This document shows positions 1-64,000 of a DNA stretch of 64,000 nt, in pieces (within the stretch, counting starts at the first letter, position 1; every line of letters begins with the position of its first letter). Source of the stretch: Eledone cirrhosa (Eukaryota); NCBI GenBank assembly GCA_964016885.1, contig OZ024754.1, forward strand, positions 26,040,001-26,104,000, read 5' to 3'. The position numbers and the translations under genes were made by a program. Under the pieces are notes generated by a model. The model ran no database searches, was not told the origin of the DNA, and saw only the letters and a list, made by a program, of their open reading frames with translations.

Positions 1-663
1 TAGAAGACCAAGACTAAACAGAAAGAATGAATGGAATAACAACAACACCCAAACAAACAACACTGACCTAAGAGAAGTATAAATAAGTAAATAAAATAAA
101 ATAAATAAATAAATAAATAAATAAATACATACACAAGCACAATAACAACAAGCACATAAACACACACTAGTCACCCATCACACATCAAACAAAATACTAC
201 ACACACACGCAAACGCATGCGCAAAGAAGACAAAATAAAATAAACAAACAAGCAAATAAATAAATAAATAAATGGCGTAGACATACAATGCAACGGGAGG
301 AAACGATAGCACCACTAACGATGTTGCAGATGTACAACGAAAGATTTATGATAAACTATATATATGTGTTTATGTCTATATTGTATCTGTATTATTTTTG
401 ACCGTCGGTCAGTCAATGGCAACATTGAGGACCGAGTAAGTTAGATTACCGATATAAAAGACACAGAAGCGAGAAGCGGAAACCAACCAAACAGTGAGTG
501 TGTTCTGTTATTAATTCTGGCAATATTACACAAATATGACCCTCCCCAAGTATAACAATATATATATATATATATATTCATATATATGGGATAACAATTT
601 ATCGTTTTAGATAATCCAGTTAGAGGTTATGAATACTCTGTACTATGGATAGTGTTAACGTAC

Positions 664-770
664 GTATTCTGATGATTTCATCAGAGACACACATTCTATT
701 TAAGGCCGAGTGACGCAATTTTGATCAGCGGCCTTTAGACTCACCTGATCAATGAAACAATTGTTAATAC
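664..770 (+). ncRNA. Type I hammerhead ribozyme motif with long stem II insert
   Basis: Stem I GTATT/AATAC. Core CTGATGA at 669-675. Stem II base TTTCATCAG/CTGATCAAT (2 mismatches) encloses ~60 nt. GAAA 754-757, palindromic stem III CAATTG, GUU cleavage triplet. AATAAA follows. Confidence 0.65.
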
Positions 771-894
771 TGTAAATAAAACCCTTTTTATACAGCCGAC
801 CGTGTTATTCTTCACTGTTTCATTATATTCACATATTTATATATATATATACATATATATATATACACATATATATATACATATATATATATAT

Positions 895-3515
895 CATCAT
901 CATCATCATCATTTTACGTCCACTTTTCCCTGTTTGCAAGGGTTGGACGGGTCCTATTCAGCACAGAATCTCTCCATTTGTCACGGTAACTTTGTCATCT
1001 CCTCGGTGAGTTTCAGCGATCTGAGGTCTGCTCTCACCACCTCCACCCATGTTTTCCGTGGTCTACCTCTACTGCGTCTTCCTTCTACTGGGATTTCTTG
1101 GCACTTCTTTACCCATCGGTCATCCTCCATGCGCATCACATGTCCATACCATCTCAGCCTTCTCCTGCACACACTCTACCATGCAGCATCGTGCATCTCC
1201 CACAGGCATCATATAGAATTGTGTGCATTTTATAGAATTTATGCCAGTTCCTTTTCTGCATATCGAACATGGCCATTTCCCTGACGGAATCAGAGTTTTG
1301 TCCTCTTTTCTACTCATCAACATTTTTGTCTTAGCTAGGTTCACTCTCAGTCCTCTTGCTTCCAACTGCTGTTTCCATAACCAGAATTTATTCTCTAGCT
1401 CCTCTACTGATTCTGCTATAAGAACCAGATCGTCAGCATAGAGAAGTTCCCATGGACAGTCTTAAACTCCACTGTTATGGCTTGGAGGACTATAATGAAC
1501 AAGAGTGGGCTGAGGACCGAACCCTGATGTACTCCTACTTGTATCTGGAATTCCTCACTAAACTCCATTCCTACCCTCACTTTACTGACAGTACCTCTGT
1601 ACAAAGTTTGCACTGTCCTCACAAGCCATTCCTCAACACCCAGTTTCCTTAGGGACCACTAGATGACAGATCAGGGTACCCTATCAAAGGCCTTCTCTAG
1701 GTCAACAAAGGCTAAGTATAGTGGCTTGTTCTTCTCTAAGAACCTCTCTTGTAAATGTCTCACCAAGAAGAGGGCATCTGTTGTACTTTTCCCAGGCACA
1801 AAACCAAACTGCATCTCATCTAGTTTGACCCTTTCTCTAATTAGTTGTGATAATATCCTTTCTGCCACTTTCCTAACCTGATCCATCAGTTTTATACCGC
1901 TATAATTGTTCCTCTTCAGAGCATTCCCTTTACTTTTGTAGCAATTTATGAGAATACTTTGGGTATGACACCACCATATATAGCCTGATTGATGATGCGT
2001 GCAACCAGTTTAGTGCCTACGTCCCCTGATGCCTTCAGCATCTCAGCAACTATCCCCGACGGTCCAGCAGCCTTACCATTTTTCATTTCCTTAATCGCCT
2101 CTTGGACCCTATATTCGTCAATCTCAATAGCTGGTCCCTCTGTCGGATCTACTGAGGGTAATTTCTCTCTCTCCCATTCATTCTTCACATATATCAGTCT
2201 CTCATAATGACATTTCCAAGCCTCCTTTCTCTGATCATTCGTGACACTAAGTACACCGGCATCATTCCAGACACATTTATCTCCAACAACATCCTGATTT
2301 GCATTGACACACTGCCTTGTAATGTGGAACACCGCACGCCTCTGATCTTCCCGTCGCAGAATATTGGCAAACCTCCTACTCTCAGCCTCCCTGCGTGCTA
2401 AGTACACCTGATGTCTAGCTTCTCTCTTAGCAGCTGTATATCTTTCTCTACTCCCACCCTTTTTCCAAGCCTTCCATGCTAGTCTTTTGTCTCTAATGGC
2501 CTTATCTACTGTGCTGTTCCACCACCAGGTCACTCTCTGTCTGGTTGGAGCTCTGCTCCAGCCACAAGTTTCATCAGTAGTCTGCAGTAAGTTGTCACAT
2601 AAGAAATTCCAGTTATTATCTATGTCATACGTCTCTAAATCGTCTTCTTTTTCGTCACACACATCTTCAAGGGCTTTCCTAAATTTGTATTTTAGTGAAA
2701 GGTCTTTTAGCTTCCAGACCTTTCTTCTCCACACCTTCCCGTATGTCTCATTCCATCTCTTGCTTACTGAGATATCACTAACGACTAACCTATGCTGTGG
2801 GGTACATTCTTCCCCAGGGTATGCCTTGGTATTTGACACCATCTGCCTGTCCCACTGCCTAACTAGTAAGAAGTCAATCTGGCTTATGTGCTTGCCTGAT
2901 TTGTAGGTTATTAGGTGGTTGGCAGGTTTCTGGAAGATAGTGGTGCAAATAGTCAGTGTACTTGCATCACAAAATTCAAGAAGTCTCACTCTTCTTCATT
3001 TCTTGAGCTGTAACCGAGCCCACCATGTACCCCAGTGTAACCATCCTGGAGCTGTCCAACATGACCAGTGAAGTCCCCTGTTAGCATACCGATGTCTCCG
3101 TCCTCTGTCATTGCAGTTGTTTGTAAAATTTGCTCGTAAAAGCAGTCTTTCTCTTCTCTGCCTAGGCCTGCTTGGGGAGCATAGGCAGAGAAGATTGTCA
3201 GTAGTCTCCTGCCTACAACTAATCTAAGCTTATTATTCGATTACTAATTCGAACTACCTCTATTTTCTTATTGATCCATCTCTCAACCAGGAAAATGCCT
3301 ACTCCCCCTAACCCATCATCCTTACCTACCCAGAAAAGCTTATAGCTAAGATGTTTGCCTGCGACTAATCCTGCAGAGGCACCTCTCCATCTCACATCTT
3401 GCCAGCAGCACACATCCACATGTCTTCTCTCCAGCATCTCTGCTATTTCAGCAGATCTAGCTGTGAGAGTGCCAACATTAAGTGTTGTAACTCTGAGAAG
3501 CAACGTCTTCATATT
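895..3515 (-). mobile_element. Decayed RTE-clade LINE (APE endonuclease + RT) with (GAT)n tail
   Basis: Frameshifted ORF pieces: RVTTLNVGTL...DVCCWQDVRW (APE), QIDFLL, QFGFVPGKSTTDA, FVDLEKAFDRVP, GVHQGSVLSPLLF, RRLRWYGHVMR...RGRPRKTW. The 3' end abuts (CAT)n on the + strand. Confidence 0.9.
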
Positions 3516-3597
3516 TTTGTTGTTCCTATATACTTGTTGCTGTGCTTATAATCGTTTTGGCATTGATACATATATATATATATATATATATACATAC

Positions 3598-3983
3598 CAG
3601 GGGCAAAGGGTGCGTGCATGCAACGCATGCAGTGCATGCGTTATAGAATCTTGAGTTGATCAAATGCATCGGTTGAAGCAAGCAGAATTTTGGCTGCTTA
3701 CTAAAATGTATAGACACAAAAAAAGATAACACACACACACATTCACACAAACACATACATACAAACGCTTTGGGGCAAGCAGAATTTTGACTGCTTACTA
3801 AATCGTAGACACATAAAAAGATAACACAGACACACACACACACACTAGATAACACTACATGCAGCTTTGACCAGGAGGGTCATTTAGAGGGAATTGGGGG
3901 GAGGGGGTAAGGGTGCACAGCCCCACTTTCCGCCATGGCGATTGGACTGCATGCCCTGCTTTCCAGGTTACCCTTCGCCACTG
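3598..3983. mobile_element. Non-autonomous hAT-type DNA transposon (MITE)
   Basis: Imperfect TIRs CAGGGGCAAAGGGT / ACCCTTCGCCACTG; perfect 8-bp TSD ATACATAC on both sides. Confidence 0.8.
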
Positions 3984-4420
3984 ATACATACATGTATATA
4001 TATATACATACATATATATACATATACATGTATATATATATACATACATATACATACACATGTATGTATATATATATACATACATATACATACATATGTA
4101 TATATACATACATATACATACATATGTATATATATATACATACATATACATACATATGTATATATACATACATACATATACATACATATGTATATATACA
4201 TACATATACATACATATGTATATATATATACATACATATACATACATATGTATATATATATACATACATATACATACATATGTATATATATATACATATA
4301 CATACATATGTATATATATATACATACATATACATACATATGTATATATATATACATACATATACATACATATGTATATATACATACATATACATACATA
4401 TATATATATATATATATACA
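3984..4420. repeat. Compound TA/TACA microsatellite with ~28-32 bp higher-order unit
   Basis: Repeats of TACATACATATACATACATATGTATATATA; source of the spurious YI/HT ORFs. Confidence 0.9.
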
Positions 4421-5726
4421 ATGCCCCATCAAAAGAAAACAATATTTCCCAGTTTTTGTCATGAAAAAAACCTATTTATATTACAGGATTACCTTCCCTT
4501 GGCTGCCAGTGAAGAAAACCCAGAAAATAACATCGGCGTAGAATGGCAACCTAATTTCATGTTACTTATCTTCACATATATGTGTGTATGTGTGTACATA
4601 TACATGTGAGTGTGTGAGTGTGTGTGTGTATATATATATATATGCATATATATATCATCATCATCATCATCAACATTTAACATCTATTTTCCATGCTTGC
4701 ATGAGTCAGATGGGTTGCCACATTCCGTTATGACACACACACACACACACACATATATACATATATATATATATATATATATGTGTGTGTTCCTATTTCA
4801 ATCAATATCTTCCAACATAATTTTATATAAGAGTCATAAGTTACTATATTAGTAATCAAATAATTAATAATTTTAGTAAATTAATTAATTAATATGAATA
4901 GAGCCTGTTTCATTTGAAATATGATCACAAAACGGTAAAAATAACAAATGAAATATTTATTGAATACAACCTTCCTTTGCACACTTCTATACTTTTTCTT
5001 CTTTTACTGGATTCAGTCATTAGACTGCCACCATTCTAGGGCATTGTCTTGAAGGAATTTTTAGTCAATTATATTGATCCCAGTACCTATTTCTTTTTTC
5101 TCAAATTTTGTACGTAATTTTATTGATTTCTTTTTTATCGATCCGCTAGGTTACGAAATATAATCACAGAAACACACACACACACATATATATATACACG
5201 GTTCAAGAGTAAACCAATCTTAAAGGGAGAGATGGATATAGGCAAGGAGAAGAGAGATTGGTGAATTTGTTAGAAGCCAAAAGCGTAAAGGCATGTACTC
5301 AATGTGCAATAAGCGACCCAACATAATCATATAATCTCAACTTTACATATAGCTAACATGTTAAATATTTAACAAAGACTTGGATAATTATAAGTTACCT
5401 CCCGTACACTATCTCTCACTTAAACTCATTAGCATTTCTTAGCTATAAATCACCTAAATTACTAAATCCTCAAGGAGTTAATTCCCTTGAACACTGTCTC
5501 TAATTAGTAAGGTAAATATCCTTAGGCGGCCATCTTGTTATGCATAGGCAGACATCGCTTAATATAGCCTCGACAGATGAATAATGCTTGCCTATAACAG
5601 AAATTAAATAGATCCAAAACACTGTCGTGAAATACCAATATATAGAACATTACATTCATGTAACCTTCTTTCTTTACTTTACTTTATATTTCTTATTCCA
5701 TAGTATATTTATAAATATTTTCATTA

Positions 5727-5858
5727 TCCTTTGAAGTTCTGAAGAGCCGCTCCATTTTTTACCTAAGTTACTTATCTTCATCTGAACCAGATCCATAATG
5801 ATCTATAATCAATTGATCCAGAAACATTATATAGAGTAGCGAAACAATTGTAAACGGA
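5727..5858 (+). ncRNA. Type I hammerhead ribozyme motif with ~80-nt stem II insert
   Basis: Stem I GTT/AAC (extends TCC/GGA past a bulge). CTGAAGA 5739-5745. Stem II GCCGCTC/GAGTAGC. GAAA 5841-5844, CAATTG, GUA triplet. Confidence 0.7.
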
Positions 5859-5998
5859 CATTATTATTATCATTATTAACATTCCTTACATTAAACTATA
5901 ATTACACCCCTTATTCCTCACATATACTGAAACTATGTTAACTGTCTTTAAATAATGTCTTCCTTGTGAAATTTGTGGTCTTGTCTTTGCTTAACTAA

Positions 5999-6036
<38 letters not shown>

Positions 6037-6155
6037 CAAAGAGTTATTTAATTTGATGGTTATACAACAAATTTATTCATAATTCTTTATTTATAATTCT
6101 TCTGGTGTATAATATCAATAATATTGATAAATGGAAACTATCTTTATAAAACCAC

Positions 6156-6219
6156 ATTTTATTATATATATTTCAAGGGTAGGTACCAACATTTTTGGTG
6201 CGCACTCATCAGATAAAAT
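6156..6219 (-). ncRNA. Type I hammerhead ribozyme motif (tandem copy A)
   Basis: Minus strand: ATTTTAT CTGATGA gtgcgcaccaa...ttggtacctaccctt GAAA TATATA TA ATAAAAT. Stem II base is imperfect. Confidence 0.65.
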
Positions 6220-6379
6220 ACCAAAGTTGTTTTATAGATAGTGACATATCCAAAAACAAGAACTTTGAAACAGAACTTAAAACGATAAGTTCTTGTTTTG
6301 GGATATGTCATTGTATATATATATATATATATATACAATGATATTAATTAAATGGAAACTATATTTATAAAACCATATT

Positions 6380-6441
6380 TATTCTATTATATATATTTCA
6401 AGGGTACCAAAAATGTTGGTACGCTATCATCAGATAAAATA
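6380..6441 (-). ncRNA. Type I hammerhead ribozyme motif (tandem copy B)
   Basis: Minus strand: TATTTTAT CTGATGA tAGCGTACCAA cattt TTGGTACCCTt GAAA TATATA TA ATAGAATA. Confidence 0.75.
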
Positions 6442-7940
6442 CAAAATGTTTTATAAATATTTGACTTGACCAAGGATAATATACCTTAACGGTTCAAGTT
6501 ATCCCTGGAAAGTGAAGGGAAAAGAAAAGTCAGATATTTAAAATTATTAATATGATTATGCAAATGATGTTTATATTAAAGGGCTGAAAAAACGTTATTT
6601 TAGACGCTATGGACAATTTAAATAATTATGGTAAGGAAGGAAGAGAAAGAGAAAGGAATAGCGTTAATTTGGGGGGTTGGGAATTTGTTACCTATATTAT
6701 TAATTATAATATTGTATATAAATTATATGAAGAATTATGGTTGTAAGTATTTTTATCTTATTACATTAGGATAGGTTATATGTATATATCTATATATATA
6801 TATTAATAAGTTGCGTATGTATTGATTGTTTATATAACAAATATGAGTTACGAAGAATGTTGAAATTTTATTTTCAAGTTGTGAGATTAGAATAATTTGT
6901 GGGTTAAAAAATGTTCAACATTGAGAATGTTTTCAGAATATTGTTAATTTAACGAAGATATATAAATTATCAAACAAAAATTGTTAAAGAAGAAGGAAAA
7001 GGAAGACCACTTAAACATTAATTTGGGGGAAATATATTCAGACATTTCTCTATATTTATATGGAGAATTATTTATCTTATTATAATAATATATAAATATC
7101 TATATATATGAATGTATATATAGTGTATTTTGCAATACACTGTATGCTTAATTAAAAGTATTTCGAAGACCTTATGTTATTGTTTTAGAGTAGTGACAGT
7201 CTCACTTACTTTAAATTTTCAGCAAACAGGGGGAGATAAAGCTGACAGAGCTATGTTTCGTACTGATTGGTACTTATCAAAGCCAAGTACCCCACCTGTT
7301 TGCTGAAAATCATGAATGTTTGATTCTATATATATATTTTAATAATAGCATATGTATTTTTTTATTAAAAGGATAGTTTGTTTATAATATGAGTTACGGG
7401 GGATGTTGATTTATAAATAAATAAATAGGTGGTTGTTCATAATATAAGTTACTAGGGATGTTGATTTTATGTAAATAAATAGGTAGTTACAATTGATAAG
7501 GTTTAAATTAAATTAACAGAGTTATGTATAAAAAGTTTTTAGGATTGAAAAAAGGAAAGAAAACTCCGATTTTTTTTATTAATCGCTAGTGTGGGATTAA
7601 TTATTTATTCTAAAGAAATATGAATATTTAAACATCATCTTGAATAGGATACATTTTGCAAAAAACAGTTAATGGTTAAACGGAAAAAATGAAACGAAAT
7701 TTCATTTCCCACTCTTAGTATGGCTGTCACTTAAATATAAGTATGCACACGCACATACATACATGTATACAGACGTACAGTAGTATGTATATATATATAC
7801 ATACATGCACACATATACATGTACGTATGGATTCACCGAACATTTATCACAATGCCCGGTATGTTTGTAAACAAACATCCCGTATTAAGCCGTAGTGTCC
7901 AGCAACCATCGTTGCTCGTTTGTTCAACACTGACAAAGGA

Positions 7941-7983
7941 ACGCTGTACTAGTTTCAAGCTTATTAGCTATCGTCAGCAACGT
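7941..7983 (-). ncRNA. Minimal type I hammerhead in a ~340-bp repeat (7685-8025) related to the 16-kb palindrome
   Basis: Minus strand: ACGTTG CTGACGA tAGC taataa GCTt GAAA CTAG TA CAGCGT. Stem I extends via TGTTCAAC/GTTGAACA. Confidence 0.8.
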
Positions 7984-8297
7984 ATACCCTCCTGCCAGAT
8001 TGTTGAACATATATACTTACCTTAGTTAATGGTTATTAATATACATTTAAAAATTAGCTTTAGAGGGTGTCATTAGAAAAATAAAGAATTAAGGAAAATA
8101 TATATTTGATATATATTTATCTTTATCGAGCCCTCTTTGGATTTTAGTCTTCAAATTTATTATTGTTACTATATATATATATATATATATATGTGTGTAT
8201 ATATATATATGTATGTATGTATGTATATATATATGTGTGTATATATATATATATGTGTATGTATATATATATATGAGTATGTATATATATATATGAG

Positions 8298-8343
<46 letters not shown>

Positions 8344-8395
8344 CTCATATATATATATATACATACTCATATATATATATATATATATATATGAG

Positions 8396-8442
<47 letters not shown>

Positions 8443-8472
8443 AGAACAAAAGATGGTTAAAAGAGTTCCATG

Positions 8473-8543
8473 TATTTTATTATGCGCATTTCAAAAACAA
8501 GTATCATCATGCAATAATATCTGTGTTTTCATCAGATAAAATA
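8473..8543 (-). ncRNA. Type I hammerhead ribozyme motif (direct repeat copy A)
   Basis: Minus strand: TATTTTAT CTGATGA AAACA...TGTTTTT GAAA TGCGCA TA ATAAAATA. Confidence 0.8.
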
Positions 8544-8906
8544 GGAAGACATGATATGAAGGTTAAAAAACACATATGAAAAGTAGTTTTAGATTGATGT
8601 GTGATTTTGGGAAAAATATTATTTTTTTAAGGGGGGGGGTGAAAAAGAAGAGGAGATGAGAGTAAAAAGTGGAGAGGGAGGAGTATAATGAGGAAGGATG
8701 AGATAGGAGGAGAGATGAGTGCATTGCTTTATTGTACTACAATAAAACTCACCTCCTACATATATATATATATATGTAGGAGGTGAGTTTTATTGTAGTA
8801 CAATAAAGTAAAGCAATGTAGATATCGGATAAGAAGCACTCTACAGTTTGTAGGACTGGAGTATACATAATATATAAGATCAAAAGATGGTTAAATGAGT
8901 TCCATG

Positions 8907-8975
8907 TATTTTATTATGCGCATTTCAAAAACAAATATCATCATGCAATAACATTTGTTTTCATCAGATAAAATA
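8907..8975 (-). ncRNA. Type I hammerhead ribozyme motif (direct repeat copy B)
   Basis: Minus strand: TATTTTAT CTGATGA AAACAAAT...ATTTGTTTTT GAAA TGCGCA TA ATAAAATA. Confidence 0.8.
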
Positions 8976-9126
8976 AGACATGATATGAAGGTTAAAAAAC
9001 ACTTGTGGATAGTGCAGTTTTAAATCAACATATGAAAAGTAGTTTTAGATTGATGTGTGATATTGGGGGGAAAACATTTCTGAGGGGGGAGGGGGGGATT
9101 GCAAACTTGACTGTCACCACATATTA

Positions 9127-9165
9127 TGAACCTGAAGATTGCGAAAGCATGAAAGTACTTGTTCA
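9127..9165 (+). ncRNA. Minimal (39-nt) type I hammerhead ribozyme motif
   Basis: TGAAC CTGAAGA tTGC GAAA GCAt GAAA GTAC TT GTTCA; GNRA-capped stem II, palindromic AAGTACTT, CUU triplet. Confidence 0.7.
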
Positions 9166-9335
9166 ATTAACACTTGGAATTTAATATTCTATCATACTAT
9201 TTCATTATAATACCATTATAAATTTTAAAGGATTGTAAATAAAACGAGTAAATCAGACAAAGTTGGAATTCCTCTTATTAATATAATCTTCTATACACAA
9301 TCATACACACCCGTGTATATTTATCTATCTATATA

Positions 9336-9368
<33 letters not shown>

Positions 9369-9430
9369 GCACATACACATACATACACATACATACATAC
9401 TCACATACACATATATACATACACATACGT

Positions 9431-9471
<41 letters not shown>

Positions 9472-9744
9472 CATATATAACTCAATATATATATATATAT
9501 ATATGAGAAAGAACATAAATATTATAAAATAAATATTGTATATATAAAAATAAAAATAAAAATAAAAATGAAAATAAAAAGTTGGGAATACGACAATTAA
9601 TAAATAAAAAAAATATATATTTAGAAAAGGGTATAAATGCTTATAGCAGATATTTTTCCTTTCCTTCTTCCTTCTCCAGCCTCACTTTCATATAGATTGC
9701 ATTTTTGTTTTTAAAATCCAAAGTCAATAAATACGCCAGGATTT

Positions 9745-9805
9745 TTTCATTCTGATGATTGAAAGCAATATTTTTTTGCTTTTAAGAAACCACTGGTAAA
9801 TGAAA
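9745..9805 (+). ncRNA. Type I hammerhead ribozyme motif
   Basis: TTTCATT CTGATGA TTGAAAGCAA...TTGCTTTTAA GAAA CC act GG TA AATGAAA; 7-bp stem I, 10-bp stem II, GUA triplet. Confidence 0.85.
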
Positions 9806-9910
9806 TAATTGCCTTATGTTGTTTATTACATAACTATTAAGCTCTGTTACCTACATAGAGCACTCTTTTTTCCTGGACTTTTTCGACGGAATTACTTCAT
9901 TTACACACAC

Positions 9911-9939
<29 letters not shown>

Positions 9940-9942
<3 letters not shown>

Positions 9943-10675
9943 AACGGAATATTATGTGTGTTTGTAACGATAAGTGGATGGATGGATGTAACTGTTGGTA
10001 TGGTGGTTTCGATGTAAAGAAAAATACCAGGATTGTGTTGTTACAAAGTTTATTTTATTATAACAATATTCAATTTAAATATTCAATGATAAAATCAATA
10101 ACACAAAATATTCATACAATAATTTGGTAGCTCTTCGAGCCACGTAAATTCAAGTATCACAGAATACGATTATAATATAATGTGTACTGTATCAGAAAGG
10201 TACAGTATGTGTAAACAGAAATGAATGGTGCGTGTACAAATGCTGAACTCACTATGAATGCGTGTGTGCGTCTCAGTATATTTTACTTGTTTGTATTGCA
10301 GGAGTCAGCGATCAGCCAGGAAGGTGAGAATAAGTGGCAGACTGGTTTTTCGTGACGAGAGCTTGTAAATGCGACTTGTCTTGTCTGTATATCACTTCTT
10401 TTCTGTCGGGGCGTGAACAACCCCTGTATTTATAAGAGTTGAAGTTAGAAGGATAGATATATCCTCTGAACTTTGGTTAGTCTCTCCCAAGGGATTAGTT
10501 TGCCAAGCGTAAACAAGTCAGAAAGGTGGATATATCCTCTGACCTATTTTCTGTCAGGCGTAAACACCTCTGACCTGTGTTTAGCCTCTCCCAAGGGGTT
10601 AGTCTCTTGAGCGTAAACAAGTTACCACGGCTTGTCCCAGAGGCGGGAAAGCTCAGATTCGGTTTCGAATCTTCG
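9940..10675 (-). repeat. 3' LTR of Gypsy element
   Basis: Near-identical to 15002-15680; carries an extra 53-bp subrepeat (10567-10619) and lacks the last ~10 bp of the terminal repeat. Confidence 0.9.
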
Positions 10676-11047
10676 ACCCTTTCCAGTGAGAAAGCTAAGA
10701 TTGAACGATCTAGGTGCATGTGAAATGAAGATAGGTATGATTAGGTGTGTTGTTGAAGAAAATCAGTAAAAATAAAAAACACATGAAAGTCATTTACAAA
10801 CAGGAGAAATGAAAGAAAACATGCAAAGCAAAAGAAATTTACATGCAGGAAAATGTACTGTGATGTTACATAAAATTGAAAATGTTCGTACGAAAAGTTT
10901 GTTGATTAAAAGTTCGTTCATTTCATAGAAACGGAAAAATGTTTTTTTGTCTGTTCTTTTGATGTGGGTGATGCACAGAGTTAATTGATTTGTGTGTAGC
11001 AATAGTTCATGACCACAGAAATTGGCCGATTCGTTGAAATATACAAA

Positions 11048-14000
11048 CTAGCCGAAATGTCGACCAGATGCATAATTTGTACTTACCCGATAAACTTGTA
11101 CGTATCGCGTGGGCCATCGGACTGTTCTTCCAGATTTGGTGTGTCGGGGTTGTGCAGAATTTGCCGTGTTTGTGTCGGGCAAAGTTGTTGGTGAGTCTGC
11201 TGGAGAAACGGTGGGTACTGGTGGCAATTCCTGTTCTATGAACGCTTTTTTTAAACGATCAATGGAGACGGTATTTCGTTTCCCGTTCAAGTCGAGGTCG
11301 AAATACTTGGGGCATTTCTGTATCACCTTATAGGGCCCGGAATACGGCGGACGAAGTTGCGATGGAATACCGTCATTTCTAACGAAAACATGCGTCCATG
11401 TATCGATGTCTTTTGGTGTGTGTGAAGTAACGTGCTGTTGTTTAGGGGCTGAAGGAGACAGATGCGACATCGATGACCGTAAACGGTGCACATATTTTGT
11501 AGGGTCTGGAAGTTCTTGTGGCGAAACAAGAGCAATCATTTGTCCGGGTAGAGTGAGTACGGTGCCATACACCATTTCAGCCGGAGAATGTCCGACTCCC
11601 TCCTTAACAGTGGAACGAATACCAAGAAGAATGAGTGGGAGGTATTCGAACCAGTTAGTGGAGTCTTCGTAAGCCTTGATAGAACTGACGTCCTCTATCC
11701 GTAGTGATGGTCGCAGGTGTGCCGAAACGCGAAACCCAGTGAAACACTAGCGTTTTGGCGACAGTTTCCGCAGTAATATCCGTCAGGGGAAAAGCTTCTG
11801 GCAGCGAGAAAATCAGTCGACACAGGTGAGAAGATGAGTGTAGTTGTGAGAAGGAGGCAAAGGTCCAACGATGTCTATATGCACATGTTGGAACCGTGCA
11901 TCAGGTGTTGCGAAAGAACCGATCGGGGCTTTGATGTGCCGGTGAATTTTCGCCTTCTGGCACGCGATACAGTTCCTAGCCCATTCGCGGGTGTCCTTGT
12001 TGATGTTGGGCCACACAAAGCGGGCAACCATCAGTTTCTGCGTGGCGCGGACGCCAGGATGTGCCAGAGAATGCAGTGCCGGGAAAACGTCGAGTCGATG
12101 TTTCCGGGGCACGTATGGGCGCTCGTGGCCTGTGGAGATGTCGCACCAAATATAACCCGAAGAAGAGGGCAGCGGGCATTCCTTCAATTTCAAGGATGAT
12201 TTCCGGAGTTGCAGCAGTTCTTCGTCATTCTGTTGATCCGCTGCAATCCTCTGGAGGTCGATAGTGGCAGTGGTGTGGATTGCGTTAAGCTCCATCCGCG
12301 ATAGGGCATCAGCTACTGAGTTGGTGGCACCCTTAATGTACCGAATATCAGTAGTGTACTGAGAAATGAAGTCCAGTTGTCAGACCTCCCTGGGTGAGTG
12401 TCGGTCAGGCTTGGCATTGAACGCGTACACTAGTGGTTTGTGGTCGGTGTATATAGAGAACACACGACCTTCTAGCATGTGTCGAAAATGCTTGACAGCA
12501 AGGTATGCTACCAATAATTCACGACTGAATGTGCTGTACTTAGTTTCGGCGGGTTTTAATCGCTTAGAGAAAAAAGATACAGGTCGCCAAATATCGCCAG
12601 AGAGTTGTTGAAGCACACCTCCAACTCCGAAATCGGATGCATCAGTCAATAAACACATTGGGGCGTCAGGTTTGGGGTAACTCAGCATTGTAGCCTCGGA
12701 CAACATTTTCTTCAACTCAGCGAAAGCGGTACATTCTTTTTCGCTGAACTTGATGTTTGCGTTTTTGGTTGTACGCTGCCGCAGCAAATCTGTGAGTGGT
12801 TGGGCTGTCTCTGCACAGTGGGGTATAAATCTTCTGTAGAAGTTTACCAGGCCAAGAAATTCTCGCAGTTTGCGGAGAGATGTAGGTTGTGGAAAATCAA
12901 TGATGGATTTGACTTTCTCCTTAAGTGGGCGAATACCATCTTTGTCAATGATGTGTCCCAGAAAATGAAGGGACGCAACTCCGAACTCACATTTGCTGGG
13001 GTTGATAATTCCGTATTCAAGCAAACGTGTGAATAGGAGATCAAGGTGTTTCTCATGTTCTTCATCGGAGCTGCTGGCCACCAGTAAGTCGTCAATGTAT
13101 GCGTATACAAAAGGTAGACGTCTGGTGACTGTATCGATGAATCGCTGGAATGTCTGCGCTGCATTTCGCAAACCGAAAGGCATACGCAGAAATTCGAACA
13201 TTCCAAAGGGTGTTGTGACTGCGGTCTTTGGAATATCTGCGGGCTCAACGGGTATCTGATTGTAAGCTCGCACAAGATCGATCTTCTAAAATATGCGAGC
13301 CCCGTGCAGCGAGCTAGAGAAGTCCTGTAGATGAGGCACTGGATAAGAATCAGGAACGGTGCAGTTGTTCAGTGCACGGTAGTCGCCACAGATTCGCCAG
13401 TCGTTCGACGACTTCTTGGGAACACAGTGTATGGGTGAGGACCAGTTGATGCTGGACGGACGTATGATGCCGAGATCCAGCATGTGCTGAAATTCTTGTT
13501 TGACGGACTTCAGCCGGTCTGGTGGTAGCCTTCTAGGTCGTGCAGCGACAGGTGGGCCGTGAATTTTTATGTGGTGTGTGACGTCATGTTTTACAGGGCA
13601 AGCGTTGAATAGTGGTCGAGCTACGTCTGGGTATTTGTTGATGATGTGGTTGTGCCGGGTTGTTGTTGTCGATCGTGAAATGACTGGACTGACTGTGGCT
13701 GTCCTAGCGGCTATGCCACGCACAGCGAGACCAGTGGAGTTGTCAACGAGTCGTTGGTTTTTCAGATCCACTAGAAGCGAGAAGTGCTGAAGAAAATCAG
13801 CTCCTAAAATAGGGGTCGGCAGCTTAGCCACAACGAATACCCACTGGAAAGTGCGGCGTAGTCCCAAATTTAGTCAGGGACTGTTCTCCGTAGGTCGGAA
13901 TATGTGAGTGATTCACCGCCAGGAGCCAGGCTGGTGTCTCTCTCCTTTTTCCAGGAACGCAGAAAACCGGGATGATGCTGACTTCAGCACCGGTGTCGAC

Positions 14001-14913
14001 CAGGAAACGCGATCCTGAATGAAAAATAGGCGACTTTGGTTATGAGGGCAAGAAACGTCCGTCGCATTCAGTTTCTGGCTGTGTCGTTTCCCTGATTCGT
14101 TTTCGAAACAAATGAACAGGGATGGCTGCACTTTTGCGCTCGTCTCCCGAATTGTTGGTCGTACCAACACATTTCTGGTGAATCCCGAGATGCGCTGGGA
14201 CTTCTTGAGCGACCACCAAATCAGCGAGTTCGACTGTTGGACCGACGCGTGGCAGGGTTGCCCAGTGACAAGGCCTGAATTTGTTGTGTCAAGGCCTGTA
14301 TCTGTGTTGCCTGCTGTGCCAGTAACTGGTGTAGATCGGGCATCTCTGTGGCACTGGTGGGCTGAAGAAAAGGATTGGTGGGAGGCACGGCTGGCGTCAC
14401 ATTCGCTAAAGTTGAGTACGGATGTGGTACCTCCATGATCTTATCTGCCAGCTCGGCGAGTTCTTCTATGGTGGTGGACTCCCTGGTGGATGCTAGTACA
14501 ACTTGTGTGGCAGAAGGAAAACGCTGGATGAAGAGTTGCTTGAAAATTTCATCCGGGAGTTTATGTTCTCCCAGGAGCTGCTTCATTCTCCGTAGGAGTT
14601 GCGTCGGCTTTTTATCTCCTAATTCCTCCGATATGAGGAGCTGGTGCAAGCGCTTCTGCTGCGACTCCGACGTCCGCTTAACTAATGTTCTTTTAAATGT
14701 GTCATATGACACAGAGCCGGCTGGTGTTAAAATGAGGTCTCGAACCTCATTCATAATCTCCGGAGACATCGAACCGATGACATGTGTGAGACGGGATGCC
14801 TCGTTAACGATCCGGTTCGATGCGAACTGCGCTTCGATGTGCGCGAACCACAGTGTTGGATCGTGCACTCAGAATGGTGGAATCCTTAATGTAAATGCCG
14901 CCCTGACTGCCAT
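11048..14913 (-). pseudogene. Gypsy gag-pol remnants
   Basis: ORFs 14221-14868 (gag; upstream TGA in place of Trp after RIPPF), 13286-13867, 12380-13273 (RT/RNase H), 11813-12295 and 11048-11575 (integrase). Confidence 0.9.
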
Positions 14914-15001
14914 TCTGCCGCTGATGAATCGTCGTGTGCTAGAGACATCGTTTGTAGTGGATGATCAGAAGGTTGTGTGTCTGTTTTACGGGGTCACCAG
15001 T

Positions 15002-15692
15002 TGTAACGGAATATTATGTGTGTTTGTAACGATAAGTGGATAGATGAATGTAACTGTTGGTATGGTGATTTCGATGTAAAGAAAAATACCAGGATTGTGT
15101 TGTTACAAAGTTTATTTTATTATAACAATATTCAATTTGAATATTCAATGATAAAATCAATAACACAAAATATTCATACAATAATTTGGTAGCTCTTCGA
15201 GCCACGTAAATTCAACTATCACAGAATACGATTATAATATAATGTGTACTGTATCAGAAAGGTACAGTATGTGTAAACAGAAATGAATGGTGCGTGTACA
15301 AATGCTGAACTCACTATGAATGCGTGTGTGCGTCTCAGTATATTTTACTTGTTTGTATTGCAGGAGTCAGCGATCAGCCAGGAAGGTGAGAATAAGTGAC
15401 AGACTGGTTTTTCGTGACGAGAGCTTGTAAATGCGACTTGTCTTGTCTGTATATCACTTCTTTTCTGTCGGGGCGTGAACAACCCCTGTATTTATAAGAG
15501 TTAAAGTTAGAAGGATAGATATATCCTCTGAACTTTGGTTAGTCTCTCCCAAGGGATTAGTTTGCCAAGCGTAAACAAGTCAGAAAGGTGGATATATCCT
15601 CTGACCTATTTTTTGTCAGGCGTAAACAAGTTACCACGGCTTGTCCCAGAGGGAAAGCTCAGATTCGGTTTCGAATCTTCGCCGCCGTTATA
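15002..15692 (-). repeat. 5' LTR of Gypsy element
   Basis: Direct repeat of 9940-10675; adjacent tRNA-Trp PBS at 14989-14999. Confidence 0.9.
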
Positions 15693-15715
15693 TGTGTATA
15701 TTTATAAATAAATAA

Positions 15716-15791
<76 letters not shown>

Positions 15792-15801
15792 TTATTTATA
15801 A

Positions 15802-15851
<50 letters not shown>

Positions 15852-15928
15852 TTATTTATAAATATATATATATATATATATAAGGTCCTTTCAAAAACAT
15901 ACTTACATGTTTACGTTTATAATTTGCT

Positions 15929-16042
<114 letters not shown>

Positions 16043-16094
16043 AGTATGTGTGTATACGTTCATACATATATGTATACAGACGTACAGTAGCATG

Positions 16095-16162
<68 letters not shown>

Positions 16163-16340
16163 TATACATATATATACACATATACATACAGGTACACATA
16201 CATATATGCACGTATCAGTTTAGCAGACGCTTATTATAACGCCGCTTTCTTCGTTTGTAAACAAACTGAACAGCCTGAATTTTTATGCCGTACGGTGTTA
16301 AGGCAACCACGTCACCTTTTTGTTCAACACTGACACAGGA

Positions 16341-16383
16341 ACGATGTACTAGTTTCAAGCTTGTTAGCTATCATCAGCACCGT
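16341..16383 (-). ncRNA. Minimal type I hammerhead (left arm)
   Basis: Exact reverse complement of 16582-16624. Confidence 0.85.
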
Positions 16384-16581
16384 ATACCCATCTGCCAGAT
16401 AGTTGAACGTTCGAAAGTATATACTTTCCTTATGAAAATTAACGGCTGAGCAGCCTAATTTGCATATCGAGTGAGCTAAGTCGGCCAGGCACACTCGATA
16501 TGCAAATTAGGCTGCTCAGCCGTTAATTTTCATAAGGAAAGTATATACTTTCGAACGTTCAACTATCTGGCAGATGGGTAT

Positions 16582-16624
16582 ACGGTGCTGATGATAGCTA
16601 ACAAGCTTGAAACTAGTACATCGT
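16582..16624 (+). ncRNA. Minimal type I hammerhead (right arm)
   Basis: ACGGTG CTGATGA tAGC taacaa GCTt GAAA CTAG TA CATCGT. Stem I extends CTGGCA/TGTCAG and GTTCAAC/GTTGAAC. Confidence 0.85.
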
Positions 16625-16804
16625 TCCTGTGTCAGTGTTGAACAAAAAGGTGACGTGGTTGCCTTAACACCGTACGGCATAAAAATTCAGGCTGTTCAGT
16701 TTGTTTACAAACGAAGAAAGCGGCGTTATAATAAGCGTCCGCTAAACTGATACGTGCATATATGTATGTGTACCTGTATGTATATGTGTATATATATGTA
16801 TATA

Positions 16805-16942
<138 letters not shown>

Positions 16943-17056
16943 CATGCTACTGTACGTCTGTATACATATATGTATGAACGTATACACACATACTTACATT
17001 TAAGTAAGTGCCGTACTAAGAGTGAGAAATGAAATTTCGTTTTCATTATATTTCAA

Positions 17057-17094
<38 letters not shown>

Positions 17095-17217
17095 GATAAA
17101 TATTGATGCAATTCAATTCAAGCACTCAACGTACTTTTTCCACATAGGAGTGACGGAGTAAATATCGAATAAGGAAAAGCGAAGTAGTTTCAGATGTTCA
17201 AGTCCTTTAATAATAAT

Positions 17218-17393
17218 TGTTTCTACTTTAGGCACAAGGCTAGCAAATTACCCAGTGCATTACTGGTACTTTATTTTATCGACCCCGTAAGGATGAAAGG
17301 CAAAGTCAACCTCGGCGGGATTTGAACTCAGATCGTAAAGGGACGTAACTATGCTGGAAAGCATGGCGTCCGACCTTCTACCGATACTGCCAA
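17218..17393 (-). mobile_element. tRNA-derived SINE (family A)
   Basis: A box TGGCAGTATCGG, B box GAGTTCAAATCC, 3' end AAGTAGAAACAATTATT; about 18 full or partial copies in the window. Confidence 0.85.
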
Positions 17394-18640
17394 ATGCTGT
17401 GATATATATTTCAGTGACGACAGTGTCGTCACTGTGATATATATTTCAGTGACGACAGTGTCGTCACTGAAATATATATCACAGCATTATTATTAAAGGA
17501 CTTGAACATCTGAAACTACTTCGCTTTTCCTCATTCGATATTTACTCCGTCACTCCTATGTGGAAAAAGTACGTTGAGTGCTTGAATTGGATTGCATCAA
17601 TATTTACCCTAATAATTTAGCTCCGATTAGTTGAGCGCTCTATGATGTGGTGGAGAAGAGAGGAACCAACCAAGAGCTACCCCGGAAATCCCCTCTACCA
17701 TGGGGATGAAAACCCCTGACACTAGACGGGCGTAATAGTAACTTTCGGCAGGATAAATACGCGGAAACAAAAAATAAGATAAACCCCTATTTTCCTGCAC
17801 CAAATCGCATTTGAACAGAAGCCCCCTCAATTCAATCTATACATGGACAGATGGACAATCATATGGATCATTTTACATATATGTACTCTGTGTTTTTGCA
17901 TTTATTCACTATTCGTTCTGTTCTTTTCTTTTCTTTTGTGTACTTTATGTCTGTTTTTTTATTCTGTTCCATGTGATGGAAATTATGACCGTGTAACAGA
18001 TTGACTAATGTGGTTTGCCCCCCGTTATAATGTACGGCACTGCCGTTCAATATGTGGATAGGGTAACTGTAACACTAGAATCCCTCCCAGAACTTATTAC
18101 TTAAACATCTCTCTCCATATTATTTACTCACTTCAATCTATATTGTTACTCAATCCGAATTATCACTTGGAAAAAAAATTTTTTAATTTAGAATTTTTTA
18201 ATTCTTAATTGTTTAATTTATAATCTCTGATATTTGATCTAGGATTTTAACTTTTATTTCCAACTCTCACTCTTAACTTACAATGTAAAACCATAGTACC
18301 TAGAATTAAGTTTATTTTCCCTTATGAGTTGATGGTCAGTCTTACTGTCAACGCTTAGTGAAAGGTAGTATTATGACCTATAAAAACTAACACCCTCCCA
18401 TCCCCTCTGGCTTTTGGGTAGCAGTAAACTTTGGCAGGGCTTAGTGGGCCACTGACAGCGAATTTCGTTGAAATCTGCGGTGCTAATGGTCAACTTCCTT
18501 CGGACATGCGCTTGCGCAGACCGCTGGGGGTGAATTGGTACTCACAAGGGAACGGATGAAAAACCCAAAAGCACGAACTTCATCCGTTCCCATGTCGATT
18601 CAATTTGGATTGCCTCGGAAACAACCTTATTATGTAACAA

Positions 18641-18714
18641 GCTGTCTGATGATGACACGACACTCGCACACAGAACAGTGTGGCCAGTGTCGTCACTGAA
18701 ATATATATCACAGC
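18641..18714 (+). ncRNA. Type I hammerhead ribozyme motif
   Basis: GCTGT CTGATGA tgacACGACACT...AGTGTCGTcact GAAA TATATA TC ACAGC; AUC triplet. Confidence 0.8.
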
Positions 18715-18796
18715 ATTATTATTAAAGGACTTGAACATCTGAAACTACTTCGCTTTTCCTTATTCTCTATATATATATGTGTGTGTGTGTGTGTAT

Positions 18797-18911
18797 ATGG
18801 GCTTGCAATCGAAAGGTTGTGAGTTCAATACTCGGACCGGGTGATGTGTTGTTTCCTTGAGCAAGACACTTTATTTTACATTGCTCCAGTTTACTCAGCT
18901 GTAGAAATGAG
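18797..18911 (+). mobile_element. tRNA-derived SINE fragment (CORE/Deu-like central domain)
   Basis: B box GAGTTCAATAC followed by TTGTTTCCTTGAGCAAGACACTTTATTT. Confidence 0.6.
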
Positions 18912-20880
18912 ATGATAGGTCTGGGGTCCCTATCATTCCACTGCAAAGTCGTCGTGGAGGTGCCACGGCAAAAAAGCACCCAGCCCACACTGAAAAGTGG
19001 ACGTGTAGGCGCCACGGAAAAAAAGCACCCAGCACTCACTGTAAATGAGGTTGGTGTTAGGAAGGGCATCCAGCTGTAGAACTCAAGCCAGAATCAGTTC
19101 CCGTATGAGCAAGACAAGGTCCTTTTTAAATATAGGAAAATGTTCAAAATCCCGACGGCAGAGCTCAAGCAATTTCAACGGCTATTTTTGGACTAAATTA
19201 GATTTTTAGCGCGGTAATAAATAGTCGATTTTTTCAAGGGATAATTCTTTATATGGGAAGATTTTATAGTTCTCAAAAGGATTGATCAACATTTCTTGTA
19301 AACACAATTAAATCTTTCATGGCAGTGGGTGGGAGGTGGGGGTGTCTGAACTTGCCTGTAGAACAATGAGGGCGTGGGTGCAGTCGGTCAAGCGTTGAAA
19401 GTGAATTCTATACAGCAGATTCTAAGGAGTGTGGATGAAATTAGGCTAGGTAGAAAGCAGGCGAAAAAAGAATTCTGGAGGAATCTGAGAGTGGGAAGTT
19501 ATAAAATTAAAAAGTTAATAAATTGAAATAAAAAAATAAAATATAAAAATAATAATAATTGTTTCTACTTTTGGCACAAGGCCAGCAATAACCTAGTGCA
19601 TTACTGGTACTTTATTTTATCGACCCCGTAAGGATGAAAGGCAAAGTTAACCTCGGCGAGATATAAAAATAATAATATTAAAAAATTTAATAATAAAAGA
19701 TAGTAAAAAAAAGATTATAAAAAAAACTAGAGTCTAAAACAGCTGCTATATTTTTAGCCGGTATTGAGTTTTCGGCCAATGCTATATAGAATTTACTGGG
19801 GTGGGGGTACTGAGGCTACAACAGCCCGATGGGCTGCTTCAGAGTAAGTGAAAGAGGAAAAAGGAAAAGGAAGAGGAGAGGGAGTGGAAGGAAGTGAGAA
19901 GAAGAGATAAAGGGAAAAAACAAAAGAAGTACATCTACCTATGTATGCTGGAGATTCCCCTATCTTGTTCGGAAAGTGGCGAAAAGAAGGATGTTACAGC
20001 CATTGTCTAGCCACCCGCGTCGTGAGGGCAAGGTAAGTCCTACGCAATCGGTGTTTACATGTGGTTACAAGTTTGTCGATACCATCTTACTTGGAGCTTA
20101 CCTTCCAGGGCTAACTCCTACATGGGAGAATGTCGTCCGTGTAACTTATGCGAACCACGCGAAAAGTGAGAGAGAAAAGGATTTCACACAGGTCAGACGG
20201 GAGGAAGTGAGAGAGGGGGAGTAGCAGAGAGTGAGTGAGTGAAAGTGTGAGGAAGAGGCCAGCCGAGAGACTGTGTGACCAGCAGAAGGGATGCATTACT
20301 AGTATGTTGTTTGTTTACTTTCCCCATCCAATTCGTTCTGTCCCAATAACTTATTTTAGTTATTGATCGCACTGATTTTGAGGTATCTGGTCTTTAATGC
20401 GAAGAAATACCAATCATAGTCAGCAGACCACTGATGATGGACAGTCCCATTTCTCGGTCTATTTTCATTCATATATATATGTGTGTGTGCGTTTATGTAT
20501 ATGTATGTGTATATACATATATATATATGTTTGTATATGTATGTGTAAGTATATATATATATATGTGTATGGATGTGTGTGTATGTATATATGTGTATAT
20601 TTATGGGTACGTATATGTGCATGAGTGTGCGCATGTGTGAGTGTAGGAACGCATGGATATGTGTGTGTTTGCATGTGCATGTAGGCGCACATATACGTAT
20701 GTGTGAATGTGTGAGTATACGTATATGTATGAGTATGTGCTTGTATATGTGTGTTTGTATATATACATATACATTTATTAGTTTCCCCTTTAAATTATGT
20801 CCGTTATCTTATTTCAGCCTCGCTTTCAATTGTCCTAGACTTTGTTTTGAAATCCATATCTCACTTCCATGTTAAATAAA

Positions 20881-20955
20881 ATTTCATTCTGACGATTAAA
20901 GTCAGACGTCTGCGCCAGGCTCGTCTGTCTTCGTGAAACCTTTGGTAAATGAAAT
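20881..20955 (+). ncRNA. Type I hammerhead ribozyme motif, same family as 9745-9805
   Basis: ATTTCATT CTGACGA ttaAAGtCAGACG...CGTCTGtCTTcgt GAAA CC ttt GG TA AATGAAAT; flanks homologous to 9680-9900. Confidence 0.75.
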
Positions 20956-21044
20956 AATTATCTTATGTTGTTTATTATATAACTATAAAGCACTGTAGCC
21001 TACATAGAGCACTCTGTTTTCCTTTAACTTTCCTACGGAAATAC

Positions 21045-21101
<57 letters not shown>

Positions 21102-21151
21102 GTGTGTATATATATATATACATATGTATGTGTGTATACATATATACATAC

Positions 21152-21600
21152 ACTAGCGGAGGTACCCGGCGTTGCTCGGGTATTAAATAGCAGTTATGTA
21201 TACCATTTATGTCAATACTTCAGTGCTGCTTCGAAAACTATACTTTTACAAAATCATCGGCTTTTTCCAAAAGGGGGTTCCTGCCCCCAGGAGTCCCCTA
21301 CTCAATATGTGCCAATTCTGAGAGTTCACATTCATCTGTAGAACAAATGCAGTCCATGTGTCAAGTTTTGTGAAAATCGGTTGCGAACTCCAGAAGTTAT
21401 GACGTTTTGTTGCATTGCACTGCAGTGCTTCAGTCGACTCCAAGGAAGCGGTTAAAGGGGGTTATCTGCCGGGAGGCCCTATAATCAATATCTGGAAAAA
21501 TGAAAGTGCCCATGACCATCCGGAGTACATAAGTAACCTATGTCTTAAGTTTGGTGAAAATACTGTAGAAATGCATAGGGTTTACACACACACGCATGTG
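21152..21600 (-). mobile_element. Non-autonomous Helitron-like element (3' terminus)
   Basis: Minus strand ends with GC hairpin ACCCGAGCAACGCCGGGT, 7 nt, then CTAGT. Internal repeats AAGTTT(T/G)GTGAAAAT. Confidence 0.6.
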
Positions 21601-22325
21601 TGTGTGTGTGTTTGTGTGTGCATATGTATATGTATGTGTATGTCCGTCGGCGCATACGTGTGTACTGGCCTAAATCTTCATTATTTACTTTTACTATTTT
21701 AAGGCAACGTTAAAATCCTGTCGAGGTTAACATTGGCTTTTATCCTTACGGGGTTGATAAAATAAGGTACCAGTAGTGTACTGGGTAATTGCTGGCCTTG
21801 TGCCAAAAGTAGAAACAACTATTTTAATAACCTCTGTCATTTTCGTTTACAATTTTATTTACATCATTCTTAAACTCCGGGTCTGGAAATCATTTGGTTA
21901 TTTTAAATAGAATATTAGTCTAACGACTCCATTTACACCATAAACTTGGTCTTGCCTTTGCATGAAATTGTTCTTCTCGGTCCACATTACGGCGTATTAT
22001 CCTCGCTTTTTTTCCGTTCATTACCAGGGAACGTCTTCACGAACCAAAATATCGTCTTCCTGTTTTCCTTCGGTTGCAATGTTTCTCGAAATATTTAATT
22101 CTGCGTTCACAGATTGAATTTATTAGTTTAAGAAGATCCCGTTAATGTTGAAAGCAGCGATTCTTTGCTTAAACTTCCTTTCTTTCTCAAATCCTCTCCC
22201 TTTTTTCTCATACCCTCTCTCTCTCTCTTCCCCTACAGAGTGGATAACAATAAAGAACGCGCAGATCTCTGTCTTTATATATATATATGTGTTTGTGTGT
22301 GTGTGTGTGAACCACCATTCGTCGC

Positions 22326-22400
<75 letters not shown>

Positions 22401-22404
<4 letters not shown>

Positions 22405-25217
22405 ACCCCAGACACCTCCACCTCAGACACCCCACCAAACATCTCCGTCCCCACCCCGCCGGAAACCACCACCCACCCAGACAACTCCTCTAACACCCCC
22501 ATGGAAACCGTGCGGCCTGATCCCCGGGAGACGAAGAGGTGAGTGTTTTCTTCTCCTCTTTTAACTTTTCAGAACCAACATGGCCAATATAAGAGTTGGG
22601 TGTGTGAATGAACGCGGCCTGGGGATGCCCTGGAAACAACCTCAGGTTGCACAGTATGGATGTAGTAGCCATTTGCGAGTCCAGGATCCACAGCGAGCGA
22701 CAGCTGGCCCCCATCTTCGATGACTTTGAGATCTACGCATCTCTCTGTCAGCCGGGGGGTGGGGGCGGGGTTGCCGTTTTGCTGCGGAAACACCTGGATT
22801 AGCACTTTAGTTAAACAGCACTTGACAGGGACCATTGTCAAGTTCTGCGAAAAGCCGATTTCAGCCGCTGAGATAGGGGACGCGTTGAGCCAATGCGGCA
22901 AACGCAAATCTCCAGGTCTCGACGGTATACCCTACGAATTTTACGTAGCAATGCCGGACTTATTCTCCGGTCTCCCGGAAGCGGTCTACTGCAACTGGCA
23001 ACAGAACGGGAGAATTTCCAGTTCTGTGACTGGGGGTGTAGTCACACTAGTCAGGAAGGACGAGAATAAGGGGGATGACATAGGCAACTTCCGGCCCATA
23101 ACTCTGCTAAACACAGAGTTACAGATTTTGGCCAAGGTGTTTGCAAAGAGGCTGGCGCTTGTCGTCGAGAACCTGGTGGGAGAAGCGCAGACATGTGCAA
23201 TCCCAACCAGGTCCATACACGACAACCTCCACCTCATGCGATACATCATAGAGAGGGTAGGGTGTAAACCCGGCTTCGGTGGGGCCCTGATCAACTTGGA
23301 TCAGTCTAAGGCTTTCGATAGGGTTGACCATCGTTACCTGGATGCAGTGCTCGAGGCGGCAGGCTTCGGACCCGTGTTCAGGGGCTGGATTGCTCCAATG
23401 CATAACAGCAACATCTGCTCAAGGGTTAAGGTGAACGGCTACCTCTCGGAGCCGTTCCATATAACGCGATCCATTCGACAGGGATGCCCCCTCTCCTCCG
23501 TTCTGTACGTATTGACTCTCGAGCCACTACTGCGGAAGTTGGAGCTATTGCAGGGAATCCCTCTGGAACCGGGACTGCGGAAAGAGGCGTCGGCCTACGC
23601 CGACGACTTGACAGTTGTGGTGTCGAGCGCCTCGCAAATCGAGGAAGTCGGCACCTTACTGAAGGAAAACGAAAGGTTCACAGTAGCGAAGCTGAACCGG
23701 GACAAGTCCATCGGTTTGCAACTCGGATCGTGTAGAGGCAAACCGATGCCTTCCGATGGCGTCGTCGGACGCTGGACGGAAGGACCAGTAAAGCTGCTCG
23801 GGGTCTGGTTTGGTCCGGACCTCCAGGTGGAGAAGAACTGGAACGAGGTGTCGGCCAAGGTGTTTGCACTCACCCAGAAGTGGGCCGAGTGCAAACGATC
23901 CTTGAAAGGTCGAGCGGAGGTGGCGAACACTTTTATAGCGTCCGCCATCTACTACCGCTTGACCGTCGTGCCTTGTCCAGCCAAAACGCTCGCCAAAATG
24001 GAGCGCGCGCTTTTCCAATTCCTTTGGAAGAGGCGGGCTCCTTTGGTGAGAAGATCCATCTGCTGCCAACACCCTTCTAACGGAGGGCTGGGGATTCCGT
24101 GGCTGACGATGCGCAAACACGCGCTCAGGCTGCGGTATCTCTACGTATTCCTCACCGGACAACCGGTGTGGGCCCCGTTCGTGAGGCGAGCCTTCCCACG
24201 ACTCGTCTCGCTGACCGAGCTGCAGTCCTGGGTCAAGCAAAGACCGAGGAAAATGGGCGACTGGCACATCGAATGTGCTCAGGCGCTCACAGCCCTCTGG
24301 CAGGCGGACTTGGCGATCAGTGGAGACTCCACTTCGTCATTCTATAGAGGGTTGATCCGCAGCAAGTGCGACGATGTGCTCGGTGAAACTCTGGGCGTAG
24401 AGGAAGACGAACTGGCCAGTCTGTTCGGTAGGACCTTCCGCCCGGGACCGATAGACAACTTCCAAAAGTCCCTGGCCTGGCAGTGCTACCGAGGAGCTCT
24501 ACCAGTTCGAGACAAGCTCTACAGACATGGGCGCCCGGGCAGGGACCCTGCAAAAAAGATCTGTCCGAGGTGCGTACGAGACGAAGAAACCGTCGCGCAC
24601 GCATTCATACACTGCCCGGGCGTCACCGACTTGTGGGGCTATGTGGAACGACTATTGTCGCGGGTGGGACCGATCCAGTTGACCACCGAGTCCATTGTCA
24701 TGATCAAACCGCCACCCTCCTTCAAAAACGAAGGAGAGGCGGTTTTCCTTTGTGTGATAGCTATGGCGAAAGAGGTTGTATGGTGGACAAGGTTGAAAGG
24801 GCTGAGGTCAGACACCTTTCTCTCCGGCCGGCAACTGATTCTTTTTTTCAAATACCACTTTGGAAGAAGAATCAGGATGGAGAGAGAGGTGCTGTACCCC
24901 AGCAAGTTTTATGAAAGGTGGGTGAAAGTGGCGAGAATGGCCCGAGTGAATGGGCCTTCTCTCTATATCAGCCTGTAGGTTGAGGAAAAAGAGAAGGAGA
25001 GGAAAGGAGTACAAACTCTTTGTACTCCTGGAGATGAGGGTTGCACATTTTGTTTTCGGGGGTATGTGTTATCCATATGTAATGTCTCCCCCTATTGGGG
25101 AAAATCGATTAATTTTTAAATTGCATTTGTGATAATATTTTACACGTTTTTATTGTATGTAAACTTCCCCCTTTGTATTTGTCCCCTTCTTTTGTGCCCC
25201 TGTGGCTAATAAAGAAA
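22401..25217 (+). mobile_element. L1/Tx1-clade LINE, 5'-truncated with internal deletions of the endonuclease
   Basis: RT ORF 22720-24978 (FRPITLLN, LDQSKAFDRV, RQGCPLS, YADD, CPRC...H..C) closely similar to 58650-62111; AATAAA at 25208; starts at a (TC)n tract. Confidence 0.9.
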
Positions 25218-27477
25218 CATATCTGGTTATCTTGTACCTCTCTCTGTATAACGACCTATCTCACTCTCTCTATATATATCTCCCTTTCTTTCTTTAGATG
25301 TATATGTATGTGCGTGTGATATATATATAGAGAGAGAGTTGCAACATGTATGTAGTTTCATAGATTTTTGAGGGTAGTGAGAATAAAAATATAAACAGAG
25401 CATATAAATAAATTTACAGTAGAATAACATAACAAATATGTTTTAAATATATACATAAATAACATTACAAATGCCTCGGTAACACTACAAAGGATGATAC
25501 AATGAAAGATATATTCCTTCAATGCTACAATATTAAAGAAAATGTAAAGGAAGGGGTGAACAACGGAGCCAACACCAGAGCAAAAGACAGCAACGTCACG
25601 AGTACTGGGCAACCCCTCTAATGATTTTTGAGGCAAGCCAGCAGACTCGCAGTGTTGCCTCGGGTGATGGCGAGGCTGATGCGCTGAAATATTGTTTTAA
25701 AAGACTTTTTAATGGAAATGAAGCAAAATGGAAGCTTAATGTTGAAACTTCGAACTCATGAATTTTGCTGGCCCGAAAACTGTTCGCGTATTTTTGTACC
25801 TTTGCACGTTTATTCGTAACGTAAATAGATAAACAAATGACGCCATAAAAGGGAAATAACTCGTCTCTCATCTCTATACATTTGAACTGAAAAATCAATA
25901 CATTACAAATTCGATTTTTGCACTTGGCGTTGGTCGATTTGAAAATGCTTTTGACCGATGTCTCTGCCGGACCTTCATCTATAAGTGTAGCACTTTCACC
26001 CAAATTTGAACGTACGGTTTAGATGTGTGCCGACTGTTTTAGTAGACAGACAGAAAACCTCAGTTTTATATATCTGTTAGAACACGAAAAGTGTGAAACA
26101 ACAGAATGTTCACTTTTCGTGTTCTAACATATATGCCTAGCTTTTATAAAAAATTTTCGGGGATAGCCGTGGTGGTGGTGATCGTATGTCATTGGCTAAT
26201 TTTCAACCAATCAGAGTACCTCTCTCTATATCTCTTCCACTGTTACTTACGCCTGTTTCTCTCTATCTGTTCCGTCTCTATATATATCTCTTACTCTTTC
26301 GCTTTGCACTCCTCCCCTTCAATACCATCTCTCCCCCTCTCTATATATTTGTTACTCTATCGCTGCACGCTCCTCTCCTTCAATATATCAATTACACACG
26401 CTTTACACTCCTTTATCCCCAGCGCCCCTATATATACACCCCCCCTCTCCCGCATCTATATTTTAATGTACCGTTGCACCGTGAATATATGTGTCTATAT
26501 ATATATACATATATATTGTATATACACATTCATGTATGTGTATACACACTCATGTATGTATATACACTGGTTTTATGTGTGTATTGTAAATTTGTACTGT
26601 TAAAACACGAAACTAACATTCGATTGACACTTTGATTACCTGTACAGGCAATAGTTATTAGAATGCTGTTGAAGTGTGTATATATTTTTGGGGGACATCC
26701 TGTATATACACACATTATATATAATACAATAAACAGATAAATACACACATATATATATGAGCTTATTTAATTATAAATATTGTGAATTTTTAACTCAGTT
26801 CAATTATATATATAAATGGCTTCTACAGGACTAGAACTGTTTCATTCGAAAGAAATCATCATAATATTGAGAGGGGGGACTAGATAAAATATTTCAAATC
26901 AAATGTGTATAAGTTATAAGTTAAAATGTATAAATAGAGACGATAGTGGAGGTATATCTGTTTAGTGGAACAGTAGACGATAGAATTAAATACAGACGAT
27001 AATCTCCCTTTAATGAAACAGCAGACGATAGAATTAAGGCAATTTAAATTTTAAGCATTTGCATTTTTGCCTTTCATCGTTACGGGGTCGATAAAATAAA
27101 GTACCAGTAATACACTGTCACTAGACGACTTTCAAATTGAATTGTTGGTTCCATTTCTTTAGTATTTTCAATTGTAGTTATCTACTTAAAAAGCGTTACA
27201 CGGTTAGAGACATAATTCGTAAGTTATATCTTCCCTATTAAACCATTGCATTATTTCGCCTACAATAGAACAAAAATGAAATGTTCTTTAAAGAAACAGG
27301 AATATAACTTTATAAAAAAAAAAGTTGCATCCGCTTCTTTTATCATTGATAATTTTTTCGTTTTAATATTAATTGTTTTTTGTAGTTGTTTATATTAAAA
27401 ATCTTACTGTAATATTTACTTAAACGAAGGCAAACATCTAAACTTATAGATTAATCTTGAGCGAAGGACTAGATAAA

Positions 27478-27524
<47 letters not shown>

Positions 27525-28639
27525 GAAGAATGATAAAATTTCAAGCAAAGAGTTTAATTAGGTATATTTTGTAATATTATTAACTAATTATTATAATTAA
27601 CGCGCATATTTTGCTATCCTCAAACACGTTTTACACATGGCATGAAATATAACTAATCCGAGATGGCTAGGTTTCATCTTCTAACTGGATATAAGAAATC
27701 CATTATGTCTTGACAACAACATGAGGTAACATTATGTTATTCACAGACACACTTTGTACACTGTTCCATATCAGAATGTATTTCCGTCGTCACATTCACA
27801 AACAGTATTGAAAATATGTTCTTCGGCAAATAAAAATGTTTTGTTCATAATATTTCAACTAGCGATTGCTCTACTCCACGCACGACCACCATAAATTAAT
27901 GACCAGCTCAACACAAGTATTGGTAGAGCGTCAGACACCATGCTTTGCAGTATTGTTATGGTCCTTTGCATTCTAAGTTCAAATCCTGCCGAGGTTAACT
28001 TCGACTTTCATACTTACTAATTCGATAAAATAAAGTACCAGTAATGGACTGCCGTAATGGATTTGTGCCGAAAAATAGAAACACTATTAATGTGCAATAA
28101 GAGCAAAATATAACGACATTGCTCAATTATTTTATCTAATGTTGTAATAACACAAGGAAATGTTGTTTGTGTATTTTTTTTTATATTTGCTCATAGGCTT
28201 TTACAATTTCGCTCAGCCAACAACTATTAAAAAGTGAGTTGCTTAAGATAACAATTTAATCACAAATTGTTGCTATCTTTTAATACACTCCAACAAGTCA
28301 TCAAATTATGTACAATAAAAACAAATCTTATTAATTTGCTCAGGGAATATAAAGAAAATGTATATACACTGATAATTGCAATTGTATGTAAATATTTTGT
28401 TTTTGTATTGTATATTTTATGTTTTCTATTATGTATAATATATTGATTTAATATTGATTGTTTTTTGTAGTTGTTTATATTAAAAGTCTGAAAATATTTT
28501 TAGACATCTTACACTAATATTTATAAGATAATTTATAATAACAATTACATAATCTAATTACATTACAACGATAATTTATTATTAATATATATCCTGTTTA
28601 ACTAGAGTTATTACAAGCGTTGCCTTAAAAAAATATTAA

Positions 28640-29596
28640 ACTAGACATGAAAAATGCGCAAGCTCAAAAGTGCCACAGAATGTTATAATAAACCTTCAAA
28701 AGTGTGGGACTAGAGTTGTTGCTAAAAAATATTGTAATCATTATATATCGTACATTCTGTGGCATCCTTTATAAAAATAGCTTAAACCAACGAAGCCTTT
28801 ATTTTTACGCTATTTCACTTAGTTAATTCTTAGAGTGTAACATATAAAAATAAATACATCTATGTTTAATGTAATAACAGCTATAAATAATTACGTAATA
28901 TTATTATCATATACTCATAGTAACAAAATAATTGTGTTGAAACTTAATATGATGCTTATATGAACGATCAAATCTATAATGATAATTTCTTAAATATACT
29001 AATAGTAAAATAATTTAGTTATCTATTGTTACATTTTCATAGAACTATAATATTAACAATCGTATTGCATTATCAAATTTTTATCACTACAAACTTTCAT
29101 ATTGGAATTACCTTAAGCCACTTATTATTACTTCGCTTTCGTACTTTTACAGCTGTAGATATTGCGCTGTATCTTATATCTAATATCAATATCTCGTGGT
29201 AATTTGCATGAAGTGTAAAATAGGTTTATTAATAACTTTAATATGAAATGTATTATACAGGGCTGTGGAGTCGGCCAAAAATTGACTGGCTCCAACTCAG
29301 GATCCGATACTCCATTATTTCCTAAATTTCAGCTCCGCAGCTCTGTTATTATATTAATTAATTTATTTTATAGTTGTAAATCATATTTTTATATGTTACA
29401 CTCTAAGAATTAACTAAGTGAAATAGCGTAAAAATAAAGGCTTCGTTGGTTTAAGCTATTTTTATAAAGGATGCCACAGAATGTACGATATATAATGATT
29501 ACAATATTTTTTAGCAACAACTCTAGTCCCACACTTTTGAAGGTTTATTATAACATTCTGTGGCACTTTTGAGCTTGCGCATTTTTCATGTCTAGT
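28640..29596. mobile_element. Fold-back/MITE with 213-bp perfect terminal inverted repeats
   Basis: 28640-28852 is the reverse complement of 29384-29596; AT-rich non-coding interior; possible TA target. Confidence 0.85.
29258..29345. mobile_element. Tiny hAT-type MITE nested in the fold-back
   Basis: TIRs CAGGGCTGTGGAG / CTCCGCAGCTCTG; 7/8 TSD (G/T)TATTATA. Confidence 0.65.
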
Positions 29597-29675
29597 ATAG
29601 ATATGTTTACACAGACGAGAAAACTATATATTCTCGACTGTCTTCTAGTCCAGCAGTAGCAAGTGGTCGGAGGGT

Positions 29676-29715
29676 CGACCTGACGAAGGCCAGTCAAGCC
29701 AGAAATGCATAGACG
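29676..29715 (+). ncRNA. Minimal hammerhead, retrozyme-like unit copy 1 (29605-29865)
   Basis: CGAC CTGACGA aGGC cagtcaa GCCa GAAA TGCA TA GACG; closed distally by GTCCAGCAG/CTGCTGGAC. Confidence 0.7.
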
Positions 29716-30558
29716 CTTGTTCCCCTTGCTTCTGCTGGACACCACCGGTGTTTGCATAGCTACGGCTTCCTAAAACCGTGTTTCTTTAGAAATATGAAAT
29801 TTCTATACATATTTGTATAAAGCTATGGTTGAAGCGAAATACTATTTCTATTCTATTATAAGTTGATATATATATAAAATTAAAAGAACAAGGAAATAAT
29901 AGACAAAAATATACCTATTTTTTTCTTCAAAGTCTCGACTGCAGTTTCGCCGTATCCACTTGCTGCAATTTATGCACTATAGAAATGCACCATTGGTGTG
30001 AGATTGATAAGGCTTATATATATATATATATATATATATATACAACAGTTTCTGTCTACCAAATTTCTTCAAATACACTTGTCCTGATCAACACAAGTCT
30101 ATAGTAAAATACACTTGCCCACATATTTACTCTATATTTCTTCATCCTTTACACCAAATTCACTCTACCTTCTTACATTCTATCTCTCTCTCTAAATAGG
30201 GTCAACTTCTATTCTTTTGATTGTTTTATAAGCCAATTTTGGCAATGTCACTGTTATATTTGTAAAATAAATATTTCACTCTATTCTCATATTCCCGGTA
30301 TTGAGTTCTTTCAGTTAATGTTTGTTGTTAAAATATGTGTGTGTAATTCTATTAGTCGTTACTCTAAATTTCATGTTCTGTATTTTGTATGGTTTCAGAT
30401 ATTAAAAGACACACATATGTATATGTATATATATATATATATGTATAGAAATTTCATATTTCTAAAGAAACACCGTTACAGGGTAAACATTTAGGAAGCC
30501 ATAGCTATGCAAACATCGGGACTAACGCCCTCTGGTGGTGTCCAGCAGAAGGGGAACA

Positions 30559-30603
30559 ACCATCTATACATTTCAAGACTTGACTGGTCTTCATCAGGAT
30601 GGT
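30559..30603 (-). ncRNA. Minimal hammerhead, retrozyme-like unit copy 2 (30441-30761)
   Basis: Minus strand: ACCATC CTGATGA AGAC cagtcaa GTCT t GAAA TGTA TA GATGGT. Confidence 0.75.
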
Positions 30604-30790
30604 CCCACCCATGCTTGCAACTGCTGGACTTGATGATAGTCGAGAATATATAGTTTTCTTGTCTGTGTAAATGAGGTGATTAATCTCATTTGCATATGAA
30701 GCTGCATAAGTTGGCTCTACTTATAATAGAATAGAAATAGGATTTAACTTCAAGCATAGCTCAAGTCCAGCAGTTGCAAACATGGGAGGC

Positions 30791-30834
30791 ACTGTCCTGA
30801 TGAAGACCAGTCAAGTCTGAAATGCATAGACTGT
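30791..30834 (+). ncRNA. Minimal hammerhead, retrozyme-like unit copy 3 (30762-30976)
   Basis: ACTGTC CTGATGA AGAC cagtcaa GTCT GAAA TGCA TA GACTGT. Confidence 0.8.
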
Positions 30835-31108
30835 TGACCCCCTTACTTCAGCTGGAACCACCAGAGGGCGTTAGCCCCATTGTTTGCATAGTTACGGCTT
30901 CCTAAATGTTTACCCTGTAAACATACCATGTTTCTTTAGAAATCCGAAATTTCTATACATATCTGTATACAGCTATAGATAGATAGATAGATAGATAGAT
31001 ATATAGAAAAAAAAAGGACCATATATCGTATAGAATACACAATATATTGTATATATACTAATTACATATTTCAGAGAGGAATATGTACTCAAGATGGAAT
31101 CAGTAGAG

Positions 31109-31230
31109 ACCCTATAGCACTATTTCTTATTCAGTAGACTGTAATTTAAAATAAAAATATGTAATCAATTATCGATCACAAACTATCGATTATGATTAAA
31201 CCACAGAGACTAAGAATACTCTTCAGGGGT
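31109..31230 (-). ncRNA. Type I hammerhead motif with ~90-nt stem II
   Basis: Minus strand: ACCC CTGAAGA gTATTC...GAATAa GAAA TAG tg CTA TA GGGT; insert is itself self-complementary (CTGTGGTTTAA/TTAAATTACAG). Confidence 0.7.
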
Positions 31231-31541
31231 ATAGTCTCAGAATACTATGAAGAATATAGATGCAAAAATAGTATATAAACCAATATACATGTCGATATCC
31301 AGAGATAACTCCAATGAAACTCACCATGCTGAAAACCGTATGATGTGACTACGTTAAACCCAAAGCACAAAAGTGGATATTTATTCCGCTAGAGAGAGAT
31401 GTAGAAATTATAATCACCTCAGCTCAACAAGTTAAGAGTTTTGGAGCTGATATATACAAATGTGAGGAATCAAAGCATAAGAAATATGTTAGAATTTTGT
31501 GCTTCTCAATAAACAAGCTCAATAGACTTGGATGAAATAAT

Positions 31542-31733
31542 TGTTTCTACTTTTGGCACAAGGCCAGCAATTATTCCAGTGCATTACTGGTACTTTATTT
31601 TATCGACCCCGTAAGGATGAAAGGCAAAGTTAACCTCGGCGGGATTTGAACTCAGATCATAAAGGGAGGTAACTCTATGCTTCAAAGCATGGCGTCCGAC
31701 CCTTACCGATACTGCCAATCCACCGCCCTCTAA
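31542..31733 (-). mobile_element. tRNA-derived SINE family A with TSD
   Basis: 18-bp TSD AGACTTGGATGAAATAAT. Confidence 0.9.
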
Positions 31734-32049
31734 AGACTTGGATGAAATAATGAATACATATATCTTATATATAATGATTGGAAGACTGTGAGACTGTGTC
31801 AGGGATATTTCTTCTGAACACATTCTTAAAATAAGTTCAATTACTTTGAATATATATAAATACTCGAAAAGAAAGGTTTTATTCAAAAGGTGTATTTTAT
31901 TATTTAGTCAGCTTCCATAGAAAGCAAACAATTACTGTATATGGCAGAAATAAATATAGAAAAACGTGCTCTCACCAAACTACTTAATTAGTGGTTGTTT
32001 TTCTTTTTAAATTGTCAATAACAATATACAGAGAGGGTAGTAGGGTACC

Positions 32050-32405
32050 AGTTGGTCAGTTAGTGTTGGTTGGTTGGCTGGCTGGCTGGCTGAATGGTGT
32101 ATTGGTTGACTGGTTGGATGGTGTCTTGAGTAGTAAGCTGGTTAGTTGTTTGGTTGGTGTGTTAGTTGATTGGTGTATTGGTCAATTGGCCAGTGTATTG
32201 GTAGGCTGATTAGTTGTTTGGTTGGTGTGTTAATTGGTTGATGTATTGGTCAATTGGCCAGTATGTTGGTTGGCTGATTGGTTCGTTGGTTGTTTGGCGT
32301 ATTGGTTGGTGGGTTGGCTACTTGGTTGGTTTGTCGATTGGTTGACTGGTTGGTTGGATGGATGGATGGATGAGTGGATGGTGTATTGGTTGGCTGACTG
32401 GTTGA
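32050..32405. repeat. Degenerate (TTGG)n microsatellite
   Basis: GGTT/GGCT/GGAT tetranucleotide runs. Confidence 0.85.
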
Positions 32406-32614
32406 TTTTGAGGTGTAAAAACTATTTGATAAGAACATTATTTAAGTATATTGTTGTGGTACTATAGAGGTGGACTGTGTAGGTGGGGAGTAGGGAATAT
32501 GTCCCTTGTGCAAACCCAAATAATTTCAGCTTTTCAAAATTTAATCGTGGATGTGTGTATGTGTGTTTATTTCTGTGTGCATGTGTATATGTGTGTGCCT
32601 CCACTGATGTGTAG

Positions 32615-33140
32615 CAGCATAGGGATTTGGATAGTAGGCCACACAAATATTAGAGGAAATAGGAAAGTAGTCGAATTAGCAAAAGAAGGAACACAAAGGG
32701 AAATAATAGATATAGACTACATCCCAAATCTTTCGCAGGTAAAATCATTTAGCAAACAAATAATTAGTCAAGGGTGAGAAATATTTTGGGAAGAATCCAG
32801 AGATAAGCTCACAAATTTCAATCCCTCACTTTCTCAACCATATTTGGCAACATTTAAAACTTTTCGATCATTGAGTAATGCAAATAAAAAAAAGATTATG
32901 CTGGCTTCAAATTAGACCTATCAAGAACAGGTTGTAGAGATTCACCTCTATGTTCTTGTGGTGACTCTCCAGAAACTCTTTGGCATTATTTGTTCCAAAG
33001 TAGAAACTATCAGTCTGAGAGAGAGGTCATGCTGAAACCAATCTTTAAAAAACTACCAAGATTGGAAGGTCAATATTTGATTACAGGTTTACCAAATATA
33101 AACAAAATCTTTAACTTCGTGGAAGCTATAAAAAGATTCA
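32615..33140 (+). mobile_element. 3' fragment of an RNase H-containing LINE (I/Nimb/R1-like)
   Basis: WIVGHTNIRGNRKVVELAKEG resembles the RNase H C-terminus; downstream CSCG...ETLWHYL zinc-knuckle remnant. Confidence 0.6.
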
Positions 33141-33969
33141 ACAGGAACTTGTTTTACAGCTTCCCTTGTTTCCTCTTTTCTTTTTCGTTTTCTTATGCAT
33201 AATCTGCCTTCCATTGGCCTTCAATATTTGAAATTTTATTTTTATTATTTTACTTTTTCCCTTTTTTTTTATTTTAGTTCTTTTTTTTCTTTTTTCTTTT
33301 TTATTACTTGTCTCATTGGCTTTTTTTGATTACCAACTGTAAGAAGTACTCGATACTTTCCCTAGTCTGTCATGGCTTACTAGCTCTATGCGGACGTTTA
33401 AATTGAATGAATAAATAAATATACATGTGTGAGTGAGTATATGTGTTTGTGTGAGTATGTGTGTGTTTGTGTGAGTGAGTGTGTTTGTGTGTGAGAGAGA
33501 GAGGAGGAAATAACTGAAATTGTAAAACAAGAGATGAGAAAAAAAAGAAATTAACATAAAAAATGTCTCCAAGACAACGAAAATATCTCCGAGACTGCAA
33601 AAATATCTCCAAGACAACAAAAATATTTCCAAGACTGCAGAAATATCTTGAGATTGAAAAAAATGCATTTCTGTTAAAGATTGATAAATCTGTGTATATG
33701 TATAGTTGTCTGTGCACAAAGATGTTTGTGTATACACAGCGTGTGTACATAGTGTAGTGTATGTATATTTGTATAAGTACACTGTATGTCTATCTATATA
33801 TGGTTGTGTGTGTAAAGTGTGTATGAATTGGTGTATGTATACAGCACATGAGTATGTTAGTGTATGTACACAAATGTATGTTTGTTTATGTCCACAATGC
33901 ATGTGTATATATATGTATGCTTGTGTATGTCTGTGCGTGTATGTGTAAGTCAAACCCCAAAAATATATA

Positions 33970-36900
33970 TCAGACCAACAGAAAAGATGCCAACAGTGAG
34001 AAGTGGTCAGATCCTAACTGTTTATTGGGCAGTTTGTCAAATTCCATGACCTCACGTTTTAATGGTAGTTGATAGCAACACATAAGTTTTAAGTTGCCCT
34101 CAACACTGCTGTCATACTGGGACTTGTGCAGCAGTTTACTGTCAACTGTGTAAAATATATAGTCTACCGTAGAACAACATTTGTTGTGATATGTACTCAC
34201 TTCTCTCTGAAAAGAACCCCTCACTTTTGTCACATGTTTATACACTGATAATAAATTGAAACAATGTTTGATTGTACCCTTTTGAAAGGGCTGAAACAGA
34301 TCCTTAGCTATCTTATCACATGAATGCGAAGAAGGCTCGATATCTTCTTTTCCGGCAGCTTCATGTGAAGGTGACGTGTCTTTGTTAGCAGACTGTTCCA
34401 CAAGGCAATGCTGATGTCTTTTTTTACAAACCTGAATGTATTGGCAATGGCAGTTGATGTTTAAATGGGCTGGGAAGAAATCTCTGGGCATGTAATTGTC
34501 TCTGCCATAATTTTCATCTTCCTGCCCAGACATTTCTCGAATTAACAGGTTTTCGTAGCGCAAATAACTGGACATTAAGAAGTTGTAAATCTCACTAAAA
34601 GGTTCCGTGTTGAAATCACCACACATAATAAAAGGGTAGTAAAGGTTTTTCTCACTACTTATTTTATGTTTGAAAGAAATCTTTTCAAGCTCTGCCAATA
34701 AAAGAATGAGCTGAGCAAGTTTTACATCTCCTCGACGAGGGTTAAACAATAAGTGAGTGTTAGCCACATAGAAACGCCTGTCCCTCTTTTTAAATGCAGG
34801 ATTCCTTGGTTTTAAACCAACAATCAGACCGACATTACCACGGTCAAGAACCCCACCCTTCATGTAGTCAACTGGATGAGAAGAGAGCTGAACAAACAGG
34901 AGAATTTTGTAGAAGGTTGCACAGCCATCACTCTGATAGTTCGACTTTGGGCAGAATACACCTTCATAACCTGACAGAGAGAAAGAAAAGTTGGTCTAAA
35001 ACATCAGAGAAATATTTAATAATACATATCACCATCATTATCATCATATATTCTGTCAGTAATTCTAGAATCCCCTCTAACATGTTTATAAAATAAATCA
35101 TACCTCGCTTTTCAAATTCTGGTTTGAGAAATTTCTCATAATGGTCCTGCTGAACCTCCTGAAGGCACATAATCTGGAAAGATAATTTTACAGTTGTTTA
35201 ATTAACTCTTCCTGTCCTGTATCACATGAGGTTGCATTAGCAAGACATTCTTAAACAGTACAAAACAGCACTATGACTGGATCACATAAAAAATAAAAAC
35301 CTTTACTGTAATATGAAAGGTTTTTAGATAAATATAAACATGTTGACCCTTTCATCATCACCACCCCACCACCATCATCTAACGCAGTGATGGGCAAAGT
35401 ACGGACTGTGAGCCGCATACAGCCTGTTTGGCTTTCTGAATGGCATGCCTAATTTCAAAATTGCCTTGACTTTGTTAGTAGTGCGGCCCATCTTATGATG
35501 AGCCACATCCTATGTGGCCCACTGCTCAGGAAAGGTTGCCCATACCTGATCTAATGTCTATTTCCTGCTAGCAGGACTTAATCAGAGCTACAGATCTCTC
35601 AGATGGGTCATGACAGTATCTCATGTAGATATATTCCTGCACTCTCCAGTGTGCTGTGCATTTTCAATCGTGGCACCAGCACTAGAGAGGTTGTCATGTT
35701 AATACAACTGAAGAGCTCTCTTTACCTCTTGTTTAGCAAGTTTTCTATGGCTGGACGCTTTTCCTATCATCAAGCACTTTGCAAAGTACACTAGGTACAT
35801 TTTATTATGTCACCAACATTAGAGAGATTGCTGTGTCCTTTGTACAGTTAAGAATCCCTTCAATTTTTGACATAATTTCTACAGTTGGTTGCCTGCCAAC
35901 CACCTTACAGGGTGTACAGTGTGTTTTATGATACCAGTATTAGGGAGGTTGTTGGTTATTGACTCAATTGAAGAGTCCTCTCCACTCTAAGGAGAGGGTG
36001 GGTAATAAGAATGATGCCATGGGTAAATGACACTAGGTGAGGGAGATGACACTGGTATAATAAAAGACATATTATGATGGAAGATTTTTAGATAAATATA
36101 AACACATTAACCCATTCATTATCATATACTTCTAATGAAAAACATTACCAATGAATTTCAAATAATTTTGAAAATAGTCAAGAATTTAGAGGGATTTAGT
36201 AATATAAATTTTTCATTAATAATCTAGAATATGGAATATATCGAAGTTTCTTACATAAAATTATGATGAAAAGTATTTATATAAATATAAACACTTTAAT
36301 CTTTTAGTATTTACATTACTCTATATTTACTATTGTATTTTCACAGTAAACACTTTATCACACATAATATCGAATCTATGAGAGTTTGATATTATTTATT
36401 TTGCGAACAATACTTTAACATAAGTATAAGTGGCTGGTTATGGCTGGTTTGAACAGAAAGAGGTGAGAGAATTCTGGTTTAAATGCTAAAGGATTAAAAC
36501 AATTTTGTATCATAGAACAAGGAACAGTTTCAGGCAGTTTGATATCAAAAGGATTAAAGAAAATTATCAGAATTGTAAAGAATAACAGTTTGGAGTTAAG
36601 AAAAATTAAACTTACGTCTGGGCTAAGATGATCAATCTCTTTCAATAAACGCCATTTCCGATATTCCCAAGAGAGAATTTGGGCTTTGCAGTATGTATAG
36701 AGATAACTATGAAAATCTAAGAGATCTTGAGCAAGAATATTGTAAGACATGATGCTAAACTCGAAACCATATTGCTGTCTGGATTCTTGGTGATATTTAA
36801 TGCCAAAATTTGTCCAATACCAGTGTCGAGAAAATATCTTTTGACCTGAAACACAACCAGATTAGTAGAATAAACATATTTAATAGCAAATGAAATAATT

Positions 36901-38099
36901 ATTTCTACTTTTGGCACAAGGCCAGCAAATACCCAGTACATTACTGGTACTTTATTTTATCGACCCCGTAAGGATGAAAGGCAAAGTTAACCTCGGCGGG
37001 ATTTGAACTCAGGCCGTAAAGGGACATAACTATGCTGGAAAGCATGGCGTCCAACTCTCTACCGATACTGCCAATCTACCGATAGCAGATGAAATAATAT
37101 TAGCAAGACATTCTTGAAAAGTACAAAACAACTCTGTGACTGCATCATGTTAATTCTTAACATCCTGCACCACATGAAACCACATTAGCAAGACATTCTT
37201 GAAAAGTACAAAACAGTAGAGTGACCACATTACATTTACAACCTTATGATTGTGTGCCTACACCCTAACCATTAACACCCACAACTTCACACACAGGAAT
37301 TAATGCAATAGACATTTAGTAGGTTAAAAATCTACTCACGTTCAGTAACGGTTCTCTTTGGTGAACGGAACATTCTTGGTAGATCAGCAGCAGACTCAGA
37401 AACAGTGCCAAAGCTGGTCGATCGTTTCCTTTTCTTTGGTTGCACACACTCAGTATTATCAGAAGTAGTTTCTTGTCTGCTACAATGAGCCTCAAAACAA
37501 AAGTCACGTTTCTTCTGGCCTTTGTTTTTCATACTAAACGGACCAAAATCAATGGATGAAAGCTCATTGCAATTCGCTGAGCTACTGTCCTGAAAATTAC
37601 TATCTAAATTGTCTAATGATTGAGATTTATAATTGCAACACGTTGATGGTAAAATGGGCCAAGATTCTTGCTTTCCTTTGAAACCAAGTCGATATTCTAC
37701 GATCGGTGGCAATGATTTAGAAGAAATATTGTCATCCTTCTCATCAGACGATATCGAGAGATCAATGTAAGCTGTGGTTTTTTCTTCAGGTGGTGGTGGT
37801 AGTGATGGTAGTGGTGGTAGTGGTGATGGTGGTTGTGATGGTAGTGGAGGTGGTGATTGTGATGGTAGTGGTGGTGGTGATGATGGTGGTGGTTGTGATG
37901 GTGATAGTGGTGGTGATGTCTTGTTATCAACACCACATTCCTTGTCGTCTTCAATTATCTCAATAACATCGATATTAGTAGGAATGTTAAAGGAATTACT
38001 ACAATGGTCATCGGATATGGAAGCTTTACTGTGTAAACTGAGATCAACTACGAGATGGTTTTCATCTTCAATGACATCTTGCGGGTTATATATATTCAT
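33970..38099 (-). CDS. angel: Protein angel homolog (CCR4/nocturnin EEP family); coding exons 38099-37340, 36845-36616, 35173-35104, 34970-33970
   Basis: GT-AG introns with consistent phases. Motifs FSIMSYNILAQDL, CLQEVQ, DGCATFYK, VANTHLLFNPRRGDVKLAQL, CGDFN, TVDYIFY, GSDH. True start could lie in an upstream exon (acceptor at 38110). Confidence 0.9.
35385..35548. mobile_element. hAT-Charlie-like MITE in angel intron
   Basis: TIRs CAGTGATGGGCAA / TTGCCCATACCTG; 7/8 TSD ATCTAA(C/T)G. Confidence 0.75.
36900..37081 (-). mobile_element. tRNA-derived SINE family A with TSD
   Basis: TSD ATAGCA(A/G)ATGAAATAAT. Confidence 0.9.
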
Positions 38100-38575
38100 G
38101 TCTTCCTGCCTGGAATGGAAGAAAGAAAGGTGATTAGATGCAGATGAAATAACAAAACAACAGGCATTTCTCTGCTAAAGGAAGGGTTAGCTTTGCAGGT
38201 TCCATGACATAGGGTCTTTTTGAGACAATGTTTTACAACTAGATGCCTTTCTTGGAGCTAACCATTTTACTCAGTACAGTGTACTTTCTTTTATTGAGAA
38301 AAAATAAAAGAATATAACAAAAAACTGGATTGATAAAACTATCAAATGCCAAGTATAGCTTTATTCCTTCACCTTTTTGATGCCAACCTGCCAAAAACCC
38401 TGTTTCTGGTGGTGGTAGTAGTACTAGCAGTAGTAGTAGTAGCAGCAGCAGAAATTATTTAAACCCTAGTTCAGCCCTGTGATTAACCAATTTGATCAGC
38501 CTAGTTAAAACCAGAACCCCTGGTTCTATGAAACAAAACCATCTGTTTTTAATTAAAATCTTCCAACATTATTTT

Positions 38576-38921
38576 ATCGGTAGAGGGTCGGACGCCATGC
38601 TTTGACGCATAGAGTTACGGCCCTTTCCATTCTGAGTTCAAATCCCGCCGAGGTTAACTTTGCCTTTCATCCTTACGGGGTTGATAAAATAAAGTACCAG
38701 TCATGTACTGGGTAATTGCTGGCCTTGTGCCAAAAGTAGAAACAATTATTTTATATAAGAAGGGTTGGACGCCATGCTTTCTAGCATAGTTACGTCCCTT
38801 TACAGTCTGAGTTCAAATCCCGCCAAGGTTAACTTAGCCTTTCATCCTTACGGGGTCGATAAAAGAACCAGTAATGTACTGGATAATTGCTGGCCTTGTG
38901 CCTAAAGTAGAAACAATTATT
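38576..38921 (+). mobile_element. Two tandem SINE family A copies
   Basis: Copies at 38576-38749 and 38761-38921, both with B box GAGTTCAAATCC. Confidence 0.85.
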
Positions 38922-39509
38922 GTATATAAGAACCATATGTTATGTTATCATCATCATCATTGTTTAACGTCCATTTTTCCACACTAACATGGGTAGAACT
39001 CATAGTAATGAAATAATTAATAGTTTTAGTAAATTCCTCAAGAATCTTCATTATATAAATGAAACAGAGTGTATTACATACGAAACAGCCAGAGAGCAAT
39101 GGAATGGTGGAATTGTTAAAGAGTTGAATGAGATAGTTTGTGATATCTAATCCAGCTCTGTAGGTTCTGAGTTTAAATCTTGCCTCCTCCTGCCAAGAGT
39201 TGTGACCAGCAAATAGTATCAGCAATGTAAAGAACAATGAAAATATTGTTTCTTTAGTGTTGATCAGACAATCAGCTCCTTTCCTTTTTTATTAGAAATA
39301 CAATCACAAAAAGGTTAATGTAGGTCCTAGTAAGAGGTTTGACATAATATGGGTGAAAGATTGGGTTAGTGTGCACAAATATAGGAACATACAAGAACTG
39401 AGGGTGAAAAGCTGGATATAAGAAGAATCAGATATAGCGTGCAAGAAAGATGACTGCTCTGGTATAGGAATGTGATGTATATTGGTTAGTTAGTTAGTTT
39501 GTTCCAAGC

Positions 39510-39755
39510 CCAGAGGCTCACCAAGCTAGGGCTTATCCTGGATTCATTGGCATTAAGTGACTGAGAATACACAACTCCCTACCTGGACAGGACATCAGTT
39601 TGTCACAGAGTTAATACCCAGCAGCTGCTGGTAGTCATTGCTTTCAGTTGAGTGAAATGAAGTATCTTGCTTGAGGACACAATGTGCTGTCCAGTTTAGG
39701 AATCAAACCAATGATACTTTTATCATGAGCCCAACACATCAACCACAAGGCTGCA
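39510..39755 (-). mobile_element. tRNA-derived SINE family B (related copies near 56745-56860 and 63400-63640)
   Basis: Minus strand TTGTGTCCTCAAGCAAGATACTT domain; shared CCTGGACAGGA...CACAGAGTTAA segment among copies. Confidence 0.55.
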
Positions 39756-40409
39756 AGCCTTTACGATGTGTGTGATGTGTATGGAAGATGGTAGTTGCAT
39801 AAAGAAGTGCCCCAAGTGTTTAAAGAGAATGGAACCTGTGGAAAAAGAAGACCAAAGAAGACATGGGTCAAAGTGGTGACTTCATAACAGAGATGACAAA
39901 AGAATGTGATGATTGGTTGTAAAAACCTTATTTAAAACAGGAATGTACAAAGCGAGAAGAGATCCTCCAACATATAATAGGGTAATAACACTTAACAAGA
40001 ACTGACTTGGACTGTAATGATCAGTCCAACCCATGCTAGTATGGAAAATGGGTATAAAATGAGGTCTCATAGAAAATGTAGTAAATTGAAAAACTTCAAT
40101 TAATTAAGATTATCCTTGCAATTTGAAGACAAAAACTCTCTTTGGGCAATGAGTTGGGGTGGGGATCAAAACAAAAAAAAATCAAAACAGCCAGGGAGAT
40201 AACACTAACAATATCAGTTAATCCAAGTTTGGAGAATAGGGCACACATTGTAGTGCTAGCATAGGGCATAAATATCTGGGTGCCAACTCTGCAAGGAAGG
40301 ACATGGTTGATAGAAAAGTACTGGATATCTTTAAACAGGCTGGATTGTAAATGACAGGACCAAAATGCAGAATTCCAAATGAAAATAAATAAGTTATGAT
40401 AATTTACAC

Positions 40410-40860
40410 AGGGTGCATACACCAAAAAATCCACCTAAGAACTAAACTTCACATCATCAACTCCAACGTGAAGGCAGTACTGCTGTACGGATGTGAAACT
40501 TGGAGGACAACAAAGAAGATAAAGCAAAATACCCAGACATTCTTTAACACCTGTCTGAGGTACATCTACAACATCAAATGGCTGGAGAAGATCAGAAACG
40601 AAGATCTGTGGGAGTGAGTGGGACAGGAACCAGTGGCAAAGCAGATTCTGTGGAGGAAGTGGAGCTGGATTGGACATACCCTCAGGAAACCAGCATCAAA
40701 CACCACTGGAACCTGCCGAGGAAGAGAGGCTGGCCCCATGACGCTGAGGCTGAATTAAGAAAACAGGAAGCCAACTGGAGTAGAGTGGTGAGAGCAGTCT
40801 AGGATCGTGTACAATGGTCTATGCTCCACAGAGTGTGATAGGGCTGAATAAATGAATGAA
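40410..40860 (+). mobile_element. RTE-clade LINE 3' fragment
   Basis: TKLHIINSNVKAVLLYGCETWR...WSWIGHTLRK; (TGAA)n tail. Confidence 0.8.
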
Positions 40861-41859
40861 ACAAAGCAGACTTAGGTTGTTTTTGAACTCGTACCAGAAT
40901 AGTTAGTAAATCAACTGAAATATAAGGCACTCATCTCAATCTTATTATGGAGGGCATCTATATCAGTAGTTCTCTTCTAAGGACCATATATATTTAAATG
41001 AATTTTACCACTGCAATTATACTCCCACTCGAATTTTTTACAGTGATAATGGTTTTTGATTTAGGCACAAGGGTCATGGTAAAGTCGATTAAATCTTCCC
41101 CAGAAGTACTTTATTTCATCGACTCAGTAAGAATGAAAGGCAAAGCTAACCTCGGTGGGATTTGAAATCAGAACGCAAAGGGATGTAACTCTATGTCGCG
41201 AAGCATGGAGTCCGACGCTTTACCCTATTGCCACTCAACCGCCCCATTTATTTATTTTTTTTACAGATTTTTTGAGTGATAATAACAATTTTAAAATGTT
41301 TAGAGGAAAATAGTATGTGTATTTATGTTTTTAACAAAGTACTTGAAAATTTGAACTTTGTCCACGGAACCCCTCTCCACCAGTTTTACTTTTGTGGGCG
41401 TCAGATTGGAAACAGCTGATATGTATCTATCTATCCGAGTTAAATCACAAACTGGATCAAGATATACTTTTATATATTTGTCAAAAGAGTTTTATGCTTT
41501 AAATCAACACACACACGCACATATATATATATATATATAACATACATTAAAATCCTCTGCGACCTGTAAACTCAAATACAATAGAAACAACACAATACAA
41601 AGAGAAAGAAAGACTACACGTGTAGAACTTCACATCGACAACCATCTGGTGGAGTGACAGCTATATTTGATCAAACACAAACCTTGCTAATTTTATGGAT
41701 TATATATACAGCTTGGGGATCCAACCGGATCTGTTGGAGACGGTTTCTTCTGACAAGACCCGCTGGAGGGTTTGAGGACTCTGCCACCACGACCCTCTCA
41801 GGAATAAGTGGGCGAAGAAGATACACAGCTAATTGTATAGTCTATATATACACCTATAT

Positions 41860-42050
41860 TTTATATACGCACCTTGCTAATTGTATATTTTATATATACA
41901 ACTATATTTGATCAAACACAAACCTTGCTAAGTTTATATTTTATATACATACCTTGTTAATTGTATATTTTATATACACACCTTGGTAATTGTATATTTT
42001 ATATACACACCTTGGTAATTGTATATTTAATATACAAACCTTGCTAATTG
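41860..42050. repeat. ~29-bp minisatellite
   Basis: Repeats of ACCTTG(C/G/T)TAATTGTATATTTTATATACAC. Confidence 0.8.
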
Positions 42051-42749
42051 TAATACTAAAATACTTCTTAATACTAAAACAAAGTATTAAATATACATAT
42101 GGTGGGTAAATAAATACTTTCAAGCATCATTAGTGTTGTTTTGTTTCTTTATAAAGAATTTAAGGACGTTAGTGTCCTTGAGCAAGGCGCTTTATATAAA
42201 ACCGGGAGACCCTATTATTAAAACACCTGGTAGGAGGCCAGCTAAGCCTATAATAGGCGTTAACTGTAACAGCTACAATATCTCTCTCTCTATATATATG
42301 ATAGAATAGATTTCAAAAAAAAATATTTAATAACCTTGTATGTATATATATATATATATGCACACACGCGCGCATGATAGAACTGGGGCCGTCTCTTATT
42401 AAGATACCCGAGAACATCCTAAAAGATATAACCTTGTATGAGGCCAGCTAACCTGCATAGGTGTGAGCTGTAAATTTGATTTTCATTTTTTTCCTTCTAG
42501 GTGCTTTGTTTTGTGAACTGTGTATTTTTCACTGGTTTAAGTTTGTATTGTGTGTTTTTATTATTCTTTTGAAGTTTACGGCCGTAACGTAAAGAAGGTC
42601 GTTTTAAAATATATAAAACATTGTTGACAACTGAAACTATAAAAGATAAAGAAGGAACATAAAAGAAACGAAGACGTACGTATATCGGTGCCACATGCTG
42701 GCAAACCAGGATAGAAGATGAAACATTATTTAGAGCTGAAGTGAAGTTT

Positions 42750-43125
42750 AACAGATTTCATTAGCGCCACGAATTATGGAGGATCTAAAGCAGAGAGGGT
42801 TTATGTGTTTATTTTAGATAATAGTTGAAGCAGTTGGAAGATATATTTATGCAGGCCACAGCAGCTGTGGAATTATCCTACCTGAAAGTAGTTTTAAGGT
42901 GAAATCAACATTTATACTCCATGTTCCACCGGAAGTTAGATGGTCGCCATATGAGGGAGACGACTCTAACTTCTAAATTTACTGGAGGTGAAGAAAGAAC
43001 TGATTTACTCTCTCTACACCTCGCAAACAAATATGTTTATGAAATCTATCCCTGAAACCACGCTCTCTACTGTACTAGATGCATTTTCTAGGTGAAAGAC
43101 GAATTGAAGAGGACTGGTAAGTTTC
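42750..43125. promoter_or_regulatory. Candidate bidirectional promoter between angel (-) and CDPF1 (+)
   Basis: CCGGAAGT (ETS-like) at 42929 and CGCCAT (YY1-like) at 42945; repeat-free stretch; candidate + UTR exon TTTTCTAG|43092-43116|GTAAGT. Confidence 0.4.
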
Positions 43126-43571
43126 CTCGATCTAAGTAGAGATTTCTGTTTAAACAGCAAATATCCAGAACTTGAGTGGGTTATTGTTATATTTCAAAAT
43201 TACAACAGTTCGGGTTAAAAATATAAATATATAAATGGTCACTGATCTCTGCGCAATGATGATTCACCGAGCATTCCACATTCGAAACAAACAAAGAAAA
43301 GAAAAACCAAATAAATAATCAACGTTTTTTAAGACGCTAGAAATAGGTGCTAAATTTCCCTTAAATCCCATTTTAGCAGGAATGTCACTAGACATAAGTT
43401 GTCCACATTAATTCTGATTTCTGAATAAATACAAACTGGAACTTTTTTTGTTACATAATAAACCGTAATTGCTAATCTAGTTCTGTAGAAGTCATTTCTA
43501 TATGAAATAAATAAATAAATAATATATATATATAGTTAATTCCACAACAATTACCAAACCATACTCTATAC

Positions 43572-44122
43572 TAGGGTTTCCCAACCTTTTATAAGCCAGC
43601 GCCCCCTTTGGGCGCAAACTTTTTTGTCACCCCACCCCACCCCCTCCTGTCAAATCAAATTTCAAATAAGATACTGAATTCATCTTACACCAAATGGGTA
43701 CAAAACCTAAAACATATGTGCGTGTGTGGTTGGGCCTTTAATCGCCAGGGGTCAATTTAGGTTCAATCGCAGAAAAGAATTCAAAACGGCGACACACTCA
43801 CATACACGCAGAAATGTAGATTTATAGATTTCTAGGAGTTCAAAATACCATTGTGTTATTGCTGATACATACAAACATATCAGCCACTCCCGAAAGCCAG
43901 TTTCATTCAAAATTCTGACCACTATTCTTTTCGCTTTTATTCATTGTTTTCGCCTGTTTTTGTTTTGGGGGTTTCACTTTAGCGAGACCAGTTTTTGAAA
44001 ATTTGAAAGAAAAAAGAATGGATAAAATGCCCAAATTAAATAAAAACTCCCAGCGCCCTCCCTCCCTTTTCAACACAACAACGGCCACAAGAGGGCGTTA
44101 GTGCCCAAGTTGGGAAATACTG
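43572..44122. mobile_element. hAT-type MITE
   Basis: TIRs TAGGGTTTCCCAAC / GTTGGGAAATACTG; TSD degenerate. Confidence 0.65.
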
Positions 44123-44452
44123 CTTCTCGACCTTTGGAATAAGTGCTCTACCAACTTTGGATACAACCTCCAGATTTTTCACTACACTATAAATATATAT
44201 ATTTTAAAAAGAAAATAACATTAACATTTGATATTGTCGCTTGTCACTTTTACCAGGTTATATTTCCTACCTGAAATTTTCCGTTTGGTCGAGCCGAGAG
44301 GCCGTTTGTATCTCTCACTTGCAACAACATGGTCTTTATATTTCGGCGAAGATGAAGGAGAGAAAATGTCTTTTAATTCATCACAAACCAAGAAATAATA
44401 AGGCAACTGACTTATGTAACACATAGCCAAGTTCATTACTAAAACATATGAA

Positions 44453-44794
44453 ATGGATGGAAATAATTCTGAAAATAAATCGATAAAGAAATTTGTTTGC
44501 AAAGTATGTAACTTCTCAGCGAGTTATCATTATTTCGGTGATAAACCCTCCAAATGTAAGTCTGTCGTTTTGAAGGAACAAATGTATATTATGAACGATC
44601 CCTTTTCGTCGAATGAAGAAAACTCCTTTATTTCTCTCGGTTCAAACTGCATTTACTGTAACATTACTGTGTGTGCTGATAGAAAATGTAGTTTTTATTA
44701 TGATGGACGCTTTTGTTCAAATTGTTGCTCAAAATTTATCTCCGAGTTTCCAATTGAAGTTCAACAGGAAATTAAAAAGAAAATGAGTACTTGA
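44453..44794 (+). CDS. CDPF1: Cysteine-rich DPF motif domain-containing protein 1
   Basis: 113 aa: F.CxxC...Y.YFG.KP, YIMNDPFS, LGSNCxxC...VC...CSFYY..RFCxxC...FP.EVQ.E matches the C6_DPF family pattern. Confidence 0.9.
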   Translation: MDGNNSENKSIKKFVCKVCNFSASYHYFGDKPSKCKSVVLKEQMYIMNDPFSSNEENSFISLGSNCIYCNITVCADRKCSFYYDGRFCSNCCSKFISEFPIEVQQEIKKKMST

Positions 44795-45619
44795 AAAATT
44801 AGGAAGGAAAAAAAAAGAGGAACGTCGGAATTAAACCGCGGAGAATAGTTCGGAGAAGGATCAAGTTACGTAATTTGATTTTAGAATATATATATTTTTT
44901 AATCGTAGCCAGTTGAAGAACAACACATGCATAAACTACCAGCAACTTCTATCTGTGGCCCCAATGCTGCTGGGAAGGACAGGGACATTAGTCACCACTT
45001 TTCGTTTCTATTTTCTTAAAACTACAAACACTTCGATTCTAGTTAACAATATACATAAATGTTTCTGATATTTCACAGAATTTCCAATAAAGTTTATAAC
45101 TGTAATATTTGCGGCAGAGCGTTTAATTAACAGCAGTGATGATGTATTATTATGTTTTAAATGTGCTGCTTTTTCACGTATTCTCGTGTACAATATTGTA
45201 CATTGACTAAATGATTCTGTCATGACAACTCTGTGATATACGAACCAGTCTATGTAATTTGCTAAAGATGTCCTAATAGTAGAGAAACATCCAGAGTTAT
45301 CTCTCGTACTTATAGAAATGATTGTACAATATTTGTTAACGGTCATCTTTCTCTCTTTCTGGGTTGAAATCCTGTCAGGAATAGGTTTTACCATCAATCT
45401 CTCCAATATCAATAACCAATAACCCTCTGAATATCAATTCAGTGAACAATCTACCTCCCTAATAAATATATAACGTACTACTTTCATCACCCATATTGTG
45501 TCCAAAACCTTCATGCCATCCACTAACCACGTCTACCTCCGTAATAAATGTTTAACTTTGTATTGCTTTCATCACCCATATTGTGTCTAACCCCTCTACT
45601 AACCACTAAGTCCTGTGCA

Positions 45620-46420
45620 GAACATCTTATTTTATCCAAAGAAGTGCACTGGCAACAATTTAAAAAGATCATCAACAGCATCAATATCTTGAGTCTCACA
45701 GTGTCATGTGCTGTGGTTAGGTTGACCAACATAGTGCAAGACTTGTGGCCCTTTATGAAGCTGTCTGTTGTGGGTTAATTATTGGTTTCAGTCTGGCTAG
45801 AAGAATCCACTCCAGACGTTTGAAGGGGGCCCACAGGAGGGAGATTGGTTTGTGTTCTTTGAATCATGAACAGGCTTGTTTGGTTTTGGAAGGTCTATGA
45901 CAGGAGCCTTCTTCCAGATCATCAGTATGGTTTGATTGATAAAGCTGTAAGAGTTGAACACCCTCTGCCATTCCTGGCATCTTGACCTGTTGTGTATCTA
46001 GAATTCTGTAGGGATGTTGTCGGGTCCCTGGTCCTTATCACTCTTGAGTTGACCTAAAGCTAAGTTTAGCTCATCTTGTGAAAAGATAGCAGATAGAAAT
46101 CTATCCACACCTGGAGCTACAAGTTTATTGTTTCTTGTTTCACAAAGCAGGTGTAGTTGTTTGAATTTTTGAAATGGTCATTTGAAAGGAGTTGTCCAGC
46201 AATAGAGTTAGCTGATGCAGGACATGTTCTAGATTTAGGACTGTTGCCTATATTTGAATGCCTTCCTGCTCAAGTGGATGAAATCTATACCTTTAACTGT
46301 TTCCTCCCAATTATCTCAACATTTCTAAGTTTGTTGACCTCCTCGTGGTGGGCCCTGGAAACATCACTATTGCAGACCTTCTTATGCAATAATGTTCACC
46401 ATAACCTTAGATCAAACCTA
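45620..46420 (-). mobile_element. Highly decayed LINE RT fragment
   Basis: LVNLTTAHDTV resembles the DLTAAYDTV RT motif; multiple stops. Confidence 0.55.
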
Positions 46421-47154
46421 GCTTTATGAGTGAAATTTGGTCAACATAAACTGCTTGGAAACTCATCAGATTGACTGTACCTGTCATTTAAATGTCACCC
46501 TTTTCACATACAGTAGTATCACACTGAATCTCCCTGAGGATTACATTAGAATGCTCAGCCACTTACACTATAATAGAAGGTGGATTGTACCTGTAATTGA
46601 AAGATCCAATCTTGTCACATACTGGGTTACACTGAATCTCTTTGAGATTTATTTTCAGAGTATGTATATATGTTGTATACTTGGATGTTAATTATGAGAA
46701 TATGAAAAAGAAAAGATAAAAACAAAATTAAGTAATGAAAAAATGGGGAGGAGTAAAGAAGGGCTGTCTGGCTGAAGAGGAAAGGACAATAAATGCCATA
46801 AATGAGAAGAAAAGGGGGGAAAGAACAAGGACTATTAGGCCACGGAAGAGAAGGAGAGAGGATAACAGGCTCTATGCCTAGGGAGGGACGGTGTTTGTGC
46901 TGCACCCTATAGACAAAACTGCAAAGGCATTTCCGCAGACAATGGCCAGTGACACCCACTGCAAGAGCCAGTTTTACAGAGGAGCTTGTTGCAAGCAAGC
47001 TGGCTACACTGTTGATTGAACAACTGGAATACTGATAGCGGTTCATTTATTTTATCTCCAAATTAAAACATCAAGCCTTTTAATGCCTAACCATCTGAAA
47101 CCATCTCTGTTTCCATGGTACAAAACTGTTTATATTCATCTACAGACATTAAAT

Positions 47155-48742
47155 GTTAACCCTAAGTAATATACCTCCCGTATTAACTGTTAACACTAAG
47201 TAATATACCTCCTGTATTAACTGTTAACACTAAGTAATATACCTCCTGTGTTAACTTTATTAACCCTAAGTAATATACCTCCTGTGTTAACTATATTAAC
47301 ACTAAGTAATATACCTCCCGTGTTAACTATATTAACACTAAGTAATATACCTCCTGTGTTAACTATATTAACACTAAGTAATATACCTCCTGTGTTAACT
47401 TTATTAACCCTAAGTAATATACCTCCTGTATTAACTATATTAACACTAAGTAATATACCTCCCGTGTTAACTATATTAACACTAAGTAATATACCTCCCG
47501 TGTTAACTATATTAACACTAAGTAATATACCTCCTGTGTTAACTTTATTAACCCTAAGTAATATACCTCCTGTATTAACTATATTAACACTAAGTAATAT
47601 ACCTCCCGTGTTAACTATATTAACACTAAGTAATATACCTCCTGTGTTAACTATATTAACACTAAGTAATATACCTCCTGTGTTAACTATATTAACACTA
47701 AGTAATATACCTCCTGTGTTAACTATATTAACACTAAGTAATATACCTCATGTGTTAACTATATTAACACTAAGTAATATACCTCATGTGTTAACTATAT
47801 TAACACTAAGTAATATACCTCCCGTGTTAATTATATTAACACTAAGTAATATACCTCCTGTGTTAACTATATTAACCCTAAGTAATATACCTCCTGTGTT
47901 AACTATATTAACCCTAAGTAATATACCTCCTGTGTTAACTATATTAACACTAAGTAATATACCTCCCGTGTTAATTATATTAACACTAAGTAATATACCT
48001 CCTGTGTTAACTATATTAACACTAAGTAATATACCTCCCGTGTTAACTATATTAACACTAAGTAATATACATCCTGTGTTAACTATATTAACACTAAGTA
48101 ATATACCTCATGTGTTAACTATATTAACCCTAAGTAATATACCTCCTGTGTTAACTATATTAACACTAAGTAATATACCTCCTGTGTTAACTATATTAAC
48201 ACTAAGTAATATACCTCCTGTGTTAACTATATTAACACTAAGTAATATACCTCCCGTGTTAACTATATTAACACTAAGTAATATACCTCCTGTGTTAACT
48301 ATATTAACACTAAGTAATATACCTCCCGTGTTAACTATATTAACACTAAGTAATATACCTCCTGTGTTAACTATATTAACCCTAAGTAATATACCTCCTG
48401 TGTTAACTATATTAACACTAAGTAATATACATCCTGTGTTAACTATATTAACACTAAGTAATATACCTCCCGTGTTAACTATATTAACACTAAGTAATAT
48501 ACCTCCCGTGTTAACTATATTAACACTAAGTAATATACCTCCTGTGTTAACTATATTAACACTAAGTAATATACCTCCCGTGTTAACTATATTAACACTA
48601 AGTAATATACCTCCTGTGTTAACTATATTAACACTAAGTAATATACCTCCTGTGTTAACTATATTAACACTAAGTAATATACCTCCTGTATTAAATGTTA
48701 ACCCTAAGTAATATACCTCCTGTGTTAACTATATTAACTCTA
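47155..48742. repeat. 36-bp minisatellite, about 44 copies
   Basis: Unit TTAACACTAAGTAATATACCTCCTGTGTTAACTATA with a few recurrent variants. Confidence 0.95.
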
Positions 48743-49032
48743 ACTAAGCCATATATTTATAAACCACTTGCACCTGACATTTCCTGACAATCTCAGTCAA
48801 GATATAAATTATTTATCTACTTTATCCTTATCGTAACCCTTTTGATACCAAACCACCTGAAACTGACTCAGTTTCTGTGATATAAAACTTTATTTTAAAG
48901 TGTTTAGATTTATCTAAAAACTTTCCATCAATATATTATGTAAGAATCTTTGTTAACTCTTTTCATATCAGCCTTGTCAAAACTGGTTCTGGTTCTATAA
49001 CACAAAATCACACATTTTAAAGGGTTCTTATT

Positions 49033-49242
49033 TAACCCTTTAGCATTTGCATTACTTTACATTTACTATTATATTTTCATGGTAAACACATTACCTCTCA
49101 TAATTATCTCACTTGATATTGAATCTATTAGATTTTGATATTTATTTTAAGAACAATATCCTAACATCAGTATGAGTGGCTGGTTACAGCCAGTTTGAAC
49201 AGAAAGAGGTGAGAGAATTCTGGGCGAATGCTTTAGGGTTAA
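49033..49242. mobile_element. piggyBac-like MITE (related copies 36296-36497 and 57545-57936)
   Basis: TTAA-CCCTTTAGCATT ... AATGCTTTAGGG-TTAA termini. Confidence 0.7.
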
Positions 49243-49505
49243 ATTAAAAACTTCCAACATAATTTTATATAAGAACCATATGTTAAGTTACTACCTTGTT
49301 AATGAAATAATTTAAACAAATCCCTCAAAATTCTTTATTAATTGAAATAGAGAATATTTCATTAGAAATGCCATCACAAAACAATTGAAGTTATGTTGCA
49401 TGTGATTATTTTCGGAATTAACTTTAAAATCATAAGCAGTGTATTTCATTTAAGTGTTAACTGAAAATAACTACCACTCACATTTTGTAGAAGAATGGTT
49501 GGCAT

Positions 49506-49995
49506 TGGATTGGCAGTATCGGTAGAGAGTTGGACACCATGCTTTGCAGCAAAGTTACGGCCCTTTACGGTCTGAGTTCAAATCCCACCGAGGTTAACTT
49601 TGCCTGTCCTTACGGGGTCGATAAAATAAAGTACCAGTAATGTACTGAGATAATTGCTGGCCTTGTGCCAAAAGTAGAAACAATTATTAGAGGAACAGTC
49701 AAGGTGGTGGATTGGCAGTATTGGTAGAGCGTCAGATATCATGGTCTGTGGCATAGAGTTATGACCCTTTATGTTCTGAGTTCAAATCCTGTCAAAGTTA
49801 GTTTTGCCTTTCATCCTTACAGGGTTGATAAAATAAAGCATCAGTAATGCACTGGGATCAATTTACTTGACTCCACCCCCTTCAAATTAAGCCTTAAGTA
49901 GAAACAATTAAAAGAGGAACAGTTGGCAGAGCGATGGACACTATGCTTTATAGCATAGAGTTACTGCCCTTTATGTTCTGAGTTCAAATCTCACC
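49506..49995 (+). mobile_element. Cluster of three tandem SINE family A copies
   Basis: A/B boxes repeated at about 49510, 49711 and 49923. Confidence 0.8.
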
Positions 49996-50847
49996 ATACT
50001 CTAGTTAGTAATATTCCATCTGCCCCCCCCCCCCCCCAAAAAAAAAACCAATAGGTTATGTGCTAGTTAGTAATATTTACTGCCAATAAAACAAATGGTT
50101 ATGTACTAGTTAGTAAAATTTGCTGTTAATATAACAATGGGTTATCTATTAGTTAGTAATATTCCATCTGCAATTAAAACAATGAACATTGTACTAGTTA
50201 GTAACATTTGTACAAGACATTATTATGAGAAGAAGTATATAATTTCTGTCTAACTTGCTTTGCTATTAACAACAATGTTGAACGAGGAACACACGTTCAG
50301 TTAAGATTAGAGGCAGGCTGACATTACAGACATTTGGGCAATGTCCAATAGGCCATTGGGTTGAGTAAAAAAGTTTTAAATTAAAAAAAAAACGATAAAA
50401 TGTCGTAGCTGTTGCACATAGTGTGAAATGAAAGTGGGGCGTGTTATAATTAGACATGTTAAAATTGATAAAAAGTTTCTTTATTTTCTTCTCAGATAAA
50501 AAATGGACCTCTGTCAGTTTTGATGATTAGTGGTCCAGTTTTTCAGTTGACAGAACAACCTACTCATGAAATTAATGAGTGGCTGAACATTCCACAGACA
50601 TATGGACACAGAAGGTAATTACCAGGAAGATTCCACATGACACAGTGTGATGAGACTGACCTCTTCAATTACACAATAGGTTACAAACAGTTTCTGTCCA
50701 CCCAATGTAAGGGTCAACTCAAGGCAATGGTAAATGCCACTTGCCCAAGATGTCAGAGGATTGTACCTTGACTTATGATTGTGAAGTGAATACCTTAAAC
50801 ATTTAGCCATGCTATGTTCACTATTCTCAGATAAACAGCAAAATAAT

Positions 50848-51031
50848 TGTTTCTACTTTAGGCACAAGGCCAGCAAGTACCCAGTGCATTACTGGTACTT
50901 TATTTTATCGACCCCGTAAGGATGAAAGGCAAAGTCAACCTCGGCGGGATTTGAACTCAGATCGTAAAGGGACGTAACTATGCTGGAAAGCATGGCGTCC
51001 GACCCTCTACCGATACTGCCAATCCACTACA
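50848..51031 (-). mobile_element. tRNA-derived SINE family A with TSD
   Basis: 20-bp TSD CAGATAAACAGCAAAATAAT. Confidence 0.9.
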
Positions 51032-51646
51032 CAGATAAACAGCAAAATAATGAACAATGAACTTAATGGACAGATTTTTCGGGCAAAACCAAGCGACAGG
51101 AGATCAAGGGGTGGACTCCAAGCAAGATGGTTGGATAACATCCATGAGCTTGGCTGGTCTCGCCGGATCAGTTGGAGACAGTTGCTGGAAGGAGTGTTTG
51201 AGGAATTTGCCCGCACAAGAAGAACTTAATAGGTGATGAATGCACAAGCTGGTTTTAAGGCCCAATCCATTGATAACCCTCTCATATCTAAATGATAAAA
51301 TAAAAAAAAAAAACGTGTACAGAATATGAAAAACTGAAATATTAAAAATTCCCTATCTCCCTATTTCCCCTTTATTTTGTCAATTTAATCTTTTAATATA
51401 TTGTATATAAATTTATCAGTTGTTAAAAATTGAGCAGCTGACAGTTCCCTTGTTTGTATATACCTACACAGATAATTATGTGTGTGTATGTATGTATGTA
51501 TGTATGAGTATATGAGCATGTATGGATATATATATATGTGTGTGTGTGTATGTATATGATGTGTGTGTGTGTGAGGTATAAGTTTATACATATATATATA
51601 TTTCAAATGTTCCCACCAGATCAGTCAGACACTTGAGATCAGAATC

Positions 51647-54600
51647 ATGTATTCTTCCTCCATATACCTTACTGCTATTGTTTGCCTGATTCCACTGACT
51701 TTGGCTAATATTCCATTTTCAGATTGTGGTAAGTTGTTATTTCATTATTATTATATATTTATATATATAGGCACTGGTATAGGTGACTGGTTAAGGTATT
51801 CACATTGTAACCATTTGGCTTTAGGGTTAACTCCCACTGTATGGCACCTTGGGCAAGTGTCTTCTATTTAGGTTGACTTATTGGCAGTATCGGTAGAGGG
51901 TCGGACACCATGCTTTCCAGCATAGTTACGTCCCTTTACGATCTGAGTTCAAATCCCGCCGAGGTTGACTTTGCCTTTCATCTTTACGGGGTCGATAAAA
52001 TAAAGTACCAGTAATGTACTGGGTAATTGCTGGCCTTGTGCCTAAAGTAGAAACACTTATTTATGTCATGTATATGAAATTTGCTAGAAGGAAACTACAG
52101 AGTACCATCATATAATAATAATAATGAAAATTATTGTGTACAGTGCACAACTCATTAAAGGTGCATGTATAGTAGATAGAATAATTGTTTCTACTTTTTG
52201 GCACAAGGCCAACAATTATCCCAGTGTATTACTGGTACTTTATTTTATCGACCCCGTAAGGATGAAAGGCAAAGTTAACCTCGGCGGGATTTGAACTCAA
52301 TCCGTAAAGGGACGTAACTGTGCTACAAAGTATGGCGTCCGACCCTCTACCGATACTACCAATCCACCGTATAGTAGATAGAATAATGTACACGTATCAG
52401 GAAAGTGAAGAATGTATGAGTCATGATATTCACACAGATACATGCATGTGTGTGTATGGAGGGGGAATATCAGGTGTAGTGTTGGCGAATTTTGGGAAGC
52501 AGGGAAGTTTTGAAGTGTCCCGACACCTAACAACTGATACAGTATGTGTGTGTGTTTATGTCATGTAACTTTGCAGTTTGACAAAATGAGATTGGTGAAA
52601 TAAATACCAGATTAAAAAAGACACAATTAGGTACTGGGGTTGATATGGTCAATTAACTCTCTGAGGTAGTGCTCCTGTATAAAATAAGAATAAAAACATG
52701 TATATATAGGACAGCATTCTTCACCATATGAGATGTCATCTGGTGGACCACAGGTGTCTGTTCTTGGTCCCCTTTTGTTTGTTGCAATATATTAATGACA
52801 TAGATGCCAACTTAAATAATTGTTTCTACTTTTGGCACAAGGCCAGCAATTATCTCAGTGCATTACTGGTACTTTATTGTATCGACCCCGTAAAGATGAT
52901 GAAAGGCAAAGTTAACCTCGGCAGGATTTGAACTAAGGGACGTAATTCTATGCTTCAAAGCATGGCGTCCAGTCCTCTACTGATACTGCCAATCCACCAC
53001 CCTAACTTAAATAATGCCACAGTACTTGAAATATGCAGATGACATCAAGCTGTAGCTTGGGATAAAAAGGACAGATCCTGAACACTATAGATCTTTCCTG
53101 GACACAATGCAGCAATGGATCACGGACTGGTAACTCAAGCTGGCTGTGGACAAGTGTACCACCATGCATTTTGGGTGGAAAAACCAGGCATCCCCATACT
53201 CCCTCCACAACACTAATATCAAGAAGTCTTCTTGTGAACGTGACCTGGGCATTACTGTCAGCAGTGATTTGCATTGGACAAAGCACATCTCTAAAATTGT
53301 CAAGAGGGCCGAGGGTATCTTAGCATCACTCAGCAAGACCTTTAGTGTATGAGTCATGATATACATGTGTATGGAGAGGGGATATCAGGTGTAGTGTTGG
53401 CGAATTTCAGGAAGCATGAAGGTTTTAAAGGATGCAGTGTCTCGGCAGCTAACAACTGATGCAGGTAGTTTGTTTCATGCTTCAGCAACTCTGAGCATGA
53501 AAAAATGTTTCCGAAAGTCATGAGAGCTGTGCTGTTTTCTGACTTTGTAGGCATGTCCACGTGTGGAATTCAAAAAGGTGCTCAGGGTTGTTGTTGGCAA
53601 GATGGTTAATAATTTTGTGGGTGTTTGCCAAGTCAGTTGCTCCAACGAACTTCAATGTATCCATGCCCAGGGAAGCAAGGCGTTCAGAACATGGTAGATG
53701 CCTCATGGAGGGTATCCGCTTGGTTGCATGTCTCTAAACAGTATCCAGGAGGTCAATGTTCTGAGCAAGATAGGGGTTCCAGACTGATGATGCAAATTCT
53801 AAGTGTGGTCGCACCATAGCTATAGAGTTGAGAGAGAGTAATGTTAGAATGGATGATGGTGTCGTGTGTGTACTCACTTGTGGATTGCTTAATAGTGTTG
53901 TTGGAGTGTAAGCGAAGGAAGGTTGATGTACCTGATACAGTGTCACCAGAGATTGCGTGTGTGCAAGTAAGTGAGTAACATAAATATAAATACTCTAAAA
54001 TTAGCAGCTTTGTATCAAAGCCAGGAGTGGTTTGGTATCAAATAGTTAATTTGGTGGTTGGAACACATCAAAGGTTTTTACATAAAATTATGATAGGTTT
54101 TCAGACACTTTAAAATAAACTGCATTCTGTCATAGAACCAGTGCTGGTTTCAAGTTGATTGACATCAAAAGGTTTAAACAACTTTGCCATTGGTTTCTGT
54201 CATTTTCTAATATAAACATCTCTTGGCTTTATGTAAAGTGTTGGTCTATAAGAAATTGCTGACATTTGAATTTTTAATTGACAGGGTCACAATTTGCTGA
54301 ATTATAATAGTGCTTGAAGATCATTAGCACTTCTGGTTAAATACTGACTTGGTCTGCAACAAATCAGTCATTCCCTTGCAGGGAAAAATGAATGATGACA
54401 ATAGATTTTACTCTCTCTTAATTCTTTGTAGGATCAAAGCTTGCTAAGATCAATTCCATCACACTAAATGACTGCCAAGAACTTCCCTGTGTTGTAAAGA
54501 AAGGAACATTTGCAAACTTCACAGTCAATCTTACTCCCAGTAAGTATCTATAAAAGTCTTTACTCTAGTACAGCAAAGTTTCACTAGTAAAGATACTATC

Positions 54601-55450
54601 AACATTTGAATTAAACCCGATTTTTAGATATTTTCTGTTAAATTAAAAGATGTTAAGAGTTAAAATCATTTTTATATGATTTTTCCTTTCCAGATGAAGT
54701 TATATCTACAATCAAGATTGAAGTGTGGGGAACTGTTTCACCGCTCCCTCCAATTCCCTTTAATCCAGGTAGCCCAGATGGATGTAAAGGATCCAGTTTG
54801 AAATGTCCTTTGCAGGCTAACACACCTGTTGACTTCAGAAATCACCTGGAAGTGAAAAAGATATACCCCTCAGTAAGTTTCATATTATTTTCCTTCATCA
54901 TCATCGTTCAACGTCTATTTTCCACGCTAGCATGGGTTAGACGGGTTGTGTCGTTTGAAGCAAGTCGGGTCAGGTAACCGTGTCTTGCTCTTACAGAACT
55001 GATTTTGGCTGGGTTTCTACAGCTGGATGCTCTTTCTAATGGCAACATTTACAGTGTGCTGGGTGTTTTTTGTTGCGACACCTACATGACCACTTTACAG
55101 TGCGAGCTGGGAGCTTTTTGTCGTGACACCTACATGACCACTTTACAGTGTGGGCTGAGAGCTTTTTGTCATGACACCTACATGACCACTTTCCCTTCCT
55201 TTTTTGTTTTCATAAGTATAAAATGCATTTTTACAGTAAGCGTTTAAATATAAATTTGAAAGCAGAGGCAACGGAAAGTAGTTCCAGCTAGATTCTTTTC
55301 AAAACTATTTGAAAATCATGTTTCGCCAATCTCTAGTAGCTTCTAAATATTTCTCATTTGCAGGTGTCGGTCATTAACCGTTGGCAATTATCAAACGAGA
55401 AGAAAGAGAAAATTATGTGCTTTGACATCAGCTTAAAGATTGTTGATTAG
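51647..55450 (+). CDS. NPC2: NPC2 / ML-domain sterol-binding protein; exons 51647-51728, 54432-54539, 54694-54872, 55364-55450
   Basis: Signal peptide, F.DCG, C...PC..KKG, PDGC...LKCPL, YP, W.L.....I.CF (six Cys). GT-AG introns in phase 1,1,0. AATAAA at 55516. Confidence 0.9.
52186..52368 (-). mobile_element. SINE family A with TSD, in NPC2 intron 1
   Basis: 19-bp TSD GTATAGTAGATAGAATAAT; another copy on + at 51880-52057. Confidence 0.9.
52740..53822. mobile_element. CR1-clade LINE remnant: RT part on + (52740-53340, SINE at 52821-53003) and 3' part inverted (53347-53822)
   Basis: SVLGP..F..YIND, YADDIKL, CERDLGI on +; MVRPHLEFASSVWNPY on -. Confidence 0.8.
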
Positions 55451-56187
55451 TTTGCGCTTCGTTTTCTTTTAAATTTTTATTTTTCTATTACACACACTAT
55501 TTCTTTCATTTGTGAAATAAAATCTATTTAAATACAATTAAACATTTGGAAATATTCTTTATATTTTGTAGCAATATTTCTAGGCCAGCAAGGGATGATT
55601 GGTGCTGTAAATTTTAAGTGTTGGGTTAACCAATGCCTTTCAAGAGAAATTTTATAGACAGAAACTGTACAAAGTCCGTTGTATATTTATATATCATCAA
55701 CATTTTACATCTATTTTTCATATTGACATGGGTTAAATGAACTGTTACATTCTGAGAATTGACAAGGTAAATGACCACATGTTGCTCATATTCCATTTTG
55801 GTATGGTTTCTATACTTGGTTGCTAAAGCATGTACTGCTTATAGTTTATTGTGGTACCAGCATATATATATATATACATATAATATAGAGAGGGAGATCA
55901 TAGATAGGACAACACACTGTTTTTCGTGGGGGTAAGTTTTTATTAATTTTTGTATTCTGAAAGACAAAAAATATAACAAAATTTTTGCTCATTGGACTCC
56001 GGGGAAATGTTCTGACAAAAGCTGTGGAAGCTACAGAAATATTCCATATATTTTTCCAGAGCAATCTCTATTTAAAAAATTTTACATTTTACGCTTACTT
56101 GTCCCCCATTGCAAAATGGCCATAAATTCAAATTTTGAAAAGAGAGGGAAAAGGGACAAGTGATCTATGAACTATGAACTTGTTATA

Positions 56188-56371
56188 TCTCGTAGAGGTA
56201 GACCACGAAAAACATGGGCGGAGGTGGTGAGAACAGACCTCAGATTGCTGAAGCTCACGGTGGAGATGACGAAGGACCGTGACAAGTGGAGAGATGCTGT
56301 GCTGAATAAGACCCATCCCACCCTTGCAAGCAGGGAAAAGCGGACATAAAATGATGATGATGATGATGATG
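56188..56371 (+). mobile_element. 5'-truncated RTE LINE 3' end, same family as 895-3515
   Basis: RGRPRKTWAEVVRTDLRLLKLT, shared 3' UTR and (GAT)n tail. Confidence 0.9.
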
Positions 56372-57051
56372 TCACCGTTTAACAACTATTTTTTTATGCT
56401 TGCACGAGTTAGATGGGTTGTTCACATTATGATACAAGTCTGGCCAGCTGGCTATGCTATACCTAGCTCAAATGGAACTGTATTTTGGCTGGTATATTTT
56501 TTTAAACAGCTGGATGCCCTTTCTAACACCAATCACATTTACAGTGTGGAACTGGGTGGTTCCATTAAGACAAGTCTGACCAATTGGCCATGCTGTACCC
56601 TGCTCATAATGGAACCGTATTTTGGATATATATATGTGTGTGTGTGTGTTTATATTTACAATGCTTAACAACCAGTGTTGTTTGTTTGTCCTGTAATGTG
56701 GTAATTCAACAAATAGTCTAGTCTAAAAGTCTAAAGTCTATCTCAAGCCCAGAGGCTCATCAAATGCTTATCCCAGTTTCCATGGCGTTAAGTGACAGAG
56801 TACAATACTCCCCCCTGGACAGGATGCCAGACCATCGCAGGGTTAAACTCCCAGTTATTGCTACATTGATAAAATAAATACCAGACTTAAAAATAAGTAC
56901 TGGGGTTGATATTGATTCACTAAGTCCATTAAAGGGGCTACTTCAACATGGTCATAGTTTAATGACTGAAATCAGTAAAAGAATAAAATAATACATGTGT
57001 ATTTGAAAAATATATTTTATATTTTAATTCACGTTGTTTTGTTCTTATTAA

Positions 57052-60000
57052 CTACGACTCCGTTACAAACATGTGTACAAGTTTTGATGAATGTATCATT
57101 AAAGAACTTCTCTTGGTACCAACCACCGATGCTAACCTTTGTACATCGTACTTGCTGTACAAGATAGTCCCTGTTGTATCATCTTGTGGTAACTTCTTAA
57201 GTTTTACATCGTTTATCAGGTTACAAACTTCACTGAAGAAGTGTGGATACAATGGTAATTCATAGAATATTATGTGACGAATACCTCGTAATCTTGTTCT
57301 GAAAATAAATAAAATAAATGTGTGAAGTGGTAGTGCTGGTGCAAAATAAAAAAAAAATAAAATAAAAAATGCTGCTTCAAAACTTAATCCTGTTTGGAAC
57401 TAAACAATTATTAAAGTTTGAAAAACTTATTCATGTTAATATGATGCTTGGGTGAAAGATTACTAAATGACAATTCGAAATGAGGAATTGAGGAAAGCTG
57501 AGATTACAAAGGAAGAAATGGGATTTGGGCCTCTGAAAGTCACTAGCATTTAAACCGGCTGTATCTAGCTAGGATTGTCTCACCTCTTTCTGTTCAAACA
57601 GGCTGTAACTGGCTGCCCATACTGACATTAAGGTATTGTTCCCAAAATAAATAACACCAAAATCTCGTAGATTCGATATTATGTGAGATAATTATGTAAG
57701 ATAACTTTGCCACAAAAATACAATAGTAAATATAAAATAATTGTTTCTACTTTTGGCACAAGGCCAGCAATTATCCCAGTGCATTACTGGTGCTTTATTT
57801 TATCAACCCCACAAGGGTGAAAGGCAAAGTTAACTTGGGCGGGATTTGAACTCAGACCGTAAAGGGCTGTAACTATGCTGGAAAGCATGGCATCCGACCC
57901 TCTACCGATACTGCCAATCCACCGCTAAAGGGTTAAATACATGATACCAAGTTAAACAGAAGATATTAATTTAAAAAAAGGTAGCTGATAATACCTGAAG
58001 TAGAAGTGGTGTCTTTCTGTGTAAAGTAAGAAATTAGTTTTTCCCAAAAAGAACCGACTCCTTGTTGCAGCGATATCTTTACGTTTAGAATATCTGTAAT
58101 AAAGAGAGGAAATGGTAGAGATCTATCATCATCACCACCACCACCACCACTGTTTAACGTCCATTTTCCATGCTAGCATGGGTTAGACGAGTTGCCCCGT
58201 TGTAAGACAAGCCAAGTCTGATGACCATGACTTGCACATACAGGATTGATTTGGGCCTGGTTTCTACAGCTGGATGCCCTTCCTTACGCTAATCACATTT
58301 ACAGTGTGTGTAGGATGCTTTTTGCCATACCCATGCTAGCGTAGAAAAATGGAGGTAAAATGGTGATGATGATGATATATAGATATATTTCTTTTATTTG
58401 CCACTAGGGCATCAAAAGTGGGACAAGTACAAAGGGGGGAGTTTACACAAAAAGGCGTCCTCAATAAGGAGGAGGCAATAACAAAATATAAAAATAAAAT
58501 AAGATATAACAAAAAATAAAATTTTTAACAAAATCCTCAATAGAGAGGAGGCGCCTTGGGGGGTCGCACACACCCCCGAAAAAAGTGTGCAACCCTTCTC
58601 CTCAGGAGCACAGAGAAGGGGTGCTCCCTTGGTCTTTCATCTTCCTCACCTATAGTCTGATGTAGAGTGAAGGCCCATTCACACGGGCCATTCTCGCCAC
58701 TTTCACCCATCTTTCATAGAAACGGCTGGGGTGCAGCACCTCTCTCTCCATCCTGATCCTTCTTCCGAAATGATATCGGAAGAAACGGACCAGTTGTTGG
58801 CCAGAGAGAAAGGTGCCCGACCTCAGTCCTTTCAGACGCGTCCACCGTACAACCTCTTTCGCCATGGCTATTACGCACAGAAACACCGCCTCTGCTTCAT
58901 CTTTGAAGGGGGGAGGCGGCTTGATCATTACAATAGACTCGGTGGTCAACCGGATCGGTCCCACCCTTGACAGCAGTTGTTCGACATAGCCCCACAGATC
59001 GGCTACGCCCGAGCAGTGTACTAATGCGTGTGCAACGGTTTCCTCGTCGCACACGCATCTGGGACAGATCTTTTTGGCGGGGTCCCTACCCGGGCGCCCG
59101 TGTCTGTAGAGCCTTTCTCGAACGGGTAAAGCCCCTCGGTAGCACTGCCAGGCCAGGGACTTCTGGAAGTTGTCCATAGGTCCCGGGCTGAATGTCCTAC
59201 CGAACAGGCTGGCCAGTTCGTCCTCCTCCATGTCTAGGGCTTCTCCGAGGGCGTCGTCGCACCTGCTGCGTACCAGCCCTCTATAGAATGTTGCGGTGGA
59301 GTCTCCACTGATAACCGGATCCGCCTGCCAGAGGGCGGTGAGCGCCTGGGCACACTCAGTGTGCCAGGCGCCCAGTTTTCTCGGTCTTTGCTTGACCCAG
59401 GATTGCAGCTCGGTGAGTGAGACGAGTCTGGGAAAGGTTCGTCTCACAAACGAGGCCCACACCGGTTGTCCGGTGAGGAATACGTAGAGGTGCCGTAGCC
59501 TTAATGCGTGTTTACGCATCACTAGCCACGGCATCCCCAGCCCTCCTTTCGAAGGGTGTTGACAGCAGATGGATCTCCTCACCATAGGAGCCCGCCTCTT
59601 CCAAAGGAATTGGAAGAGCGTGCGCTCCATCTTGGTGAGGGTTTCCCTTGGGCAGGGCACTACGGTCAGGCGGTAGTAGATGACGGACGCTATGTAGGTG
59701 TTCGCCACCTCCGCCCGACCTTTCAGGGATAGTTTGCAACTGGCCCACTTCTGGGTCAGTGCAAACACCCTGTTCGTAACCTCCGCCCAGTTTTTCTCCA
59801 CCTGGAGGTCCGGTCCGAACCAGACCCCGAGCAACTTCACCGGGCCCTCCGTCCAGCGTCCGACGGCGCTATCGGAGGGCATCGGTCTGCCCCTCCACGT
59901 GCCGAGTTGCAAACCGATCGACTTGTCCCGGTTCAGCTTAGCCCCTGTGAACTTTTCGTACTCCTCCAGTAAGGTGCCGACCGCCTCGATTTCGGAGGCC

Positions 60001-63000
60001 GTCGACACCATTACTGTCACGTCATCGGCGTAGGCCGACACCGCTTTCCGCAATCCCGGTTCCAAAGGGATGCCCTGCAACAACTCCAACTTCCGCAGTA
60101 GTGGCTCGAGAGTCAACACATACAGAAGGGAGGAGAGAGGGCACCCTTGTCGGATGGACCGCGCGATTTTGAACGGCTCCGAAAGGTAGCCGTTCACCTT
60201 GACCCTAGAGCAGATGCGGCTGCTGTGCATAGCAGTGATCCAGCCCCTGAAAACGGGTCCGAAGCCTGCCGCCGCTAGCACCGCATCCAGGTAACCATGG
60301 TCGACCCTATCGAACGCCTTAGATTGATCCAAGTTGATCAGAGCCCCACCAAAGCCGGGTTCGTTCCCAACCCTCTCTATGATGTATCGCATGAGGTGGA
60401 GGTTGTCATGGATGGACCTGGACGGGATAGCGCATGTCTGCGCATCTCCCACCAGGTTGCCCACGACAAGCGCCAACCTCTTTGCTAGCACCTTGGCCAA
60501 AATCTGTAACTCTGTATTTAGCAGTGTTATGGGCCTGAAGTTACTTATTTCGTCCCCCTTGTTCTCGTCCTTCCTCACTAGCGTGACTACGCCCTTGGTC
60601 ACAGTACAGGGAATTCTCCCGTTCTGTTGCCAGTTGCAGTAGACCGCCTCGAGGAGATCGGGGAACAAGTCCGGCATAGCTAGATATAATTCGTAAGGAA
60701 GACCATCGAGACCCGGGGATTTGCGTTTGCCGCATTGGCTCAGCACGTCCTCTATCTCAGCGGCCGAAATCGGCTCCTCGCAGGACTTCGCCTCCCTGTC
60801 CGAGAGGCGCAGCAGGCCGTCGAGGTATGGACCGAAGTCCACGTTCCCAACCGGCTCCCCGCCCCTCCCGAACAGTCGGGCAAAGTGCCTTTGAAAGGCC
60901 TCACACATCTGCTTAGGCTCAAGAATTGCCCGTCCATCCAGGTCTCGCAAAGACCGGATGGTGGATTTAGTTCCACTGTTGGCCTCTGTCACGCGGGCCC
61001 AGCTAACAGCTTTGGTCCCCTCGTTCCCTAGAGCACGTATTTTACTTCGGACAACGCAGCCTTCGTGCTTCGCGTCGAAAAACTGGCTCAAAGCCGTTCT
61101 CGACGCTAGCACTCTGGCCACGTCGCCGCTTCTAATTGCCTCTTCTACTCTATCTATTAGCTCCCTTTCCTTCCTATTCCTATCCGCAGCTAGAACCTTA
61201 CTAAATTCTATCGAGACTACTCTAATCTCTCTCTTTAGAGATACCCACCACCTGCTGTTGACGATCGCTCCAGTCAACCGTTCCTTAACTAACGTACTAA
61301 TCCGATTCCTGTAGGCTCTACTTGCCGGCAAGGACAAGTTGAGCTTCCAGTAACCGGGGCCCTGTCTATGAGTTCTGTCAAGGTTGACCATGCAGGTCAC
61401 TAATTTGTGGTCTGAATAGCCAACAATGCGCATTTTTGGACAACTTAAAAAGTCCTTATCCTTAATTCTAACTAAGAACCTATCTAGGTACGACCTAGAT
61501 GATCCGCTACGATTTGCCCAAGTCCAGGTTGGCGCAGTCGGAAAATCTAGTCGATATCTATCGGCCAGGTCAAATCGACCGATTAACCCTTTGAGGCTAT
61601 TACACCCCTCTCTATCGGGGCAGGCCCCTACGTAGTCCCAGCGTGCATCTAGGATACCATTCCAGTCCCCCACTAATAGCAAGGAGCGGGACGTCCCTAG
61701 AAAAGTCTCCAGACGATGGAAGAAGTCCGGCCGCATTGACCCGAAAGGGCCGTAGGCGGCTACCAACCTAAACGCTCCGCCTTTACCACTGCCAAGGTCC
61801 AGAACCACTAGTCGACCCTCCGGGTCCAAATGTACCATCTGTGTTGCGAGACCCAGATGTTTTTGCAGCAGAACGACAACTCCACCCCCACCTCCGGGCT
61901 GACAGAGAGATGCGTGCATCTCAAAGTCATCAAAGGTGGGGGCCAGCTGTCGCACGTTGCTGATCCGGGCCTCGCAAATAACCATCACATCTATACGTTG
62001 TGACCTGAGGTCATTTAGAAGCATTGCTTGCTTCCAAGTTGAACCCAGGCCACGCGCATTTAAACAGCCTACTCTTAGCATAGCCATGTTGGTGGTGAAG
62101 AGAAAAGGCACTTACCTCTCTGCGTCCCGGGTATCGGGCTGCACAATTTCCATTAGGGTGGGGGATGGGTTGTTGGGTGGGGTAGTGGTTTGTGGAAGTG
62201 TGGGGGCATCAGTGTGTTGTGTGGTTGGGGAGCTTGGAGTTGTGAGGGTGTTTGGGGAGGGGGTGGGATAGTTTTTTAGGAGGACGCGGTTAATGGGCCC
62301 GACGCAGGGGGGACCCACGTCCTCTTTAAAATTGTTTTTTAAAGTTTTATAGGTGTCCTGTGGGGCCTTAATCATTTTGAGGTGGGGGAAATCCTCTGCC
62401 TGGGTGAAGTTAGGCCCTTGTGTTTTTATTAGATTGTTGTTGTACACAATGTTTAACAGTTTTTTGTTTCTTGTATTTATGTATGTGTATGCATGTTTTT
62501 GTTTTTGTGTGGTGTTTTTTGTTTGCTGTTGTTGTGAGCTCTTTTGTGTTGGTGTCAGTGTTATGTTTTGGGGAGGGTTTTTTTTCATTTGTGTGTCTGA
62601 GGTGTTTTCTTTTTTTTCTTTTGATTGTGTGGAAGTGCTCCTCCTCGTCTGACGACGAACTAGGGTCATCTTCCGCGTTGGAGGGGAGGGGTATATTTTC
62701 GGGTTGTGTTTGCGGTACGGGTGTTTTGGAAATTGTTTTTGATGATATATAGATAGAAAGGGAGAGAGAGAAAAAGAAAGATATCAAGTGACAAAACAAA
62801 GAAACATGTGTACATGCAACTCATTAAAGTTTATACTCACTCGCTTATTTGAAGGAAATCAATTTCATGTTTAATGAAATAATTCCTGATTCTAACAAAG
62901 TCAAAATAAGATGGGATGAAGATGAGGGTACTGGACATTGTGGGGTTGTGTTGATATTTTGGTAGAATCTTCCAACAAATAATAATAATATAGATAATTT

Positions 63001-63748
63001 TATTAATAAGGTAAAACAAAATTTTAGTTGAAACAAACAATATAATTAATAAAATTAGAATTTTACAGTCTGTTAACATATTTAAAGAAGCCATACTTTA
63101 ACATTTAACAACCCACTCCAGCTGATTCTTACCAAAGAATTATCAACTCCAACACTGGTACTTTATTTATTGACCTTGAAAGGATGAAAAGCAAAGTTGA
63201 CCTCAGAGTGCCGTAAGCAGAAACATATACTGGGGCGTAATTAATCTGACCCTTTAATGACTCAGCCAATTCACCACCTTGTCTACATAGTACTAGAATG
63301 GATTTGATCCCTGAAACATTATTTCTTAACTAATGGCAGTTCCATTCTTGTTCACAAAGCTACTGTGACACGTCATTTAGTTAACAAATAAAGTCTGTCT
63401 CATGAGACATTAAGCAACAGATAGTACAATACACTGTATTCCATTGGATAGGACACTAGTCTCTCTCAAGATTAACTCCCCAACTGCTGCTAGTACTTAT
63501 TTTCCAGCTCAGTTGGCTGCAGCAACATGAAATCAAGTACCTTACTCAAGGTACAAAATGTCACCTAATCAGGGGATTGAAATCCAATGACCTTACAATA
63601 GTAAGATCAATGCTCTAACCACTAAGCCACACACCTTCATACTGTAAAGAAATCAATCAATAAAATTTATACTCACCTTTTTAATGAAAGTATTAAACCG
63701 AGTATCAACAGACTGACTGTAGCTTGAACTCTCAATACGATGGAATAT
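57052..63748 (-). CDS. UTP25: U3 snoRNA-associated protein 25 / digestive organ expansion factor, last four exons: 63748-63677, 62968-62841, 58093-57995, 57298-57052 (gene continues beyond the window)
   Basis: DTRFNTFIKKILP, TLIFIPSYFDFVRIRNYF, ISEYS, FLLYTERHHFY, GIRHIIFYELP.YPHFFSE.CN, LYSKYDVQRLASVVG; GT-AG introns in frame. Confidence 0.92.
58386..62739 (-). mobile_element. L1/Tx1-clade LINE with intact ORF2, 5'-truncated in the ORF1 region, in a UTP25 intron
   Basis: 16-bp TSD TGATGATATATAGATA at 58370-58385 and 62740-62755; 3' AATAAAAGAAA. Confidence 0.92.
58650..62087 (-). CDS. LINE ORF2: APE endonuclease + reverse transcriptase + C-terminal CCHC
   Basis: Uninterrupted ORF: LNARGL, GDWN, SYLDRF, SDH, GPGYWKLN, KSPGLDG, RQGCPLS, YADD, CPRC...H...C; ATG in CCAACATGG context. 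Confidence 0.92.
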   Translation of the reverse strand: MAMLRVGCLNARGLGSTWKQAMLLNDLRSQRIDVMVICEARISNVRQLAPTFDDFEMHASLCQPGGGGGVVVLLQKHLGLATQMVHLDPEGRLVVLDLGSGKGGAFRLVAAYGPFGSMRPDFFHRLETFLGTSRSLLLVGDWNGILDARWDYVGACPDREGCNSLKGLIGRFDLADRYRLDFPTAPTWTWANRSGSSRSYLDRFLVRIKDKDFLSCPKMRIVGYSDHKLVTCMVNLDRTHRQGPGYWKLNLSLPASRAYRNRISTLVKERLTGAIVNSRWWVSLKREIRVVSIEFSKVLAADRNRKERELIDRVEEAIRSGDVARVLASRTALSQFFDAKHEGCVVRSKIRALGNEGTKAVSWARVTEANSGTKSTIRSLRDLDGRAILEPKQMCEAFQRHFARLFGRGGEPVGNVDFGPYLDGLLRLSDREAKSCEEPISAAEIEDVLSQCGKRKSPGLDGLPYELYLAMPDLFPDLLEAVYCNWQQNGRIPCTVTKGVVTLVRKDENKGDEISNFRPITLLNTELQILAKVLAKRLALVVGNLVGDAQTCAIPSRSIHDNLHLMRYIIERVGNEPGFGGALINLDQSKAFDRVDHGYLDAVLAAAGFGPVFRGWITAMHSSRICSRVKVNGYLSEPFKIARSIRQGCPLSSLLYVLTLEPLLRKLELLQGIPLEPGLRKAVSAYADDVTVMVSTASEIEAVGTLLEEYEKFTGAKLNRDKSIGLQLGTWRGRPMPSDSAVGRWTEGPVKLLGVWFGPDLQVEKNWAEVTNRVFALTQKWASCKLSLKGRAEVANTYIASVIYYRLTVVPCPRETLTKMERTLFQFLWKRRAPMVRRSICCQHPSKGGLGMPWLVMRKHALRLRHLYVFLTGQPVWASFVRRTFPRLVSLTELQSWVKQRPRKLGAWHTECAQALTALWQADPVISGDSTATFYRGLVRSRCDDALGEALDMEEDELASLFGRTFSPGPMDNFQKSLAWQCYRGALPVRERLYRHGRPGRDPAKKICPRCVCDEETVAHALVHCSGVADLWGYVEQLLSRVGPIRLTTESIVMIKPPPPFKDEAEAVFLCVIAMAKEVVRWTRLKGLRSGTFLSGQQLVRFFRYHFGRRIRMEREVLHPSRFYERWVKVARMARVNGPSLYIRL

Positions 63749-63827
63749 CTAAAAAACGTGAAATTAAAACAATTACAATATCTATATATACATATGTGTA
63801 TGTATATGTGTGTGTGTGTGTGTGTAT

Positions 63828-64000
63828 ACGGTTGGCCACGAAAGGTTTCTCTCTAAAAATGAAAGGCAGATTGTACGATGCTTGTATACAAACAGCAATG
63901 TTTCATGGCAGTGAGACATGGGCATTGTGTGCAGAGGACCTGCACGGATTGGAAAGGAACGAAGCATGTATGCTCCGTTGAATGTGTAATAGTAATACAC
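63828..64000 (+). mobile_element. RTE LINE fragment
   Basis: KGRLYDACIQTAMFHGSETWAL...ERNEACMLR. Confidence 0.75.

Follow-up and report, generated by a model that had tools for sequence, protein, structure and literature searches.

A non-coding hammerhead repeat, probably Penelope-mobilised, with a palindromic insertion junction inside predicted ribozyme stem II

The window analysed here, by which we mean the whole 64-kb stretch of DNA, contains at 17089-18765 a non-coding repeat with a predicted hammerhead motif. Working from left to right, the locus consists of a (TA)n tract, an inverted truncated copy, a palindromic junction, 1.07 direct units, and a further (TA)n tract. The left flank (17059-17088), a likely target site, belongs equally to the right end of the adjacent hammerhead element (16040-17058), and the right flank (18766-18797) reads (TA)n(TG)n; the element is thus bordered on both sides by AT-rich, (TA)n DNA. 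The direct unit is 1229 nt long with a GC content of 38.6%. Its length is set by the 17-mer GAAATATATATCACAGC, which occurs at exactly 17469 and 18698, 1229 nt apart as the initial annotation had reported, and whose reverse complement lies at 17396. The direct terminal repeats (17456-17536 and 18685-18765) differ at one of 78 compared sites. The upstream direct copy (17456-17614, plus strand) includes a 78-nt tail that the right end lacks and is 5'-truncated in stem II, leaving half a hammerhead; it is followed by the non-coding body (17615-18640, plus strand) and by the downstream direct copy (18685-18765, plus strand), which ends 56 nt past the predicted cut. All coordinates given in the initial annotation were correct, as was its observation that the upstream copy starts within stem II (at the equivalent of 18685) and is preceded by its own reverse complement. 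Its description of the unit as hammerhead-bounded holds for the downstream copy, which is complete, but not for the upstream copy, which lacks CUGAUGA.

The inverted arm, on the minus strand, spans 17089-17422. Its outer part (17089-17217) matches 17486-17614, and the arm therefore goes 78 nt deeper into the unit than does the right end of the element (the equivalent of 17614 versus 17536). The inner part (17394-17422) comprises the stem I 3' strand, the cut site, stem III, GAAA, and 10 nt of the stem II 3' strand; the arm is broken between the two by a 182-nt SINE-like repeat (17212-17393, minus strand) lying at an (AAT)n run. The perfect apex hairpin noted earlier is the 21-nt sequence AGTGACGACAGTGTCGTCACT, found at both 17413 and 17448. 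The first hairpin (17413-17433) has 10-bp arms around G17423, and the second (17448-17468) is centred on G17458. This G equals unit position 18687 and tops the lower stem II helix; a CA/TG microhomology lies at the join. The duplication of a 35-bp apex segment (17399-17433 and 17434-17468), also recorded initially, is exact. Identity in fact extends over 17397-17434 and 17432-17469, giving a tandem duplication of 2 x 35 nt (17397-17466) whose 35-nt unit is bounded by a 3-nt CTG overlap. The apex folds with a z-score of -15.7; Rfam matches to miRNA families at the apex fell below threshold and were rejected as generic hairpin matches.

The complete minimal type I hammerhead motif lies at 18641-18714 on the plus strand. 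It has stem I strands GCTGT/ACAGC, CUGAUGA at 18646, GAAA at 18698, and the palindromic ATATATAT as stem III, and its arrangement predicts a cut after C18709. It thus contains the CUGANGA and GAAA core, a UH cut site, a helix I within the 4-5 bp range, a long helix II, and a short palindromic stem III. A strict hammerhead scan found seven motifs in the window versus a mean of 0.05 in 40 dinucleotide shuffles, and when a palindromic stem III was required, six versus none. Rfam at its gathering score reported nothing in the window, and gave no hammerhead match at 18641-18714 even at E-values up to 10. Where the strict form has G10.1-C11.1 adjoining GAAA, the base of stem II here is U.U followed by G-C (G.U in most of the family): a U and then a G are present, G18654 faces C18696 (T in most family reads), and an extra U precedes GAAA. 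The same U.U juxtaposition at the stem II base is common to three unrelated motifs in the window (18653/18697, 16595/16608, and 9139/9150). Above it, the 8-bp lower stem II helix (18657-18664/18686-18693) carries a 2x2 internal loop and a 21-nt upper hairpin. At -19.5 kcal/mol, stem II is the second most stable among the non-overlapping top windows of the unit (median -5.2, 250 windows); the most stable 50-nt window is a 13-bp hairpin at 18548-18591 on the plus strand (z = -6.0; -21.6 kcal/mol). No window 3' of GAAA goes beyond -10.0 kcal/mol, and stem II is the first strong helix encountered from either 3' end.

That the unit is non-coding, as first proposed, is borne out. Six-frame Pfam searches of the body, read through stops, returned no family at E-values up to 0.1, though strongly decayed remnants of Penelope-like elements (PLEs) could escape Pfam profiles. 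Across the frames there are 19-34 stops per 409 codons, and the longest open stretch is 73 codons; the RT plus GIY-YIG ORF of an autonomous EN+ PLE is absent by the same six-frame search. An apparent open frame of 50 codons over the tail was rejected because the family base at 17590 gives a stop, and the frame opened by an ATG where stem II begins is short. There are no tRNA genes within the 64-kb window.

The family was followed by aligning reads and contigs of four of 23 public runs (including X1, X4, and X21; two organisms). Many contigs cover the body at 85-99% likeness, and it is therefore a multi-copy family; a pattern scan found no copies in metagenome contigs, viral contigs, or prokaryote genomes. 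Depth was taken in 60-nt bins mapping to the same unit position, with contig depth summed, and is not a copy number. Just past the position matching the left outer end of the locus, family depth collapses from ~90,000 to 3,100 in X1, from 370 to 0 in X4, and from 178 to 36 in X21. This suggests that the left outer end is the usual, and likely the main, 3' end of the family, and hence a normal start site rather than the random end of a fold-back. Most family depth lies within an end region of ~300 nt and, in these 60-nt bins of summed contig depth rather than copy number, declines over the hammerhead without a clear step at stem II. X21 is a reduced-representation (RAD) library, and read ends at 17215, 17246, 17832, 18536, and 18602 were rejected as breakpoints because they lie at or beside AATT sites and are restriction ends (the enzyme being inferred).

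The two arms are not identical. The inverted and direct arms differ at three of 156 sites (17532, 17590, and 17607), and only the left, inverted arm carries the SINE-like insert, a feature that the initial annotation did not describe. Its inner end is slightly shortened and its target duplication is at most 3 nt. It matches 50842-51022 at 97.8%, and the repeat has 19 matches in the window, 16 of them at least 100 nt long, with several other window copies showing duplications of 10-15 nt. Within the inverted arm, only a few bases separate the insert from the predicted cut site. It may have inserted later or may stem from a template jump within the same event.

Because a fold-back read gives identical arms, the differences at three sites and the insert on one arm only mean that the inversion is genomic. 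A sequencing or assembly artefact over the whole structure is accordingly hardly credible, even though the apex is crossed by none of the 24 pieces (of ~161,000) and 15 joints (of 410) listed for the four runs, all 15 of those joints falling in the SINE-like part. The runs contain at most 0.49 of the sampled words and seem to come from something other than the source sample. The identity of the two 35-mers might also be held to favour an artefact, but at 1.9% divergence the chance of no difference in 35 nt is about one half, and identity is thus uninformative. A narrower version, in which the 35-bp duplication alone is artefactual, deserves rather more weight but is still improbable.

Several other hammerhead elements share the window. 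The neighbour at 16040-17058 is an unrelated young head-to-head hammerhead palindrome at the same (TA)n tract, with perfect 248-nt arms, an 18-nt spacer (16474-16491), and full hammerheads at 16588 (plus) and 16377 (minus); its right arm is ~59 nt longer, and a diverged single copy of it lies at about 7680-8030 on the minus strand. A third hammerhead family is represented by an old head-to-head pair at 30416-30985 (arms 77% identical, cores near 30797 plus and 30591 minus) and by a further copy at 29606-29830. Two direct minus-strand copies at 8440-9090, with hammerheads at 8535 and 8967 (432 nt apart), form a retrozyme-sized unit and have a 96-nt TA-centred palindrome (8720-8815) between them. 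Two further single hammerhead-like motifs are found on the plus strand at 9132 and 9752.

The repeat content of the window would fit a cephalopod-like host. A pair of 225-nt inverted repeats (28629-28852 and 29384-29608), 98.7% identical and 530 nt apart, is likely a non-autonomous DNA transposon, and a long minisatellite with a period of about 36 nt occupies 47217-48728. Retroelement ORFs are present at 1946-2995, 11048-14868, 22669-24978, and 58650-62111; we take these to be part of an RTE-like LINE, a Ty3/Gypsy-like element interrupted by stop codons, and two LINE copies of L1/Tx1-like type. Probable host exons lie on the minus strand at 33970-34995 and 37332-38174, the former presumably encoding something that resembles an endonuclease/exonuclease/phosphatase (Angel/CCR4-like) domain.

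The element at 17089-18765 is very probably a copy of a family mobilised in trans by a PLE, because it combines the features of the published Penelope pattern: paired direct repeats, a 5'-truncated copy in inverse orientation, a palindrome at the junction, a tail on one side only, and flanking (TA)n. The typical Penelope structure, as given by Arkhipova et al. 2013 (PMC3846280), has two direct pLTRs, an adjacent inverted 5' pLTR, a tail, and a junction palindrome, and the layout here equals it, in agreement with the initial reading of a Penelope-type insertion with an inverted 5' copy. The same insertion pattern, one-sided tail, and (TA)n bias are reported by Craig et al. 2021 (PMC8557442), and unrelated DNA lying between pLTRs and moved in trans is also described (PMC3846280). 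With the EN+ PLE insertions treated in those two papers (Penelope/Poseidon, Neptune, and Adineta vaga Pen2a/Pen3a) the element has in common direct repeats, an inverted 5'-truncated copy, a head-to-head palindrome, a one-sided tail, flanking (TA)n in which no target duplication can be made out, and a minimal hammerhead near the 3' end. In contrast to the insertions described there, it has no RT or GIY-YIG ORF, its junction lies inside stem II with a 35-bp duplication, and its tail is 78 nt rather than the published 30-40 bp; the tail of the neighbouring element is ~59 nt.

The motif itself can be compared with the minimal hammerheads of metazoan PLEs, described by Cervera and de la Pena 2014 (PMC4209133) as having a long helix II, a short helix I, and a palindromic stem III, and as residing mostly in truncated PLE copies, opposite-strand pairs included. 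Shared with these are the conserved core, the 5-bp helix I, the 8-bp stem II helix, an unpaired base after A9, and the short palindromic stem III; the extra U before GAAA, the 2x2 internal loop, and the 21-nt upper hairpin set the predicted motif apart from those in that account. The resemblance to non-LTR retrozymes (PMC7229834; bioRxiv 10.64898/2026.07.22.740005) is that of a non-coding, low-GC, head-to-tail unit with a type I hammerhead at the repeat boundary and proposed PLE mobilisation. However, the unit is longer than the retrozyme monomers described, as the initial annotation had suspected: 1229 nt versus ~300 nt for metazoan retrozymes (PMC7229834) and 51-972 nt in a search limited to a 1000-nt period (bioRxiv 10.64898/2026.07.22.740005). 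Furthermore, its motif is minimal rather than canonical, the unit is known here from DNA alone, and this one locus has a single complete hammerhead where retrozymes have two. We have filed the locus as a non-autonomous element that is likely mobilised by a PLE and operates in the manner of a retrozyme, and as neither a retrozyme proper nor an autonomous PLE. The insertion is ordinary within the known Penelope-type kind, to which it adds a non-autonomous, Penelope-dependent family.

How the junction arose is a separate matter. In the left arm, 29 nt of antisense sequence run up to 17422; the right arm tracks the sense strand back to 17456 (unit position 18685), and the two overlap by CA. The apex has a 1-nt centre and departs from the antisense sequence at the top of the 8-bp lower stem II helix, and the 21-nt loop II hairpin is absent. 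A PLE protein has been reported to cut AT-rich DNA on both strands and extend each, to start at two internal RNA sites defining the tail, and to use uncut RNA, ribozyme cleavage being unnecessary for insertion in vitro (Frangieh et al. 2024, PMC11167929). On our reading, a PLE protein would have cut both strands of the (TA)n tract, and both 3' ends would then have primed cDNA on an uncut multimeric or circular RNA, a template that fits because both arms run 23-25 nt past the predicted cut. The right-hand cDNA would have copied 1.07 units and the left-hand cDNA ~160 nt, and the two would have come together at the upper end of the lower stem II helix and been joined through CA/TG. Subsequent slippage between two CTG triplets may have produced the 35-bp apex duplication, and the left arm may later have received the SINE-like insert. 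The duplication is most simply explained as one such slippage, although repeated priming during end joining would be indistinguishable; the earlier suggestion that priming had occurred twice is thus unnecessary.

Formation of the junction by a stall in stem II and a 2-nt microhomology join is our leading but tentative proposal, with odds somewhat below even. It needs no extra step, unlike self-priming at stem II. Note, however, that two independent cDNAs ending no more than 2 nt apart need a sharp common stop, and that the right-hand cDNA passed one whole stem II plus a stronger hairpin without stopping. The microhomology is itself weak evidence, since 91 of the 1209 positions in the unit (7.5%) show a 2-bp quasi-palindrome. 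Some further information comes from the sites at which the arms differ. At 17532, the left arm has the base found in the downstream copy and in the family (T in 15/16 and 46/49 X21 reads), whereas the adjacent right arm does not; at 17590, the left arm again carries the family base and the right arm does not. These sites tip the balance slightly towards a left cDNA with its own priming event and away from one copied off the right arm, but three later mutations on one arm would explain the pattern at 17532, 17590, and 17607 equally well. Every stem II half at the locus has C where the family mostly has T (position 18696; T in 110/123 and 298/311 X21 reads), and both arms thus derive from one source lineage.

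The initial annotation had instead proposed that the nascent cDNA primed itself at the ribozyme helix, which in its simple form conflicts with the apex: loop II has to be copied before a cDNA can fold on stem II, and the 21-nt loop II hairpin should then be present. Self-priming survives only with a skip of the loop or its later deletion. In an amended version, the cDNA crosses to the stem II 5' strand from the 3' strand and either skips the upper hairpin or loses it later; it folds back onto its own ACGACACT and primes itself, after which the copied strand anneals to the second cDNA. Self-priming was put forward for palindromic PLE junctions in 2013, and how the inverted 5' end arises is treated there as a hypothesis (Arkhipova et al., PMC3846280). 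The apex sequence is compatible with it, since AGTGTCGT, to the right of the centre, can be read as the sense 3' strand and equally as the complement of the 5' strand; a cDNA spanning stem II adopts the 8-bp helix at -12.6 kcal/mol, and the exact symmetry of the arms would be accounted for. Set against this are the need to lose 23-24 nt with 1-2 nt of microhomology, the differences between the adjacent arms at three of 156 sites (the downstream copy covers one of these, and there its base is that of the left arm, a weak point), and the lack of a second example. We regard the amended version as unlikely. An origin after insertion, at the DNA level, through break repair or replication fold-back unlinked to retrotransposition, is more doubtful by far. 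Short templated duplications, microhomology, and short target duplications do occur at repaired breaks, and the apex has such a duplication with 3-nt microhomology while the SINE-like insert has an atypically short target duplication. Yet the inverted arm consists of element sequence only and ends in (TA)n where family depth collapses, and the whole is a standard PLE layout.

The position of the junction may, of course, be incidental, a PLE fold-back or template switch taking place wherever the cDNA ends and here by chance in stem II; we give this perhaps the second-best claim, albeit a minority one. Both palindromic junctions and opposite-strand hammerhead pairs 100-700 bp apart have been published (PMC3846280, PMC4209133), and stem II makes up 45 nt of the ~300-nt end region that holds most of the family depth. 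Moreover, the neighbouring palindrome at 16040-17058 has its junction 105 nt upstream of CUGAUGA with both ribozymes intact, and the pair at 30416-30985 retains CUGAUGA and GAAA in both arms. Conversely, the junction does fall at the first strong helix from either 3' end, and a scan for full motifs cannot find copies truncated in stem II, biasing any comparison within the window. The list of all palindromes in the 64-kb window with arms of at least 14 nt and spacers up to 40 nt is unbiased in this respect. It contains four centres that are not pure microsatellite (8727-8808, 16226-16739, the apex of the 17089-18765 element, and 26075-26129); two of the four are linked to hammerheads, and in one of those two the junction is in stem II, the other being that of the neighbour.

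Taking identity and junction together, the best explanation of the whole is a non-coding hammerhead repeat, mobilised in trans by a PLE, with a stall in stem II and a CA/TG microhomology join, to which we assign a probability of about 0.5. A more general statement would be that the 5' junction of Penelope-type insertions is set by stem II, with reverse transcriptase stalling in the helix or crossing it and the cDNAs being joined there. One locus cannot establish such a rule, and we consider it improbable at present; a full-text search of main articles, few of them from subscription journals, found no report of inversion breakpoints at hammerhead stem II. If it were true, the ribozyme would serve as a structural cue for insertion, whether in addition to RNA cutting or in place of it, and across the genome the breakpoints of this long non-coding family would be concentrated at stem II. 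Such clustering would matter the more because ribozyme cleavage was not required for PLE insertion in vitro (PMC11167929). The 1229-nt unit exceeds the size ceiling of the published retrozyme searches, and genomes rich in such elements, as this window is, would permit a direct count of their junctions.
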